64,000 bases of DNA from Candidatus Kaiserbacteria bacterium (GTDB lineage: Bacteria; Patescibacteriota; Minisyncoccia; Phycocordibacterales; UBA2100), in contig JAQBQU010000006.1 of assembly GCA_028286865.1 (NCBI GenBank), positions 2,639 to 66,638 on the forward strand, read 5' to 3'. Position 1 is the first letter of the stretch. Each line of letters begins with the position of its first letter. Below, piece by piece: positions 1 to 64,000 of the stretch. The notes beneath the pieces are model-generated. The model had not been told where the DNA came from. It made no database searches and saw only the letters and a list, made by a program, of their open reading frames with translations. The position numbers were made by a program, and so were the translations under genes.

Positions 1-998
1 ATGTCGTTGAAGGACCGGTGGTGGCCGTCGGCCGCGCCCGTGTCTTCGTCGACCTGCACCCGTTCGGTACGGGTATTATCTACGGCCGCGAATACCTTTC
101 GGCCCGTGAGACCCTTAAGAATGTCCACATCGGAGACCTCGTCACCGCGAAGGTGGTCGGGACCGATAACGCAGAAGGCTACATCGAATTGAGCCTCCGC
201 GAAGCTCGCCAGGCGCTCATCTGGAACGAAGCGGAGATCGCATCACAGAAGAAGACCGTTTTCGAACTCGCTATCACCGATGCCAACAAGGGCGGTCTTA
301 TCATCAACTGGAACGGCCTCTCAGGATTCCTTCCGGCATCCCAGCTCTCACCTGCGCACTACCCGCGCGTACCGGATGGAGATAAGGACAAGATCTTCGT
401 TGAATTGAAGAAGATGATCGGCACCAAGCTCGAAGTGATGGTCATCACCGCCTCACCGAAGGAACAGAAGCTCATCTTCTCAGAAAAGGGCGCCGGCTCG
501 ACCGAGCGCGCATCGCTCGTAGAGAAGTACAAGGTCGGCGACACCGTCGACGGCGTTGTCACCGGTGCCACCGAGTTCGGTGTCTTCGTGAAGATCGAGG
601 ACGGACTCGAAGGACTCGTTCATATTTCAGAAATGGATTGGGCGCTCGTGGAGAACCCGAAGGCCCGCTACAAGGTAGGCGAGCCGGTCAAAGTGAAGGT
701 CATCGAGATCAAGGAGGGCAAAGTATCGCTATCGATCAAGGCGCTCCTCGACGACCCATGGAAGGCAGCCGGAGCAAAATACAAAAAGGATCAGCAGGTG
801 GAGGCCGTTGTCATCAAGTACAACAAGCACGGCGCACTTGCCTCGATCGAGGAAGGAGTTGCAGGATTGGTACACGTATCCGAATACGCGAGCGAAGACG
901 AACTTCGCGCGAAGCTCGAACTCGGCAAGGTGTATCCGTTCACCATTACCTTCTTCGAACCGAAGGACCGCCGCATGACCCTCAAGCCGGTCGTATAA
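1..998 (+). CDS. Multi-S1-domain RNA-binding protein (ribosomal protein S1-like), 5' end cut by window edge
   Basis: Frame 3 is open from nt 3 (..VVEGPVVAVGRARVFVDL..) to TAA at 996-998. Repeated S1/OB pattern, e.g. VGDTVDGVVTGATEFGVFVKIEDGLEGLVHISEM and QVEAVVIKYNKHGALASIEEGVAGLVHVSE. Confidence 0.8.
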   Translation, partial: VVEGPVVAVGRARVFVDLHPFGTGIIYGREYLSARETLKNVHIGDLVTAKVVGTDNAEGYIELSLREARQALIWNEAEIASQKKTVFELAITDANKGGLIINWNGLSGFLPASQLSPAHYPRVPDGDKDKIFVELKKMIGTKLEVMVITASPKEQKLIFSEKGAGSTERASLVEKYKVGDTVDGVVTGATEFGVFVKIEDGLEGLVHISEMDWALVENPKARYKVGEPVKVKVIEIKEGKVSLSIKALLDDPWKAAGAKYKKDQQVEAVVIKYNKHGALASIEEGVAGLVHVSEYASEDELRAKLELGKVYPFTITFFEPKDRRMTLKPVV

Positions 999-1020
999 CG
1001 ACCAGATATCCAAAACAGAA

Positions 1021-1050
1021 AGTCCGGACATTCGCGTCCGGACTTTTTGG
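1021..1050 (+). terminator. Rho-independent terminator after the S1-like gene
   Basis: AGTCCGGAC-attcgc-GTCCGGACT stem-loop followed by TTTTT. The preceding A-run means it could also serve the convergent minus-strand ORF. Confidence 0.7.
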
Positions 1051-1066
1051 TTTGGGTTCATGTGGC

Positions 1067-1378
1067 TTACTCCGCTGCTTGTTTCATTGTCGACGGATCA
1101 CTGAAGCCGCGAATGACCTTGACCAGGTCATCAACCGCTTTGTCGCGACCGCCTTGCCAAAGGATATGCTCGAGCTTCGCGACTTCGCCTTCTACGAAGG
1201 CTACTTGTTCGTCGGGAATATCAAGGCCTGCGCAATGCGTTTTCAACTTTCCGCACTCCGCCGCCAGGATCCCCTTCAGGATCGCGGCGTTCGCCCATCG
1301 CCCGATCTCCAGCTTGTTCTGTTCTTCGAGTGCCGCCAGTCGCAAGCGCTCGAAGCAGTTTGCGGCCGTCTCCGGCAT
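1067..1378 (-). CDS. Hypothetical protein (about 103 aa, helical)
   Basis: Only ORF in this gap without junk-like (R/S-rich) composition. The ATG at 1378 has GGGAGGG 6 nt upstream; the ORF-track start at 1414 lacks an SD. No family recognised. Confidence 0.4.
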   Translation of the reverse strand: MPETAANCFERLRLAALEEQNKLEIGRWANAAILKGILAAECGKLKTHCAGLDIPDEQVAFVEGEVAKLEHILWQGGRDKAVDDLVKVIRGFSDPSTMKQAAE

Positions 1379-1444
1379 TTGATCCCTCCCTATCGGCAAC
1401 ATTGCCGTCAACATATAAACACACCTTCATGATGCGGTCAACAC

Positions 1445-1474
1445 ATAATAAGAATGCGATAGTATTCTTATTAT
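1445..1474 (-). terminator. Hairpin downstream of pth
   Basis: ATAATAAGAAT-gcgatagt-ATTCTTATTAT perfect 11-bp inverted repeat 5 nt after the pth stop. AT-rich stem, no clean U-tail. Confidence 0.4.
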
Positions 1475-1478
1475 GGAG

Positions 1479-2066
1479 CTAGTTGAATCGATTCATCGCT
1501 ATGACGTGCCCCTCGGTCACGATGGTCTCCACGATCTCCCCTACTTTTTTAAATACCTTCTTGAGTTCATCCATTTCCGCGGGCTTGAACGGTGCCAATA
1601 TGAAGTCCACCACCTTATCTTCTCCCTGCGGCTTCTTCAATTTGCCTCCCGGCGTCTCCGGAGAGACGCCGATGCGGATACGGGTGAACTTGCGGGTCTT
1701 TACCTGCTTCTCAATAGATTCTATTCCCTTGTGCCCGCCGCTTCCGCGATCGAACGAGAGCTTGATCTTGCCCAGCGGCAGGTCCAGATCGTCATATACC
1801 ACCACCATTTTCTCTGCGGCCTTGGCGGATTTCACGAATTTCGCAACGGCAGCGCCTGATTTGTTCATAAACGTGTCGGGAAGGACGAGTGCGAGGAGAT
1901 TTTTGCCGACCGATGCGCCCGTGGAGTGCAGTTTTGCCTTTTTATCCTCTTTCCAGACCAAATTCGCCTTCTTGGCATAGGCAGCAAGCGCCATGCGCCC
2001 GGTATTATGCCGCGTATTCTCGTATTCTTCTCCGGGATTTCCCAGACCGACGATGATCCATGCCAT
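1479..2066 (-). CDS. pth: Peptidyl-tRNA hydrolase
   Basis: N-terminus MAWIIVGLGNPGEEYENTRHNTG matches the Pth signature (GLGNPG..Y..TRHN.G). Length is 195 aa. Confidence 0.95.
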   Translation of the reverse strand: MAWIIVGLGNPGEEYENTRHNTGRMALAAYAKKANLVWKEDKKAKLHSTGASVGKNLLALVLPDTFMNKSGAAVAKFVKSAKAAEKMVVVYDDLDLPLGKIKLSFDRGSGGHKGIESIEKQVKTRKFTRIRIGVSPETPGGKLKKPQGEDKVVDFILAPFKPAEMDELKKVFKKVGEIVETIVTEGHVIAMNRFN

Positions 2067-2133
2067 AGATTGTGCGTATATAGTAACGCGCGCGAAGAAT
2101 CGTGTATAGCGATGCGAGTTTGTATTACATTTC

Positions 2134-2163
2134 TTGACAATAGTGAAATAAATAAATTATTTT
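2134..2163 (+). promoter_or_regulatory. Candidate sigma70-type promoter for lepB
   Basis: TTGACA (2134-2139), 18-nt spacer, TATTTT (2158-2163), in the AT-rich divergent pth/lepB gap. Confidence 0.3.
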
Positions 2164-2273
2164 CAGTAATTTTTTTTACATGAAATTATTTTTGACGAAA
2201 ATCGTATGAAGTTTGCGATGCAACATTACAAACATTTGGTGTCAATGCCGATTCGGGAGTACTATGTTCGTAC

Positions 2274-2858
2274 ATGGAAGATCCAGTGATGGAAAGTGCA
2301 TCATCGGATACGAGAACCTCCTCGCAGCGTTCACTCGTTGCATACACAATACTCGCGATCGGTCTCGCGCTTGTCATCCGCTTCTTCGTTGCTGCCCCCT
2401 ACATCGTTTCGGGCTCATCGATGGAGCCGACATTCTTCAATTTGCACTATCTTATCGTCGATAGGCTCTCATATGACTTCGAATCTCCCCAGCGCGGCGA
2501 CGTTATCGTCTTTGATCTGCCCCAGGACACTTCACGGGCGCTGATCAAGCGCGTCATTGGCCTCCCGGGGGAGACGGTGGTCGTCTCCGGCAACGCGGTG
2601 AGCATCGTAAATAGTGCGCACCCCGACGGTTTTACGCTTTCCGAGCCCTATCTCGACCCGGCTGACCTCGGCGGGGCCTCGAATCTGCGCGTTACCCTTG
2701 GCGCCGATGAATTCTTCGTGCTCGGAGACAACAGAAAGGTCTCGGCCGACTCGCGTCTCTGGGGAACCCTCCCGCGCTCCGACATCGTCGGCCGCGTTTT
2801 CATTCGCCTCTTTCCGTTTACTAAATTAGGCGTGCTTCCGGGAGAAGCACGATATTAA
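2274..2858 (+). CDS. lepB: Signal peptidase I
   Basis: N-terminal TM segment, then SGSSMEPT (catalytic Ser box), IKRVIGLPGE (Lys box) and LGDNRKVSADSRLWG. Confidence 0.9.
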   Translation: MEDPVMESASSDTRTSSQRSLVAYTILAIGLALVIRFFVAAPYIVSGSSMEPTFFNLHYLIVDRLSYDFESPQRGDVIVFDLPQDTSRALIKRVIGLPGETVVVSGNAVSIVNSAHPDGFTLSEPYLDPADLGGASNLRVTLGADEFFVLGDNRKVSADSRLWGTLPRSDIVGRVFIRLFPFTKLGVLPGEARY

Positions 2859-2880
2859 TAGAGCAGGCCGCGCACCTTAT

Positions 2881-4116
2881 TTGTTCATTCAACGAATCAT
2901 GATCCGTCTCAAAGACACGAAACATGCGAACACTGCCGACTTTCTCTCCTCGGCGATCGCGATAGCGGAGTATTACGGATTCTCCCAGCTCGAGAACATG
3001 AAAACGGGCCGCATGAACGCGATCGAGAGCGAAAAGCGCCGCGCCGCAAAAGCGATCCCGGAAACTGAGATCACCTACGCACGCCGCGATGAGCGCGCAC
3101 TCACTTCTTCCGCCCGAAAGTGCGCCGCCGTCACCCGCGGACTTGCCGAAGCGGGTGGAGTGCTCGCCTATCGTCTCGTTCCTCAAAGTACCGGCAACCC
3201 GGCGACCACGCTCGAGCTGCATGTCGTCGGCACTGCATCGGCGGTGGCCGAGGCCCTCTTGCTCGTGGTTGCCAATGCGATCATCGAAGAATCCGGCATG
3301 ACCGACCGGCACCTCGCGATCAACAATATCGGCTCTCATGAATCTTCCAATCGTTTCGTGCGCGACGTATCCGCCTACCTCCGCAAACATATCGAATCCA
3401 TCTCTCCCACCTTGCGTCCGCGCGCAGCTATTGACCCGCTCGGGACACTCGTGCAGCTCATCGAGCGCGGGCATCCGGCGGCACCGCGTGCTCCGCAGGC
3501 GATGGAATACCTGACCGAAGAAGAGCGTCGCAAATTCTGGGAGTTGCTCGAGTATCTCGAAGTCTACGGACTCGCATACGAGCTCACGCCGAGCGTCTTG
3601 GGTTCGCGCGACTGCTGGGCACACTCGCTCTATGAGATCTCGGTCCCCGACGAAGAGACCGGCGGACGCACCGCGATCGCGTTCGGCGGGCGCTATGATC
3701 CGCTCGTCTCCCGATTCAGCGGCGGCCCGTCATCCGCAGCCGTGATATCGATCAACTGCGAGGTGCGCGGACGCACCAAGGTAGACCGCTCGATTCAGGG
3801 ACTTCCGGCGATGTATTTTGCGCACCTCGGCGGTGAGGCGCGCCGACGCGCGCTCGTCGTCCTTGAAATGCTGCGTCGCGAATCCATTCCGGTGCACCAG
3901 TCGCTCTTGCACGAGCGCATCGGAGAGCAGATGGCCAAGGCCAAACAGCTCGCAGTGCCGTACATTCTCATCATGGGATACAAAGAGGCTATGGAGAACA
4001 CCATCCTGGTCCGCGAGGTCTCGACCAATTCCCAGGAGGCCATTCCGGTGGCGGACCTGCCGAGCTACCTCAAACGTCACCACGTGGGCACCTGGAAGAC
4101 CCGCACGACCGCTTGA
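2881..4116 (+). CDS. Histidyl-tRNA synthetase-like class II aaRS paralog (motif 2 looks degenerate)
   Basis: GGRYDPLVSRF (the HisRS GGRYD motif) plus a C-terminal anticodon-binding-like domain (AVPYILIMGYKEAMENTILVREVSTNSQEAIPV). The FRxERPQ.GRxRxF region reads YRLVPQSTGNPATTLELHVVG. The start may be the ATG at 2899. Confidence 0.7.
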   Translation: MFIQRIMIRLKDTKHANTADFLSSAIAIAEYYGFSQLENMKTGRMNAIESEKRRAAKAIPETEITYARRDERALTSSARKCAAVTRGLAEAGGVLAYRLVPQSTGNPATTLELHVVGTASAVAEALLLVVANAIIEESGMTDRHLAINNIGSHESSNRFVRDVSAYLRKHIESISPTLRPRAAIDPLGTLVQLIERGHPAAPRAPQAMEYLTEEERRKFWELLEYLEVYGLAYELTPSVLGSRDCWAHSLYEISVPDEETGGRTAIAFGGRYDPLVSRFSGGPSSAAVISINCEVRGRTKVDRSIQGLPAMYFAHLGGEARRRALVVLEMLRRESIPVHQSLLHERIGEQMAKAKQLAVPYILIMGYKEAMENTILVREVSTNSQEAIPVADLPSYLKRHHVGTWKTRTTA

Positions 4117-4135
4117 GGCAACATTAAAAAACAGA

Positions 4136-4161
4136 GAGCCCGGCAGTGATGCCGGGCTCTT
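4136..4161. terminator. Bidirectional terminator between convergent genes
   Basis: AGAGCCCGGCA-gtga-TGCCGGGCTCT, flanked by AAAAAA upstream and TTT downstream. Confidence 0.7.
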
Positions 4162-4182
4162 TCGCTATATATGCTGCGGTAC

Positions 4183-4857
4183 TTACGCGCGCGCAACGAT
4201 TAGTGCCTCGCGTTCGATCCGGTCCAAGACCTCAATACTTTTGAAGCCCGCTTTCTCAAGGTCCTCGAGGATCTGATGTTCTGGCATACGGTACTCGGGT
4301 GTTGCGTCCTGCTCAACATGCCTAATCAGCGGATCGCGAATATCGAACGGTAGGCACTGATACCGCTCAATTTGCCGTGCGTAGCAGGCCTTATCGCCGC
4401 GATCGGGAGGTATGCAGTCGTCAAGAATAAACAAGCCATCGCGTTGCATTGCCTTCCGACATTCGATGAGCAGTCCTGGGCGTTCGACCCGTGGAAAATT
4501 ATGCAAGACGAACGACGAGAACATGACACTGTAGTTCGCATGCATCGACAAGAACGTATGAACGTCTTGCGTAATGAATGTAGTTCGCGCTTTAAAGCGA
4601 CGCAAGCGACGCCTCGCTACCGAGATCATCTTCGGGTTGATGTCGAGCAAGTCCAGATCGATCTCCGTGCGGCTTAGCAGTTCAATCGATGCATGACCCT
4701 CGCCACATCCGAATTCGAGCGCCTTTTGCGCACCACCAAATCCCGCTACACGAATCGCATCCGCGGCGATGATCCAGGGCACGACGAATGGTGATCCGAG
4801 CTCGATGATAGTGGAATTATGCTGCTGAAGCGGTCCGCTATAACGAACGTTTTTCAT
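4183..4857 (-). CDS. Class I SAM-dependent methyltransferase
   Basis: Motif I LEFGCGEGHASIELL and post-I LDLLDINPKM. I place the start at the ATG at 4857 (MKNVRYSG..), because the longer ORF-track N-terminus overlaps rpsU. Confidence 0.75.
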   Translation of the reverse strand: MKNVRYSGPLQQHNSTIIELGSPFVVPWIIAADAIRVAGFGGAQKALEFGCGEGHASIELLSRTEIDLDLLDINPKMISVARRRLRRFKARTTFITQDVHTFLSMHANYSVMFSSFVLHNFPRVERPGLLIECRKAMQRDGLFILDDCIPPDRGDKACYARQIERYQCLPFDIRDPLIRHVEQDATPEYRMPEHQILEDLEKAGFKSIEVLDRIEREALIVARA

Positions 4858-4969
4858 GGCTGTTCCTCTCTGTTGCCGGCCACTACAATGCCTCGTATCC
4901 GGGTATCTGTCAACTTGCTCCTTCAGTAGCCATTGCCTTTTATACCTACTCGTGATATCTTTTGCCGAC

Positions 4970-5314
4970 ATGTCGATTAACGCAGAAGTATCAAAATCCG
5001 GCTCCGAGAGCACTCTCTCGGTTATTCGCAAATTCTCCCGCCGCGTCCAGGGCACCGGACTCGTCAAGAACGCCCGCAAGACCCGCTACTACGAGCGCAC
5101 GAAGTCTAAGACCGTTCAGAAGAAGCGCGCACTCAAGCTCATCAAGCGCCGCGCTGATTTCAAACAGCTCGTAAAGGAAGGCAAGGCTCCTGAAACTCCA
5201 CTTCGCCGCGGCTTCCAGAATCGCGACGGCAACACCTCGCAGGCAGAGGCAAACAAGCAGGCAGCTGCTACTTCTCCGGCCCGTTTCGGTGAATCCACTC
5301 CTATCGCCCGCTAA
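4970..5314 (+). CDS. rpsU: 30S ribosomal protein S21 with an extended C-terminal tail
   Basis: MSINAEVSKSGSESTLSVIRKFSRRVQGTGLVKNARKTRYYERTKSKTVQKKRAL fits the S21 pattern (..rFkr.v...g......r.r.yYEkps.k.k.K). Start taken at the ATG at 4970, inside the longer ORF. Confidence 0.85.
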   Translation: MSINAEVSKSGSESTLSVIRKFSRRVQGTGLVKNARKTRYYERTKSKTVQKKRALKLIKRRADFKQLVKEGKAPETPLRRGFQNRDGNTSQAEANKQAAATSPARFGESTPIAR

Positions 5315-5708
5315 AAACACAACTGCCGTGTCTACCGACATAAGGAAAACAATTCGCGGCTCACTGCCGCGTTTTCCTTTTGGTGAAATTGCTCAAGCCG
5401 TGCTCGGCAAAGAGTATGATCTTTCGCTCGTGATCTGTGGCGACAAGCTTGCGCAGCGCATCAATATTGAACACCGCAAGAAGAGCTATTTCCCCAACGT
5501 GCTCTCCTTTCCGCTCTTCCCCGGCGAAGGTGAGATATTTCTCAATATTAGAAAGGCTGAGCGGGAGGCGAAGCAAATGGGCGTATCTGTGAAGCAGCGC
5601 ATCGCTCTCTTATATGTACACGGTCTCTTTCACCTCAAAGGTCTCGACCATGGCGACAAAATGGAAGCCGAGGAACAGAAGGTCCTGCGAAAATTTGGCC
5701 TAGAGTAA
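5289..5708 (+). CDS. ybeY: rRNA maturation endoribonuclease YbeY
   Basis: HGLFHLKGLDHGD zinc-binding motif (H...H.....H) and NVLSFPLF. The start is uncertain: GTG 5289 overlaps rpsU, and an in-frame GTG at 5328 is the alternative. Confidence 0.85.
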   Translation: MNPLLSPAKNTTAVSTDIRKTIRGSLPRFPFGEIAQAVLGKEYDLSLVICGDKLAQRINIEHRKKSYFPNVLSFPLFPGEGEIFLNIRKAEREAKQMGVSVKQRIALLYVHGLFHLKGLDHGDKMEAEEQKVLRKFGLE

Positions 5709-5763
5709 CGATTATCCACGAAGTCGTTCTCCAATTTGATACTGAACAAGGTATACTGACGCG

Positions 5764-6933
5764 ATGCGCACGTTTTATACCGGGATCGACATCGGCACCT
5801 ACCACGTAAAGGTGGTCATCGCCGCACCGAATGCCCGACCCGACCTACCGATGAACATCATCGGGACAGGCACGGCCACATCGCGCGGCATGCGCCACGG
5901 CTACATCATCGACAAAAATGAGGCGGGTCGCTCGATCCGTGAAGCCCTCTCCCGTGCATGCACCGCAGCCAAAGTATCGGTCAAGCACGCGCGCGTTGCG
6001 ATGGGCGGTGTGGGCCTCGACGAATTCCGCTCATCGGGCGACGTCACGCTCACCGTTTCCGGCGGCATCGTGACCGACAAAGACATCGACCGTGCACTGC
6101 GCGAAAGCGAGAAGCGTTCCGCGGGCAAGCTCACCAATCGCACGATCATTCATACGATCCCGCTGGAATACCGCGTCGATGGCGCGAAAGTATTCGGCAA
6201 GCCCCAGGGGCTTCAGGGCACCAAGCTCTCCATTGATACGCTCCTTATTACAATGCTCAGCCAGCACCATGACGACCTTATCGAAGCGGTCGAGGCGGCA
6301 GGAGTGGAGGTAGAGGGCGTTATGGCATCGCCACTCGCCGCGAGCCTCGTGACCCTCACCAAGGCTCAGAAAACGGCAGGAGTGGTGCTCGCCAACATCG
6401 GCTCCGAGACCCTTTCGGTCATCGTTTTTGATAATGACACGCCGGTATCCATCAAGGTCTTCCCGACGGGCTCCGGAGACATCACCAACACGATCGCACT
6501 CTCCTTCCAGCTCCCGCTCTCCGAAGCGGAGTCCGCCAAGCGCGGCGGCGTGACCGGAAGCGATATTCCCGAGCGCAAAATGGCCGCTATTGTCGGAGGC
6601 TCCTTGAAAGATATGTTCACACTGGTGAACACCCATTTGCGCAGCATCAACCGCTCACGACTTCTGCCGGCAGGCATCGTCATCACCGGCGGCGGGTCCG
6701 GACTCACATCGGTCGCGGATGTGGCGCGCATGATATTAAAGCTCCCGTCGCAGATCGGACAGATCGGTCCGCTTTCGCGGGCATCGACGGTAGACGCCAC
6801 ATGGACCGTCGCGTACGGATTGTGCCGCTGGGCGTATGCAGAAGATGCATCAGAGCGCACGCATACATTCGGGGAAGTGATCGAAGGCTGGTGGGAGTCG
6901 CTCAAAGCAAGCGTACGGTCGCTGCTTCCGTAA
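5764..6933 (+). CDS. ftsA: Cell division protein FtsA (actin-like ATPase)
   Basis: TGIDIGTYHVKVVIA phosphate-1 motif, VITGGGSGL, and a position immediately upstream of ftsZ. Confidence 0.85.
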   Translation: MRTFYTGIDIGTYHVKVVIAAPNARPDLPMNIIGTGTATSRGMRHGYIIDKNEAGRSIREALSRACTAAKVSVKHARVAMGGVGLDEFRSSGDVTLTVSGGIVTDKDIDRALRESEKRSAGKLTNRTIIHTIPLEYRVDGAKVFGKPQGLQGTKLSIDTLLITMLSQHHDDLIEAVEAAGVEVEGVMASPLAASLVTLTKAQKTAGVVLANIGSETLSVIVFDNDTPVSIKVFPTGSGDITNTIALSFQLPLSEAESAKRGGVTGSDIPERKMAAIVGGSLKDMFTLVNTHLRSINRSRLLPAGIVITGGGSGLTSVADVARMILKLPSQIGQIGPLSRASTVDATWTVAYGLCRWAYAEDASERTHTFGEVIEGWWESLKASVRSLLP

Positions 6934-6948
6934 AATACAAAACAAAAA

Positions 6949-6968
6949 GCGGTCCGAACTAGGACCGC
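6949..6968. terminator. Terminator hairpin shared by ftsA (+) and the small ORF (-)
   Basis: GCGGTCC-gaacta-GGACCGC, with AAAAA upstream and TTCTTC downstream. Confidence 0.65.
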
Positions 6969-6975
6969 TTCTTCG

Positions 6976-7080
6976 TTACAAGATGATGTGGACGTGAGTT
7001 CCGATGATGCGTATCACGACAATGATGCCGCATATGATCAGTCCACGTAAGTATGGTTCGTCAGTCGGTACATCCAGCAT
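6976..7080 (-). CDS. 34-aa hydrophobic peptide (MLDVPTDEPYLRGLIICGIIVVIRIIGTHVHIIL)
   Basis: First ATG downstream of a consensus minus-strand promoter (7133-7161). It has one predicted TM helix and ends 8 nt before the shared terminator hairpin. The ORF-track TTG start at 7161 coincides with the -35 box, so I reject it. Confidence 0.4.
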   Translation of the reverse strand: MLDVPTDEPYLRGLIICGIIVVIRIIGTHVHIIL

Positions 7081-7132
7081 GTGACTCTTTGCTTCGCTGG
7101 CCCCGTCGTTCCCACTTAATTTCCCAGTCCTT

Positions 7133-7161
7133 ATTATACACCCTAGAACGCATTTCGTCAA
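7133..7161 (-). promoter_or_regulatory. Consensus sigma70-type promoter (minus strand)
   Basis: On the minus strand: TTGACG (7161-7156), exactly 17 nt, TATAAT (7138-7133). Confidence 0.6.
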
Positions 7162-7210
7162 TAGTTACATTTATATCTCCTATTGCCGTTCCAGCGCTCA
7201 AAATCAGAAT

Positions 7211-7239
7211 TATTTACGATTTTTTAACACACGTATAAT
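7211..7239 (+). promoter_or_regulatory. Candidate ftsZ promoter
   Basis: Perfect TATAAT at 7234-7239 in an AT-rich context, about 100 nt upstream of ftsZ. The -35 is weak (TATTTA at 17 nt). Confidence 0.35.
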
Positions 7240-7342
7240 GTAAGCGAAAAAGTTTCCGAAAAACAATAAAGTATTATTGCGTTACTCGAATGACGCATTG
7301 TCAATCTTGCCTCAGAAGTAAAAGTGCTATGATGGCGGAGAT

Positions 7343-8590
7343 ATGTCTAAGCAAGTAAAGCCCGATGTAGAGTCATTCGCACGAATTCGAGTTATTGGCG
7401 TCGGCGGATCGGGCGGCAACGCGGTGAATCACATGGTGAATTCCGGAGTTGAGGGTGTGGAATTCATCGCGGTCAACACCGATGCGCAAGATCTCCACAA
7501 ATCAAAAGCAAAGAAAAAGATCCACATCGGTAAGACCCTTACCCGCGGACTCGGCACCGGCATGAATCCGGAAGTTGGAAAACAGGCAGGTGAAGAAACG
7601 CGCGAAGAGATACAGGATGCCATCAAAGGTTCCGACATGGTGTTCATCACCGGCGGCATGGGAGGCGGCACCGGCACCGGTGCGGCACCGGTCGTCGCAA
7701 AGATCGCCCGCGAGCTCGGTGCGCTCACCGTCGGCGTCGTCACTCGCCCATTTGCATTTGAAGGTGCGCAGCGTTTGCGCCTCGCGGAGCAGGGTCTCGC
7801 AGAATTGCGCAAAGCAGTTGATGCGCTCATCATCATTCCCAACGACAAACTCCTCGCCATCGTGAGCCGAGAGACCGGTATCAAGAACGCCTTCGCAATG
7901 TGCGACGATATCTTGAAGCAGGCGGTAGAAGGCATTTCAGATCTCATCACCACCACCGGTATCATCAACGTCGACTTCGCCGACGTGCGCTCGATCATGG
8001 CCAACGCCGGATCCGCACTCATGGGTATCGGCACCGCTATCGGCGACAAGCGTGCAGAGCAGGCAGCACGCGCCGCTATCAATTCCCCGCTGCTCGAAGT
8101 ATCGATCGTAGGTGCTAAGGGTGTACTCTTCTCGATCGCAGGCGGCGAAGACCTCGGCATGCTCGAAGTACAGGATGCCGCCAATGTCATTACCGAAGCC
8201 ATCGATCCGGAGGCCAAGGTCATCTTCGGCGCTGTTACTGATGAGTCGCTCAAGAAGGGCCAGGTACGCGTCACGGTCATCGCGACGGGATTCCCTGAGA
8301 GTTCACGACCGAACCTCTTCCCGGCAGGCCGCACGGCACCACGCAAAGACGGCGATGTCCCGCCCGTGTCCGCCACATCCCGCAATGAATCACGCCCTGA
8401 ACCGAAAAAGATCATCGATACTTCCGTTGCATTCGAGCGCATGGACCAGAAGAAGGAGATGGGAAAGGAGTCGAAGATAGACATCAAGATAGACCGCCCT
8501 ACCATCCCTTCGACCCCGCCATCTACTCCGATCGATACCGACGATGAAGACACATGGGGCTCGCTCCCTTCGTTCCTTCGCCGCAAATAA
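7343..8590 (+). CDS. ftsZ: Cell division GTPase FtsZ
   Basis: [13 protein letters not shown] and [14 protein letters not shown] tubulin signature, with a disordered C-terminal linker ending in [13 protein letters not shown]. Confidence 0.97.
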
Positions 8591-8610
8591 GATACGTTCC
8601 GTATCTTTCT
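8591..8610 (+). terminator. Terminator after ftsZ
   Basis: GATACG-ttc-CGTATC followed by TTTCT, starting directly after the stop codon. Confidence 0.55.
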
Positions 8611-8712
8611 GCGTCTTCGCTCGCGAGCCGCAGTAGCCTTCCCCCTGCCGCTCCGGCACGAGATACGATATAATTCGTATCCGCTTATCTACCGCATTCA
8701 ATACAAACTATT

Positions 8713-9648
8713 ATGATATACGACCTTATTATCGTGGGTGGTGGACCGGCAGGAGCGTCGGCGGCCGTCTACGCTGCCCGCAAGCGCCTTAAGACACTTA
8801 TGGTGCTCGAGGAATGGGGTGGGCAGAGCAATGTGTCCGAAAATATCCAGAACTGGATCGGGACCCCGAGCATTTCCGGAGCTGAACTCGCCAAAGCGCT
8901 TAAAGCCCATGTGAACGCGTATGCGGGAGAATACCTCGAGATCCGCACGCCTTTGCGTGCGACCGCTGTGACACCGAACGAAGGTTCGATCTCCGTGACC
9001 CTCTCAAATGCCGAGACCGTCGAAGGTCTCGCACTCTTCGTCGCAACGGGCGCGAATCGCCGTAAGCTTCCGGCTCTCGGGGCCGATGAATTCGAGCATA
9101 AGGGGCTGACCTACTGCGCATCATGCGACGGGCCGCTTTTTGCGGATCAGGATGTCGTCGTAATAGGAGGCGGCAACGCCGCCTTTGAGACCGCGCTGCA
9201 GCTCCTCGCGTACTGCAAGACCGTATCGCTTATCAACCGCTCCGAGGAGTTTCGTGCCGACGAGATCACGGTCGCTGCCGCAAAGATGAATCCGAAAATG
9301 CGCATCATCACCAACGCCGAAACGACCGCGGTGGTCGGCGAAAAATTCGTGAATGGTTTGACCTACAAAGACCTCAAGACCAATACGGAAACGACGCTTC
9401 CCGTGACCGGCATATTCGTGGAGATCGGACTTATTCCGAATTCCGCCTGGCTCGGAACTACGGTGGCACTGACGCAGACCCAGCAGATCGTCGTCGATCC
9501 GCTGACCCAGCGCACCTCGCATCCGCGCATCTGGGCGGCGGGAGATATCACCGACGGTATCTATCACCAGAACAACATCGCCTCCGGTGACGCCGTGAAG
9601 GCGCTCGAAGACATCTACGTAGCGGTACGCAAGAATAAGGCGGCATAA
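8713..9648 (+). CDS. trxB: Thioredoxin-disulfide reductase
   Basis: DLIIVGGGPAGASAAVYAAR FAD motif, redox-active CASCDG, and VIGGGNAAFETA NADPH motif. Confidence 0.9.
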   Translation: MIYDLIIVGGGPAGASAAVYAARKRLKTLMVLEEWGGQSNVSENIQNWIGTPSISGAELAKALKAHVNAYAGEYLEIRTPLRATAVTPNEGSISVTLSNAETVEGLALFVATGANRRKLPALGADEFEHKGLTYCASCDGPLFADQDVVVIGGGNAAFETALQLLAYCKTVSLINRSEEFRADEITVAAAKMNPKMRIITNAETTAVVGEKFVNGLTYKDLKTNTETTLPVTGIFVEIGLIPNSAWLGTTVALTQTQQIVVDPLTQRTSHPRIWAAGDITDGIYHQNNIASGDAVKALEDIYVAVRKNKAA

Positions 9649-9659
9649 GATATGAAATA

Positions 9660-9687
9660 AAAACGGCCGGCGGAAGCCGGCCGTTTT
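9660..9687. terminator. Bidirectional terminator
   Basis: AAAACGGCCGGC-ggaa-GCCGGCCGTTTT perfect hairpin between convergent trxB and the cupredoxin-like gene. Confidence 0.8.
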
Positions 9688-9704
9688 TATTATTAGGCCC
9701 TGAC

Positions 9705-10253
9705 CTACTGGACGATAATCGTTCCGGCGATCGCATCGACCATATGATTGTGATATCCGAAGGTGCCGGCCTTATTGAAGACCATCGAAAAGGTAGCGCC
9801 CGGTGCACATTGGTCGAAGGGAGCTGCCCCTGCATAGCCCGGTGCGCAATGCGCGCTGCGCGATGTACCGTCGTAGCTCGTATGCGTGGGATGCGGATCG
9901 GATGCGACCCACATGCTGCCCGCGGTGCTCATAAAGGTCACCGTGCCGCCCTTGGCGATAGTGACCGTCGCGGGCGAGAATGACTTGCCGTTGTAGGTCA
10001 CTGTGGCCGACATCGGTGCACCGGTGGCGGTTGCGCCGGTAGAAACGGTCGCCTCGACCGCCGTATTGGCATCCGGTCCCGCGTCGTTCACGTCGGTCGG
10101 TGTCTGGCCATTCGTATTCGCTGTCATTGCAGCACCGTTAGCATCCGTAGTATTCGCCGGTGCGCTTGAGGTGTTCTGCCATACTAAGTAGCCGCCGACA
10201 ATCAGAACGATCGCACCGATAAGCCACCAGATCCATGTATTGTTGTTATTCAT
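9705..10253 (-). CDS. Membrane-anchored cupredoxin-like domain protein
   Basis: N-terminal TM (WIWWLIGAIVLIVGGYLVW), T/A/N-rich linker, and a C-terminal beta-rich domain (TVTIAKGGTVTFMS..GTFGYHNHMVDAIAGTIIVQ) resembling plastocyanin-type folds. Confidence 0.5.
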   Translation of the reverse strand: MNNNNTWIWWLIGAIVLIVGGYLVWQNTSSAPANTTDANGAAMTANTNGQTPTDVNDAGPDANTAVEATVSTGATATGAPMSATVTYNGKSFSPATVTIAKGGTVTFMSTAGSMWVASDPHPTHTSYDGTSRSAHCAPGYAGAAPFDQCAPGATFSMVFNKAGTFGYHNHMVDAIAGTIIVQ

Positions 10254-10313
10254 AGTGATTTTTTAGACCCCTTAATATAGGTCCATTATAGCATTTTGGG
10301 TACTTCTCAAATG

Positions 10314-10934
10314 CTACTTCTTGGAGAGAAATTCCTTGCCGTGCCCGACGTCGGTGTTCACCGGAATGTCCGCTTGGCAGAGTTCACACTCCGCCTGCGG
10401 CCACTGTTCAAGATGCACATTGAGAAGTGAGATGAAGGTCGGCGGATTGCCTATCATGTCTGCGGTCACCCCGCCGCGATTTACGACCGCGACCGCTCCG
10501 GCCACCGTGCCGCCCACGCGCTGCGCTTCGGCAATGACCTTCTTGAGCGAGCCGCCGGTCGTGACCAGGTCCTCCACCACGAGTACGGTGTGATTCTTGA
10601 CGATGTCTTCGTAGCCGCGTTTGATGACAAATCCCTCTCCGTCCTTGTCCGCATAGACGCTGTACACGTCCTTGCCCTCGATCTGTGAGAGATGATGCGC
10701 CACCCACTGCGAGAGGATGATGCCGCCGGTCGATGGACCGACCACGACATCGATATTTTGACCCTTGAACTTGTTGGCGATATCGAGGCAGATCTTCGAT
10801 ATCTCGCCGGTATATGGATAGACCGCGTTCTTATTGATATAGGTATCGGCGTGCAGGCCCGAGACGAATACGAAGTGGCCGGCACGGAAGCCGCCGACCT
10901 TCTGATAAATATCGAGTATCTCTGATTCGTTCAT
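10314..10934 (-). CDS. pyrE: Orotate phosphoribosyltransferase
   Basis: PRPP-binding loop VLVVEDLVTTGGSLKKVI, type I PRTase length, adjacent to pyrF. Confidence 0.85.
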   Translation of the reverse strand: MNESEILDIYQKVGGFRAGHFVFVSGLHADTYINKNAVYPYTGEISKICLDIANKFKGQNIDVVVGPSTGGIILSQWVAHHLSQIEGKDVYSVYADKDGEGFVIKRGYEDIVKNHTVLVVEDLVTTGGSLKKVIAEAQRVGGTVAGAVAVVNRGGVTADMIGNPPTFISLLNVHLEQWPQAECELCQADIPVNTDVGHGKEFLSKK

Positions 10935-10943
10935 GGGATTATT

Positions 10944-11783
10944 TTACAGTACCGCGCGGATTGCGCTATCGGTCCTGAGCGCTTCGGCACGAGCCGCCTC
11001 CGCGAAGTCGGGACCGGAGGATGCGTAGATGATGGCGCGCGAGCTCGATATGATGAAACCTCTGCCGCGCGCATCCTTGCCGGCAAGTACGGTTTTCTCC
11101 AGATCGCCTCCCTGAGCACCTACTCCCGGGATAAGGATGGGCATGTCACCCACGACTGCGCGTACGCGCCGCAGCTCATCGGGATATGTTGCCCCCACCA
11201 CCAATGCGCAGTTCTTGTTCGTGTTCCACTTATCGGACACCAGACGCGCGACGCGGATAAAAAGCGGCTCGCCGTCGACGATAAGGTCCTGCAGCTCTCC
11301 CGAACCCTCGTTCGAGGTGCGGCACAAGACGATAATGCCCTTATTCGCTTGCGAGAGAAACGGCTCAAGCGCTTCCGAGCCGAGGTACGGCTGGACGGTG
11401 ATGGCGTCGGAGCGCATATGCTTGAATGAGCCCATGACGTAGCCCTCGTTGGATGACCCGATATCGGCGCGCTTGGCGTCGAGAATGACGGGGAGATCGA
11501 GCGCCTGCTCATGGACATATTCCACGGTCTCCCGAAGCGCCGCCCAGCCTTCGTCGCCGTGTGCCTCGTAGAACGCAGCATTTACCTTATATGCGCCCGC
11601 GACATCCTTCGTCGCATCGATGAGCGCACGATTGAAGGCGGTGATGGTCTCGCGGGTACTCGGGCGCTGTATCGACCGGGGGATCTTCTCGAGCGACGGG
11701 TCGAGACCGATGCAAAGAAACTTCTGTTTGTCCCATTGTGCCTCGAGAAGTGCCCGAAAATTCCGTTCCATAATCGAGTGCAT
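10944..11783 (-). CDS. pyrF: Orotidine-5'-phosphate decarboxylase (long/type 2 form)
   Basis: FLCIGLDP, VILDAKRADIGSSN and ILIPGVGAQGGD motifs. Confidence 0.85.
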   Translation of the reverse strand: MHSIMERNFRALLEAQWDKQKFLCIGLDPSLEKIPRSIQRPSTRETITAFNRALIDATKDVAGAYKVNAAFYEAHGDEGWAALRETVEYVHEQALDLPVILDAKRADIGSSNEGYVMGSFKHMRSDAITVQPYLGSEALEPFLSQANKGIIVLCRTSNEGSGELQDLIVDGEPLFIRVARLVSDKWNTNKNCALVVGATYPDELRRVRAVVGDMPILIPGVGAQGGDLEKTVLAGKDARGRGFIISSSRAIIYASSGPDFAEAARAEALRTDSAIRAVL

Positions 11784-11983
11784 AGTAGCATATACTCCTC
11801 CCTTTTCGTGCTACGATTTTCGTATGAGAACCTTCGCCATAGCACTCCTTTTTATCGTGATGGTGGGCATATTTATGGCTCCAAACGCCCCTTCCACGAA
11901 GCAGTCGCAGACCGCATCCGTACAAGTATCACTTCATTCTTCCCCGCCGTATCCGCCGGTCCGCTGACGCTTTTCTATATACG

Positions 11984-12775
11984 CTAGATCTCTTCGATCA
12001 TAGTCGCGCTGATGATGCCGACGATGTCGTACTTTTGCCACGCGGTGCTGTTGAGCTGATCGGTCGGAACCATCACACCTTGAACGCGAATATGTGATCC
12101 CGTTGGGAGTCCCATCCAGGTATTGCTCGACATGAGTCCGGTATCGATAGAATAGTATTCACCTCGTGTGTCCTCCTTGAGTCCGAGTGCGCATTCCATT
12201 GTCTGCGGTCCACTTTGATCGCGATGCGGCAGGCATGTGTATACGCCGAGGATGACCTGCTGATGCGGTATCTCGGAGTATGCGCCTTTTTCTGCGCTCG
12301 TGATGAGCCACGCATTTGCTGCCTTGTTCAACGTGAGCGTGATGGGGTACGTCGCAACGATATCAGTGCTCCCGCTTGAGCCGTTGACCACTTCTACGAC
12401 GACACCGCGCACAAGATACGTTCCGTCTGCCTGTGGTTCCGCCGTGTGCACTTGTATGCGATCAGGCCACGGGCTCGAGGTCGTGCGGCCGAGCGCATTC
12501 TCAGGATCGGCTTCCCATTGAACGAGTAATTGCGGTGATACATATGCCGCATATTCACGGTCCATTGCAGCCTTCACATCTGCTGCCGGTGCCAAGAGAG
12601 AGACCTTCTGCAACTTCGAACCGAACGCTTCTACCGTCTCCGCGACGGCCGGATCCATAACGGGGCTCGCAACAGAGACCGACCGGTCATGCTTGCTCGT
12701 CTGTACCATGGCCAAAAGCACCCACGCGATCAACATGAGCGGAATAAGGAGAAGTACAAGGTACCGGGTACGCAT
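11984..12775 (-). CDS. Hypothetical membrane-anchored/secreted protein
   Basis: N-terminal TM or signal sequence (YLVLLLIPLMLIAWVLLAMV). Clean 263-aa ORF, no family recognised. Confidence 0.5.
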   Translation of the reverse strand: MRTRYLVLLLIPLMLIAWVLLAMVQTSKHDRSVSVASPVMDPAVAETVEAFGSKLQKVSLLAPAADVKAAMDREYAAYVSPQLLVQWEADPENALGRTTSSPWPDRIQVHTAEPQADGTYLVRGVVVEVVNGSSGSTDIVATYPITLTLNKAANAWLITSAEKGAYSEIPHQQVILGVYTCLPHRDQSGPQTMECALGLKEDTRGEYYSIDTGLMSSNTWMGLPTGSHIRVQGVMVPTDQLNSTAWQKYDIVGIISATMIEEI

Positions 12776-12805
12776 ACGGCCATTATACCAAGGCGTATGG
12801 AGCTG

Positions 12806-13270
12806 CTATGAAAGCTCTTCGGTGATGTATCTGAAGTGCTTTTCCGAGACCGGTTGTACCGAGAGCCGGGCACGGCGGCGAAGCATCATTCCTTCGAGCG
12901 CAGGATCGTTCTTGATCTCAGCGAGTGTTACGCAGTGCTTGAGCTTCTTCACGAATGCGATGTCCACGAGCATCCAGGTCGGATCTTCCTTCTTGGATTT
13001 TTCGTCAAAATAGTAGTGCGACCTGTCGAACTGCGTCGGATCGGCATACGACTTACTTACCACTTTGGCTACCCCGACGACACCCGTCGGCTCGCTGTTG
13101 GAATGATAGAAAAGGCAGAGGTCGCCCACCTGCATACTGTCGCGCATGAAATTGCGCGATTGGTAATTGCGTATGCCCGTCCAAGCGGTCTTTTTGTCAC
13201 GCTTGAGGTCGTCGATCGAATATCCCGCTTCTTCTGATTTCAGGAGCCAGTAATTCTTCTCTGCTTTCAT
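12806..13270 (-). CDS. EVE (PUA-like) domain protein
   Basis: NYWLLKSEE..TAWTGIRNYQSRNFMRDSMQVGDLCLFYHSN is the canonical EVE/DUF55 N-terminal pattern. Start taken at the ATG at 13270. Confidence 0.8.
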   Translation of the reverse strand: MKAEKNYWLLKSEEAGYSIDDLKRDKKTAWTGIRNYQSRNFMRDSMQVGDLCLFYHSNSEPTGVVGVAKVVSKSYADPTQFDRSHYYFDEKSKKEDPTWMLVDIAFVKKLKHCVTLAEIKNDPALEGMMLRRRARLSVQPVSEKHFRYITEELS

Positions 13271-13346
13271 AACGAGATAGTACACGAGGCATATAAAAGA
13301 AAAAGGGAGCCAACGCGGCCCCCTTTGATCGCACCGATTGATGTGC

Positions 13347-14342
13347 CTATTCCTGGATAATGCCCAGGTGCTCGTCGAGATAGTCTTCGATCCGCATACC
13401 GGTGAGGCGGAAGAAGATCGCCCGGTACAGCGCCGTGGTCGATTCGATCAGCTCACGCGGCACTTCGAGCCGATGCACTCGCTCCACATCCGCGGGGTTT
13501 TTGGGATCGAACTTTTTGGTATCGTTGAGCCCCAGTTTCTTGCCCCATTCGCGAACATGCTGTTTGTCGAACGGCGCCGGCGCTTTCCGTACGCTCAATT
13601 GCCTACTGGCTTCCCATTCGCGCAGATCCCAGAACCGACTGGAGTCCGGTGTGCCGACCTCATCGCCGAGGGTAAGTCGCCCTGCGCCGTCGAGCCCCAT
13701 TTCGAACTTAGAGTCGGCGAAGAAAATGCCTTTCGTTCTGGCGAAGCCGGAGATGATCTGCATGACCTGGATCAACAGCAAGGTTTGCTGCGGATACTTC
13801 TCACGCATCTTCATCGCATCAAGCGGCTCGTCATGTCCGATGTCTGCCTTTGTGCTCGGGGTATCAAGGATGTACGGCAAGAGATCGCCGTCCTGCAGTC
13901 CCGATGGAAGCAGCAACCCATTGACGGTGCCGTGCTTTAAGTACTCGGTGAGTCCCGATCCCGTTAGAGCAACACGACCGATAAACTCAGCGTTGTTCAT
14001 ATCGAGGTCGCTCACCACCATTGTGCGCGCTTGCAGTGCCGGATTATTCCGAAGATGCTCCGGAATGTGCTCGTCGATCTCAGCGCCAGCGGCGATGAAA
14101 TGAGTTCGAGTTCCGAACTGCGCAAGATGCATGAGCCAAAAATGGGTCATGGCCATCAGGATCGTTCCCTTCTGAGGAACGACCGCATTGAGAACGAAGT
14201 CGAAGATACTAATGCCGTCGGTGCAGTAGATCAGGCGTTTGCCGACGGTGAGACCATAACTGTCGCGGACCTTGCCGCGGCCCAAGAGTGGAAGACCCTC
14301 TAGTGTGGGCACAGCAGCGCGAATCGGTGACAAAAGCGGCAT
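13347..14342 (-). CDS. purC: SAICAR synthetase (phosphoribosylaminoimidazole-succinocarboxamide synthase), long form
   Basis: GRGKVRDSY near the N-terminus, IFFADSKFEMGLD..LGDEVGTPDSSRFWD core, and FDKQHVREW. Confidence 0.85.
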   Translation of the reverse strand: MPLLSPIRAAVPTLEGLPLLGRGKVRDSYGLTVGKRLIYCTDGISIFDFVLNAVVPQKGTILMAMTHFWLMHLAQFGTRTHFIAAGAEIDEHIPEHLRNNPALQARTMVVSDLDMNNAEFIGRVALTGSGLTEYLKHGTVNGLLLPSGLQDGDLLPYILDTPSTKADIGHDEPLDAMKMREKYPQQTLLLIQVMQIISGFARTKGIFFADSKFEMGLDGAGRLTLGDEVGTPDSSRFWDLREWEASRQLSVRKAPAPFDKQHVREWGKKLGLNDTKKFDPKNPADVERVHRLEVPRELIESTTALYRAIFFRLTGMRIEDYLDEHLGIIQE

Positions 14343-14431
14343 GGGAATCCCCCTTGGATGCCTGGTTGAATCAAATAGCTGTCGTCCGAAATCACCCTAC
14401 CTCAGTTCAATTGGCGGGTAAAGCCTGAAAT

Positions 14432-14860
14432 TTACCGATTATTTTCGTCAAATTGCACCATCCATTCGATGCCGTATTTGTCTCTGAACATCGCAAAATA
14501 GGTGCCCCACGGACTGTCGCCGATCGGCATTTCTACGTTTCCGCCCGCTGAGAGCCCGTTGAATATCCGGTCAGCTTCTTCTTTGCTATCTGCACTGACT
14601 GAGATCTTGCTTCTGTTTTCGTTCTCATTGGTTCTGCCCATGATCTCCGGTACGTCGTTGCCCATCAGAAGGTTTGGGCCGATAGGCAAAGCGATATGCA
14701 TTATTTTATTTGCCTCGTTTTCTGAGATGTGAATTCCAGGACTTGGGAGGTCTTTGAAACGGGAGATACTTGTAAATTCTCCTCCAAATACCGATCTATA
14801 AAAATTGAACGCTTCTTCGGCATTGCCGTTGAAATTGATGTAGGGATTTATTGTTGCCAT
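14432..14860 (-). CDS. VOC/glyoxalase-fold protein (PhnB-like)
   Basis: MATINPYINFNGNAEEAFNFYRSVFGG.. and ..PWGTYFAMFRDKYGIEWMV are typical of PhnB-like VOC proteins. The gene is visibly more AT-rich than its neighbours. Confidence 0.75.
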   Translation of the reverse strand: MATINPYINFNGNAEEAFNFYRSVFGGEFTSISRFKDLPSPGIHISENEANKIMHIALPIGPNLLMGNDVPEIMGRTNENENRSKISVSADSKEEADRIFNGLSAGGNVEMPIGDSPWGTYFAMFRDKYGIEWMVQFDENNR

Positions 14861-14878
14861 AATTTGTTTGATTCGCTG

Positions 14879-15361
14879 CTAGCCGCGTCGCGCTGCCTCA
14901 ATGGCCGCAACATCGATCTTCTTCATTTTCATCATCGCCTCGAACGCGCGTTTTGCTTCGTCACCACCGGACGCCATTGCCTCGGTCAGGACCCGCGGCG
15001 TGATCTGCCAGGACACTCCCCACTTGTCTCTGCACCAGCCGCACTGGCTTTCTTCGCCGCCATTTTCGACGATCGCGTTCCAGTAGCGATCGGTCTCCTC
15101 TTGATCATCCGTCGCTATCTGAAAGGAAAAGGCTTCGCTCTGTTTGAAGGCCGAACCGCCGTTTATCGCGACGCATGGTATGCCGACGACCGTAAACTCT
15201 ACGGTCAGCGCGTCACCCTTTTTACCACCCGGGAAGTCAGAAGGTGCGTGCTGAATAGCACCTACTTTGCTATCGGGGAACGTGGCTGCATAAAATTCCG
15301 CGGCGGCCTGGGCGTCCTTTTCGTACCAGATACAAACTGTATTTTTAGGTTGTGTATTCAT
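14879..15361 (-). CDS. VOC-fold protein (3-demethylubiquinone-9 methyltransferase-like/PhnB family)
   Basis: Start at the ATG at 15361 (MNTQPKNTVCIWYEKDAQAAAEFYAATFPDS..). CGWCRDKWGVSWQITP is characteristic. The ORF-track N-terminal extension runs through hairpins and the tRNA, so I reject it. Confidence 0.75.
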   Translation of the reverse strand: MNTQPKNTVCIWYEKDAQAAAEFYAATFPDSKVGAIQHAPSDFPGGKKGDALTVEFTVVGIPCVAINGGSAFKQSEAFSFQIATDDQEETDRYWNAIVENGGEESQCGWCRDKWGVSWQITPRVLTEAMASGGDEAKRAFEAMMKMKKIDVAAIEAARRG

Positions 15362-15429
15362 ATATCTCACCATACCATTTTTGGGACTGTAGAAAAGGTG
15401 AAGATTCGGCCAAGAGCTCGTAGGTCGTT

Positions 15430-15516
15430 GGAGAGATTCAGTCACGCATACTTTTCTGCTGAAAAGTTGCTCGACCCCGCCTCGGCGCCGAACGCCTCCG
15501 GCCTTCGAATCTCTCC
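15430..15516 (-). repeat. Nested-hairpin element, copy C (inverted relative to A/B/D)
   Basis: Outer stem GGAGAGATTC/GAATCTCTCC. On the minus strand it reads CCGGA GGCG-ttcgg-CGCC GAGG ... CTTTTC-AGCA-GAAAAG. Confidence 0.6.
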
Positions 15517-15557
15517 GCGTTCTTTCTCTGAAAGAACCGCGCCGTACACGGCATGCT

Positions 15558-15592
15558 CCGCAAAATAAGTTGCGGATCTCCTTATTTTGCGG
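15558..15592 (-). other. 12-bp hairpin abutting the tRNA-Ser 3' end (processing or termination signal?)
   Basis: CCGCAAAATAAG-N11-CTTATTTTGCGG perfect inverted repeat. One arm overlaps the last 3 nt of the tRNA. No U-tail. Confidence 0.4.
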
Positions 15593-15674
15593 AGGCGGAG
15601 AGATTCGAACTCTCGGTGCCTTGCGGCACGCACGCTTTCCAAGCGTGTGCACTAGACCACTATGCGACGCCTCC
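15590..15674 (-). tRNA. tRNA-Ser (anticodon GGA), type II with long variable arm, no encoded CCA
   Basis: Folded by hand. Acceptor GGAGGCG/CGCCTCC, discriminator G. D arm GCAT-AGTGGTCTA-GTGC. Anticodon arm CACGC-TTGGAAA-GCGTG. Variable arm GTGCC-gcaa-GGCAC. T arm GAGAG-TTCGAAT-CTCTC. Total 85 nt. Confidence 0.9.
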
Positions 15675-15737
15675 GTGTGTTCTATACTGCTCTAATATCG
15701 ATCTTTTCTCAAGGTATCCTGCTGGATGTTTTAGATG

Positions 15738-15926
15738 CTACTCCCGCTTCATGGCCGAAGATCTGTCCGGAAACGATTCCTTATGCACGATTCTCCAGGG
15801 CCTATATCGATTGGTTGAAATCGTGTGACCAGCATTGTGCTGCGCAAGTCGCTTCTCTATATCTGACGTACACCCGATATAGAAATGCTGTTTATCGATG
15901 CTTTGCAAAATGTATACGAAGTGCAT
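15738..15926 (-). pseudogene. GIY-YIG nuclease-family ORF, apparently truncated by an in-frame TAG
   Basis: MHFVYILQSIDKQHFYIGCTSDIEKRLAQHNAG..AMKRE, then TAG. The same frame stays open for 25 more codons (HLKHPAGYLEKRSILEQYRTHGGVA), resembling the usual C-terminal ..REK.LK...G... tail, and ends inside the tRNA. Confidence 0.55.
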
Positions 15927-15931
15927 ATTCG

Positions 15932-15975
15932 TAGACCACTACCCCGAAGGGGACCCTTTGGGTTGCGACGCCTCC
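15932..15975 (-). repeat. Partial duplicate of the tRNA-Ser 5' end (positions 1-22), interrupted by a 22-nt insert
   Basis: 15964-15975 equals 15663-15674 (tgcgacgcctcc) and 15932-15941 equals 15653-15662 (tagaccacta). The insert at 15942-15963, ccccgaaggggaccctttgggt, forms two mini-hairpins. Confidence 0.8.
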
Positions 15976-16020
15976 GTCTGCGGTGTGAGTATACTTCACG
16001 AAAAGGGCTATTAAAAGAGT

Positions 16021-16044
16021 GGCGGCCGCATGAGTGCGGCCGCC
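16021..16044 (-). terminator. Terminator hairpin downstream of the 16050-16532 ORF
   Basis: GGCGGCCGCA-tgag-TGCGGCCGCC. On the minus strand it is followed by ACTCTTTTAAT. Confidence 0.6.
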
Positions 16045-16049
16045 CTGAT

Positions 16050-16532
16050 TCAATTCAGCACCTCCTGGATGTCGTCGATGAGCGCGGTCAGCGAGCTATT
16101 TATCCGCTTCAGCGATGATTGGGCCTGACTGAATGTTCCGTCCACGTTATTGCAGAACTCCTTGTATGGCTCACTTGCTCCCGCGAGGCATGAGTACTGG
16201 GGGATCGCGCATGAGGCCTGGAGGCCCTCTACCTGCAACTGATGCTGCTGAACGATCACGAGCAGTGAGCTGATCGATGTTCGAACACGTTCGACATGTG
16301 CCCGCTCGTCGGGAGTGAGACATGGCTTCTCCGGGTCCGGATCGGCCTGCTTTCGACCGACGCTGTGAGTCGGATAGTTCGGCAGCTGTGCTTTAGCGAT
16401 ATGCGAAGAACTGACAGTCGCTCCCGCGTTCGGTTGCGGGTCGAAGATACCCACTACTTCTGCCGGGCCATCGACCGCGCGGCGCATCGGTTTGCCCCGA
16501 TGATCGGAGAGTTTTGTGACTTCGTCGGCCAT
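16050..16532 (-). CDS. Hypothetical protein (160 aa)
   Basis: Clean ORF with its own terminator. Disordered N-half, Cys-containing helical C-half. No family recognised. Confidence 0.5.
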   Translation of the reverse strand: MADEVTKLSDHRGKPMRRAVDGPAEVVGIFDPQPNAGATVSSSHIAKAQLPNYPTHSVGRKQADPDPEKPCLTPDERAHVERVRTSISSLLVIVQQHQLQVEGLQASCAIPQYSCLAGASEPYKEFCNNVDGTFSQAQSSLKRINSSLTALIDDIQEVLN

Positions 16533-16565
16533 GACGGCCTCCTGTCTGATCTGATCCTTCCAATA

Positions 16566-17459
16566 CTATATATCCATTCCCTCAAGTGCTGCAATGCGCG
16601 CGGCGATCGGCGGGTGCGTAGAGAAGAGCTTGGTGAACCACTGCCCTGCTTCGTGACTGCCGAAAGGATTTGAGATGAAAAGATGCGCGGTCGTCGTCGA
16701 TGCGCGCTGCATGGGGGCCGCATATGAGCCGAGCTTCTGGAGGGCCGATTCAAGCCCTTCGGGATAGCGCGTGAGGAGCGCTCCGGATGCATCAGCCAAG
16801 AATTCGCGCTTACGCGAGATCGCGAGCTGGATGAGCTGTGCCGCGATGGGTGCCAGTATGATCGATGCGATGAATCCGACGAGAATGAGCGGATTATTGC
16901 CGCGCTCGCGCCGGTCACCGCCGAAGTAGCTCATGCGTATCGCGATATTGGCGAACATGGATATGACGCCGACAAGCACGACCGCGACCGTCATCACGAG
17001 AATATCGCGATTGCCCACGTGAGAGAGCTCGTGCGCGATCACGCCCTCGAGCTCTGTCTTGCTCATCATGCTCAAAAGTCCGGTCGTGACCGCGATCACC
17101 GCGTGCTTTTCATTGCGCCCGGTCGCAAAGGCATTCGGAGCAGGATCGTTGATGATGTAGACGCGCGGCTTAGCCAGCCCTGCGGTGATAGCGAGATTCT
17201 CGACGATGCGATGCAGCTCGATGTATTGCACCGGGTCCGCCGGGTATGCTCCCGTACTTGCGATGGCCACTTTGTCGGAGAACCAGTACGCGCCGATATT
17301 CATGAGCACTGCGATGCCCGTCGCCGCATAGAGTATTGATGCGTCTCCGCAGTATTGCGACGCGATGAATCCAACAAGGATCACAAGAATGAAAAAGACA
17401 CCCATGAGGGTCCAGGTGCGTAAGACATTTCTGCTTTGCTGCGTATAGAGTGAGGCCAT
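16566..17459 (-). CDS. htpX: Zinc metalloprotease HtpX (M48 family)
   Basis: Start at the ATG at 17459 (MASLYTQQSRNVLRTW..). HELSHV zinc motif, four TM segments, and C-terminal STHPPIAARIAAL. Confidence 0.9.
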   Translation of the reverse strand: MASLYTQQSRNVLRTWTLMGVFFILVILVGFIASQYCGDASILYAATGIAVLMNIGAYWFSDKVAIASTGAYPADPVQYIELHRIVENLAITAGLAKPRVYIINDPAPNAFATGRNEKHAVIAVTTGLLSMMSKTELEGVIAHELSHVGNRDILVMTVAVVLVGVISMFANIAIRMSYFGGDRRERGNNPLILVGFIASIILAPIAAQLIQLAISRKREFLADASGALLTRYPEGLESALQKLGSYAAPMQRASTTTAHLFISNPFGSHEAGQWFTKLFSTHPPIAARIAALEGMDI

Positions 17460-17475
17460 GCCCTCAGTATACCTT

Positions 17476-19191
17476 TTACCAACTTCCGCCTCCACCGCCG
17501 CCAAATCCGCCGCCCGAGAATCCACCGCCGCCCGAGCCGCCGACTCCGCTCGTTGGTGCCACGATCGCTGCCGCTGCAGTGCTAAACGAATCCAGATCAT
17601 TGGCAAAGACCATAGGAGAAAATACCGGATAGACGCCTCCCGTATACCATGTAGGCGGCTCCGTATAGATCCCTTCGAATTCTTTTGCCCACGCGGTCGA
17701 GACGCCGAGTACCATCGCGTACGGCAGCAGCTTTTCGAAGAGCGCGGGTGACTTCTCGGGTGCATTATGGAAATCGAGCCGATTCTTCTCGGCGATCTGC
17801 AGGTACATTTTGAGCCCGAGCAGTTGCTCATACAAGAGCATCCCCTTTTCGGTCTTGGCCGGCATGATGAAGCTGAATGCCATGATCAGGACACCCGATA
17901 GGATGACCGCGACGATCCCCGGGAGCGAGATCGTATCCAGTAGCACGAACCAGGCGCCGCCGATGACGATCCCGCCGACGGCGACGAATGAAGCCCGGAT
18001 GGTCGAAGGGTCGGCGCGATAGATCCCGTCGCGCACCAGCCGCGCAGAGACGTCCTTTTTTATCGCTTTGAATGTTCTGCTCAGTGAGGCCTTCCCCGTT
18101 TTCAGCTCGGATGTTTTCCTGCTCGTGCCGCCGTCCGCGAATAATCCGTCGAGCAAGAGCTTCTCTTCGGAAGAGAGCGTATCGTCTGCGCTTTTGAGTT
18201 TGAGCAATTCGTAATCGGTCGAAGTAAAGAGCTTGAATGTGGTCTGCTCGGTGCGTACGATGCGCACGAAGCCGCCGACGGCGAGCCGTATGATGAGCGC
18301 GGAAATATCCGAAGGAAGGATCTTTTCTGAGACGATCTCGGATGCGGCGACCGGAGAAATGCCTTCCGGCGCCTCGTACTCGGGGATGATCGTCCCGCGG
18401 CCTTTCGCATCTTTTCCGTAGCGTCCCCAAAGGAGCAATAATATAAGGAATACGAACGCGGGGAGCGCCATGATCCCGTTCTTTTCGATGAATCGGATGA
18501 AGCGATCGGTCGTTGTCGGCTCCGCTATCGTCCCCTTGGGAAGTCCGACCGCGACCGTGAGCCCTTCGCCCGGCTCAAGTGTCTTTGTGGTGAACAACGC
18601 GATCGGCTTATTCGCGCCGTCGCGACGCGCCTCCGATGTACACGATGCGGTGCTACCGGCTGCACCCACGTAGCAGGCGTGAGAGGTCGAATCGACCGGG
18701 GTCCACACGCCGACACTCGCGGATCCGATCGCAACCTGCCACTGATCTCCCGTGGCGTTCCAATACAGCTCATCGTGGTCCGGGAAAAAGCCGATGACGT
18801 CGTGCGCCGTGTACGTAATGACATAGGTTTTCACTCCGCTGACGAGCACATTCGCATCACCTATCCTGATATGCAGGTATCCCCCGCTCTCGCTCGTCGT
18901 GAACGGATACGCTATGCCCGACTGATCGGCAACACGTATATCGGTGAGAGAAATATGCTCGGTGAGCCCGAGGGTATCTTGGTAACTTTCCTTCACATCG
19001 CGATAGATGCCGTGCTTTTGCGCATCACCAAAATCGTACGTGATCGATTCGACGACGGTGACGGTCGCATCGCGATGGACATCTATCGTGACCGCCATCG
19101 AATCGATACTCTCCGCCAAAACGGCGCCCGGAAGGAGCGCTGTAAGGAGAGCGATAAGCGAGACGAGTCGGCCTACCGAAATACGCGACAT
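17476..19191 (-). CDS. DUF2207-family membrane protein
   Basis: Signal peptide, large extracytoplasmic N-domain, TM cluster, and the typical Gly-rich tail SGGGGFSGGGFGGGGGGSW. Sits immediately downstream of lemA, as is common. Confidence 0.8.
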   Translation of the reverse strand: MSRISVGRLVSLIALLTALLPGAVLAESIDSMAVTIDVHRDATVTVVESITYDFGDAQKHGIYRDVKESYQDTLGLTEHISLTDIRVADQSGIAYPFTTSESGGYLHIRIGDANVLVSGVKTYVITYTAHDVIGFFPDHDELYWNATGDQWQVAIGSASVGVWTPVDSTSHACYVGAAGSTASCTSEARRDGANKPIALFTTKTLEPGEGLTVAVGLPKGTIAEPTTTDRFIRFIEKNGIMALPAFVFLILLLLWGRYGKDAKGRGTIIPEYEAPEGISPVAASEIVSEKILPSDISALIIRLAVGGFVRIVRTEQTTFKLFTSTDYELLKLKSADDTLSSEEKLLLDGLFADGGTSRKTSELKTGKASLSRTFKAIKKDVSARLVRDGIYRADPSTIRASFVAVGGIVIGGAWFVLLDTISLPGIVAVILSGVLIMAFSFIMPAKTEKGMLLYEQLLGLKMYLQIAEKNRLDFHNAPEKSPALFEKLLPYAMVLGVSTAWAKEFEGIYTEPPTWYTGGVYPVFSPMVFANDLDSFSTAAAAIVAPTSGVGGSGGGGFSGGGFGGGGGGSW

Positions 19192-19192
19192 G

Positions 19193-19753
19193 TTAGAACT
19201 GTACTTTCACGGGTTCTTTTGCGGCTTGCTGATCGGCGGCGAGCTGGAAGAAGTCGCGCGATGTGAATCCGAACGACTTGCCGATGAGATTGCTCGGGAA
19301 TGACTGCAGACGAGTATTGAGCTCCATCACGACGCCGTTGTAGAAGCGGCGGGCGGCCTGGATCTTGTTCTCGGTGTCGGAAAGTTCGTTCTGAAGTGCG
19401 ACGAAATTCTCGTTGGCCTTGAGGTTCGGATAATTCTCCGATACCGCAAAGAGAGACTTGAGCGCACCGCTGAGCATGTTCTCGGCATCGGCTTTGCCTT
19501 CCGGTGTGGTCGCGTTCATTGCGCGCGTGCGCATCTCGGTGACCTTCTCAAGCGTGCCAGCTTCGTGCGCGGCATATCCTTTGACCGTCTCGACGAGATT
19601 CGGAATGAGGTCGTATCGGCGCTTGAGCTGCACGTCGATGTCCGACCATGCTTCATTCACGCGATTGGTAAGAGTGACGAAACCGTTGTACGCGGCTATG
19701 ACCCAGATGATAATAACGACGACTACGGCGATCAAAATGTAAGTAAGTGTCAT
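19193..19753 (-). CDS. lemA: LemA family protein
   Basis: Start at the ATG at 19753. A TM helix is followed by YNGFVTLTNRVNEAWSDIDVQLKRRYDLIPNLVETVKGYA, the LemA signature. Confidence 0.9.
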   Translation of the reverse strand: MTLTYILIAVVVVIIIWVIAAYNGFVTLTNRVNEAWSDIDVQLKRRYDLIPNLVETVKGYAAHEAGTLEKVTEMRTRAMNATTPEGKADAENMLSGALKSLFAVSENYPNLKANENFVALQNELSDTENKIQAARRFYNGVVMELNTRLQSFPSNLIGKSFGFTSRDFFQLAADQQAAKEPVKVQF

Positions 19754-19825
19754 ATGTAGATAGTGTAGCAAACGACGTCGTTTCGCCAAGCGGTTGAGCC
19801 GTCTTTTTGGGATATCCACAGGTAC

Positions 19826-19854
19826 TTGCTTTTTCCACTAAACTGTGGTACAAT
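19826..19854 (+). promoter_or_regulatory. Candidate promoter for the 19900-20268 ORF
   Basis: TTGCTT (19826-19831), 17 nt, TACAAT (19849-19854), with TG 3 nt upstream of the -10 (an imperfect extended -10). Confidence 0.45.
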
Positions 19855-19899
19855 GAACCCAGGTCAGATCCGACCACCCATTCACAAAGAGGTGCTCCA

Positions 19900-20268
19900 A
19901 TGCGGAGGCTCATCATGGCGGTTGTAATCATCGCTTCGTTCGTCCCGGCATTCGCTCGCGCTGAATCAGAGCAGGAGCGACAGATCACTAAGGCGCAAAG
20001 TGCAGTCAACGCACTGTCGCTCGAGAAAGATCACCGCTGCACGGGCAACGACCGCGCGGAATGCAAGATCGCATACGATGAGGTCATCGAAGCGGTTCGC
20101 TCGTATAAGAGCAAGCTGGTCGCTCTGGAAGCAGTACGTTTCGAAGTCGGGAGCGAGTTTTCCCGCCTCGAACAAGAGATGATCAAGGACAGGACCGATG
20201 GCTTCAACAAGGTCCAGTCTCTGTACCAGAGATTCCCGCTACCGGTGACTGTCGGATCGAAGAACTGA
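19900..20268 (+). CDS. Small secreted coiled-coil protein (122 aa)
   Basis: ATG at 19900 preceded by AAAGAGGTG. Signal peptide MRRLIMAVVIIASFVPAFARA, followed by helical, charged sequence. Confidence 0.55.
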   Translation: MRRLIMAVVIIASFVPAFARAESEQERQITKAQSAVNALSLEKDHRCTGNDRAECKIAYDEVIEAVRSYKSKLVALEAVRFEVGSEFSRLEQEMIKDRTDGFNKVQSLYQRFPLPVTVGSKN

Positions 20269-20286
20269 ACCGGCACACACGAGACG

Positions 20287-20316
20287 AAGACGGCAATGCG
20301 CAAGCAATGCCGTCTT
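20287..20316. terminator. Terminator between convergent genes
   Basis: AAGACGGCA-N12-TGCCGTCTT followed by TTTAC. Lies between the 19900-20268 ORF (+) and the giant gene (-). Confidence 0.6.
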
Positions 20317-20327
20317 TTACTATTATG

Positions 20328-23300
20328 TTATTTGACGGTCACCGTCACTTGCGCGCTCGACGTCCCCGCTCCGGTGCAGGCAATGCTGAATAGCGTCGTC
20401 GCACTCAGCGGTGCGGTGGTAAAGGATCCCTGGAATGAGCCCGTGGTCACGACCGATGCATCGGGTGCCATGATCGTACAAGCAGTTGACCCGACTGCCG
20501 CCCACGAAAGCTTCGCGGTGTCCCCGCTCGCGACGGACGAAGGATTGGCGATGAACGAAACACTCGGTACGATCGGCTTTGTGACAGGAGTACTCGTCGC
20601 TGTAGAAGTAGCGGTGACGGAGGGCGCAGTCGCGCTCGAAGCAGCAGTGGTCGCTGCCGGCTGTGTCCCGAATAATTTTGCCGCTATCGCGCCGAGCGCG
20701 CTGCCGAGCGTGCTCGGCGTGCCGCCCGCTGCATTTCCCGGATTGTTATAGCAGCCGGTCGGGACCGGTGAGCCTGCGGGCACCCTCACGACAAGAACGG
20801 GATTTATATTTTTAATACAAGCGAAGTCACGATCCAAGATCTGACCGGTGGCAGGTGGCGCTGCAGAGATGCGCACTTGCGGCGCCTGATATGGCGGGGC
20901 CACGGGGGTCGCTGTTTTTGCGGCCGGATCAACCGGCGCTTTCGCATCCGCTGTTTTTGCAGGTGGCACAGCGACGCCGGTCGCAGGATTCTGAGGATCC
21001 ACCGCGGCACCGCCGGAAGGCGCCGATGCTGAATTACCGGCAACCCATGAACCTATCCATTCGGGTGCGTTATAGATTATCGCTCCTGCTGCGACGCATC
21101 CGCCGAATCGCCATACCCCGCTTACACAAAAGCCGGCAACTGATTTGGTCGCGTTCCATACCGGATTCCCCGTTGCAGCGGCAGCCGGATCAGGAGCAGC
21201 TCGCGCTGCGGTAAAGACAGGGCCCGAACCACCTCCGCCCCCTCCTCCCGACGTCCCCGAAGGATGCACTGTTGCGGGTCCCGATGATCCGCCCGTGCTT
21301 CCTGCCGTGCTTCCGGAAGAACCCCGGACGTCAGCGCTCGCTTTTGTTGCGGCAGACTCCGGCGCGATGGTTATCTTCTCAGGTATCCCTTGTGAGCCGT
21401 TCTTCATTGCGGCAAGCGCATCTGCATCCGCTTGAGACACATATCCCCTCAGTGTGCGGTCGGAACTTCGCGCCGCAGCTACCGCATCGGCATCCGCAGC
21501 ATTCACCACTACTTTCGCGCCTTGCGTATTCGATATCTCTACGAGAACAGGATTCTCGGGAAGGGTGGATGTGACACGCACCGTCGGTTGGGTACCGACC
21601 GGTGCTGCGCCATAATCAAATGTCTCTGCTGTCGCACGTGCTGCAGTCTCGCTTTTTCCGTATCCGAAGAGATTCTTGATACGATCCGTCCACGATGTAT
21701 TGGTCGGCGCGGTCGCTTCGACCGCTTGCTGCAGGGCACTCGCGGGATTCGGTGTTGCTGCGTCAGCCGGCGTGACCGGTTTTACCGCTGCCGGATCCGA
21801 TACCCCCGCGGCCGGTGCGTTGTCGGTGATCGCAATGTCGCGTGTCTGTCCGGAAATTTCCGGAGCTTTCGCGCCGCTTACAGCGGGAGCCTCACCAAAC
21901 GTCGGCTCAATACGTGCCGGAGCGAGCGTCTCGGTGCCCCTGAAACTATCCACGATGTCGGTGATCTTTTGTTTGATGTTTTCGATGAATCCCGGCTTCT
22001 GAATCTCAGCGGTCACGATATTTTGAATACTATCCGCAGACGCCACTTTCACCTCCGAAGCGAACGGAGTGCGCGCGATGGGATAGATGGTGACCTGCGC
22101 GTTGGGATCCTTTGCGAGTGCGAGCGCATCTTCGGGAGTCATGTATACGTGTACTTTGTCGCCGGAGATATTTATCGACTTGTTCAGTGCCGTTTGTGCC
22201 GCATCGGTCGGTGTCAGTATCGAAGCGCCCTTATATGAATCATTGATAAGGACGTCCACCACCTTCGCGGGCGGAATATCGGAGCTTACGGTGAGTGTCG
22301 GATGCGTCCCCTCTGCTATCTCGATGCGAGGCAGCGGCGTCGGTTCGGTGACGAGCTTAGGCAGCGGGAGTGTCCCGCTCTCGGTCAAGGCCGTACGCGC
22401 CTGCTCTGCAAGAACACTCGCGCCGTTATCAATGCTCTGCACCGGCACTTTTGCCGCATCTGCGATCGTCGCGCCATCGGTTCTTCCAAATACCTTTCCG
22501 AGTGTGTTATCCCAGATCGTTGATGCCAACCCCTTTGGCTGCGGAACGACCGGCTGCGTTTCAACTGGCGCGACATCGGCCGCTTTCGGTATGCTTGGTA
22601 CTGATACTTGGCCTGGTACCGCTGGGCGTGACGTCGCCGTCAGATCGGCAGATACAGTCGATGGGTGCGGCGCGAGCGTCGGCTGAATATCCTGGGCGGG
22701 CACAAGCGATGATACCGGCGACTGGTTTAGGATCTCACTCGGAGCATTGCGAAATACTGCGGGCTCCGAGACACCGTGCGGCGCTGCCTGACTCACAAAG
22801 TTTTCGTTTGAAGCGATCGGGGACGATCGGAACGTCTGTGTTGGCGTGAACTCATTTTGAGCGATCGATGTATTCACTCGAGGGATCTCAGCAGTGGGTG
22901 TGAAGAGATCACTGACCCAGTTCCGTGCGCTTGAGTAGCCATTTGCAACCGTGTCGCTCACCTGGCTATACCAGCTCTGCGACGGTACATACTCCTGTGT
23001 CTGCACGACCTCCGGAACTGAAGTGCGGGGCGCGGGTGCAATATCCGAAGTCGGGGTTACGGAAGGCGCGGACGAACCTCCGGTAGCGAGCTCTTCGGCC
23101 TGAGCCACGGACGGTACCGATGTGCGGGGCGAGCTGACGACCTCTTCCGACTGAACCACTGAAGGAACTGAGGTCTTCGGTGGTAGCGTATCTGCGGCAG
23201 CAGTGCCAGCAGCGTCATCCACGACAGCGGGAATCTCCGGTTTGGAAATTCTTACCTGCAATCGTGTACCGTCAAAATACGCGTCGGGAAGCCCGTTGGT

Positions 23301-26300
23301 GCCGGTGCCTCTCACTTCTAATACGCCGGGTTCTGTACGTGGAACCGTAGGCGTTTGGAAAACGGATTCTGCCTCACTTTTGGCCACAGAGGTGCCCGGC
23401 TTCACAGTGTCAGAAGCAGCTCCTCCGCTGTTATTTGTTTGACTCGTTCTTCCGGCTCCGCCCGCAGCACTTATATCTTCGGCGACGATCGTCTCGGCAG
23501 CGACTACATCCGATACTGTTCCTGCATTCGACGCACTTCCCTGCAGCCGTTCAACCGCAGCCGTTCTCACCGCGAGATCCTGCTGAGCTACCGCAATATC
23601 ATTTTGATTTCCTCGAGCGATCGCGCGATCCAGCGCCGCCTGGGAGTCTGCCTGCGCGGCAACGACCCGGTCGAATTGCGTCGTCGCAGTGTTCACACCT
23701 GAGGCGGAATCGACCCCCGCGATCGTTAAGCCTTCACGCGCCGCGATGAAACCATCCTTCGCAAGGGTAAATCCTAATTGGGTTGCATCTTTCGCGACCC
23801 ACAGTGTTCCGGCCACGTTCACCGCCGAACCGATCGCTTCGCCATTACACACACCTTGGCCCACAGTGGCGCAGCGGGAAAGATCTTTTTCTCCTGGGTT
23901 GAATCCCATGTCGAGCCCGGTGACATACTCGACTCGCTCCATTACTTTATTCGAATCCGTAATGAGCCCGCCAGCTACATAATCGCCTATAATTTTCGGC
24001 GATGTCACAATCGCCAATCCCGTGTTCAGGCCGACACCGACGTAATCTCCGTCGCGATAACTTTGCGCGATCGCACTGAAAGGTTCCTTGGCAGCTGCAA
24101 GACGATCTGCTGCACTGCTCTGGAAAGCCGATGAATAGCTGCCCTGACCTTTTTCTATCGCCTGCAATGTATTTTGCAGATCAGGAGTCAATTCGCCCTT
24201 GCCGTTCTTGTATTCGAGCAGCGATGTGTAGTTATTAGCTATGGTCTTCTGTTCTTCCTGTGCTATCGCGATCTGCGACTGAAATTGTCGGTATTTTGCG
24301 CATGCGGTCCCGCCCCCGCTGAGTGATTCCGAACAGTCTTGCACAAGCCCAGGATTCGCGGTAGCGAAATCATCGATCTGTTTCTGTATCGCCGTCTGCT
24401 TTGCGGTGAGCTCCCCGCTCATAGAGTTGGAAAGTTTATCCAGCGATTCTGTTTTCGGTACAAATGTTTCGGCAGAAGTTTTTGCCGACAACGATTCCGC
24501 TTCATTATTTTTTGTTATGAGGGCGGCCTGATCAACGGCCAATTTCGAATCAGTCTCACCTTTAATTTGTGCGGTGATATCCTCCCCGCTTTGTTGTGTC
24601 GTGTCGGGTACGGGAATATTCTTTTCGGTATTGGCGAGACGTGCTTCGTATGCTTTTGTCTCTGCGTCCGCTTGGGCCTGACGATCGGCGAGAACTTTGT
24701 TCTGATCGGCCTGTGCTTGTGCTTCGGCGGCAAGCTGTGTTTCCGTCTCATTGTTTGTCTGTACAAGCGCCGACTGATCAGCGGCGAGCTGTGCGTCATA
24801 CGCGGTCTGTACATCTTGCGCCGTCTGCGGACCGAATTGCTCGGTGCCGAGTGCGCCGCTCTCTACGAGATGGATCGCCTGCGCATTCGTGAACGCATCC
24901 TGCACATCCGCCGCGGTGCGCGGTCCGTAGAGCGGGTGATCGAAGGAGTTTTGCGCCAGCTGCGACTCCTGGAGTATGCGATTCTCTTGTGCTGTCGCCT
25001 CGACAAGCTTTTGGTCCTGCGCGGTACGCTCGAGCTGCGCAGCTGTCGCATCGTTCTGTTGCAGCAAGGCGGACTGATCCTGCGCGATCTGCGCTTCGCG
25101 TGCCAGCTGTGCCGCATCGAGATCGGCTCGTGCCAAGCGGTCGGCGTGCTGTGCCGCCTGATCAGCCGCGGTCTGTGCCGCTTCAGCATCGGCTTGTGCC
25201 AAGCGGTCGTTGCGTTGTGCCACTTCATCAGTGATCACCTGCGAGGTGTTCTGCGCAACGTCAGCGGTGATATCTCGCCCCGCGTCGGCGGTATATTGAT
25301 ACGCGTTCCACTCCGGAGCCGGGATGCGATTCTCGAGCGGAGTGATGTCGGCGAGTGTTTCGCCGAACTCTACCGCCTGCAAGGTAGAAAGCCCGCCGAA
25401 ATTCACGTCAGGAGAATTCCTTAGCGGGTTCGCCTGCGGAAGCGGTATGTAATCCTCCGTTATGCGCGGAAGATCGGTCGAGTTTGATGCAAGCAGATAT
25501 GGTGATGGCGTATTCGTCCCGACTGAAGCTTGGTCCATCAAAGTGGCCCCGGTATTAAAATTGGTTGCGTATATCTGGGAGGTCTGCGAAAGCAGTGTGC
25601 CGACCGTCGCGCGGTCAGGCAAGCGGTATCCGTTACTGTCATTGGCAAGCGCCGTGATCGGATCGCCGATCAGCTTCCCTTCTGGAGCATTCGCTAATGC
25701 AGGAAATAGCTGTCCTGTCGCCATGACACGCGTCGCCTGAGCAAAAGGATCGCCGGGCGCTTTTTCTTGCGCGATCTGCATCGGATTGATCCCTCCGTGA
25801 TCTGTTTGCGGCAATACATTGCGCGCGACACCGAGCGCAGTACCCGCTTCTGGATCGTAGCGGGGATCGTCGACGGTACGCTGACTCGGCGGCAGCTTCT
25901 GATCAGCCTGCCATGCGTCGACCTTGTCGACAGTGTCCTGCAGTTTTGCTTTCTCCTGTATAGAAAGTTCTCCGTCATACTTCGTCATGAATTCGTTGAT
26001 CTGGTCGCGGGTCACATACATCTCGGTCGTGTTCAGTTGGGCGAGGCCGCAATATGCAGTTGCACTTTTGCAGGTACCGTCTGTATTCCAACTCGATTCT
26101 TGATACAAAACACTTCCCATCGCACGCGATGCTGAATCTTTATCGCACCATGCCTGACTGCCGCACATGATCGATGTAGATTCGTTGATGCCGCTGGCCA
26201 CTTCTGATTTCTCAACGGTGAGGACCGGCTCTTTGGCGTCTACCGAAGAGTTTGGTGAGAGGACACCTGATTCACTGGACCCCTCCGGACCGCCGAACAG

Positions 26301-27152
26301 CTTGTCCATCACTTTAGTGCCGCATGCGGAAAAGCTCGTTGTACATGCTTCTCTCCAGGTCTGCTCACTCGGATCGGGCGCGGTTTCTTTCGCGATCGTT
26401 TCCAGAGACGGTGTCTGTTTTGTTTCAAATCCGGTCACGCCGCTCTTGATCGTATTGGTGTCGGTCACATCCTGTTTGCTATCGCCCGAAGGAGCCGCAT
26501 CCGGTTTTAGATCCGATGACACGGCACCGGTATCTCCCGTCCAATCGGTGCCCGAAGTTTTTATGATCTGCGTTTCGGGAGATTGAGCGCTGTAGTCTTT
26601 GAGCCACTGCTCCCAGTTCTGATCAGGCAGCGGTTTGAACGCGGACGTATCGATCGCATTCGGATTGAACGCGCTGTTGACGGTGTTATTGCTCTGCTGC
26701 TGATGCGACAGATCGTCCGAAGTGAGCTGTGACTGCGAGTTGAATGTGCTCGCGCTCGTAGGAGTGATCGCGGTTTGCGCCGTCCCGCCGCTCGTACCGG
26801 ATGCAACGCCGGTCGGCGGGGCAACATTTTTCTTGACCCCGTCTTCATCTATATATGAATCGGCCTGACAATCGAGTACCTTCACGCAGTGGCCGTATGC
26901 CTGGAGCGGGATGCCGCCGGTGGCAATTTTGCCGCTGCACGGCTTTTTATACCCGCAGGTGCTGCCGGCGAATTTAGCCGGATACTCGCATTTGTTCCAG
27001 ACGAGCGGTTTTTCGGCTTCGTCCTTTTCACACTGCTTGTTCGCCTGGTCAGAAATGCTCGGCGAGGTCGCAGCGACCACAGCGTGCGCTGAAACTCCGA
27101 ATACACCGATTGCGATGAGCAAAATGACCGCCGCGGTGCGACCCCGGTACAT
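20328..27152 (-). CDS. Giant secreted/surface protein (2274 aa) with a lytic-transglycosylase-like module
   Basis: One uninterrupted ORF. Signal peptide MYRGRTAAVILLIAIGVFGVSAHA. Cys-rich N-module (aa 40-95). SLT-like motifs at aa 345-445. Q/A/D-rich helical region, aa 625-1030. Hydrophobic patches near aa 1035-1125 and 2003-2040. Proline-rich repeats. C-terminal beta/Ig-like domain. Confidence 0.85.
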   Translation of the reverse strand: MYRGRTAAVILLIAIGVFGVSAHAVVAATSPSISDQANKQCEKDEAEKPLVWNKCEYPAKFAGSTCGYKKPCSGKIATGGIPLQAYGHCVKVLDCQADSYIDEDGVKKNVAPPTGVASGTSGGTAQTAITPTSASTFNSQSQLTSDDLSHQQQSNNTVNSAFNPNAIDTSAFKPLPDQNWEQWLKDYSAQSPETQIIKTSGTDWTGDTGAVSSDLKPDAAPSGDSKQDVTDTNTIKSGVTGFETKQTPSLETIAKETAPDPSEQTWREACTTSFSACGTKVMDKLFGGPEGSSESGVLSPNSSVDAKEPVLTVEKSEVASGINESTSIMCGSQAWCDKDSASRAMGSVLYQESSWNTDGTCKSATAYCGLAQLNTTEMYVTRDQINEFMTKYDGELSIQEKAKLQDTVDKVDAWQADQKLPPSQRTVDDPRYDPEAGTALGVARNVLPQTDHGGINPMQIAQEKAPGDPFAQATRVMATGQLFPALANAPEGKLIGDPITALANDSNGYRLPDRATVGTLLSQTSQIYATNFNTGATLMDQASVGTNTPSPYLLASNSTDLPRITEDYIPLPQANPLRNSPDVNFGGLSTLQAVEFGETLADITPLENRIPAPEWNAYQYTADAGRDITADVAQNTSQVITDEVAQRNDRLAQADAEAAQTAADQAAQHADRLARADLDAAQLAREAQIAQDQSALLQQNDATAAQLERTAQDQKLVEATAQENRILQESQLAQNSFDHPLYGPRTAADVQDAFTNAQAIHLVESGALGTEQFGPQTAQDVQTAYDAQLAADQSALVQTNNETETQLAAEAQAQADQNKVLADRQAQADAETKAYEARLANTEKNIPVPDTTQQSGEDITAQIKGETDSKLAVDQAALITKNNEAESLSAKTSAETFVPKTESLDKLSNSMSGELTAKQTAIQKQIDDFATANPGLVQDCSESLSGGGTACAKYRQFQSQIAIAQEEQKTIANNYTSLLEYKNGKGELTPDLQNTLQAIEKGQGSYSSAFQSSAADRLAAAKEPFSAIAQSYRDGDYVGVGLNTGLAIVTSPKIIGDYVAGGLITDSNKVMERVEYVTGLDMGFNPGEKDLSRCATVGQGVCNGEAIGSAVNVAGTLWVAKDATQLGFTLAKDGFIAAREGLTIAGVDSASGVNTATTQFDRVVAAQADSQAALDRAIARGNQNDIAVAQQDLAVRTAAVERLQGSASNAGTVSDVVAAETIVAEDISAAGGAGRTSQTNNSGGAASDTVKPGTSVAKSEAESVFQTPTVPRTEPGVLEVRGTGTNGLPDAYFDGTRLQVRISKPEIPAVVDDAAGTAAADTLPPKTSVPSVVQSEEVVSSPRTSVPSVAQAEELATGGSSAPSVTPTSDIAPAPRTSVPEVVQTQEYVPSQSWYSQVSDTVANGYSSARNWVSDLFTPTAEIPRVNTSIAQNEFTPTQTFRSSPIASNENFVSQAAPHGVSEPAVFRNAPSEILNQSPVSSLVPAQDIQPTLAPHPSTVSADLTATSRPAVPGQVSVPSIPKAADVAPVETQPVVPQPKGLASTIWDNTLGKVFGRTDGATIADAAKVPVQSIDNGASVLAEQARTALTESGTLPLPKLVTEPTPLPRIEIAEGTHPTLTVSSDIPPAKVVDVLINDSYKGASILTPTDAAQTALNKSINISGDKVHVYMTPEDALALAKDPNAQVTIYPIARTPFASEVKVASADSIQNIVTAEIQKPGFIENIKQKITDIVDSFRGTETLAPARIEPTFGEAPAVSGAKAPEISGQTRDIAITDNAPAAGVSDPAAVKPVTPADAATPNPASALQQAVEATAPTNTSWTDRIKNLFGYGKSETAARATAETFDYGAAPVGTQPTVRVTSTLPENPVLVEISNTQGAKVVVNAADADAVAAARSSDRTLRGYVSQADADALAAMKNGSQGIPEKITIAPESAATKASADVRGSSGSTAGSTGGSSGPATVHPSGTSGGGGGGGSGPVFTAARAAPDPAAAATGNPVWNATKSVAGFCVSGVWRFGGCVAAGAIIYNAPEWIGSWVAGNSASAPSGGAAVDPQNPATGVAVPPAKTADAKAPVDPAAKTATPVAPPYQAPQVRISAAPPATGQILDRDFACIKNINPVLVVRVPAGSPVPTGCYNNPGNAAGGTPSTLGSALGAIAAKLFGTQPAATTAASSATAPSVTATSTATSTPVTKPIVPSVSFIANPSSVASGDTAKLSWAAVGSTACTIMAPDASVVTTGSFQGSFTTAPLSATTLFSIACTGAGTSSAQVTVTVK

Positions 27153-27169
27153 ATCTCTAGTGTAACAGT

Positions 27170-27193
27170 GCGGGCCGCCCTCAGGCGGCCCGC
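27170..27193. other. Perfect 10-bp GC hairpin 17 nt upstream of the giant-gene start
   Basis: GCGGGCCGCC-ctca-GGCGGCCCGC, no U-tail. It could end the groEL transcript or structure the giant gene's 5' UTR. Confidence 0.4.
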
Positions 27194-27210
27194 ATGGGGA
27201 TTCCCTCTTT

Positions 27211-27324
27211 CTGCGTACAGTGAGTGCGAATGTCTATGTAAGAATCTCCCGCAGGCGAAGAGCCGAGGATTAAGGCTTTTCAGCAGAAAAGCCGGGTTCT
27301 TACATAGACATTCGCCGAACGCAG
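27211..27324 (+). repeat. Nested-hairpin element, copy A
   Basis: CTGCGT..GCGAATGTCTATGTAAGAA [CCCGCA GGC-gaaga-GCC GAGGAT taa GGCTTTTC-AGCA-GAAAAGCC] TTCTTACATAGACATTCGC..ACGCAG. It ends 3 nt from the groEL stop codon. Confidence 0.7.
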
Positions 27325-27327
27325 TCT

Positions 27328-28965
27328 TTACATGCCCATCTCCCCGCCCATTCCACCGGCAGGTTCCTTCTTTTCCTCAGGAATATCAGCGACAGCCGCT
27401 TCAGTAGTCAGAAGTACTGCAGCAGCCGATGCCGCATTTTCCACTCCCGAGCGCGTGACCTTCACCGGATCGATGACGCCGGCTTCGATGAGGTCTACCA
27501 CTTCTTCCGTCGCGGCGTTGAATCCTTTTGTATTCGAGCCCGAGATCTCAGCCATAAGCACCATTGCATCCTCGCGGCCCGTATTGGCCACGATCTGCTT
27601 GAACGGTGCATTGAGCGCTTCCACGAGGACCTTGTAGCCGACCACGAACTCATCTCCTTCTTTCTTCGCGATATTCTCAAAATTCTTCGCGAGCTTTGCG
27701 GAGACCTTCACGAGCGAAGCACCGCCGCCCACCACGATGCCTTCCGCGATAGCAGCCTTGGTCGCATTCACCGCATCTTCGATCTTATCCTTGAGATATT
27801 TCATTTCGGTCTCGGTCGCGGCACCCACGCGGATGACCGCAACACCGCCGGAGAGCTTCGCGATGCGCTCCTGAAGCTTTTCTTTGTCGAACTTTGAATC
27901 CGTATTTTCAAGCTGTGTGCGCAGCTGTGCGATGCGGGCCGTGATATCGCTCTTCTTGCCCTTGCCGCCCACGATAATGGTGGAGTCTTTTGTCGCGACG
28001 ACGCGGGTCGCGCGTCCGAGCATCGTTATCTCAGCTTTCTCGAGCGAGAGGCCGAGGTCTTCGGTGATCACCTGAGCGCCCACGGTCGTCGCGATGTCGG
28101 CGAGCATCTCTTTCTTTCTATCTCCATAGCCGGGCGCTTTGATCGCGAGCACATTGAACGAGCCGCGCAATTTGTTGAGCACGAATGTGGTGAGCGCTTC
28201 GCCGTCGACATCATCGGCGATGATAACGAGGTCTTTCTTTCCGGTCTGCGCGATCTTTTCGAGAAGCGGCAAAATATCCTTGATGGTCGAAACTTTCTTG
28301 TCGGTGATGAGGATCGGTGCGTCTTTCACTTCCGCTTCCATGCGCTCACCGTTGGTGACCATATATGCGGATACGTATCCCTTGTCGAACTCAAGTCCTT
28401 CGACGAAGTCGCTCTCGATGCCGAACGCCTGAGATTCTTCCACGGTGACGACGCCGTCCTTGCCTACTTTTTCGACGATGTCCGCGATCGTCTTACCGAG
28501 CTCCGCGCTCTCGGCGGAGATCGTTGCTACCTGGCGGATATCATCTTTGCCGCTCACCGGTTTTGCCATTGCCTTGAGTGCTGCGACCGCATCCGCGGAT
28601 GCGCGCTCGATGCCGCGGCGTACCATCATCGCGTTGGCTCCCATCGCGGTGCGCTTGAGGCCTTCGCTCACGATGGCCTGCGTGAGGACCACCGCGGTTG
28701 TGGTGCCGTCGCCCGCCTTATCATTGGTCTTTGTCGCGACTTCTTTCACGATCGATGCGCCCATGTTCTCGAATTTGTCCGCGAGCGTGATGTCTTTGGC
28801 GATTGAGACGCCGTCGTTGGTGATGGTCGGACCGCCCCATGACTTATCGAGCGCCACATTGCGACCCTTGGGCCCGATCGTGACCTTCACCGCGTTGGCG
28901 ACGATGTCGACGCCGCGCATGAGCTTGGCGCGCACTTCTGAATCAAAAATTACTTGTTTTGCCAT
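27328..28965 (-). CDS. groEL: Chaperonin GroEL (60 kDa)
   Basis: MAKQVIFDSEVRAKLMRGVD.., AGDGTTTA, IAEGIVVGGG, and C-terminal GGMGGEMGM. Confidence 0.98.
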   Translation of the reverse strand: MAKQVIFDSEVRAKLMRGVDIVANAVKVTIGPKGRNVALDKSWGGPTITNDGVSIAKDITLADKFENMGASIVKEVATKTNDKAGDGTTTAVVLTQAIVSEGLKRTAMGANAMMVRRGIERASADAVAALKAMAKPVSGKDDIRQVATISAESAELGKTIADIVEKVGKDGVVTVEESQAFGIESDFVEGLEFDKGYVSAYMVTNGERMEAEVKDAPILITDKKVSTIKDILPLLEKIAQTGKKDLVIIADDVDGEALTTFVLNKLRGSFNVLAIKAPGYGDRKKEMLADIATTVGAQVITEDLGLSLEKAEITMLGRATRVVATKDSTIIVGGKGKKSDITARIAQLRTQLENTDSKFDKEKLQERIAKLSGGVAVIRVGAATETEMKYLKDKIEDAVNATKAAIAEGIVVGGGASLVKVSAKLAKNFENIAKKEGDEFVVGYKVLVEALNAPFKQIVANTGREDAMVLMAEISGSNTKGFNAATEEVVDLIEAGVIDPVKVTRSGVENAASAAAVLLTTEAAVADIPEEKKEPAGGMGGEMGM

Positions 28966-28999
28966 AGATATATAGAATGAACTCTTAATTCTCTAAAGA

Positions 29000-29329
29000 T
29001 TATTTGACGATCGCGAGGATGTTGGATTCCGTCACGATGTAATATTCCACGTCATCGATCTTGATCTCATCGAATCCGTACTTTGAGAATACGATCGTGT
29101 CCCCGACTTTCACGCGAAGCGGTACCACGTCGCCCTTGTCGGTGCGCTTGCCTTCGCCGACCGCGATGACCTCGCCGCGCTCCGGCTTTTCTTTGCGGGC
29201 AGTGTCGGGAATATAAATACCCGATGCGGTCTTCTCTTCACTCTCCATTTCCGGCTTCACGAGCACGCGGTCCGCGAGCGGCCGGATGTTCACCGAGACA
29301 TTCTTTTTGATAGATGCTTGTTTTTTCAT
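29000..29329 (-). CDS. groES: Co-chaperonin GroES
   Basis: IRPLADRVLVKPEMESEEKTASGIYIPDTA..GEVIAVGEG. Lies immediately upstream of groEL. Confidence 0.95.
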   Translation of the reverse strand: MKKQASIKKNVSVNIRPLADRVLVKPEMESEEKTASGIYIPDTARKEKPERGEVIAVGEGKRTDKGDVVPLRVKVGDTIVFSKYGFDEIKIDDVEYYIVTESNILAIVK

Positions 29330-29413
29330 ACGCTTATTTCAGACGCTACCTGTTAATGGAAAGCCACGAAGTGGCGTTGGAGTTACTATACAAGACCGCG
29401 CGCGTTCGATGTA

Positions 29414-29442
29414 TTGACAATACACTGTCTTGGTGATATAAT
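29414..29442 (+). promoter_or_regulatory. Consensus sigma70-type promoter upstream of secG
   Basis: TTGACA (29414-29419), exactly 17 nt, TATAAT (29437-29442). Confidence 0.65.
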
Positions 29443-29490
29443 AGTATATAACGAACTTCCCGCTCACCCAATTGCGCGCTCTATGAAGCC

Positions 29491-29742
29491 GTGCTAGTCT
29501 TCACGGGCATGACTCTCCTCCACGAGGTGTTGCCATATCTTCAGATAGCGCTCTCAGCGCTTCTTATCATATGCATCATTTTGCAGCGCACGGGTGCGTC
29601 GCTCGGAGGAGCGTTCGGAGCCGATAACTTCAGCTCGGGCTTCCACACCCGCCGCGGATTTGAGCGCACGCTCTTCTACGCGACGATCGTTCTCGGCATC
29701 TTGTTCGCAGCCTCGGCTCTCATAAGCCTTCTTATCAGTTAG
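29491..29742 (+). CDS. secG: Preprotein translocase subunit SecG
   Basis: Two TM helices flank ILQRTGASLGGAFGADNFSSGFHTRRGFERTL (SecG pattern LLQ..kg.GL.gafG...). The start may be the ATG at 29509. Confidence 0.7.
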   Translation: MLVFTGMTLLHEVLPYLQIALSALLIICIILQRTGASLGGAFGADNFSSGFHTRRGFERTLFYATIVLGILFAASALISLLIS

Positions 29743-29786
29743 TTCCGCTCCTCAGGAGCGTCGCGCGCTGGCGCGCAATCCCGTGT

Positions 29787-31577
29787 ATGGACAACGAAGA
29801 TTCTCCTTCGGACTCAACGAACGGCGTGCTCACCAAGCCGCGCCGGGTATCACGCTTCCGCGCATTCGACCGGCTCCTGCCGCTCTTCTCGCCGGGAGAA
29901 CGACTCTTTTTGTATATTCTGATACTGATATTCGGCATTTCCGCCTTCGCACTGCTTGCCGGTGCCAACGCATCGGTCTCCGTCACGATACCTTCGCGCG
30001 GAGGATCGCTGACCGAAGGCGAAGTGGGTCCGGTACGCTTTCTCAATCCCGTCATCGCCATGTCTCAGGCTGATGCCGACCTCACGGCGCTCGTGTATTC
30101 GGGTCTCACCAGAGCACTCCCCGACGGCTCTCTCGTCGGCGATCTTGCCGAGAGCTACACGATATCGACCGACGGCATGACCTACACATTTAAGCTCCGC
30201 CCCAATGCGACCTTCCAGGACGGGCAGGCGCTCACTTCCGCGGACGTCGCGTTCACCGTAGCAGCTGCTCAAAATCCCGATATAAAAAGCCCGCTTCGCG
30301 CGGATTGGGAAGGCGTCGTCGTCTCGACTCCCGATGCGCACACCGTCGTTTTCAAACTGCCGCGCGCCTATGCACCGTTCATTCACAATACGACGATGGG
30401 CATCCTCCCGAAGCATCTGTGGAACAACGTCTCGAGCGAGGAATTTCCCTTCAGCCCGATCAATACTCATCCTATCGGCACGGGACCGTATCAGGTATCG
30501 GACGTGCAGACCGATTCGACCGGCAGCGTTACGCGCTATGACCTTGCACCGTTCCGCTCATTTGCGCTTGGAGAACCGTTCGTCGGCCGCATCACGCTTC
30601 TGTTCTATCCCAACGAGGATGCGATGCTCACCGCCTTCGATCAGGGACGAATTGATGCGGTAGCAGGGATCGATCCTGCAGTTTTGAAGTCGATCAAACG
30701 TTCAGATGTCCAGACGATAACGACCGCCCTCACGCGTGTCTTCGGCGTATTCTTCAATCAATCACATGCAGCCGTTCTCGCCGACCCTGCGGTCCGCGGC
30801 GCGCTCGACACCGCGATAGATAAACAACGGCTCGTGGAAATGGTGCTCTCGGGGTACGGCGTGCCGCTCGTGGGCCCCGTGCCGCCGACTTCGGCATCGG
30901 GCCGATCGCATACTATCAACGTCGCGACCGCATATACCGACGACTCCATCGCCGCAGCACAACTCATCCTCACCAAAGCGGGATGGAAGCACGACACCGC
31001 GACCAACACATGGACCAGCGCAAAGGGCCTGTCGCTTTCGTTCACACTCGCGACCGCAGACCCGAGCGAGCTCGTCGCCACCGCGAATGCCGTTGCGACA
31101 GCGTGGAAAGCGCTCGGAGCCACGGTGGCCGTGCAGGTGTATCCGCTCAGTGACCTCAATGCGACCGTGATACGACCTCGCAATTATGATGCGATCCTCT
31201 TCGGTGAGGTCGTCGGACGCGAACTCGATTTCTTCGCATTCTGGCACTCTTCGCAGCGTAATGACCCGGGGCTCAACCTCGCCTTGTACGCCAACCCACA
31301 AGTTGATACACTGCTGACACAAGCACGCGCAACGACCGATACCGAAGAGCGCCAAAAGATCTACGATCAGTTCGCGACTCTCGTCGAAAAGGACCGTCCC
31401 GCCGTCTTCCTGTACGCTCCCGAGTTCCTCTATGAGGTACCGAAGGGGCTCAAGGGAGTTTCGCTTGATGCCATTTCTGCTCCGGGCGAACGCTTCTACA
31501 ACGTGTACCAGTGGTATACGGACACGGAAAGCGTCTGGAGCATATTCACCGACCGTTCCCCCGATACGACTCTCTAA
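29787..31577 (+). CDS. ABC transporter substrate-binding protein, family 5 (peptide/nickel type), membrane-anchored
   Basis: N-terminal TM (LFLYILILIFGISAFALLAGA), about 560-aa SBP_bac_5-like body (..LTYTFKLRPNATFQDG..; ..GTGPYQV..; ..FWHSSQ..NLALYANPQVD.LL). Confidence 0.75.
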   Translation: MDNEDSPSDSTNGVLTKPRRVSRFRAFDRLLPLFSPGERLFLYILILIFGISAFALLAGANASVSVTIPSRGGSLTEGEVGPVRFLNPVIAMSQADADLTALVYSGLTRALPDGSLVGDLAESYTISTDGMTYTFKLRPNATFQDGQALTSADVAFTVAAAQNPDIKSPLRADWEGVVVSTPDAHTVVFKLPRAYAPFIHNTTMGILPKHLWNNVSSEEFPFSPINTHPIGTGPYQVSDVQTDSTGSVTRYDLAPFRSFALGEPFVGRITLLFYPNEDAMLTAFDQGRIDAVAGIDPAVLKSIKRSDVQTITTALTRVFGVFFNQSHAAVLADPAVRGALDTAIDKQRLVEMVLSGYGVPLVGPVPPTSASGRSHTINVATAYTDDSIAAAQLILTKAGWKHDTATNTWTSAKGLSLSFTLATADPSELVATANAVATAWKALGATVAVQVYPLSDLNATVIRPRNYDAILFGEVVGRELDFFAFWHSSQRNDPGLNLALYANPQVDTLLTQARATTDTEERQKIYDQFATLVEKDRPAVFLYAPEFLYEVPKGLKGVSLDAISAPGERFYNVYQWYTDTESVWSIFTDRSPDTTL

Positions 31578-31630
31578 CCATGATCCAAAATATTATTAAG
31601 CACTCATTAACACGTTCGTAAACACCACAT

Positions 31631-33658
31631 ATGGATTCACAGCCAGAATTTTCTAACGCCGGCGGCGCCTTCGTGCCTGCTTCGAATCAGAATGATCCGA
31701 GCCGCAACAATGCGCCGCGCCAAGGCGAACCGTCCCGTCCTCCGCATCGCCCGTCGCGCGGCCCTTCTCGGGGCCCTCGTCCGGGTGGCCCGGGTCGCGG
31801 TCCTCAGGGACCGGGTACCGGCAATCCCAACAACCCCCAAGGCCCACGCGGTCCTCAGCGTGAACGCTCGGGCCGTCGCCGACCATTTCATGATCGTCCG
31901 GCTCGACCGCCACGAGGTCGTACCAAGGTAGAGCACCAGGCGCCGTCCATGCGCAAGCAGGGTCCGGCTGCCGTCGTTCCCCCTCCGGCAGATGATGTCG
32001 TGCGCATCATTCCGCTTGGCGGTGTCGAAGAGATCGGCCGCAACATGACGGCCATCGAGATCGGGAACGATATTTTCATCCTCGACTGCGGTTTCGCATT
32101 CTCCGAAGATGACACACCGGGAATTGACTACATTTTGCCCAACACCGGCTATCTCGAAGAGCGCCGCGACAAGATCCGCGGACTCCTTATCTCGCACGGG
32201 CACCTCGACCACATCGGAGGCATTCCCTATATTCTCGATCGCATCGGCAATCCGCCGATCTACACCCGCAAGCTCACCGGCATGATGATCAAGAAGCGCC
32301 AGGAAGAGTTCGCTCTCACTGCCCCGGCGATGATCCGCGAAGTCGAGGCTGACGAGGTCCTCAAGCTCGGCGCTGCCACGGTACGTTTCTTCGGTGTCAC
32401 CCACACCGTTCCCGATTCGATGGGTATCATCATCGAGACCGCATGGGGCGACGTCGTTTTCACCGGAGACATCAAACTCAACCACGAAGGCGGCGAGCCG
32501 TCAGATGAAGAGAAGCGCGAGTTCGGCATCTTCAAGAACCGCAAGGTGCTTGCACTGCTCATGGACTCCACCAACGTCTGGCAGCCGGGATTCTCTATTC
32601 CGGAGTCCAACGTGTATCGCACGCTCGAAGCGCTCATCAAAGAGACCACGGGCCGCCTCATCATCGCGATGTTCGCGTCGCACCTCGAGCGTCTCATCCG
32701 CGTCGTTCACTTTGCAGAAAGCTACGGCAAGAAGATCGTCATCGACGGTCGCTCCATGCGCACCAACATCGAGATCGCCCGCGAGATCGGTCTCATCAAG
32801 TACAAAGATGACACCGTCGTCGCCGTCGAGAACATGAACCAGTACCCGCCGGAGCGCCTCATCATTCTCGCGACCGGTGCCCAGGGAGATGAATTCGCAT
32901 CGCTTGCGCGCATCGGCAACAAGACCCACAAGCACATCCGCCTCACCCCTGAAGACACGATCATTCTTTCCTCATCGGTCATTCCGGGCAATGAGCGCGC
33001 GGTCCAGAAACTCAAAGACAACCTCTCGCGCCAGGGGGCTCACATCATCACGTATCACGCATCAGATGTGCATGCATCCGGTCACGGAAATCGCGAAGAA
33101 GCGGTCTGGATCCACAAGCAGATCAAGCCGAAATTCTTCGTCCCCGTCCACGGCTATCACTACATGCTCCGCATCCACGGCGATCTCGCGGTGGAAATGG
33201 GCGTAGAAAAGGGCAACGTCGTCATTCCGGACAACAGCTCTATCATCGACATCAAGGCCGGCGAGAAGATCGTGAAGCAGTCGTTCAAGGCACCTTCTGA
33301 GACGCGTGTCGTCGAAGGCCAGACGGTCTCTGAACTATCCGATGTCCTTATGCGCGACCGAAAGGCGCTCGGCCAGGAAGGATTCTGTGTCGTCGTCGCC
33401 ACCGTGGATCGCCGTACCGGCAAGCTCCACAAGTCGCCCGACATCATCTCCCGCGGCTTCGTGTATCTCCGCGACAACAAGGACCTCATGGATCAGACGC
33501 GTCTCATCATCCGCAAATCAGTGGAAGATTCGATGCACAATCCGCGCGGCGCGGACCTCGATATCGCGCGCGACGACCTCGCCGAGGCGGTCGCCCGCTT
33601 CCTCTTGCAGCGCACTCAAAAGCGCCCGATCGTGATCCCTGTGATCGTTTCGATCTAG
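31631..33658 (+). CDS. rnj: Ribonuclease J with a roughly 110-aa R/G/P-rich N-terminal extension
   Basis: Metallo-beta-lactamase HGHLDHIGG, beta-CASP region, and GHASDVHASGHG-type motif (YHASDVHASGHGNREE). Confidence 0.9.
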   Translation: MDSQPEFSNAGGAFVPASNQNDPSRNNAPRQGEPSRPPHRPSRGPSRGPRPGGPGRGPQGPGTGNPNNPQGPRGPQRERSGRRRPFHDRPARPPRGRTKVEHQAPSMRKQGPAAVVPPPADDVVRIIPLGGVEEIGRNMTAIEIGNDIFILDCGFAFSEDDTPGIDYILPNTGYLEERRDKIRGLLISHGHLDHIGGIPYILDRIGNPPIYTRKLTGMMIKKRQEEFALTAPAMIREVEADEVLKLGAATVRFFGVTHTVPDSMGIIIETAWGDVVFTGDIKLNHEGGEPSDEEKREFGIFKNRKVLALLMDSTNVWQPGFSIPESNVYRTLEALIKETTGRLIIAMFASHLERLIRVVHFAESYGKKIVIDGRSMRTNIEIAREIGLIKYKDDTVVAVENMNQYPPERLIILATGAQGDEFASLARIGNKTHKHIRLTPEDTIILSSSVIPGNERAVQKLKDNLSRQGAHIITYHASDVHASGHGNREEAVWIHKQIKPKFFVPVHGYHYMLRIHGDLAVEMGVEKGNVVIPDNSSIIDIKAGEKIVKQSFKAPSETRVVEGQTVSELSDVLMRDRKALGQEGFCVVVATVDRRTGKLHKSPDIISRGFVYLRDNKDLMDQTRLIIRKSVEDSMHNPRGADLDIARDDLAEAVARFLLQRTQKRPIVIPVIVSI

Positions 33659-34108
33659 TTACGAAAGTTTCTGTTTTAGAGCATCCCGTATTTCAAATAG
33701 TACGGGTTGTTCTATTTTGTACGGTTCATGTGGTGAGCAATTCTTGCCCCATCGCCCATCGTTGAAGGTAATATCTCGCAATACGCGATCTTCCTTGTAT
33801 CGCGGAATAAGATGCATGTGTCCGTGTCCGCCGTGCTCCGCGATCAAATTACCGAGCCATGAGTAATTCATATGGTCCGGATTCCACAGCGCCTTCAGTG
33901 CCGCTTCGTATTCGGTCATGATCATCTTGAGTTCTGCATATTCATCCGCAGTCAGTTCTGACAAACGCTGCATGCCGCCTTCACGCACCAGCCATAGATA
34001 TGAACGCCCGAGATAGCGTTGGTCATCGTGAATTGAAAGTGTCCAGTATCCATATTCTTTGATTATCTGCGGGATATATTCAGGATCTATGCTGCGGTAC
34101 TTGGCCAT
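33659..34108 (-). CDS. HIT family hydrolase
   Basis: Histidine triad HGGHGHMHLIPRY near the C-terminal third. 149 aa. Its stop codon directly abuts the rnj stop. Confidence 0.7.
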   Translation of the reverse strand: MAKYRSIDPEYIPQIIKEYGYWTLSIHDDQRYLGRSYLWLVREGGMQRLSELTADEYAELKMIMTEYEAALKALWNPDHMNYSWLGNLIAEHGGHGHMHLIPRYKEDRVLRDITFNDGRWGKNCSPHEPYKIEQPVLFEIRDALKQKLS

Positions 34109-34115
34109 AGTTCGA

Positions 34116-34916
34116 TTATATACTCCACCGCCCCCTGATCTTTTTGATCATCCCGTGTTTCTTAAGACTGGCGAGCGCCGCGTCTACTCTCTCTTTTTCA
34201 ACCGGCAAACTGTTCAGTAAGGACGGTCCTTTATGCAACTCACGCAGGATCATGCCGCGGACTTGGCGCAATGAGCCTTCGAATTTTGATTGTTTGGTGT
34301 AGCCCGCGCTTCTGCGCGACGGATTGGGAAATTGTTTCTTGAGATACGAGCCGTAATCCATAAGGGCCCAATGCCACTCGCGCGGTCCGCCAGCTGGCGG
34401 ACTGATCGGCATAGCCTTTTCGATAAGCGGTATTAGTTCTTTATCCGATACCGGCTTCCCCTCTTTGAAAAAGTGGTGGATATATACCGCACGGATATTC
34501 GTCTCGATCATGGTGTGCGGCTCATTGAACGCAAAGGTCCGCACCGCAGCGCGGGTGTACGGGCCCACGCCAGGGAGCGGATTCACAAGCGCCTCCACAA
34601 AGTCACCGTTGTACGCAGTGACGATCATTTTCGCAGAATCATGCAGATACTTGCCGCGCCTATTGTAGCCGAGCCCGCTCCACGTCCGGATCACTTCGGT
34701 GAGGGTCGCCTGCGCGAGCACATACACGGTGGGAAAGTTGGTCAGAAATTCTTTGTACTTTTCCAAGACGCGTGACACCTGCGTCTGCTGCAGCATTATT
34801 TCTGATACCAGTATTTTGTACGGGTCGCGCGTTTTTCTCCACGGCAGGTCATGTCGGCCATGCGTATGGTAATACTTCCAAACTTCCTTTTGAAACTCCT
34901 CGACCTTCTTACTCAT
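34116..34916 (-). CDS. HhH-GPD DNA glycosylase, MutY-like
   Basis: ILVSEIMLQQTQVSRVLEKYKEFL (MutY N-terminal signature) and HhH LPGVGPYTRAAV. I do not see an obvious 4-Cys cluster. Confidence 0.7.
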   Translation of the reverse strand: MSKKVEEFQKEVWKYYHTHGRHDLPWRKTRDPYKILVSEIMLQQTQVSRVLEKYKEFLTNFPTVYVLAQATLTEVIRTWSGLGYNRRGKYLHDSAKMIVTAYNGDFVEALVNPLPGVGPYTRAAVRTFAFNEPHTMIETNIRAVYIHHFFKEGKPVSDKELIPLIEKAMPISPPAGGPREWHWALMDYGSYLKKQFPNPSRRSAGYTKQSKFEGSLRQVRGMILRELHKGPSLLNSLPVEKERVDAALASLKKHGMIKKIRGRWSI

Positions 34917-35631
34917 GTGCGAGTTCCGGCCAGCGCGCTAGTATTCCGGCTTTCATTTGATCGAACCATACTTCATACCCATATTGCGATGGATGGAATG
35001 TGTCTGCGCCGTAGTATTTTGCCGGATCCTTGGAGAACGGGTCAGGCCCGTTATAGAGATCGATGTAGACCGCTCCTTCGCGAGAAGTGGTATCAATAAA
35101 GTGCGCACGTAAGATCCGTGCACGCCAGTTCCATATCCAACCAAAAAGTTGCGGGAAAAGCGGGGCTTCACCTACCTTACCTGCTGTAATAACGACCACT
35201 CGATCCGAAAGCGTGTGAGCATGTTTGAGAAGCGCATCGAGCTGAGTGTTCGCGGCAGCAAGTGAGTGAAATTGCACAATGTCGTTCGCTCCGGTGTGTA
35301 TGACGATCAGATCATAATGCGGTGCCTGCGCTTTTTTGAGCTGTCCCTCCATATCTGCTGTTACGGAGCCCGAGACCGCATGATTCTCCACTCGAGCTTC
35401 AAAAAAGGCACCGAGCCTTCCGGCCACTGAATGCTCGATCGCATCAGATCCTACTCCGACGGCGGTGCTATCGCCGATGACCAGAATAGACTGGATGCCC
35501 GAGCCGCTCTGATATGGAACTGCGCGCTGAACCATACCGGAGCTAACGCGAATGAGCCCACGAATGCGAATTGCCTCATACCCGAAGTAAGCGATGATAA
35601 TTATCACTACCAAAAGAATTATTGTTTTCAT
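34909..35631 (-). CDS. SGNH/GDSL hydrolase, membrane-anchored
   Basis: Start at the ATG at 35631 (MKTIILLVVIIIIAYFG). Block I VIGDSTAVGVG, block III IHTGANDIV, and a C-terminal D..HP. Confidence 0.75.
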   Translation of the reverse strand: MKTIILLVVIIIIAYFGYEAIRIRGLIRVSSGMVQRAVPYQSGSGIQSILVIGDSTAVGVGSDAIEHSVAGRLGAFFEARVENHAVSGSVTADMEGQLKKAQAPHYDLIVIHTGANDIVQFHSLAAANTQLDALLKHAHTLSDRVVVITAGKVGEAPLFPQLFGWIWNWRARILRAHFIDTTSREGAVYIDLYNGPDPFSKDPAKYYGADTFHPSQYGYEVWFDQMKAGILARWPELAHE

Positions 35632-36317
35632 ATTGCGTATATGACATCTTTGCGCTCGACGACGATAGACCACTTCATGCGCTTTGCGTGTTCGTACAAT
35701 GCTTCATTGGGGTTAAAACAGATCGGTTTCGACACGAGTTCCAAGAACGGTATATCAGATTCCGTGTCCCCCACTCCGATCGAGTGCCGGAGTGTAAGTC
35801 CTTCTTTTTCAACTGCGCGCTTCAGAATGTTCGCTTTGTTAAGAATAAGATGCTCGTCCATCATTTTGCCCGTGAAGAGGTCCTGCGGACCGATCTCGTA
35901 CATCGTGCCGTACACCTTATCGAAGCCGAGCTTCGGGCAGAACTTATCGAGTACCGTTTTCGGAGAGTGAGATACGGCGAGAAGATAATAGCCGCGGGCC
36001 TTGAGATCTTTGAGCAGATCGCGCGTGTAGCGATACGTGCGCTTTCCCTGAACGCTTACCATTGCTTCTGCGGCATCGGCCATTTCGCCGTAATGCACAC
36101 CTTTCAGATGCGTTCGAAATGCCTTGAGGACCGCATCGATATATTCCTCGTAATCGCCCTCGCGGTCGAGCCATTTGGCATGTTGTTTTTCATACACTTT
36201 TTTGGCGTCATCGGGGAATGCCCCGTGCGCGATGAGGGTGTCCACGAGTTGGATAAGGAGGCTCGAGCGGAAGATCGTCCCGTCGACGTCGAATACCGCG
36301 AATTTCTTGCTTGCCAT
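35628..36317 (-). CDS. HAD-IB family hydrolase (SerB-like)
   Basis: FAVFDVDGTIF motif I, GVGDTESDIPFLE motif IV. 4-nt ATGA overlap with the downstream gene. Confidence 0.8.
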   Translation of the reverse strand: MASKKFAVFDVDGTIFRSSLLIQLVDTLIAHGAFPDDAKKVYEKQHAKWLDREGDYEEYIDAVLKAFRTHLKGVHYGEMADAAEAMVSVQGKRTYRYTRDLLKDLKARGYYLLAVSHSPKTVLDKFCPKLGFDKVYGTMYEIGPQDLFTGKMMDEHLILNKANILKRAVEKEGLTLRHSIGVGDTESDIPFLELVSKPICFNPNEALYEHAKRMKWSIVVERKDVIYAI

Positions 36318-36406
36318 TCCCCTATCCTACCGCACTCCGCTGACTTGCCGCACATGTTAGACCGTGGCGTTCTATGATGCCCTATTTTCTTTGATATTGT
36401 GTAGCG

Positions 36407-37312
36407 ATGAATATCGCAGTACTTATGGGCGGCTGGTCGGCCGAACGCGAGGTCAGTCTTCGCTCCGGTGCGGCATGCGCCCAAGCGCTCAAAGACGCCG
36501 GCTACACAGTGACAACAGTGGATGTCGACCATTCGATATCAAAAACCCTTTCTGAATTGAAACCGGATGCGGCGCTCAACGTGCTCCACGGTCCGTACGG
36601 CGAAGACGGTTGTATCCAGGGAGTCCTCGAGGTGCTCGAGATCCCCTACACGCACTCGGGTGTCCTCGCCTCGGCACTTGCGATGAACAAAGCGCGCTCG
36701 CGGGACATCTTCCGTATGGCAGGCATTCCGACCGCAGAAGGCACGACGGTCTCCCGCACTGTTGCCGCAGCTGCCCACGTCATGACTCCTCCGTACGTGA
36801 TCAAACCGATCGCAAGCGGATCGAGCGTCGGAGTTTTCATTGTGCCGAAGGATGCCAAAGCCCCGCCGCAAGAGATCGCCGCGCCGGACTGGTCGCACGG
36901 AGAGAACGTACTTGTCGAAAAGTATGTGGCGGGTCATGAACTCACGTGTGCCATCATGGGTGATCGGGCGCTCGATGTGATCGAGATCACATCGGACCTC
37001 GAGTTCTATGACTACGAAGCGAAGTACGCGCCCGGCGGTTCGAAGCACATTCTGCCCGCGCCGATCGACGCTGCCGTTTACAAGCGCGTACAAGGGATCG
37101 CGCTTGCCGCCCATCAGGCGCTTGGCTGCCGCGGCATTTCGCGGGCAGATTTCAGATATGACGACACGACGGGAGAGCTTATTTGTCTTGAGGTGAATAC
37201 ACAGCCGGGCATGACCGCCACATCGCTTGTCCCCGAGCTTGCCGCGCACGCAGGATTATCATTCCCGCAGCTTACAGATTGGATGATCAAAGACGCGTCG
37301 CTCAACAGATAA
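36407..37312 (+). CDS. ddl: D-alanine--D-alanine ligase
   Basis: MNIAVLMGGWSAEREVSLRSG, HGPYGEDGCIQGVLE, ATP-grasp core, and EVNTQPGMT. Confidence 0.92.
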   Translation: MNIAVLMGGWSAEREVSLRSGAACAQALKDAGYTVTTVDVDHSISKTLSELKPDAALNVLHGPYGEDGCIQGVLEVLEIPYTHSGVLASALAMNKARSRDIFRMAGIPTAEGTTVSRTVAAAAHVMTPPYVIKPIASGSSVGVFIVPKDAKAPPQEIAAPDWSHGENVLVEKYVAGHELTCAIMGDRALDVIEITSDLEFYDYEAKYAPGGSKHILPAPIDAAVYKRVQGIALAAHQALGCRGISRADFRYDDTTGELICLEVNTQPGMTATSLVPELAAHAGLSFPQLTDWMIKDASLNR

Positions 37313-37993
37313 CTATTTTGCCTTTGGCCAGATATTTCTTGATTCCGGCCAGATCGCGGTGAGGCCGTGGATCGAGCAGTCGTGCTTGCGGGCGGTGCAC
37401 ACGTAGCGGCCGTAGAGAACCAGCCCGTTGTTCACGTACTTCCAATCGTTCTTCGGCACGAGTGCTTCTAATTCTTTTGAGATCTTGGTGAGATCGGTCG
37501 AATCGACGAGATCGAGCCGTTTTGCAAAACGCTTTACGTGCGTATCGGTCGGGATACCGTCCCATATTTCATAAAGCTCGCCGAGTACCACATTGGCGGT
37601 TTTATACGCGACGCCAGGAAGTGTCACGAGCTCGGCAACAGTCCTTGGCACTTTTCCGCCAAAGTCCTGCTCTACTACTTTCGCCGCGCCGACAATCGCT
37701 TTCGCCTTGTTGCGGAAGAACGATACGGATGAGATCTCTTTGGTAAGGGTTTTGAGATCAGCATTCGCAAAATCCTTAGGCGTCTTATATTTTTTGAAGA
37801 GTGTCTCGGCCACCTTGTTCACCTGCTTATCAGTGGTCTGAGCGGAAAGCATTACCGCGACCACGAGCTGGAACGGTGTTTTGAAATTGAGCTCGGTCTT
37901 GGGCTCCGGATATGCCTTTTTCAGGAACGCGACCATTTTGAGCGCTCGTTTGCGGCGTTCTTCGAACTTAGGTGATCTGACCGCGGGCTTCAT
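37313..37993 (-). CDS. nth: Endonuclease III-like HhH-GPD glycosylase
   Basis: FQLVVAVMLSAQTTDKQVN and LPGVAYKTANVVLGE, then ..IPTDTHV.R. The C-terminal Fe-S Cys pattern looks incomplete. Confidence 0.8.
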   Translation of the reverse strand: MKPAVRSPKFEERRKRALKMVAFLKKAYPEPKTELNFKTPFQLVVAVMLSAQTTDKQVNKVAETLFKKYKTPKDFANADLKTLTKEISSVSFFRNKAKAIVGAAKVVEQDFGGKVPRTVAELVTLPGVAYKTANVVLGELYEIWDGIPTDTHVKRFAKRLDLVDSTDLTKISKELEALVPKNDWKYVNNGLVLYGRYVCTARKHDCSIHGLTAIWPESRNIWPKAK

Positions 37994-38024
37994 TCGGCCA
38001 TCCTAGCACACACGCTTTTTTTAT

Positions 38025-38747
38025 TTATCGTACCTGGAACACCGCTCGTGCGGTGACCATCACTTGTTTGTCGATCGTCGAGGTGTCGTATGAGCCGTAG
38101 TCGGAGACATCCACTGAATTCGGAGACATGACCTGGACCACTCCCCCGGCAGCCGATTGCAGCGGCCCGACCCTTTGGCCGGTCGATTTTGCGATCTCTT
38201 CTGCTCGTGCTTTTGCATCGGTCACCGCCTTTCCGATGAGCGAGATGCGTATCTGCGGCAAGGTCGATATCATGTATTGCGGCTGCCCGGCGGAGAGGAA
38301 TATTCCCTTATCAGCGAGCGATGCGATCTTTTTTGAAAGACTATCGACGAGACGGACATTATCGGAATTCATGGTGACATCCTGGTGCACGGAATATTTG
38401 ACGGGAGCATTCTGGTCATTCGAATACTGCTGGTCCGCTTGGACGGGATTCACCTGGATCTTATCGGCATCGACTCCTGCAGCGGTAAAAAAGTCGACCA
38501 CTGCTTGTGAATCTCTGGACACCGCATTCTGCGTCGATGCGATGGTGCTCTCAAATGCAGTGCGCGATACGGTGACCGTCCAGCGAGCGGTATCAGCGGT
38601 GGTAGTAGCGGTCGCGGAGCCCGTGACGGAAAGCGTATTGCCGAGGGTGTGCACCCGATAAAAGGAGTACGCGCCGATCAGCGCGGCAAGCACGAGCGAG
38701 ATTCCGAGGATGATAGCTGCGGTCGTATTGCGTTCATTCATGCCCAC
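38025..38747 (-). CDS. SIMPL/DUF541 domain protein
   Basis: TM anchor, then LSVTGSATATTTADTARWTVTVSRTA.. and ..VMVTARAVFQV, typical of SIMPL (26-kDa periplasmic immunogenic protein) family members. Confidence 0.75.
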   Translation of the reverse strand: MGMNERNTTAAIILGISLVLAALIGAYSFYRVHTLGNTLSVTGSATATTTADTARWTVTVSRTAFESTIASTQNAVSRDSQAVVDFFTAAGVDADKIQVNPVQADQQYSNDQNAPVKYSVHQDVTMNSDNVRLVDSLSKKIASLADKGIFLSAGQPQYMISTLPQIRISLIGKAVTDAKARAEEIAKSTGQRVGPLQSAAGGVVQVMSPNSVDVSDYGSYDTSTIDKQVMVTARAVFQVR

Positions 38748-38756
38748 ATACTATCA

Positions 38757-38796
38757 CCCAAACAAATACGCCACCGTGTTGTGCACAGTGGCGTAT
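38757..38796 (-). terminator. Terminator for the 38923-39405 transcript
   Basis: ATACGCCAC-N13-GTGGCGTAT. On the minus strand it is followed by TTGTTTGGG. Confidence 0.55.
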
Positions 38797-38818
38797 TTAG
38801 AGCTTATCTCCAGCGAGC

Positions 38819-38910
38819 GCGACCATGTGTTTTGAAGACCCGGCAGGGCTTGGCCCGAGGATAGTTCATTTTTCAGCAGAAAAATGATGTTCTTCAAAAG
38901 ACATGGTCGC
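38819..38910 (+). repeat. Nested-hairpin element, copy B
   Basis: GCGACCATGTGTTTTGAAGA [CCCGGCA GGGC-ttg-GCCC GAGGAT agt TCATTTTTC-AGCA-GAAAAATGA] TCTTCAAAAGACATGGTCGC, with one mismatch in a 20-bp outer stem. Confidence 0.7.
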
Positions 38911-38922
38911 CGAGCGCCCCAC

Positions 38923-39405
38923 TTACTGGATCGTGATAGGGACAGTCATCGAGCCGTCATTCTGGGGCAATCCCGACGGATTATCCTTTTTTAGGACGAG
39001 CGTTGCGGGACCGCTGTACCCCGAGACCGTGATATCAGCAGTGAACGGGACCTGATCAGTCGTCATCCAATCGCTAAGCGCGGTCGCATGTCCCGTGCCT
39101 ACGACGGCACCACTCGGATCACGCACCTCAAGCGGGAACGTTGCCTCGAAGAACCATGAGCCCGGCGCCTGGCCTGTTACGGTGAAGGACTTCGGGACTG
39201 TCGCGCCGGATTTCGGTGCGGTGACTGTTACATCTGAAATACCTCCGGTATTACCGGTGTTCGTTCCCGTCCCCTCTGTAGTGGTGGTCGCTTGCGTGCC
39301 GCTCGACGGTGCCGGGGTCGCCACCAGGAAGTAGCCGAGCACTACGATGACCACGAGTAATACAACAACGATAACCCACATGACGCCTGCATTTCTTGAA
39401 TTCAT
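38923..39405 (-). CDS. Membrane-anchored Ig-like (Gmad2-like) domain protein
   Basis: TM anchor, T/G-rich linker, then VTAPKSGATVPKSFTVTGQAPGSWFFEATFPLEVRD..VPFTADITV, which resembles Gmad2-type Ig-like domains. Confidence 0.5.
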   Translation of the reverse strand: MNSRNAGVMWVIVVVLLVVIVVLGYFLVATPAPSSGTQATTTTEGTGTNTGNTGGISDVTVTAPKSGATVPKSFTVTGQAPGSWFFEATFPLEVRDPSGAVVGTGHATALSDWMTTDQVPFTADITVSGYSGPATLVLKKDNPSGLPQNDGSMTVPITIQ

Positions 39406-39421
39406 AGAAAATTATTACTTA

Positions 39422-40099
39422 CTAATGAGCCCGCACACCGGCTTCACGATATGCGACATAGGAATAGAGCACCAGTCCGAAGACGACGATCACTGTCGGT
39501 ACAGCGAATGCGACGATCGCATATGAGGGCGCCAGTACCGTGAGTATCGCGAGCACACCGAGAACCTTAAATAAGGTGCCGCCGAGTCGGTTCGTTTTGT
39601 CCCATACGATATCCGATGAGACCGTCCATGGCGTACGGACGCCCATAAAATAATTACGTTTGGTTCTCGGGAGCACGGTTCCGATATAGAAGAAAAGTAT
39701 CCCGACGAGCGGCATGATCGCGATATCAATGTTGAACTTCACCCCCAGATTGACCGCGAGCACTGCGATCTGTACTCCCGCAAAAAACAGCATGAGGATC
39801 GTGAGGAACGTATTGTAGGTACCCCGAAACGCTTCTATATTGCTTCGTAATGGGTCGATCCGCGCAACGACGACCAAGACCCAGAGGATCACGAACATAA
39901 GAAGAGGCAAGAGCGTTACCCCCCAGAATTTACTGATGGTCCCATTTGCCACCCCCGCAGCGTCCCAATGCCCCGCCATGACCGCCGGTAGTGCGGCGTA
40001 GTAATAAAGCCCTATTGCGAGGGTCAGGGCTATGAGAGATAACGATATGATAAATGCGGCCCGGGTAGACATATAGTAGAGACGTATGAGCATCTTCAT
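39422..40099 (-). CDS. SdpI/DUF1648 family integral membrane protein
   Basis: Six or so TM helices. LP..MAGHWDAAG..NG (DUF1648-like) and RNYFMGVRTPWT (SdpI signature). Confidence 0.7.
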   Translation of the reverse strand: MKMLIRLYYMSTRAAFIISLSLIALTLAIGLYYYAALPAVMAGHWDAAGVANGTISKFWGVTLLPLLMFVILWVLVVVARIDPLRSNIEAFRGTYNTFLTILMLFFAGVQIAVLAVNLGVKFNIDIAIMPLVGILFFYIGTVLPRTKRNYFMGVRTPWTVSSDIVWDKTNRLGGTLFKVLGVLAILTVLAPSYAIVAFAVPTVIVVFGLVLYSYVAYREAGVRAH

Positions 40100-40109
40100 G
40101 ATTACGGCC

Positions 40110-41054
40110 TTATAAATGAGCTATGATCTCGGCCACTTTGTACGGGTCGTGGCGCGCGATGTCCGCCTCGGAGAAGAATCCGCCGGTGATCACATGCTCC
40201 GCATAGTCCTTCAGCTTATCGTCGCAGACCATCGGATATTTCTTTTCCGCTTCATATGCCTTGACCAGGGCCGCATTCATCGGAGCGGTGTTGCAGACCG
40301 CATAATCGACTTTTTTGAGGCCGGTGTATTCGAGGATGACGCGCACCATGTCCGAGGCGGCATAATCATTCGTCTCTCCCCACTTGGTCATGAGATTACA
40401 GATCACGACGAACTTCGCATGACTCTCCGCGATCGCCTTTTCCATACCTTCCACCAGAAAATTCGGGATGATAGACGTATACAGATCTCCCGGTCCGATG
40501 ATGACGATATCCGCGGTACGTATCGCATCTGCGGCTTCTGAAAATATTTCCGCGGCCGGCTCGAGGTACACATGCTGTATCTTCTTGTTGCCGTCGTGTT
40601 TCGGAATGTCTATATTCGTTTCTCCCACGATCGTACTCTGATCATCGAGGACCGCATGGATGTGCGAACGGTCGAGCGAGACCGGAAGCACGACGCCTTT
40701 TACATCGAGGAGCTCCGACGCTTTCCGGATACCCTCGATATCGCTTCCGTATATTGATGAGAGCGCGGCAAGAAAGACGTTGCCGAAGCTATGACCGCTC
40801 ATCGAACCGCTGTCCTGGAATCTGAAATTAAAAAGGTTTCGGAGTATCTCTCCCTTGGTGCCTTCGGCAAGCGCCGCGAGCGCGCGGCGGATATCACCGG
40901 GCGGAAGGATGCCGAGCTCATCGCGCAGCACTCCCGAAGATCCGCCCGAGTCGAACATGTTCACGATGGCCGTGATCTCGATCGGAAGTTCCTTGAGCGC
41001 GTTGAGAAGCGTATAGCCCGAGGATCCGCCGCCTATGCGGACAACTTTCTGCAT
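40110..41054 (-). CDS. YvcK/CofD-family protein (UPF0052, gluconeogenesis factor-like)
   Basis: VVRIGGGSSG, VNMFDSGGSSGVLRDELGILPPGDIR, and IIGPGDLYTSIIPN. Confidence 0.85.
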   Translation of the reverse strand: MQKVVRIGGGSSGYTLLNALKELPIEITAIVNMFDSGGSSGVLRDELGILPPGDIRRALAALAEGTKGEILRNLFNFRFQDSGSMSGHSFGNVFLAALSSIYGSDIEGIRKASELLDVKGVVLPVSLDRSHIHAVLDDQSTIVGETNIDIPKHDGNKKIQHVYLEPAAEIFSEAADAIRTADIVIIGPGDLYTSIIPNFLVEGMEKAIAESHAKFVVICNLMTKWGETNDYAASDMVRVILEYTGLKKVDYAVCNTAPMNAALVKAYEAEKKYPMVCDDKLKDYAEHVITGGFFSEADIARHDPYKVAEIIAHL

Positions 41055-41127
41055 GACCAGAGAACTCTATCCCCTCGTACCGCATTTGGCAATCGTTCGT
41101 TTTGCGCTACTATGTCCGGACACACCC

Positions 41128-41252
41128 CATACATCAAGAGTGCGGTAAGAGTTCTGGCTCGACGACCCGCCGGCAACCTGGCAATTGTTAAGGTGCCTCA
41201 TCCAGCCCTAACGGGAAGATGCGCATTACACGAATCTCCCTTATGGGGGATT
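41128..41252 (+). promoter_or_regulatory. SAM-I (S-box) riboswitch with a downstream hairpin, leader of metK
   Basis: ATCAAGAG-TGCGGTAAGAGTTCTGGCTCGACGACCCGCCGGCAACC-..-AAGGTGCCTCATCCAGC-..-GGGAAGATG matches the S-box core. It is followed by AATCTCCC-ttat-GGGGGATT and ATTTAAT. Confidence 0.85.
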
Positions 41253-41272
41253 ATTTAATAAGAAGAAACACT

Positions 41273-42325
41273 ATGTTCCATACACTCAGCCGATACACGA
41301 CCGAAAGCGTGACCTCCGGACATCCCGACAAAGTGTGCGACCAGATATCCGACGCGGTTCTCGACGCGTGTCTCGAGCAAGATCCGCGCGCGCGCGTAGC
41401 CGTCGAATCATTCGGAAGCCACGGTACCCTCATGCTCGGCGGTGAGCTGACCACGACCGCGAAGATCGATCCGGAAGCGATCGCGCGCCAGGTATACAAA
41501 GACATAGGCTACACCGACGAATTGAAAGTACTCAACACCATCGTCACGCAATCTCCCGACATCGCTCAGGGAGTCGACACCGGCGGCGCCGGAGACCAGG
41601 GCATTATGTACGGCTTCGCGACCGACGAGACACCGGAATTCCTCCCGAAGGCGGTCGTGCTCTCGCACGCGCTTGCACGTCGCCTCGAAGCACTCCGCCG
41701 CGACAACACCCTTCCGTGGCTGCGCCCCGACGGCAAGACCCAGGTCACGATCGACGGCGGCACCGTGATCACCGCACTCACTTCCACACAGCACGCTGAA
41801 GAAGTGTCGCAAGATGAGATCAAGGCCAAACTGATCGAACACCTTTTCACTCCGATCCTTGGAGACCTCACAAATATCGAGATCCTCGTCAATCCGACCG
41901 GCAAGTTCGTGCTTGGCGGATTCGCCGCAGATGCGGGTCTCACCGGTCGCAAGATCATGGTAGATACGTATGGTGGCATCATGCCGCACGGCGGCGGTGC
42001 ATTCTCCGGCAAGGACGCGACGAAAGTAGATCGCTCGGCTGCGTACATGTGCCGCTTTGCCGCAAAGAATCTCGTAGCCAACGGTCACGCCAAAAAAGCG
42101 CTCGTCTCGGTCGCCTACGCGATCGGTCGCGTCGAGCCCGTCATGATCGAAGCGTTCGACGACGAGGGCAACAATCTCACCGAACTCGTGACCAAGAACT
42201 TCGACTTCAAGCCGCGCGCGATCATTGAGCGCTTAGGCCTCACCAAGCCGATATTCCGGCCAACGGCCGCATATGGTCATTTTGGGGTCGCGGGTCGCCC
42301 TTGGGAGGAGGTTGTGAAGATCTAA
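41273..42325 (+). CDS. metK: S-adenosylmethionine synthetase
   Basis: Start at the ATG at 41273 (MFHTLSRYTTESVTSGHPDKVCDQISD). GAGDQGIMYGFA, GGGAFSGKDATKVDRS. Confidence 0.95.
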   Translation: MFHTLSRYTTESVTSGHPDKVCDQISDAVLDACLEQDPRARVAVESFGSHGTLMLGGELTTTAKIDPEAIARQVYKDIGYTDELKVLNTIVTQSPDIAQGVDTGGAGDQGIMYGFATDETPEFLPKAVVLSHALARRLEALRRDNTLPWLRPDGKTQVTIDGGTVITALTSTQHAEEVSQDEIKAKLIEHLFTPILGDLTNIEILVNPTGKFVLGGFAADAGLTGRKIMVDTYGGIMPHGGGAFSGKDATKVDRSAAYMCRFAAKNLVANGHAKKALVSVAYAIGRVEPVMIEAFDDEGNNLTELVTKNFDFKPRAIIERLGLTKPIFRPTAAYGHFGVAGRPWEEVVKI

Positions 42326-42364
42326 CAAATAGGGCCCGGAGGGGCGGTATACTGATAGTATTAT

Positions 42365-43369
42365 TTGTCAGCAATACACATTATGATTTCACGCACAAAA
42401 ATCGCGGCACTTTGTACGGTGGTCGCGTTCGCTTTCCCCGCGATCGGGTTTGCGCAGACCGTTGATGCCCAGACGCAAATGAAGTCGCTCCTTGATCAGA
42501 TCAAAGCACTGCAATCGCAGCTCATGACAATGATGAGCTCGAGCAGTATCGCACTGCATCCGATGGAACCGATGGGCACGACGACGCGAGGTACTGATGA
42601 CATGCGCGTGGGCACCTCGACCTCGCAGATGCCGAGACAAGATAAGCCATGCGTCGCTCTCAACCGCGCACTCAAAATAGGCTCTTCGGGGGACGACGTC
42701 TCACAGATCCAGCAGATGCTTTCGCAGGATAGCGAATCGGGTTTCTCGGGTGCTATTACCGGATTCTTTGGGCCGCTCACCGCCAAGGCAATGGCAAAGT
42801 TCCAGATCCGCATGAGTATCGCTTCATCAACTGACGGCTCTGTCGGACCAAAGACCCGAGACTTCCTCAAAAAAATGTGTGTTTCTGTAATGGGCTCATC
42901 GGGGCCCGACCAAAACAATCCTGCCTCCCCGATGCCCAACATGCCCGGCATCTCACCTAATCACGACGGACTGAGCACCAGCACGCGCCCTATGCCACCT
43001 ATGCCAAACGAGCACGGAGACAACGGCACGGGCATACATCCGGTGCCTCCTGTGTCGGATGGTCGCGGATCAGGAGTCTTGCCCACGATCGCAAGTCTCA
43101 TCAAAGGCGCGGCATTGGTGAACGGTACCGTGACGCAGAATTCCGGGACCTCACTCACTATCCAGACCGACGGCGGGACGAAGACCGTTCTCGTATCGAG
43201 CACGGCGATCATCACGACCGCAAGCGCATCGTCTACATTGCCGACGACTATCTCGATCGGCGGCATCTCGATCGGAGCGAAAGTGCGTGCCATCGGCACC
43301 AGTAATGCTGACGGAACGATCACCGCAAATTTCATCCAAACGGGTGATCTGAAGCCGATCAACTTCTAA
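42365..43369 (+). CDS. Secreted peptidoglycan-binding-domain protein with a DUF5666-like C-terminus
   Basis: Signal peptide. PG_binding_1-like LKIGSSGDDVSQIQQMLS..ITGFFGPLTAKAMAKFQ. C-terminal GTVTQNSGTSLTIQTDGGTKTVLV..GAKVRAIG..DGTITA. Confidence 0.65.
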   Translation: MSAIHIMISRTKIAALCTVVAFAFPAIGFAQTVDAQTQMKSLLDQIKALQSQLMTMMSSSSIALHPMEPMGTTTRGTDDMRVGTSTSQMPRQDKPCVALNRALKIGSSGDDVSQIQQMLSQDSESGFSGAITGFFGPLTAKAMAKFQIRMSIASSTDGSVGPKTRDFLKKMCVSVMGSSGPDQNNPASPMPNMPGISPNHDGLSTSTRPMPPMPNEHGDNGTGIHPVPPVSDGRGSGVLPTIASLIKGAALVNGTVTQNSGTSLTIQTDGGTKTVLVSSTAIITTASASSTLPTTISIGGISIGAKVRAIGTSNADGTITANFIQTGDLKPINF

Positions 43370-43400
43370 GCAATATCCGGAGTTCGTCGGTGTAAAAAGG

Positions 43401-43435
43401 AGACCGTGCGGCACGAATGCCGCACGGTCTTTTTT
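43401..43435. terminator. Bidirectional terminator
   Basis: AGACCGTGCGGCA-cgaa-TGCCGCACGGTCT with AAAAA upstream and TTTTTT downstream, between convergent genes. Confidence 0.85.
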
Positions 43436-44681
43436 ATGCCAGGATCGTCGGGATCTGGATGCAGTCGGGCGCCCCGTGGACCTTCGGATCGGGACGTCCC
43501 GTCACTTCGGCGCCAACGAGACCTTTTTCCGATATGTACGCGGTGATCCGCAGAAAGTGATCCCGCTGCGTCAATCCCGACTTCTCATCGAAGACGACGA
43601 TCGGGATGGGCTTCTGCGAGACCAGCTTCTGAAGGATCCACGAAGGACGCTTCTGCGAGCGAGCTTCCGCGAATTTCGACCGGAACAATTCCGCGTCGGC
43701 ATCGGAGAAGATCACCTGCTTCATGCCCGAAGACATGACGCCCTTGAGCACGCTCGGATATCCGTTGCATACCAAGAGCGGATCGACCCTGCGGCACACG
43801 AGCGAGCACGCGGGTATGAACTCCGCCATTCCCTCTTGTGCTGCGAGGTACGGAAGGAATGCCTTGGAACCGAGGTACGCCGCCGGCGGATAGAACAGAC
43901 ACAGTTCACCCCGCTTATAGCGATCAAGCAGGTGCGCTCTCGCCCATATGTTCTGGTTGAGCGATTCCGGGATCACGAAGACATTCCGGATGTCAGTGCC
44001 AAGGAGCCGGACATCATCTTCGTACACGAGCCGTGCATAGACCCCGCGGTGCGCGAGCGCACGACGGAAGACATCGAACGCAGGTTGGTAGAAACGCTCG
44101 TGCTCAGAAACGATGATCGCCCACTCGCCTTCGCCTGCGGCCTCGATCATGAGGTCGGCCACGGCACTGACGCCGGGACCGGATCGCGGGAACGAATTCG
44201 GCATGCTCTCGTCGAGCAGTGCCATGTACCCGAATCCGCGAGGATTGTAGGCGTCGACCTCGGCGATCTGGTAGACGCCGCGTTCATCTTGAACGAGATC
44301 CACTTTCAGGCACGGTGGCACCTTCCCCGCGATATCTTTGGGACCGAGCAGGCCGCGAAGTCCGGACCCGGCCAAGGCGAGGAATACCGCGTCCTTGTTC
44401 GTGAGCGAACGCTCCCCCGCGAGGTCACTGAGATGTGTGCTCAGCGTCCGCACGGCATTGAACGTCGCCTTCGAAAGCCGGTCCAATTGTTTCTTCTGGT
44501 CCGGGGAGATCACATATGCGCTCGGCGAGAGCACATACGTATTGCGTCGCCGACGAACGGCGTCGCCCCAGTATCCGGTCGCTTCCAGATAGGATTCGAG
44601 ATGTCCCCGGGAGATCCCGAGATCGATGGTCTGTTCCACTATTCTCTCCTGTAAAAGAGCACGGTGCCTCACGGGCACCAT
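43434..44681 (-). CDS. Hypothetical enzyme, possibly an ATP-grasp-like (circularly permuted type) fold
   Basis: The 415-aa ORF has normal composition; the antisense 392-aa ORF is Arg-rich junk. Segments such as KVDLVQDERGVYQIAEVDAYNPRGFGY, YPPAAYLGSKAFLPYL and ..ITAYISEKGLVGAEVTGRP recall ATP-grasp relatives. The assignment is weak. Confidence 0.4.
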   Translation of the reverse strand: MVPVRHRALLQERIVEQTIDLGISRGHLESYLEATGYWGDAVRRRRNTYVLSPSAYVISPDQKKQLDRLSKATFNAVRTLSTHLSDLAGERSLTNKDAVFLALAGSGLRGLLGPKDIAGKVPPCLKVDLVQDERGVYQIAEVDAYNPRGFGYMALLDESMPNSFPRSGPGVSAVADLMIEAAGEGEWAIIVSEHERFYQPAFDVFRRALAHRGVYARLVYEDDVRLLGTDIRNVFVIPESLNQNIWARAHLLDRYKRGELCLFYPPAAYLGSKAFLPYLAAQEGMAEFIPACSLVCRRVDPLLVCNGYPSVLKGVMSSGMKQVIFSDADAELFRSKFAEARSQKRPSWILQKLVSQKPIPIVVFDEKSGLTQRDHFLRITAYISEKGLVGAEVTGRPDPKVHGAPDCIQIPTILA

Positions 44682-44719
44682 GCTGGCGGGTTCTAGACAC
44701 CACCAGCATGACGACCGCG

Positions 44720-45154
44720 TTACTTCAGGAGCTCTTCGATCTCGGAGAGATCATCGACGGTACGCCAGGCCTCTTCTTCCGGACGCTTGGGAGTATGGTC
44801 TTTAAATTTTCCGCGCTTCAGACGGATCGTTCTGGCCCCCGCTTTGTTTCCATGCATGATCTCTTCTGTTATATAGTCTCCGATCACCAGTGTTTCCTGC
44901 GGATGTGTACGGTGGCGCTCCATGATCTCCAGGAATAATTCGGGACTTTTGGCGGGCGTGAATATCGCCTCCGCAAAGTACGATGCGATGCCTAATTCGC
45001 TCACAATGTCTCCGCGTCCCGGTTCGTTCCTCGATACGAGTACGACCGGCATGCGAGCACTGAGGCTTTGTAATAGAGCGAGCGCACCGGGAACAAGCTC
45101 CCCTGTATCCGGATCGTAGACGGTCCTATTGAAGTCGATGATGGTGAGTTTCAT
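44720..45154 (-). CDS. Small HAD-like hydrolase
   Basis: MKLTIIDFNRTVYDP (DxDxT-like motif I with Asn at the second acidic position), VLVSRN, LVIGDYITEEIMHGNKAGA (motif IV-like). Confidence 0.55.
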   Translation of the reverse strand: MKLTIIDFNRTVYDPDTGELVPGALALLQSLSARMPVVLVSRNEPGRGDIVSELGIASYFAEAIFTPAKSPELFLEIMERHRTHPQETLVIGDYITEEIMHGNKAGARTIRLKRGKFKDHTPKRPEEEAWRTVDDLSEIEELLK

Positions 45155-45173
45155 ATGTATTGTTTATTTACTA

Positions 45174-45211
45174 AAAAGATCCCGGCCCTCACGAGAGAGA
45201 CGGGATCTTTT
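45174..45211. terminator. Hairpin in the glmS/HAD intergenic region
   Basis: AAAAGATCCCG-N16-CGGGATCTTTT, an 11-bp stem with A/T runs on both sides. Confidence 0.5.
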
Positions 45212-45338
45212 GCTGCTTTGTTTGGTTTTTATCGGGATGTGGCAAAGTCCGCCTCTCGGTGAAGGTATGTACGCTTCATATGTCGGAACCATGCCATATA
45301 TTTCCAACGTATCACGCTTCAAAAAACGCGCAAGGAGT

Positions 45339-47159
45339 CTATTCGACCGTCACCGATTTGGCGAGATTGCGCGGGCGGTCGACATTGAGACCTTTTTCTT
45401 TGGCGAAATAGTATGCGAAGAGCTGCAGCGGTACCACATTGAGTATCGGCTGGAGCATTTCTATCGTCTTGGGCACGTAGAGGATATCGCTCGTTAAGCT
45501 TTCGATATCGGTGTTCCCTTCGGTCGTGAGCGCGATCACGGGGCCTTTGCGTGCTTTGATCTCCTGGATATTGCTCAGCATCTTTTCGTATACGGAGTCT
45601 TGCGGTGCGATCGCGAGCGTCGGAAAATTCTCATCGATCATGGCGAGCGGCCCGTGTTTCATCTCACCGGCGCCGCACCCTTCCGCGTGGATATACGAGA
45701 TCTCTTTGAGCTTGAGCGCACCTTCGAATGCGAGGGAATAATTATATTTTCTTCCGATATACAAGAAGTCGCGCGAAGCCGCATACTTTTTTGCCATGGC
45801 TTCTATCGCCTCACGTGTCTCAAGTATCATTCTGATCTTCTCGGGAAGGGCGAGCAGGGCCGCGGCTATCTCACTCCCCTCGCTTGCCGCCATGGTGCGC
45901 TGCCGACCGAGGAAAATGGTCAAAAGCGCGAGCGCGGTCAGCTGCGAGACGAGTGCCTTCGTAGAAGCCACGCCGATCTCGGGGCCCGCATGGTTGTACA
46001 CGCCGGCATCCGTCTCGCGCGCGATCGTTGATCCGACGGTGTTCACGATACCGAGCGTGAGCGCCCCGCGTCGCTTACCTTCGCGGATCGCTTCGAGCGT
46101 ATCCGCGGTCTCGCCGGATTGTGAGATCGCAAGCAGTATCGTACGGTTATTAAGCACCGGCTTGCGGTAGCGGAATTCGGAGCCGAGCTCGACTTCTACA
46201 GGAAGCCCGGAAAACTCTTCGAGCATGTATTCCCCGGTGAGTCCGGCATAGTACGCCGTGCCGCAGCCCACGATGATGATGCGCTCCATCTCTCCGAGAC
46301 GCCCCGCCACGCGCTCGAGCCCGCCCAGGCGGGCAAGTCCCTGCTCGGGAATGAGCCGGCCGCGCAGCGTGTTCTCGACGACCTCCGGGCCCTCCATGAT
46401 CTCCTTGAGCATAAAGTGCTCGTATCCTCCCTTTTGCGCCACCTCGGTGCTCCAATCCACCTCTTCTGCCTGCCGCTCCACTTTGAGCGCGTCGAGTGTA
46501 TAGATGGAATGTATCGTCGGGGTGAGCACTGCCACTTCTCCGTCATGCAGATAGACGACCTGTCGTGTATGCCGCAATATCGGCGAGGCATCGGAGGCGA
46601 CAAAATTCTCACCTTCGCCGAGTCCGATAACGACGGGCGCACCCATGCGCGCCGCTATGATCTTATCCGGCTCGTTCTTATACTGGATGGCCATGCCGTA
46701 TGTGCCGCGTATCTCATTGAGCGCCTTGAACGTCGCCTTCTCGAAATCCGGTTCCGCTTTCATATGCTCCTCGATCAGATGCGGCATGACCTCGGTATCC
46801 GTCGATGACTTGAAGGTGTGTCCCGCTTTCTGCAATTTTTCTTTCAGTTCCTTGAAATTTTCAATGATGCCGTTGTGTACCACCCATATCTCTCCCGCCT
46901 CACCGGAGTGCGGGTGCGCATTCTCTTCGGTCGGTTCTCCGTGCGTGGCCCACCGCAGATGCGCGATACCGCTGTGTCCTTTGAGTCCACCGGGGATCTT
47001 TTTGCGAAGCTCGGATACCGGACCCGCCGCTTTTATACAGCCGGAGTCGGGAAGATAGATACCCGCAGAATCATATCCGCGGTACTCGAGACTGGTGAGT
47101 CCGTCGATCAGGATCGCGCCCGCATCTTTCTCTCCCGTATATGCAAATATTCCGCACAT
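45339..47159 (-). CDS. glmS: Glutamine--fructose-6-phosphate aminotransferase
   Basis: MCGIFAYTG N-terminal nucleophile, two SIS domains, and C-terminal DRPRNLAKSVTVE. Confidence 0.97.
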   Translation of the reverse strand: MCGIFAYTGEKDAGAILIDGLTSLEYRGYDSAGIYLPDSGCIKAAGPVSELRKKIPGGLKGHSGIAHLRWATHGEPTEENAHPHSGEAGEIWVVHNGIIENFKELKEKLQKAGHTFKSSTDTEVMPHLIEEHMKAEPDFEKATFKALNEIRGTYGMAIQYKNEPDKIIAARMGAPVVIGLGEGENFVASDASPILRHTRQVVYLHDGEVAVLTPTIHSIYTLDALKVERQAEEVDWSTEVAQKGGYEHFMLKEIMEGPEVVENTLRGRLIPEQGLARLGGLERVAGRLGEMERIIIVGCGTAYYAGLTGEYMLEEFSGLPVEVELGSEFRYRKPVLNNRTILLAISQSGETADTLEAIREGKRRGALTLGIVNTVGSTIARETDAGVYNHAGPEIGVASTKALVSQLTALALLTIFLGRQRTMAASEGSEIAAALLALPEKIRMILETREAIEAMAKKYAASRDFLYIGRKYNYSLAFEGALKLKEISYIHAEGCGAGEMKHGPLAMIDENFPTLAIAPQDSVYEKMLSNIQEIKARKGPVIALTTEGNTDIESLTSDILYVPKTIEMLQPILNVVPLQLFAYYFAKEKGLNVDRPRNLAKSVTVE

Positions 47160-47162
47160 GGT

Positions 47163-48242
47163 CTATGCGTCCGGGTACGCTTTCTTGGTGTCTTGTGCGA
47201 GATACCCGTTCCACATCGCACCCGTTGCACTCATGACGACATCCGCGCCCGCTTCGCGGTATTCTTTGTAATCTTCCGGCCGCGTGACTCCGCCGACCCC
47301 TTCTATTGAAAATGTGAACCCTCTTTTGTCGCGGATCGCGCGCATGCGCTTCACGAAATCGATCCCCGCCCATTTGATACCCGCACCGCATACACCGGAA
47401 CGCAGTCGTGCCGGAGAACCGGGGAGCGCCTGGTTGCCTTCCGCATCGCGTATCTCGGCCGCGAGCGTATTGATACCTGATACACCGTCTGCGTATGCAT
47501 CTACGATCTCGGCAAGCTTTTCCATATCGGCGTCATTCTGATAGTACCCGACTTTGAGGATGAGCGGCGTATCACCGATCACACTACGGATCCCTTGTGC
47601 CACTTTTTCGGTCACGTCGAGGTTGTAGCAGACGAGTCCCTCGTTGCCGATGTTCGGGCACGACAGATTCGTCTCGAGCACTTTCGCCCCGGTCTCATAG
47701 GCGAGCTTCCCGGCGAGCACACAGTCATCAATGAACTCCTGCTGGGTCTGATCCGGACGCACAGTTCCCATAAAGCTGAGCACAAGCACTTGGCCCGTAC
47801 CCGCGTAAGCGATCGCTTTTTTTACGTCTTCCTGCCAGATAGTGGCGTCTTTCGAGGGCACTCCGAAGGAGTTGGTGATAGAGAGCGGTTCGGTGTACGA
47901 CGTGTCGGCTATGACCGGCTGCTTCATCACTTCATAGGTGAGGTCGCCGTCGGGATGGATCGCAAGCACATTGGGGAACGGATGGCTCGGGAAGATACCG
48001 CTGCGCACCGTTTTATAGACCGCGATATCGAACCCTTTTTCGAAGGCCGCTTTGCAGTACGCGCTGTTGAGAAGCGGTCCTGCGGGGATGCCGAGCGGGA
48101 GGAACACTTTGTTGCCGTGGAAATCGTGCATGGGCGTACCTTCGTTGCCTACACGTACGCCGTCGGCAAACGGACCGAAAGGCCCCGTGTCGTAATTTTC
48201 TTCGTAGCTTTTAAGCGGGTCGAAAAAAGGTACTTTGAGCAT
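47163..48242 (-). CDS. pyrD: Dihydroorotate dehydrogenase-like (class 1 type) flavoenzyme
   Basis: Start at the ATG at 48242 (MLKVPFFDPL..). LGIPAGPL, ETNLSCPN (active-site Cys loop), GVGGV..PEDYKEYREAGADVV. Confidence 0.75.
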   Translation of the reverse strand: MLKVPFFDPLKSYEENYDTGPFGPFADGVRVGNEGTPMHDFHGNKVFLPLGIPAGPLLNSAYCKAAFEKGFDIAVYKTVRSGIFPSHPFPNVLAIHPDGDLTYEVMKQPVIADTSYTEPLSITNSFGVPSKDATIWQEDVKKAIAYAGTGQVLVLSFMGTVRPDQTQQEFIDDCVLAGKLAYETGAKVLETNLSCPNIGNEGLVCYNLDVTEKVAQGIRSVIGDTPLILKVGYYQNDADMEKLAEIVDAYADGVSGINTLAAEIRDAEGNQALPGSPARLRSGVCGAGIKWAGIDFVKRMRAIRDKRGFTFSIEGVGGVTRPEDYKEYREAGADVVMSATGAMWNGYLAQDTKKAYPDA

Positions 48243-48267
48243 ATCGGCATAGTAGCATGCCGCCTTT

Positions 48268-48876
48268 TTAGGAGGCGAGGACCGTGTATACAACGAGCCG
48301 CTCGTCGTATGTTTTGTCACCCTTTACCCACGAGCCGGAGCATGTGACGAGGTTCAGCCGTGCTTTGTCTTTGCGGTTGAAAAGGAGTGTTGTCGGGACA
48401 CTTTTGTACGGATACGCCTGAGCGCTCTCGACGATGAAACGGAGCTTCGTTCCGTCCTTGGTCACCACATACACGTCGGCGCCCGTTTTTATGTCTGCCA
48501 GATGCTTGAACACTCCGGCGAGCGCGAGGCCATTATCGACATGCCCGTCGATAACCGCACTTCCGACCTGACCGGGCAGCGTTCCATATTTATACCAGGC
48601 AACGTCGGTGAAATTATTCGGTACACCCATGTTGCCCGCCGTGGTGATGCCGACATACTGAACGGAGGCATCGATTCCGAGCGACGGGATCCGGAGGCGT
48701 GCCGGCTGCGCATCGGGAGACGCCTGTGCCGCAGGAGTAGAGGAAGCGATGCCGGCCGGTATCGCGATCTCTGACTCCGGCGCGTAATACAACGCATGTA
48801 CCAAGGTCGACGCAAATACGAGTATGGCGAGAAGCGTCACTATAGCGGCAAGGATTCGTTTCATATGCATATGCAT
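48268..48876 (-). CDS. Sortase (class F-like), membrane-anchored
   Basis: N-terminal TM. IDGHVD (catalytic His region), LNLVTCSG (TLxTC motif), ERLVVYTV (Arg region). Confidence 0.85.
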   Translation of the reverse strand: MHMHMKRILAAIVTLLAILVFASTLVHALYYAPESEIAIPAGIASSTPAAQASPDAQPARLRIPSLGIDASVQYVGITTAGNMGVPNNFTDVAWYKYGTLPGQVGSAVIDGHVDNGLALAGVFKHLADIKTGADVYVVTKDGTKLRFIVESAQAYPYKSVPTTLLFNRKDKARLNLVTCSGSWVKGDKTYDERLVVYTVLAS

Positions 48877-48914
48877 GTCGGGCGCTCAAGGCGCCCGACA
48901 TGATAGTACCGCAT

Positions 48915-49136
48915 TTATCGCGTACTGCGCTTTACCTGTTTGCGGGCAAGATACGCGGTGCCGCCGATAGCGACGAGCGCGGATGTGCCGAGCAGAAGCA
49001 TGTTCGCCGCAGAGTCTCCGCCGGCGCCGGTGTTACCGACTCCCGGAGTGGTCGATGCGGTCGTCTGAGCACTTGCGACCCCGGCGGATAAGAGCATGGC
49101 GAGGGCTACTATCGGCGCGATATTCTTTACTTTCAT
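48915..49136 (-). CDS. 73-aa protein: signal peptide, short linker and a sorting-signal-like C-terminus
   Basis: MKVKNIAPIVALAMLLSAGVASA | QTTASTTPGVGNTGAGGDSAAN | MLLLGTSALVAIGGTAYLA RKQVKRSTR. Hydrophobic helix plus basic tail, as in cell-wall sorting signals, and directly upstream of the sortase. Confidence 0.55.
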   Translation of the reverse strand: MKVKNIAPIVALAMLLSAGVASAQTTASTTPGVGNTGAGGDSAANMLLLGTSALVAIGGTAYLARKQVKRSTR

Positions 49137-49252
49137 AGCGTCTTATTTCTAACTCGTAACGTAGCCGCGCTGCGCGGACCCCTCTGTGGCACTCGCGACT
49201 ACCTCCTCAGTATGCCAAAAGAGCAGTGAACGAGACGTGAAGGTCAGATGCC

Positions 49253-49444
49253 TTATGTAGCTCGCTTTTTAGGCACTTTTTTGCCCTTTTTGCGGGCTTC
49301 GGAGAGACCGATCGCTATGGCCTGTTTGCGGCTCGTGACCGTGCCCCCCTTACCGCCTTTGCCGCTCTTGAGCGTTCCCTTTTTAAATTTCTTCATTTCT
49401 CGCTTCACATCCGTACCGGCCCCCTTGGAATACTTTCGCGCCAT
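49253..49444 (-). CDS. Small basic protein (63 aa, K/G-rich)
   Basis: Conserved-looking core SRKQAIAIGLSEARKKGKK. I recall similar short Lys-rich proteins (DUF6496-like), but this is not verified. Confidence 0.55.
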   Translation of the reverse strand: MARKYSKGAGTDVKREMKKFKKGTLKSGKGGKGGTVTSRKQAIAIGLSEARKKGKKVPKKRAT

Positions 49445-49649
49445 ATGAAGAAAATCCTAATTGCTAATCAGCTTGCGCCTCGCGGCTGACGCCGGGAGTC
49501 TTTTCGCCCGTACCGCGTCTTCGGTCGGGATCATTTGTATAGGTCTGCGAGTGATTGTCGTTGAGACCGGGTGATTTCGGATCTACGATCGGTGTATCAT
49601 CATCGGGCATGCGGCCAATTGTACGTACGCATTATGAAAATAATCTGAA

Positions 49650-50579
49650 TTAGATGCGGCACACTCGATCGAGTTCGGCGATATCAGCCGAGCTTGCCGA
49701 CGATCTACTGCTCTGATTGAGCCGATACATGATCGCATTCTCATCGGCGACATGGTCGAGCCCGAGCGCATGGCCGAACTCGTGCGAGAGCACCCGAGTG
49801 AGCCGCTGCGAAGAATCATATTCATAGACCGTGATGCTCTGCTTGCCGGGAGCGCTCTGGAATACCGCCTCCTCGAATTCCTGCCCCGTGCCTGCTCCCA
49901 CCGAATTATATTTTGAGGCATCCAGATTCAAAACGGACACCATGTGATTGAGCACACTCACCATCGCATTGATAGAATCCGCGTCGCTGTTGAGCCGGCT
50001 CTGGAGCGTCTGGATATGCGCCCGCTGCGAATCGAGCGCCGCTTTCTGTGCATTGAGCTGTTTGTATACATCCGCCGGAGCGCCGCCTTTTGCGTTCCAA
50101 ATATTCACCTGCTGCTGATAGAGGGTCGATTGCTGCTGGTAGGTCGCATACGCCGTATCAAATGCTGCCTTGGTCGTCTTGTAATCTGCGGTGAGCGTAT
50201 TGTATTTTGCCTTCATGGCGTTATACGAGGCAAGGTCGTCGTTGACCGTAAGCCCCAAGCTCTTGAGCTTGGCGGTGGTTTCCTGACGCGTATCGTATAC
50301 AAAATTCACTTCAAGCACGGCGTGCGCCGGATCATACACAAAAAGGGAGCGGTGAGCTGCATCGCTCCAAATGCCGGTGGCAGTTGTTATCGATGTGAGG
50401 ACCGTCGAGGTCGATATCCCGAAACGCGGGTCGATAGAATTGATACCGTATGCGATCGGCACCGAGCAGGGACGTACCTGCGCGTATGTCTGATATGCGA
50501 ATACGCGAAGCGGCGCACGATATACGTACGCCGCTGCCGCGATACATAGTAGGAATGCTGCGCGCAAGACCCACTTCAT
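49650..50579 (-). CDS. Matrixin-family zinc metalloprotease with a coiled-coil insert
   Basis: Signal/TM N-terminus, HEFGHALGLDH (HExxHxxGxxH) followed by a Met-turn-like IMY. Confidence 0.8.
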   Translation of the reverse strand: MKWVLRAAFLLCIAAAAYVYRAPLRVFAYQTYAQVRPCSVPIAYGINSIDPRFGISTSTVLTSITTATGIWSDAAHRSLFVYDPAHAVLEVNFVYDTRQETTAKLKSLGLTVNDDLASYNAMKAKYNTLTADYKTTKAAFDTAYATYQQQSTLYQQQVNIWNAKGGAPADVYKQLNAQKAALDSQRAHIQTLQSRLNSDADSINAMVSVLNHMVSVLNLDASKYNSVGAGTGQEFEEAVFQSAPGKQSITVYEYDSSQRLTRVLSHEFGHALGLDHVADENAIMYRLNQSSRSSASSADIAELDRVCRI

Positions 50580-50586
50580 ATAGTGT

Positions 50587-51030
50587 TTATCGTCGCGCCT
50601 TTTTTACGGTCTTCTTGGCGCTTGAAACCGCCTTCTTCGCGGACTTCTTTGCATTACTGACCGTCTTCTTGGCCGACGTACCGGCCTTCTTCATCCCTCC
50701 GGTGAGTTCCGCTGCAAGTTCCTGCCAGTTCATCTTCAGCTCTTTAGCTGCCTTCTGGAGGTCCATTTTGTCGACCGAGCGGACGGTCTCGTACGCAGCG
50801 GCCGCCTGGTCGATGATCTTGGCCAACTGTGCCTTATCGATATTCTGTACCTTCTTTGCCTGCTTCACTACGTCGTTCTTCAGATTACCCGCCCACTTCG
50901 CGGCGATCTTGCGGTTCTGCTTGGCGTCTTTGCTTGCATAGAAATAATATCCCGCAGCTGCCATCGCCGCTCCGGCAGCGAGCACTCCCGCCCCGACTCC
51001 TGCGCCTACCTTCGTATTCTTTTTTGCCAT
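50587..51030 (-). CDS. Membrane-anchored K/A-rich helical protein (YtxH-like?)
   Basis: GAGVGAGVLAAGAAMAAAGYYFY TM segment, then a Lys/Ala-rich amphipathic sequence. Confidence 0.45.
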   Translation of the reverse strand: MAKKNTKVGAGVGAGVLAAGAAMAAAGYYFYASKDAKQNRKIAAKWAGNLKNDVVKQAKKVQNIDKAQLAKIIDQAAAAYETVRSVDKMDLQKAAKELKMNWQELAAELTGGMKKAGTSAKKTVSNAKKSAKKAVSSAKKTVKKARR

Positions 51031-51059
51031 ATCTATATTCTGTTTACATTTTTTAATGA

Positions 51060-51335
51060 CTATTTCTTCTTTTCCCCCATAAATCTGCTTGCCGTCTTGC
51101 GCGCAAAGCGCGCCAGGTGAAGCATCTTAAATCCCTCCTGCTTCACGTTCGCCCTCATCTCCGCGACATCGGCACGCACCAGGACCGCCTCGTCGGAAAC
51201 TGTTTCCGAGATCTCCTCGACGCGACGCAATATTCTGAGCACGCGAACCAAAGCAAAGGCAAGGAGTCCCGCGATCACGATGACCGCAAGCGTCGAAACG
51301 AGGAAGAACACATCCATTTTCAGGAAATCATTCAT
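51060..51335 (-). CDS. Small single-TM protein (91 aa)
   Basis: VFFLVSTLAVIVIAGLLAFALV TM segment followed by a charged helix. Adjacent to the previous stress-protein-like ORF. Confidence 0.45.
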   Translation of the reverse strand: MNDFLKMDVFFLVSTLAVIVIAGLLAFALVRVLRILRRVEEISETVSDEAVLVRADVAEMRANVKQEGFKMLHLARFARKTASRFMGEKKK

Positions 51336-51448
51336 AGCGATTTGATCTCAAGCACCTCTGTCGATACCTACTTATAATGTCTCTGCCCATTGTACGTGGC
51401 CCTGCGCGACTGTACATCCCCACACTTCATCGTCTGTTCAGAGAACTG

Positions 51449-52072
51449 TTAGTCGAGACTGAATTTGAAGACCCGCTCGACGAGGTCGAGCGAGCCGGGA
51501 GTGATATTGAAGATGATCGGAAAGGCGAAGAAAAAGAGGCACACGTGTACGTCAAAGAACGAGATGATGAGCCCCAGAAGATACGACACAAGGCTCAGAT
51601 CCGCGCGGAAACGTGCCTGGTTGATGGTCCGCTGCGGTAGGGTCGGATTCATGAGCTCTTTGTGGCGCTTCACGTATCCCATCATGGCGGTGGAAAGCGC
51701 GACAATGACTATGATGTTCAGTCCGTAGATCAGCGCCGATATCTGGAACGAGTGGTAGCGGCCGATCACGTTGGCCGAGAACGGGACGAATGCGACGAAC
51801 ATGAGGTACGCGAGATTGAGCAGGTTGAGCCGGCGGTCGACGGAGCGGATGAACGAGTGAAAGAGGTAGTGATGATTGATCCACAAGGTCGAGAGCACCG
51901 CAAAACTCAGAAAATACACTCCGAGAAGCGGCAAGACACTCACGATCGCATTCGAGAGCGAGGCATTAGTGACCGGGGCCACAAGTTCCGGCACTTTGAT
52001 ATCGAATATCAAAAGCGTCATGACGATCGAGAAGACGCCGTCGCTGAATGATTCGAGCCGTGATTTGTTCAT
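51449..52072 (-). CDS. TMEM175/DUF1211 family potassium channel
   Basis: RLESFSDGVFSIVMTLLIFDIKVP N-terminal signature, six TM helices. Confidence 0.85.
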   Translation of the reverse strand: MNKSRLESFSDGVFSIVMTLLIFDIKVPELVAPVTNASLSNAIVSVLPLLGVYFLSFAVLSTLWINHHYLFHSFIRSVDRRLNLLNLAYLMFVAFVPFSANVIGRYHSFQISALIYGLNIIVIVALSTAMMGYVKRHKELMNPTLPQRTINQARFRADLSLVSYLLGLIISFFDVHVCLFFFAFPIIFNITPGSLDLVERVFKFSLD

Positions 52073-52079
52073 ATACCAA

Positions 52080-53681
52080 TTATACCTCCGGTACCTCCTT
52101 CTTCTTTTTTATCACCCAATACTCTTCGATCAGTCCCAGGTGCGCGAGGCGCGCCCGGATCGCTGAGGGCTTGCGACCGAAGTGCTTGCCGATATCTTTT
52201 TCATCGGCCTTGTCCGCGAACATGCGGCGTAAGACCGCATCATCTTCACCGTTCCAGGGGCGCCCCGCGTTGGGATATTTTTCGCGAAGTTTTGCGAGCG
52301 CGAGCCCGGTCTTCTTTGGCTCCATCTGAGCAGGCATTGCCGCTTTGCGAATATCTTCGGGCGTCGGCTCGCGGCCCCCTGCGGCCCGCACGAAATTCGC
52401 ATGGAGCGCCTTCACCTCTCCCGGTGCGATCGAATTGAATTTTCTTCGTGCGGCATCGGAAGCATCGCGCAGGTTGGAATCTTTCTCGATCACTGCAGGA
52501 TGCAGCTCGAGTGCGCGCCTGTTGAGCCCGGTGAGATACAAGCCTCCGAGCGTGCGTACGCGCGAGATGGCCACATATCCTTGTCCATATTCGAACGCGC
52601 GCGAGAGGTCCATGATCGCCGCATCAAGGCTCATGCCCTGGCTCTTGTGGACCGTGATCGCCCACGCGAGGCGCAGCGGCACCTGAGTGAGGCGCGCGAG
52701 GACTTTGTTGCCGTCCTGCATCGCCCACTCCGCGGGCTCGGCCTGGATGATGCGTCCGTCGAAGGTCCGTACGATGGGCGTCCCGTCGCCGGAGAACGCC
52801 TGCACGATCCCAAGGGTACCGTTGACGTATCCCGCTTCGAAATTATTGCGCGTGAACATGACCGCCGCCCCCTCTTTGAGTTCAAGGCGCTCGGGAGAGA
52901 GACAACTGCGCTTGAGCGATTCGACGAGCGCGGCCGAACCCTGGCTTTTCATCTCATAAGTGCGATGCGAGCCCTTGATCCCCGCCAATGATTCCTGATT
53001 CATACGGTCGACATCGGCATTGTGCGTGTAGAGGCGCGTCGGTGTGCCCTTCTTGGGCACCTGGTTCATGCGTCCGGTGAGCAGCTCTTCGTGCAGCGGT
53101 TCCACCTCTCCGCGACGGATCGCGCCGAGCACGCCCAAAAAATCATCATCGTCCTGGCGGTGTTGTTCGCCCAAGTAACACACGAGCGGATTCGCGGCGG
53201 CCCAAGATCTTGATTCGAACGCGAAGATACTCCCGCCCTCATTTGATATCGGCGGGAGCTGGAAGAAATCGCCGACGAATATCACCTGGAGCCCGCCGAA
53301 GGGATCCTGTCGCGAACGCACATTGCGCACGACGCGATCCACCATGTCGAGTGTCGTGGCATCGAGCATCGATATCTCGTCGATGATAAGGACCCGTGCG
53401 CTCGTCACGCGAGCCACGGTCTTCTCGCGCGTCATGATCGAATCGAGGTCCCATTCGCTCAGACTCCTTTTGATACCGATACCGCTCCACGAATGGATCG
53501 TCATGCCATTGACGTGTGTCGCGGCGATTCCGGTCGAGGCCGTGACCGAGGGCTGGATCCCGCGCTCGCGGAGCCACTTGATGTACTGATTGATCGTGTA
53601 TGTCTTCCCCGCTCCCGGTTCTCCGGTGAGGAACACATTGGCGCCAGTCTTCAATATCGTGAGCGCTTCTTCCTGGGTCAT
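52080..53681 (-). CDS. PIF1/RecD-like SF1B DNA helicase with a C-terminal HTH-like tail
   Basis: Walker A FLTGEPGAGKTY, LIIDEISML, FVGDFFQLPPI, TVHKSQGMSLD, VAISRVR. C-terminal RPWNGEDDAVLRRMF..IGKHFGRKPSAIRARLAHLGL. Confidence 0.85.
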   Translation of the reverse strand: MTQEEALTILKTGANVFLTGEPGAGKTYTINQYIKWLRERGIQPSVTASTGIAATHVNGMTIHSWSGIGIKRSLSEWDLDSIMTREKTVARVTSARVLIIDEISMLDATTLDMVDRVVRNVRSRQDPFGGLQVIFVGDFFQLPPISNEGGSIFAFESRSWAAANPLVCYLGEQHRQDDDDFLGVLGAIRRGEVEPLHEELLTGRMNQVPKKGTPTRLYTHNADVDRMNQESLAGIKGSHRTYEMKSQGSAALVESLKRSCLSPERLELKEGAAVMFTRNNFEAGYVNGTLGIVQAFSGDGTPIVRTFDGRIIQAEPAEWAMQDGNKVLARLTQVPLRLAWAITVHKSQGMSLDAAIMDLSRAFEYGQGYVAISRVRTLGGLYLTGLNRRALELHPAVIEKDSNLRDASDAARRKFNSIAPGEVKALHANFVRAAGGREPTPEDIRKAAMPAQMEPKKTGLALAKLREKYPNAGRPWNGEDDAVLRRMFADKADEKDIGKHFGRKPSAIRARLAHLGLIEEYWVIKKKKEVPEV

Positions 53682-53708
53682 AGCTTCATCATACCAAATC
53701 CGAATTGC

Positions 53709-54248
53709 TCAGAAGAAAACGAATGAAAGGTTCTTCAGCTCCTTGCGGACACTCTTGTGTTCGGGGATGGTGCGGCCCATAAGGTCCCAAAATCTTTTTG
53801 AATGATCGAAGGCACCGAGATGGCAGATCTCATGGGCCACGATCGCATCCTGCAGATGTATCGGCAGTGCCGCGATCTTGTAATTGAAAGAGAGATTACC
53901 GTTCTTGGAGCAGCTGCCCCAGCGCGTCTTCTGCGCGCGGATGGTGATCCTTTTGTGGCTGAATCCGTAGACAGAAGCGAAATACGCACAACGCGCTTCG
54001 GCGAGTACGAGCGCTTCGCGCTTGAGGCGCGGGATGTCGCCGCGACGGATGCGGATCACGGTGCGGCCCTGCATCTTGCGCAGCTGCGTCTCGATCCAAT
54101 CGCTTGAGCGCGCGACGAAGCGATCGACCGCGGCGAGCGAAGCGGTACCGAAGAAGCGTGGGACCGTCACCACGACCGCACCGCCGGGCACCACGCTCAG
54201 ACGCATCGATCGTGCACGGTCGCTTCTCTTGAGCGTATACGGGATCAT
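53709..54248 (-). CDS. YgjP-like metallopeptidase (DUF45, M48-related)
   Basis: RWGSCS..GNLSFNYK and VAHEICHLGAFDHSKRFW (HExxH). Confidence 0.85.
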   Translation of the reverse strand: MIPYTLKRSDRARSMRLSVVPGGAVVVTVPRFFGTASLAAVDRFVARSSDWIETQLRKMQGRTVIRIRRGDIPRLKREALVLAEARCAYFASVYGFSHKRITIRAQKTRWGSCSKNGNLSFNYKIAALPIHLQDAIVAHEICHLGAFDHSKRFWDLMGRTIPEHKSVRKELKNLSFVFF

Positions 54249-54316
54249 CAGTTCATCGTATCACCGCAACAAGAACAGGCCCCATATCGGGACTGTTCTT
54301 GCATAGGTGGTCGTGC

Positions 54317-55039
54317 TTACTGATTCGGACTCTCTCCGTCTGCCTGAGTGTCCGGTCCGTGACCGTGTCCACCCGGATGTCCGAGGTTGACCGCGCTGGC
54401 CGCGACATTCGTGCCTGTCACGGTGCCGTCAACAAAGACCTTATCCCCGACCTTGATGTCGGCGATCGTTCCCGCTGTTCCATTGTTGCTGAACGTGGCA
54501 TTCGCCGCATCTACCGTGTATACGGTACCGCCTTCATCGGCCTCTTCGGCCATCGTGATGGTCGTTCCCGAGATCGCGGTCACGTTGCCGTCTTGACCCA
54601 TCGGACGATGGCCGCCCGGCCCTTTACCCATTCCTCCGCGCGCCATGATCCCGTCGAGGATCTTGGTCGCCTGGATCGTTGTGCCCGTGACGGTACCTTC
54701 GACTGCTACCGTATCCCCGATGACCACGTCGGCGAGTGATGCGGCGGTCGGTGCGAGGCCCGCAGTACCCTTCTCGATCGTTGCCGATCCCGCGTCTACG
54801 GTGTACAGCGTCACCGTATTATCTTTTGGATTCGTGCTCGATACCGTGATCCTCGTACCCGAGATCGCGGTGACCTTACCGACCGCGGACGGACGGACAC
54901 GCGTCATTGCCCGTGCAGTGGCCGATGCTGTGCTAGTGGTCGCTGTCTGCGCGCTCGTGATCCCGGCGAAGCCGAGGCCCACCGATGCGATAACAGCAGC
55001 GACCGGGATGCCTATCTTCTTGAATGTCTCTTTGTTCAT
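54317..55039 (-). CDS. Secreted protein with two DUF5666-like repeats
   Basis: Signal peptide. Two copies of G.VTAISGT.IT....TVYTVDA..AT....G......DI.VGD.V.V.GTVTGT..., with a His/Gly-rich tail. Confidence 0.7.
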   Translation of the reverse strand: MNKETFKKIGIPVAAVIASVGLGFAGITSAQTATTSTASATARAMTRVRPSAVGKVTAISGTRITVSSTNPKDNTVTLYTVDAGSATIEKGTAGLAPTAASLADVVIGDTVAVEGTVTGTTIQATKILDGIMARGGMGKGPGGHRPMGQDGNVTAISGTTITMAEEADEGGTVYTVDAANATFSNNGTAGTIADIKVGDKVFVDGTVTGTNVAASAVNLGHPGGHGHGPDTQADGESPNQ

Positions 55040-55164
55040 ACGTTTTCTCTTCTACCTTTTAATGACCCGCGTATGATGCAGATCGTCATCTCCATCACTT
55101 TCTATTACAGCCATTACCGACCGAATATTCCGATTTCATCGGAACACCACACATATGAAAAAAC

Positions 55165-55179
55165 CGCAAGAATTTTGCG
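55165..55179 (-). terminator. Terminator of the PPIase transcript
   Basis: On the minus strand: CGCAA-aattc-TTGCG followed by GTTTTTT. Confidence 0.6.
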
Positions 55180-55314
55180 ATTTATTTCATATCCTGACAT
55201 TGGCAGAAGCGAGCGCGGCAGTTAACTTTTAAAGACCCCGCACCACGGCCTGGTGGCCTTTGGCATTTCCTCGCCAGCTCGGTCACAGCGCAAGGCCTGA
55301 GGGAGCGAGCGGTT

Positions 55315-55398
55315 ATAAGTTTTGCCGTGTTCGCAGCCGCGACGGCGGCGAGATTCAGCGCTGGCGCAGCAGCGCCAGATAGCGACGGCAAAACTTAT
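55315..55398 (+). repeat. Nested-hairpin element, copy D
   Basis: ATAAGTTTTGCCGT [gttCGCA GCCGC-gacg-GCGGC GAGATT cagcg CTGGCGC-AGCA-GCGCCAG atagcg] ACGGCAAAACTTAT. The 3' arm overlaps the PPIase stop codon at 55395-55397. Confidence 0.65.
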
Positions 55399-55874
55399 GA
55401 CCCGAGTGAGATACTCTCGATCGCAACAGTATCCGTCGGGCGATCGCCGAATCCGGTCGGGACATTCTCGATCGCGGTCACCACATCCATACCGGAGACC
55501 ACTTTTCCGAAGACCGTATGCTTGGGATCGAGGAAATTGTTGTCGGCAACGTTTATGAAGAATTGGCTTCCGTTGGTGTTCGGTCCCGAATTGGCCATCG
55601 AGATAGTCCCCGCATCATTGCGGTTGTTCGCGTGGATCTCATCGGCGAATTTGTAGCCCGGCCCGCCGGTGCCCCATCGATCGCTCAGCGTGTCGTCTTT
55701 GGTAAATGGGTCGCCGCCCTGGATCATGAAATCCTTGATGATGCGATGGAATTTCACATCGTCATAAAAGTCCTCCCCCGCGAGCTTCACGAAATTCGCG
55801 ACGGTGTTCGGTGCATCTTTTTCGAATAACTCGATAGTAATGTCGCCCTTGTTCGTATGTAGTGTTGCTTGCAT
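55395..55874 (-). CDS. ppiB: Peptidyl-prolyl cis-trans isomerase, cyclophilin type
   Basis: Start at the ATG at 55874 (MQATLHTNKGDITIELF). FHRIIKDFMIQGGDP, SMANSGPNTNGSQFFI. Confidence 0.93.
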   Translation of the reverse strand: MQATLHTNKGDITIELFEKDAPNTVANFVKLAGEDFYDDVKFHRIIKDFMIQGGDPFTKDDTLSDRWGTGGPGYKFADEIHANNRNDAGTISMANSGPNTNGSQFFINVADNNFLDPKHTVFGKVVSGMDVVTAIENVPTGFGDRPTDTVAIESISLGS

Positions 55875-55907
55875 CGCGGGATTATAACAAAGAAACAGCT
55901 CGAACAC

Positions 55908-56324
55908 CTACGTGGTGTTCGAGCATAAAAGTTGCAGCTGTAATGATGCGGTCGCAAACTCGACGCGCGCATACGCAAAGAGCTTTCGCTCCGTCTTATT
56001 CATCAGAGAATCGCCGAGGCGACGTGAATACGCTTGAAAGCTCAGGTAATCAACGGAGAAAAGCGCATAGAGCTCGCCGGATCGCTTCGGGTCGGGCTTG
56101 GCGAGGAGATATTCCATGGCGAGCTGCAGTATCGTCGCATAGTACGACACCGCGATCGGCCCCGCTTCGCGCATACCGGCACCGGAATCCGTGAGACCTT
56201 CCATTACGAGTTCCCAGGTGTCGGTGCGCCAGTGCTTGCCGACCCGAACACGAGACCGCGCCCAGCGCGCGGAATTCTCTATGAACCGCTGCTGACGGAG
56301 TTCGTTATTCTGTACATACCGCAT
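55908..56324 (-). CDS. Hypothetical protein (138 aa)
   Basis: ATG at 56324 preceded by GGGGGAG 6 nt upstream (MRYVQNNELRQQRF..). No family recognised. Confidence 0.5.
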   Translation of the reverse strand: MRYVQNNELRQQRFIENSARWARSRVRVGKHWRTDTWELVMEGLTDSGAGMREAGPIAVSYYATILQLAMEYLLAKPDPKRSGELYALFSVDYLSFQAYSRRLGDSLMNKTERKLFAYARVEFATASLQLQLLCSNTT

Positions 56325-56402
56325 TGGCACTCCCCCTAAGATCCCGAGCATGACCTTGCTGCGCCTACTCTACGCCGTATTTTACGCTCCGCAACAAAAG
56401 GA

Positions 56403-56427
56403 TACGGCGGCCAGAGTGGCCGCCGTA
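56403..56427 (-). terminator. Terminator after the NYN-domain gene
   Basis: TACGGCGGCC-agagt-GGCCGCCGTA. On the minus strand it is followed by TCCTTTTGTTG. Confidence 0.7.
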
Positions 56428-56437
56428 GGTCGTGCAA

Positions 56438-57139
56438 TTATCGTATGGCCTTGATCGTGAATCCCTTGAAACTCGTCTTGATCCGCTGGAGCTCGGACAT
56501 CAGCCGCCGATGCTCCATCGGATCGGTGCTGTTGAGCGTTACCGAGATCTCGGTGATCGAATCGGATATGGCGATGCAGGGCGCACAGGGTCTTTGGCCA
56601 AGTCCGCGCATAAACGTGAGACGCTGCTTGAACGGCGCAAGATCGGTGAAATGGAATTCACCGGATGCGAACATCTGAAGCGTATCTTCGGACAAGCTGT
56701 GACGCGTGAGCCCCGGATCGGGCTGCTTCGTCGAGACCCAATGAATCCTGACGCCTTGGCTTTTCTTGGCACGCAAGACCGGGACAAAGTCCTTGTCCGA
56801 CGTGAACAGAACGATCTCGCTTACGAGCCCCGGATCAAGCGCATTGATCCGATCTTTGAGATACATGTCATCCGCCTGGCCGAGACTGGCGACGGATACG
56901 ATCTCGAATCCGGCGCCTGCGAGCTGTTTCGCAAGCGCATTCCCGCCGTTGATCCGCTCAGGATGTGCGGTCATTACCGGTGCAAAAGCGAGCGTGCGGC
57001 TTTGACCGATCTCGTTCACCAGAACACGGTAGAGCTCTCCGAAATTGACCATCGGGATGCCCAATGCTCGTTTCGTCATATTCGCGGACGGACCGTCCAC
57101 GAATATCGCCTTTCGGCCTCCTGCTGCTTGCTCCAACAC
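56438..57139 (-). CDS. NYN (LabA-like, PIN-related) domain protein with an unassigned C-terminal domain
   Basis: GTG start with GAGGGGG upstream. KAIFVDGPSANM.., ..EIVLFTSDKDFVPVLR (the NYN acidic-residue pattern), plus about 70 extra C-terminal residues. Confidence 0.7.
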   Translation of the reverse strand: MLEQAAGGRKAIFVDGPSANMTKRALGIPMVNFGELYRVLVNEIGQSRTLAFAPVMTAHPERINGGNALAKQLAGAGFEIVSVASLGQADDMYLKDRINALDPGLVSEIVLFTSDKDFVPVLRAKKSQGVRIHWVSTKQPDPGLTRHSLSEDTLQMFASGEFHFTDLAPFKQRLTFMRGLGQRPCAPCIAISDSITEISVTLNSTDPMEHRRLMSELQRIKTSFKGFTIKAIR

Positions 57140-57299
57140 ATCAACCCCCTCAGCTGTGTGAAAATGAACGCGGCTATGTACTTAAGTAACTCTACACCCG
57201 CTTCATGAGGGACAAGGCGGCTCTGTGGACAGTGCAGGGGCAATGCAGTATCGTGCTTCGCAGCTTGCACACAGGTGCAGCGTCAACCCGGAGGATCGC

Positions 57300-57797
57300 A
57301 TGCGCAGAAAGCATTTCGACCAAGTACTGCCCCATCAATTCGTTCTGGGGCAGATCGCCTCGGTCCTTGCCGTGGATTATCCGCGGGTCCCGTGTGTTCG
57401 CGAACGCGCCGTTCGTGTCGCGAACATGATCCGCCTGATGAAGCTCGACCAAGAACACCGTCCCGACGTGCTCGAGAGCTTCGAGCTCATGATCGCCCAC
57501 ATCGGTGGCGTCAAGAACGACAAGCTCCTTTCCACGGGTCAACGCGGCGAGTTCTATGCGGCACTCGATGCGCTCAAGAAGGTCGACCCGCCGACGCCGA
57601 TCGGTGCGCTTACTCCGGCACCCGAGCACGAGGTCACGCCGATCAACGACATGCACACAAATGCCGGCAATGACGCGTTCGACTCGGGGCGACCGCAAGC
57701 TCCTGCGCCCGTCCCGCCCGCGGATGTCGATCAAGCAGTGTTCGCGCCGCCGATGCCGCATGAACCGGCTCACCAAGAGCCCCATGCTGCGGAATAG
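57300..57797 (+). CDS. Hypothetical protein with a Pro-rich C-terminus (165 aa)
   Basis: ATG at 57300 with GGAGGA 6 nt upstream, followed by terminator T1. The competing antisense ORF 57192-57824 is Arg-rich. No family recognised. Confidence 0.45.
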   Translation: MRRKHFDQVLPHQFVLGQIASVLAVDYPRVPCVRERAVRVANMIRLMKLDQEHRPDVLESFELMIAHIGGVKNDKLLSTGQRGEFYAALDALKKVDPPTPIGALTPAPEHEVTPINDMHTNAGNDAFDSGRPQAPAPVPPADVDQAVFAPPMPHEPAHQEPHAAE

Positions 57798-57818
57798 CTG
57801 ATCGTTCGCACACGTTTG

Positions 57819-57856
57819 AAGCAAAATGGCCGGGAAAATCCCCGGCCATTTTTTAT
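57819..57856 (+). terminator. Terminator T1 (member of a duplicated pair)
   Basis: AAGCAAAATGGCCGGG-aaaatc-CCCGGCCATTTTTTAT. Confidence 0.8.
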
Positions 57857-57879
57857 AGTTTTTTGCGCTTTACTTCGAA

Positions 57880-57908
57880 TTGACACACTGCTGATTTTAT
57901 TCTATAAA
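57880..57908 (+). promoter_or_regulatory. Promoter of the TrxR-like gene
   Basis: TTGACA (57880-57885), 17 nt, TATAAA (57903-57908). GAGAGGAG SD lies 7-8 nt before the ATG at 57953. Confidence 0.6.
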
Positions 57909-57952
57909 GTAGGCAGTAATTCGTTCACCAGCTCATCGAGAGGAGCAACACG

Positions 57953-58966
57953 ATGACTACCCAAGCGAATGCCGTCGAACAGATCTTCGACTGCGCCGTC
58001 GTCGGCGCAGGGGTCTCCGGACTCAATTGTTCGATGAATCTGCGCTTCGAGAACAAGACGACCATTCTTGCCGATACCGGACAACATCCGGGCGGACAAG
58101 CAGGCTCGAGCAGTCTGATCCGTAATATGCCGGGCTTCCCCGGCGGGATCTCCGGTCCGGACCTTACCGTGCTCATGACGCGGCACGCGGCGGAATTCGG
58201 TACGACCTTCCGTGCTCCGTTCTATGCGGGCCGGCTCGAACGCGCCGATGATCACTTTGTGCTGATCGAAATGAACGGCCAGACGATCCGTGCGAAGACC
58301 GTTGTCATCGCGACCGGCGTCCAACCGCGGACACTTCCCGATGCGACCAAGGCCGGTCAGTTCATCGGGTTCGGCGTCACCTACGGATTCCCGAGCCTGA
58401 ATCAAAGCCGCTGGCACGACACCGAAGCCGTCGTGATGGGGTCCGGCAACAGCGGAGCACAAGCCGTCCAATTCCTTGCGGGATGCAATGGCTGCAATGT
58501 CACTATGTTGGTGCGCCGCGACACGATCCGCGACAGTATGTCGGCGCGTGTCGCCGACGAGATCGAGAAGCCGCGCAGCAACGTCAAGCTGTTGTACAAC
58601 ACCGAGCTCGTCGAAGCCATCGGCGAGGTCGGTAAGCTGACGCACCTGAAGGTGAAGACGCCCAGCGGCGAACAGTTGATCAAGACCGATCACCTGTTCG
58701 TGAACATCGGCGGCGATCCGCCGACACGCTGGCTCGACAAGGATCTCGTTCCGGTGAACAACGCGGGCTACATCCTCACCGATCGTGATCTGCCTGAAGG
58801 CGTCTGGGCCGACAAAAGTCGTCCCGCCTTCATGTGTGAAGCGTCGCCCGGGATCTTCGCCTGCGGCGATGTGCGCTTCGGCAACTTCCGCAAGCGTGCA
58901 TCGATGAGCGCCGTTGACGGAGCCAATGCTGCGGCGAGCGTCGTGCAGTACCTCGCGCTGAAATAG
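57953..58966 (+). CDS. TrxR-like FAD/NAD(P)H oxidoreductase lacking the CxxC redox centre
   Basis: FDCAVVGAGVSGL FAD motif, VVMGSGNSGAQAV NAD(P)H motif, and C-terminal GIFACGDV. Where TrxB has CA(T/S)CDG, this protein reads GVTYGFPSLNQ. Confidence 0.8.
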   Translation: MTTQANAVEQIFDCAVVGAGVSGLNCSMNLRFENKTTILADTGQHPGGQAGSSSLIRNMPGFPGGISGPDLTVLMTRHAAEFGTTFRAPFYAGRLERADDHFVLIEMNGQTIRAKTVVIATGVQPRTLPDATKAGQFIGFGVTYGFPSLNQSRWHDTEAVVMGSGNSGAQAVQFLAGCNGCNVTMLVRRDTIRDSMSARVADEIEKPRSNVKLLYNTELVEAIGEVGKLTHLKVKTPSGEQLIKTDHLFVNIGGDPPTRWLDKDLVPVNNAGYILTDRDLPEGVWADKSRPAFMCEASPGIFACGDVRFGNFRKRASMSAVDGANAAASVVQYLALK

Positions 58967-58983
58967 TTCTCTGCACGAAACAA

Positions 58984-59019
58984 AAGCAAAATGGCCGGGA
59001 TTTTCCCGGCCATTTTTAT
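58984..59019. terminator. Terminator T2, near-identical copy of T1
   Basis: AAGCAAAATGGCCGGG-atttt-CCCGGCCATTTTTAT. Lies between the TrxR-like gene (+) and arsR (-). Confidence 0.8.
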
Positions 59020-59031
59020 TTATTCTGCGAA

Positions 59032-59313
59032 TTAAAGTAACGTGATGATGGAGTGAGCGGGAGCGGGCAGGTTCTTGCTGAGTGTATAGAACATCTGCAC
59101 ATTGCGCTGCTCACGCTCCACAAGCCCGGCTGCATTCAAGATCGCCAGATGTTTCGACGTCGCCTTGAACGAAAGTTTGATCGCATGCGCAATATCGCCG
59201 ACCGCCGACTCTTTGGCTTTCTTGAGGTGCCGAAGAATCCCCAAGCGCCGCTTGTTGGCACACGCCTTGAGCACACGCTCGAGACCGCCCAGATCCCGCT
59301 CCCCGTTCGTCAT
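59032..59313 (-). CDS. ArsR/SmtB family transcriptional regulator
   Basis: ANKRRLGILRHLKKAKESAVGDIAHAIKLSFKATSKHLAILNAAGLVEREQRN winged-HTH pattern. 93 aa. Confidence 0.85.
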   Translation of the reverse strand: MTNGERDLGGLERVLKACANKRRLGILRHLKKAKESAVGDIAHAIKLSFKATSKHLAILNAAGLVEREQRNVQMFYTLSKNLPAPAHSIITLL

Positions 59314-59325
59314 TCCCTTATTCTA

Positions 59326-59352
59326 CCATTCGCGCGAATTAGAGAAGAGAGG
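59326..59352. promoter_or_regulatory. 27-nt repeat copy 1 containing the 12-bp palindrome ATTCGCGCGAAT (candidate ArsR operator)
   Basis: ccATTCGCGCGAATtagagaagagagg begins 13 nt upstream of the arsR start codon. It is identical to 59470-59496. Confidence 0.5.
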
Positions 59353-59421
59353 GTTGTGGAAACAGAGTCGGTGATAATTATGCTTTCAGAGACGCATATA
59401 CCTACCTACCCTATCTTCTTT

Positions 59422-59440
59422 CCCCCCCCCCCTTTTTTTT
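59422..59440. repeat. Homopolymer tract C11T8
   Basis: tttCCCCCCCCCCCTTTTTTTTgc, read directly. Lies between the two operator-like repeats. Confidence 0.9.
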
Positions 59441-59469
59441 GCTTGATGGAATACCGGGTTGTTATTCGC

Positions 59470-59526
59470 CCATTCGCGCGAATTAGAGAAGAGAGGAGGG
59501 GGTGGAGGGGGGGGTGGGAATGGGGG
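59470..59526. repeat. 27-nt repeat copy 2 followed by a G-rich tract
   Basis: An identical 27-mer at 59470-59496, then GGGGGTGGAGGGGGGGGTGGGAATGGGGG at 59498-59526 (four or more G-runs). Confidence 0.85.
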
Positions 59527-59531
59527 TTGTG

Positions 59532-59903
59532 TTATTTCTCCTTCGAAGGATCGAACCAGACGGCTTCGATATTATTCTTATCGGCGTCGAGGATGAATGC
59601 GGCGTAGTAGCCGGGGCTGTAGTCGGTACGGTATCCCGGAGCACCGTTGTCGGTGCCTCCGGCACTGATAGCCACACTGTAGAACGTATCTACCGCTTCT
59701 TTGCTCTCAGCGCGGAACGCCACATGTATCCCCTTCGGGCTTGCGTCTTTGCCTATCCAAAAGCTCGTGTGGCCGCCTTCCATGAATCCGGCGGCGTCAC
59801 CCATATCCATGTTCATCTTGTAGCCCAAGGTCCCGAGGACTTTCTGATAAAACTCCTTGGCCGAATCAACATCCTTCACTTGCACGCCCGTATGTTCGAT
59901 CAT
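59532..59903 (-). CDS. VOC/glyoxalase family protein
   Basis: MIEHTGVQVKDVDSAKEFYQKVLGTLGY.. and ..YYAAFILDADKNNIEAV are the typical paired beta-alpha-beta-beta-beta modules. Confidence 0.8.
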   Translation of the reverse strand: MIEHTGVQVKDVDSAKEFYQKVLGTLGYKMNMDMGDAAGFMEGGHTSFWIGKDASPKGIHVAFRAESKEAVDTFYSVAISAGGTDNGAPGYRTDYSPGYYAAFILDADKNNIEAVWFDPSKEK

Positions 59904-59949
59904 ATGTGTCCTATTTTACCCCATCCTCTCAGTCAGATTCAATGAAGAG

Positions 59950-62271
59950 CTAACTTAAATAGAGACTTTTCTGCAATTCAAAAAAGGTCGATCGAATTGA
60001 ATCCACATCTCCAAGAGCGGTTATGGCGTTAGCAATAGCCTGATATTTTAAGTTTAAGAGTACAGGCAGTTTGTCTTCATCGAGCTCTTCTACGCCTTTC
60101 TCTTCATATTTTAAAAGTACAAATTTAAGAAATTCTTTGTGTTTTTCGTCCAATCCTTCAAGAATCTTATCTTTTGCCTGGTTTACACGCTCGACTCTCG
60201 TGACCGTTGGTGTGAGGAACGAGACATAGTTCAGAACATCAAATAAGTCACTCTTTTCTGCATCAATCATTTTTTGCAGTTCCTCTAACTGATCCTTACC
60301 ATACCCAAGAGCCGATATCTTTTCTAAAAACACCCTTCGTGTAATTGGGTCTGACCAAATCTTCCGCAACTCTTCCTCGCTCTTAAAGAATTCCGGCATC
60401 GCGCCAAACATATTGTCCATAAATTCTTGGATTGATACTGGCTTGCCGTCAGCGCCCCAAAAAGAGGTAGAGATCATATGTTGAATCTCACGCTCCTTAC
60501 CATCACGGAGTTTTATTTTGAGCTTTTTCTTTGGTGGCTCCTTATCGCATATACAAGGATTCTGCCCACACACGGGGCAAGGTCTTGGATCTCCACGGGG
60601 GCCATTACCTCCTGGTCCCGCTGGTGGCTCTTCCGTCGTATTTTCAATTGGATCCCCATCCCACTCTGGATCAGCAAAGTGATGATAAGCATCTACGAAG
60701 TCGTACACGGTGAAGTATTCCTTACCATCAAAAAGGCGAGTTCCGCGGCCAATGATCTGCTTAAACTCGATCATAGAGTTTACTGGTCGCATCAGTACGA
60801 TATTGCGAACATTTCTTGCATCTACTCCTGTAGAGAGTTTCTGTGAGGTGGTAAGCACTGTTGGAACAGTCTTTTCATTATCCTGAAACTCTCGGAGATA
60901 TTGCTCTCCGCGAGCACCATCATTTGCGGTTACTCGCTGGCAGTAATTTGGATCGCTACCATCTTTCATTTGGTTGACCAAATCGCGAACAGCGAGCGCA
61001 TGATCTTGTGTCGCACAAAAGATAATGGTTTTCTCAGCCTGATTGATCTCATCCATCACTACACGAACACGTTTTGCCTCACGTTCTTTTATAACAATAA
61101 CCTTATTGAAATCTGCTTCCTCGTAAATCTTCCCCTGCTCGACTTCTCCCTCAATGACCTGGTCGTCAGAGGTATAAATATAATCATCTAGTGTTGTCTT
61201 GATACGCTTCACCTTAAATGGTGTGAGAAATCCATCGTTCACACCCTCCTTGAGAGAATAGATATAAACTGGTTCACCAAAATATTTGTAGGTGTCCACA
61301 TTATCTTTTCTTTTTGGTGTAGCCGTGAGTCCCAGCTGCACGGCCGGTGCAAAGTATTCCAAAATTCCTCGCCAGTTTCCTTCATCATTTGCGCCGCCTC
61401 GGTGACACTCGTCGATGATAATGAGATCAAAAAAGTCTGATGGGTATTCACCGAAATACGGCATCCCGTCCGGGCCGCTCATGAATGTCTGAAATATAGT
61501 GAAATAGACGCTAGCACTCATTGGAACTCCCCCCTTCTTTCGAATGTCGAATGGATTAATGCGACTCTTTGCGTCTTTAGAAAATATCGAAAAGTCATTT
61601 CCCTCTGCCTGATCGGCGAGAATGTTTCTATCTGCCAAAAACAATATACGCGGTCGACGTTCGCCATCTCGTATTAAATTCCATCGCGACTGAAATAGCT
61701 TCCACGCGATTTGCGCTGCGACAGCAGTTTTACCTGTACCGGTCGCCATCGTGATCAATATCCGTGTCTTTTCTTCGGCTATTGCATCGAGAGCATTGTT
61801 AATCGCAAGCTCTTGGTAGTATCGCCTGCCATGATCACCCTCAATTCCCACGGAGGCGAACGTTTCTTTCCACTCGTTTTGATCTGAGAAAGTCTTCGCC
61901 CACAGTTCATCAGGTGTAGGGAATGCCTTTACTTCTCCCTCCTGCCCAGACTTCATTGAGATCTGGTAGAGCTCTCTACCATTTGTAGAGTAGGTGTAAT
62001 CAATGTGGAGTTTCTCTGCATACGACTTAGCTTGAGCCGCTCCTTCAGTTGCTGGCAAATCGATCGCTTTTGCCTCAACGACACCAATTTTACGGTTTTT
62101 GTAGACGAGAATATAGTCAGCAATTTCTGGTTTACTTCTCTTTCCACCCACTTGAATTTTACCGTCAGTAATACGAAACTCACGAAGAACTCTAGATCCA
62201 TCCACCTCACCCCATCCGCTTGCCTTAAGCATTGGGTCGATGTATTCAGCGCGTGTCTCTGACTCATTCAT
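59950..62271 (-). CDS. hsdR: Type I restriction enzyme R subunit (EcoEI-like architecture)
   Basis: N-terminal MNESETRAEYIDPMLKASGW nuclease-domain signature, ATGTGKT Walker A, IIIDECHRG DEAD box, QIIGRGTR motif VI, and a C-terminal EcoEI_R_C-like helical tail. Confidence 0.9.
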   Translation of the reverse strand: MNESETRAEYIDPMLKASGWGEVDGSRVLREFRITDGKIQVGGKRSKPEIADYILVYKNRKIGVVEAKAIDLPATEGAAQAKSYAEKLHIDYTYSTNGRELYQISMKSGQEGEVKAFPTPDELWAKTFSDQNEWKETFASVGIEGDHGRRYYQELAINNALDAIAEEKTRILITMATGTGKTAVAAQIAWKLFQSRWNLIRDGERRPRILFLADRNILADQAEGNDFSIFSKDAKSRINPFDIRKKGGVPMSASVYFTIFQTFMSGPDGMPYFGEYPSDFFDLIIIDECHRGGANDEGNWRGILEYFAPAVQLGLTATPKRKDNVDTYKYFGEPVYIYSLKEGVNDGFLTPFKVKRIKTTLDDYIYTSDDQVIEGEVEQGKIYEEADFNKVIVIKEREAKRVRVVMDEINQAEKTIIFCATQDHALAVRDLVNQMKDGSDPNYCQRVTANDGARGEQYLREFQDNEKTVPTVLTTSQKLSTGVDARNVRNIVLMRPVNSMIEFKQIIGRGTRLFDGKEYFTVYDFVDAYHHFADPEWDGDPIENTTEEPPAGPGGNGPRGDPRPCPVCGQNPCICDKEPPKKKLKIKLRDGKEREIQHMISTSFWGADGKPVSIQEFMDNMFGAMPEFFKSEEELRKIWSDPITRRVFLEKISALGYGKDQLEELQKMIDAEKSDLFDVLNYVSFLTPTVTRVERVNQAKDKILEGLDEKHKEFLKFVLLKYEEKGVEELDEDKLPVLLNLKYQAIANAITALGDVDSIRSTFFELQKSLYLS

Positions 62272-62290
62272 GGTGACTAACTATGCAATA

Positions 62291-63472
62291 TCAAAGCATC
62301 ACTGTAAATGCCTGCTCTAGGACCGACTTCTTGAGCTCCTCCAAATCCGCCAGTTTCTGCTCATATATTTTCTCGAGTCTCTTTGTCTCCGCTGAAAGTG
62401 CATTGAGTCTTTTTACGATAGCCTTTTGTTCGTTGAGTGGTGGAAAAGCTATTTCAATTGCTGAAAGTATGTCTGAGCTTACGTTCGGAAAGGTAGCCCC
62501 AATTCCCAGTTTATAAATCGTATTTCTAAGCGAAGCTATGTATATATTTAAAAGATCTTGATCAATTATGTAATTTTTTGCAGTTATTGAAGCAACCCCA
62601 CGCCCTAAACATGAATCTTGTCCGGCTATATTTGCTTTACCAGTTGTGGAACCTCTTACACAAAGTATTAAATCTCCTTTTTTACAAATTTTTGTAGGCT
62701 CAGTAGTGTATTTTGTTATATGTGTTTCGGAAAGTTGACCAGGACTAAATTCAACTGGGCCATTAATTAATGGCATGCCTATGCCCTGAGTATTATAAGT
62801 CTTACCTTTCGGACTTTGCCCCATTATGATCGTGGAGATATCCCCTAATCTTTTCTTACTCCACGATTTAATTGGCTTTGCAAAGACGCTCTGAAGGTAC
62901 GACTCAAAAAGATCTTTTGAGTTTTGTAGATTCTTCTCTGCATTTTCATTTGCGTTTGTTACTTTCTCAAAAACCTCCTCTAGCTTTTTCGCAATGACTT
63001 TCTGTTCAGGAATTGATACCGGATAGGAGATTTGTATCTCTTTCAAAACACTTCTCGCAAGTTCCGTTTGCCCACTTGCCCCAGCACCCAATCCTTTAAT
63101 TAAATCTTCCACGTACATCATTGCCCATCCAAAAAAAAGGTTGCTGAAAAGATTTTTTTTTGGTCGTACGATTGTGATGTGAGAATCCACTACCGCGGGT
63201 GTTTCAATTGATCTTACCTGAGCGACCCTACCTAACGTTCCAACACCGGTTGAGTTAACCAAGACATCACCAACTTGAATGAGTTTGTCTGCAGAGTGTT
63301 TCTTGCTGATATGATCGTGCCGTCGTGCTTCGGCATAACTTATTTCGTGATTTCTTATACATTTTTGATTGAGAACAAGAGTGCCACCCCCATCAATATA
63401 TCTGGGCGATATTCCCCGTACTAGCAAGTCAGTGACTTCACCAAGTTTTTTTGTTTGCCAATGGTTAGTCAT
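62291..63472 (-). CDS. hsdS: Type I restriction-modification specificity subunit
   Basis: Two target-recognition halves, each followed by a conserved helical spacer (IPEQKVIAKKLEEVFEK.. and LNEQKAIVKRLNALSAETKRLEKIYEQKLADLEELKKSVLEQAF). Confidence 0.9.
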   Translation of the reverse strand: MTNHWQTKKLGEVTDLLVRGISPRYIDGGGTLVLNQKCIRNHEISYAEARRHDHISKKHSADKLIQVGDVLVNSTGVGTLGRVAQVRSIETPAVVDSHITIVRPKKNLFSNLFFGWAMMYVEDLIKGLGAGASGQTELARSVLKEIQISYPVSIPEQKVIAKKLEEVFEKVTNANENAEKNLQNSKDLFESYLQSVFAKPIKSWSKKRLGDISTIIMGQSPKGKTYNTQGIGMPLINGPVEFSPGQLSETHITKYTTEPTKICKKGDLILCVRGSTTGKANIAGQDSCLGRGVASITAKNYIIDQDLLNIYIASLRNTIYKLGIGATFPNVSSDILSAIEIAFPPLNEQKAIVKRLNALSAETKRLEKIYEQKLADLEELKKSVLEQAFTVML

Positions 63473-64000
63473 GAATTTGTTTTGAGATCCTCTTCAGGAT
63501 AGAGTCAGCTTCTGCGTCCAACTGGCTCATCTCTTTTAGGATTTCTTTGGGTGTGCGTAGCGCAACATCGAGCACTTTGTTTGGATTCTTGGATGGGAGC
63601 GTAGCGGTGCTCTTATCTACATCAGATATTTCGATGCTCCAAGAGTTATCACTATGCGCCTTCGTTTTCTGAAACTTTACAAATTCTGCCAAATCATCTT
63701 GACTCAAAGGACTTCCTTTTCCCAAGTTACGTCCCAAGTTAAGCTGGTAAAACCAAACCTTCTTTGTTGATTTTCCTTTTTCAAAAAAGAGAACCACGGT
63801 CTTTACACCTGCGCCTGCAAATACTCCCGACGGAAGATCCAATACGGTATGAAGATTACAACTCTCAAGTAGTAGTTTACGAAGACTGACAGAGGCATTA
63901 TCGGTATTTGAAAGGAAAGTATTTTTAATAACGATGCCAGCTCGGCCACCAGCCTTTAAACTTTTTATGAAGTGTTGAAGAAATAGGAAGGCTGTTTCAC
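63465..64000 (-). CDS. hsdM: Type I R-M DNA methyltransferase subunit, C-terminal part (continues beyond the window)
   Basis: I translated the frame by hand upstream of the ORF-track start: ..FLFLQHFIKSLKAGGRAGIVIKNTFLSNTDNASVSLRKLLLESCNLHTVLDLPSGVFAGAGVKTVVLFF. It has no stop up to nt 64000. 8-nt overlap with hsdS. Confidence 0.9.
   Translation of the reverse strand, partial: ETAFLFLQHFIKSLKAGGRAGIVIKNTFLSNTDNASVSLRKLLLESCNLHTVLDLPSGVFAGAGVKTVVLFFEKGKSTKKVWFYQLNLGRNLGKGSPLSQDDLAEFVKFQKTKAHSDNSWSIEISDVDKSTATLPSKNPNKVLDVALRTPKEILKEMSQLDAEADSILKRISKQIHD

Follow-up and report, generated by a model that had tools for sequence, protein, structure and literature searches.

Four copies of a branched palindrome in the window

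The window, by which the whole analysed stretch of 64,000 nucleotides is meant, comes from a Candidatus Kaiserbacteria MAG, and its GroEL matches a protein of such a MAG with 100% identity. It contains four intergenic palindromic elements, copies A to D, at a density of about four copies per 64 kb. All positions refer to the window, and the R strand denotes the strand on which the elements were written in an earlier sequence-only reading of this DNA (plus for A, B and D, minus for C).

Copy A (27211-27324, plus strand) carries a type-1 core and is located in the groEL 3' flank. Its outer pairs join CTGCG (27211-15) with CGCAG (27320-24), and the arms of the main stem P1 (27226-27247 and 27294-27315) enclose a junction C at 27248; CC at 27249-50 pairs with GG at 27267-68, and GCA occupies 27251-53. 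The hairpin P2 (GGC-GAAGA-GCC, 27254-64) is followed by GA (27265-66), and after the linker AUUAA (27269-73) the hairpin P3 occupies 27274-93 with an AGCA loop at 27282-85. The copy folds with -58 kcal/mol (z -6.3). A terminator-like hairpin of groEL, GCGGGCCGCC-TGAG-GGCGGCCCGC when read on the groEL (minus) strand, is found at 27170-27195; it does not form part of the element, and relatives without the element have kept it.

Copy B (38810-38920, plus strand; inverted repeat I4) has a type-2 core at 38839-38890 between P1 arms at 38819-38838 and 38891-38910, which are bordered by the 5' flank CCAGCGAGC (38810-18) and the 3' flank CGAGCGCCCC (38911-20). The stop codon of a gene for a Gmad2-domain protein lies beside it at 38923-25, and a bidirectional intrinsic terminator (38764-38798, repeat I20) is located downstream of the element in the mRNA sense. 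Copy D (55303-55411, plus strand; repeat I7) shows a GC-rich core variant, with a core match at 55329-55383, and arms termed alpha. Its 5' flank is GAGCGAGC (55303-10) and its 3' flank CGAGTGAGA; the P1 arms span 55311-55334 and approximately 55379-55402. The stem thus extends over 55311-55402, further than the 55315-55398 assigned previously, and includes the stop codon of the cyclophilin gene (55395-97) within its 3' arm. A truncated single-arm unit without a 3' arm (55205-55302, plus strand) adjoins copy D and is composed of the flank AAGCGAGC (55207-14), a beta arm GCGGCAGTTAACTTTTAAAGA (55215-35), CCCCGCA (55236-42), a 44-nt mini-insert (55243-86) and a P2 remnant with GAGG (55287-302). 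This unit showed no significant fold by itself. The intrinsic terminator of the cyclophilin gene (55161-55183, minus strand) is located distal to both. Copy C (15430-15516, minus strand) is the most divergent copy; its arms measure 10 bp, its internal loop is GGA x GA and its P3 is extended.

The tip is conserved among the copies and forms a three-way junction: C-CGCA-G, P2, GAGGAU, and P3 with its closing C-AGCA-G. P2 is a short hairpin placed within a GCA x GA internal loop (CC-GCA-stem-GA-GG), and a linker of the type AU(U/A).. leads to P3. The stem P1 comprises 10-38 bp of free sequence, provided that pairing is kept. Many copies carry a break in this stem in the form of a tandem purine mismatch, which is either GA x GA inside P1 (C-GA-GG ... 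CC-GA-G) or AG x AG at the base, the latter in the Kaiserbacteria-type form GCG-AG-CG ... CG-AG-CGC. Outside P1, copies A, B and D are flanked by (A)AGCGAGC on the 5' side and by CGAGCGCC on the 3' side (degenerate in A), motifs that had not been recorded in the sequence-only reading. Minimum-free-energy folds of the R strand range from -44 to -62 kcal/mol for the window copies, with z-scores of -3.5 to -6.3 against dinucleotide shuffles, and the long arms rank with the longest inverted repeats that the window has at short range (I3, I4 and I7). A scan of the 64 kb for AGCA-loop hairpins returned the four copies and one chance match.

Copy C is placed between tRNA-Ser and a minus-strand VOC-like gene; its folding strand is co-directional with both and no stop codon adjoins it. 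A 15-nt stretch, TTCGAATCTCTCCGC (15504-15518, plus strand), is an inverted copy of tRNA-Ser positions 15595-15609 (repeat I13, 100% complementary). It corresponds to the T-loop/acceptor 3' part of the tRNA, and in copy C it makes up the flank, the arm and the first bases of the junction. Approximately 0.02 such matches are estimated to occur by chance in the window, and none of the other copies has a tRNA-Ser-like arm match. This hints that arms can take up sequence from nearby DNA or that copy C landed in an old tRNA-derived repeat. A function of P1 arms as guides was considered and discarded, as the arms of A, B and D have no second match within three mismatches in the window; 12-mer arm matches in the window and the collected loci stay at chance level apart from the tRNA-Ser match, and those inspected fell into coding or unrelated sequence.

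Distribution among CPR genomes

The four loci are members of a large, uncatalogued family of palindromic repeats of about 90-150 nt in CPR/Patescibacteria, the only group in which the family was found here. A scan of a one-genome-per-species collection with the pattern CCGAGGAT-N(3-14)-TTTCAGCAGAAA yielded 41 loci, and the whole architecture was present in 17 of them. Fifteen of these 17 belong to named CPR lineages (Kaiserbacteria, Paceibacterota, Nomurabacteria, Taylorbacteria and Saccharibacteria), and the other two derive from an unclassified bin whose GroEL is nearly identical to that of the window, i.e. from a close relative. The remaining matches are chance occurrences in other phyla that lack the fold. 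Metagenome scans added approximately 18 further distinct copies, so that the pattern scans of genomes and metagenomes provided about 35 copies beyond the four of the window. Every copy that carries a taxonomic name belongs to a CPR lineage. Searches of INPHARED, PLSDB and IMG/VR for an origin in phages, plasmids or viral contigs gave no matches, and literature searches on CPR, Patescibacteria or Parcubacteria yielded no relevant description of the element.

A covariance model of the core only, termed R1, was built from 35 aligned cores (alignment A5) from which copy C had been left out. Over the 64-kb window it matched A (62.8 bits), B (53.0 bits), D (46.7 bits) and C (31.6 bits, E = 3.5e-6, at 15448-15502 on the minus strand), and nothing else. 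The proposal that four loci share one architecture was borne out by a model to which copy C had not contributed; the four had been located correctly and all of them fold as described. At gathering threshold, Rfam detected only tRNA-Ser and a SAM riboswitch in the whole window. E-value scans of A, B, D and the truncated unit returned only sub-threshold matches to microRNA precursors (17-23 bits against thresholds of 50-100), which mark them as generic long hairpins. The element never reached a gathering threshold, so a known RNA family of Rfam 15 was rejected, in line with the failure of the sequence-only reading to name one. Inspection by eye against consensus sequences revealed no hammerhead or twister core. 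A tRNA-like fold was dismissed because the P3 loop has 4 nt and not 7, and a K-turn because the P2 internal loop is 3 x 2 and does not have the bulge and tandem GA of a kink-turn.

Selection on pairing and on one strand

Pairing in P1, P2 and P3 is under selection. In the 35 cores, 98.8% of 415 cells are standard pairs, compared with 82.5% in shuffles, and both sides have changed in 9 of 12 pairs; the observed measures were reached by none of 500 shuffles. When the partner column was slid, pairing fell to 30-61%. The arms were analysed by script, as the two core types differ in junction length and MAFFT consequently loses the register of the arms. Watson-Crick complementarity of P1 with its own partner arm amounts to 0.89, versus 0.44 between arms of different copies, and about 94% of arm positions are paired within a copy. 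Identity between copies over the outer 12 nt of the arm is 0.41, which equals background (37 copies). Two members of the gamma subfamily, one behind groEL in L042 and the other behind the cyclophilin gene in L096, are separated by one uncompensated change and by three double substitutions that are compensated, of which two fall in P1 and one in P2. Core covariation, arm statistics and compensated substitutions thus agree with the earlier proposal of selected pairing in stems of differing sequence.

Which strand folds had been left open in the sequence-only reading. A census of P1 in 37 copies counted 811 Watson-Crick pairs, 50 G·T pairs on the R strand, 7 A·C pairs and 45 other mismatches, where an A·C on the R strand is a G·U wobble on the opposite strand. 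Approximately 20 of the 50 G·T pairs are conserved junction-adjacent U·G pairs of type-1 cores, and an excess of about 4 to 1 is estimated when they are omitted. Strand-symmetric mutation would predict equal numbers of G·T and A·C, and the usual deamination biases would be expected to favour the opposite strand, which argues that folding of the R strand has been selected. The tandem GA motifs likewise exist only on the R strand and become UC x UC mismatches on the complement, and the R strand gives the better fold of the two in each of the four window copies and in 15 of 21 copies when all are counted. The selected fold is that of the R strand, antisense to the upstream gene, and hence of the strand that had been written in the sequence-only reading. 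The R strand lies on the C-rich strand, which equals the leading-strand template, in 25 of 36 loci, a bias for which replication strand and gene orientation are inseparable as causes in loci this short.

Position at gene ends

An opposite-strand gene has its stop codon -13 to +23 nt from the 3' arm of the R strand, mostly at 7-13 nt, in 28 of 39 copies. Another 7 of 39 lie downstream of a gene with their R strand in the mRNA sense, and 4 of 39 show neither arrangement. Copies A, B and D had been described as lying just past the stop codon of a minus-strand gene and ahead of a separate terminator, and both statements hold: the distance from the stop codon to the end of the 3' arm is 12 nt for A, 12 nt for B and -8 nt for D, and the distinct hairpins at 27170-27195, 38764-38798 and 55161-55183 follow. 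At the loci checked, including L042, the order in the mRNA sense is stop codon, element or elements, and the gene's own intrinsic terminator, from which it follows that the complement of the R strand is transcribed as part of the 3' UTR. The upstream genes are unrelated to each other and encode GroEL (three times), SecY, cyclophilin, RF2 (prfB), RmuC and others. In D and L100 the stop codon lies within the arm, and the C-termini vary among relatives (SLGS*, SLGGK* and SLS*); some copies supply the stop codon and the last codons of the gene.

In most copies the transcribed complement begins 0-13 nt after the stop codon, and it folds with -36 to -56 kcal/mol in those of the window. REP elements have effects on mRNA decay and on termination, and by analogy with REP the transcribed hairpin probably affects both the stability of the mRNA 3' end and the termination of translation. 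Liang, Rudd and Deutscher (2015) reportedly showed that a REP within about 15 nt of a stop codon can stall ribosomes. A role of the element itself as a Rho-independent terminator was rejected, since it is not followed by a T-run on either strand and separate canonical terminators are present downstream.

Gain, loss and replacement among relatives

Orthologous sites in relatives, whose flanking proteins are 84-97% identical, are empty or contain another subfamily or remnant arrays. The groEL flank, which holds copy A in the window, is empty in L046 (GroEL 97% identical) and L047 (94%); there, TAA-GCGCGAAGCGC-AATT is followed by the shared GAATCCCC and the terminator. The mini-hairpin GCGCGAAGCGC was examined as a general target after stop codons and dismissed, as it is absent after the other genes of the window. 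L013 and L008 have type-2 elements with other arms in the groEL flank, and L042-L045 (GroEL 96%) have an array of 420 nt in which an intact element beside the stop codon is followed by truncated units. At the site of copy B, L044 has a spacer of 34 nt between the Gmad2 and SIMPL genes and no element. The spacer between YgjP and PIF1 measures 27 nt in the window and in L100 and is occupied by an element in L096, with flanks that can be aligned on the start-codon side. The cyclophilin site carries an alpha-arm element and a truncated beta-arm unit in the window, a full beta element and a truncated alpha-arm unit in L100, and a gamma element in L096. Remnants of older copies often lie distal to the stop codon, with the intact copy nearest to it.

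The element is also DNA that moves or, at the least, is prone to turnover. An empty site could reflect an ancestral state in which no copy had arrived, or else the deletion of a copy. The earlier view that structure rather than repeat copying explains the four loci needs to be amended in its second half, as presence/absence, subfamily replacement, remnant arrays and conserved flank motifs identify the element as a turnover-prone repeat as well.

A fixed joint in the junction and motifs at the base

A mini-insert of 44-46 nt, which the truncated units have in common, directly follows CGCA in five of five cases, in which the arms are different. The joint ...CGCA|CCACGG... is found in the window (55242|55243), twice in L042, and in L100 and L096. 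The mini-insert has a core-like fold in inverted orientation, CC-GA-hairpin-GA-GG, AAAU and a hairpin whose loop reads AGCA, ACCA or AGUA. One mini-insert, that of L096, is located inside an otherwise complete two-armed element, exactly between CGCA and P2 on the R strand. The mini-insert ends in ..GTCAC(A), so that the preceding motif CGCA resembles its own end CACA.

Kaiserbacteria-type copies have CGAGC before the 5' arm and after the 3' arm. The flank motifs AAGCGAGC and CGAGCGCC are absent in AT-rich lineages, where no repeat at all is present at these positions, and the two halves deviate independently of each other (TGAGT/CGAAC in A, CGAAGC/CGGAGC in L039, and CGAGT/CGAGC in L008 and L032). 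Both observations argue for conserved motifs and against simple or random target-site duplications.

Interpretation

The reading that we favour, at about even odds, is that of a non-autonomous element that acts as folded single-stranded DNA together with a putative enzyme, by analogy with attC sites, REP elements or the ends of IS200/IS605. The active form would be a folded single DNA strand, a step that is reached solely by excluding a transcript. A putative enzyme encoded by CPR would recognize the conserved tip, and cutting and joining would occur at short motifs, at CGAGC| at the base of Kaiserbacteria-type copies and at CGCA| in the junction. The stem would need only to pair and would thus drift through compensated changes. 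Several observations stand against this reading. The skew towards the C-rich strand (25 of 36 loci) is opposite to the preference of IS608; a leading-strand-template skew resembles what has been described for sedentary integrons. Because the CGAGC flanks are absent in AT-rich lineages, they do not constitute a universal cleavage motif. It would also be unusual for a purely selfish element to keep one core over lineages that diverged so deeply. Among the approximately 50 proteins of the window, which represents about 7% of a genome of about 0.9 Mb, none has a transposase, recombinase or reverse-transcriptase domain, nor was a longer, autonomous element observed that shares these ends. ORFs of 145 aa beside the arrays in relatives were considered as a hidden transposase and rejected, as they contain no Pfam domain and do not form one family. 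As a more tentative proposal, the copies may represent a new class of folded-single-strand element in which the apical junction is recognized, with a dedicated CPR enzyme, homing to positions after stop codons, and cutting and joining at CGCA| and the stem base.

A structured non-coding RNA transcribed from the R strand, either a small RNA or a cis-antisense RNA that converges on the 3' end of the gene, is considered unlikely. A conserved CPR protein would bind its three-way junction, tandem G·A motifs and AGCA tetraloop, and the copies would be paralogous RNA genes. Wobbles of the G·U type, tandem GA internal loops and compensatory changes are classic RNA signatures, the core is conserved across CPR classes, and the R strand is in the mRNA sense in 7 of 39 copies. 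Against such an RNA, no sigma-70-like promoter was seen for the R strand, where CPR promoters may differ from the consensus that was scanned, and neither a conserved upstream motif nor a trailing U-tract is present. The terminators immediately upstream of the R strand look bidirectional, so incoming antisense transcription should stop there. Rapid gain, loss and replacement as well as truncated arrays are atypical of RNA genes, and no Rfam family corresponds to the element.

The element may alternatively function on the transcribed strand, as a 3'-UTR hairpin in the mRNA sense that protects the mRNA from 3' exonucleases, offers an RNase III site or modulates termination in a REP-like manner and that is spread by recombination. 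In 28 of 39 copies there is no doubt that this strand is transcribed, and its fold of -36 to -56 kcal/mol in the window copies is stable in its own right. The strand comparison makes this explanation improbable: only 7 wobbles fit the transcribed strand versus 50 for its complement, the GA motifs become UC x UC, and the fold is the weaker one in 4 of 4 window copies and in 15 of 21 copies overall.

A retroelement product is a poor candidate. According to this explanation, a reverse transcriptase would copy the 3'-UTR transcript into a cDNA that folds or snaps back on itself before it integrates, which would account for a folding strand that equals the cDNA of the transcribed strand, for single-arm units, and for arms that are hypervariable yet paired. 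No reverse transcriptase is encoded in the window, however, the changes within subfamilies are ordinary compensated point changes without an adenine-specific pattern, and single-arm units are better explained by a mini-insert followed by a deletion.

It is very unlikely that the element is an attC-like site that marks mobile cassettes of an integron-like system in CPR. Such a site would fit the location directly after ORF stops, the length of about 90-150 nt, the conservation of structure over sequence, the hybrid junctions at a fixed point and the folded bottom strand (50 versus 7), the last of which demonstrates selection on folding and not recombination activity. Yet the neighbours are housekeeping genes such as groEL, secY, prfB and cyclophilin in conserved synteny (at the window copies groEL, cyclophilin and Gmad2/SIMPL), and neither an integrase domain nor a cassette array next to intI/attI was detected in the window. 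R''/R' core sites (RYYYAAC and GTTRRRY) are absent, the motifs at the base being GGGCGCTCG ... GCTCGCTT in the mRNA sense or none, and conservation is apical and not basal.

The least probable explanation is an ordinary MITE moved by a DDE transposase, for which inverted-repeat arms, presence/absence polymorphism and CGAGC on both sides of Kaiserbacteria-type copies speak, and against which stand arms that are unrelated between copies (0.41) where a transposase needs conserved ends, CGAGC-type flanks that deviate independently and are absent in AT-rich lineages, and a strand-asymmetric mismatch spectrum that double-stranded cut-and-paste does not explain. The sequence-only reading had named conserved terminal repeats with target-site duplications as the mark of such an element, and neither is seen in arms at background identity and independently deviating flanks.

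Significance

Genomes of CPR/Patescibacteria are usually described as tiny, streamlined and poor in repeats and mobile DNA. If confirmed, the element remodels core genes such as groEL, secY, prfB and the cyclophilin gene in their 3' UTRs and, in some cases, in their final codons. As it differs between relatives with 94-97% identical GroEL, it could serve as a strain-level marker. The findings would bear on the biology of mRNA ends in hard-to-culture organisms and may provide a route to a new structure-specific DNA or RNA enzyme, and the design of a conserved tip on a free stem offers a clean natural system for the recognition of folded single strands. Should the proposal of a new class be true, the Candidate Phyla Radiation would gain its first described mobile-element system that spans the lineage, and the substrate for transposition or recombination would be one built in a new way.

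Comparison with known systems

The REP/BIME/REPIN elements of Enterobacteria and Pseudomonas, with RAYT as their Y1 HUH enzyme, are similarly multi-copy intergenic palindromes, most of which reside in a 3' UTR, past the stop codon and ahead of the terminator. The REP hairpin is probably recognized as single-stranded DNA on one strand. The stems of REP/REPIN are conserved in sequence within each genome and carry a GTAG-type 5' motif, whereas the stem is free in the present element and the conserved part is the three-way-junction tip. A palindrome sequence shared within the genome was not found in the window, where the arms of A, B, C and D have no sequence in common. In contrast to REP/REPIN, the core described here spans several CPR classes and no RAYT was found, with no Y1_Tnp domain among the approximately 50 proteins of the window, which covers about 7% of the genome of about 0.9 Mb.

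With attC sites (about 60-140 nt), the element shares an imperfect palindrome after ORF stops, a folded bottom strand, conservation of structure over sequence and joints at fixed nucleotides. Conservation in attC is basal, in the R''/R' boxes and extrahelical bases, and the tip is variable; in the present element the reverse applies. The ends of IS200/IS605 and of their gene-less derivatives, the PATEs, have a hairpin that is recognized on one strand and insert 3' of a short motif that resembles the other end, and as in the present element no true target duplication arises. The candidate counterparts here would be the motif pairs CGAGC| with CGAGC| and CGCA| with CACA|, both of them putative cleavage sites. 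IS200/IS605 elements differ in having two subterminal hairpins and a preference for the lagging-strand template, compared with one hairpin with a branched tip and the opposite skew here, and no TnpA was seen.

Correia/NEMIS elements of Neisseria, ERIC, the RPE of Rickettsia and other bacterial MITE-like palindromes resemble the element in that they form hairpins, measure about 100-150 bp and are transcribed together with genes. RPE alters the ends of coding sequences, and Correia transcripts are cut by RNase III. These families have conserved terminal inverted repeats and defined target duplications, and none of them combines an apical three-way junction with a variable stem; the copies of the present element have no conserved terminal inverted repeats in common. 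The element could be assigned to none of the families against which it was compared. The nearest systems in kind are the folded-strand elements of the REP, attC and PATE type, of which the present design, with its conserved tip and free stem, is the inverse.

The groEL 3' flank in the window and in its relatives, and paired element copies

In the window, groEL, whose 3' flank carries copy A of the repeat family, is directly followed by a minus-strand 2274-aa ORF (20328-27152). Versions of this ORF in relatives range from 2080 to 2448 aa and the only Pfam match is a faint one to LPD23. Two relatives have element-free flanks (loci L046 and L047), and there GCGCGAAGCGC or GGCGCGAAACGCGC, mini-hairpins with a GAA loop, was located right after the groEL stop codon (L046 6716-6730; L047 7754-7770). 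They could represent a scar left by deletion of the element, or else the site at which it lands. In a further relative, L042, groEL is followed by a 420-nt array (11639-12060), which is also found in L043-L045. It comprises one intact element, two single-arm units (truncated elements) with the core-like mini-insert, and a segment that partly duplicates the distal half of the array's first element. Beyond the array come a new terminator and an additional ORF of 145 aa that the window lacks.

Two further loci each contain two element copies in opposite orientations, spaced about 70-130 nt apart (L062, 688-738 on the minus and 815-867 on the plus strand; L070, 1496-1547 on the plus and 1612-1666 on the minus strand).

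Copy C and tRNA-Ser

In copy C, the most divergent window copy, flank and arm are formed by a 15-nt exact inverted copy (15504-15518, plus strand) of the T-loop/acceptor 3' segment of tRNA-Ser(GGA) (15589-15674, minus strand), 76 nt from that segment. Immediately upstream of the tRNA, a minus-strand 62-aa ORF (15738-15926) encodes a GIY-YIG nuclease domain (E 5.7e-17) and may be truncated; no link between this ORF and the repeat family was found.

Other features of the window

A SAM-I riboswitch match (41128-41225, plus strand) scored 44.4 bits, exactly the Rfam gathering score, and at its 3' end it runs into the beginning of the ORF at 41219-42325. The low-GC (0.43) window end harbors minus-strand type I restriction-modification genes (R and S subunits plus part of the methylase; 59950-63842) and may represent a horizontally acquired island. 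Past two opposite-strand ORFs, at a distance of 453 nt from the stop codon of hsdR, is a pair of imperfect 33-nt inverted repeats (59314-59497).

Canonical bidirectional intrinsic terminators, built from an A-tract, a GC stem and a T-tract, were detected at 1010-1055, 4118-4177, 9656-9691, 43396-43435 and 58983-59021, most of them between convergent genes. Ordinary terminators are therefore in use in this genome besides the repeat family.
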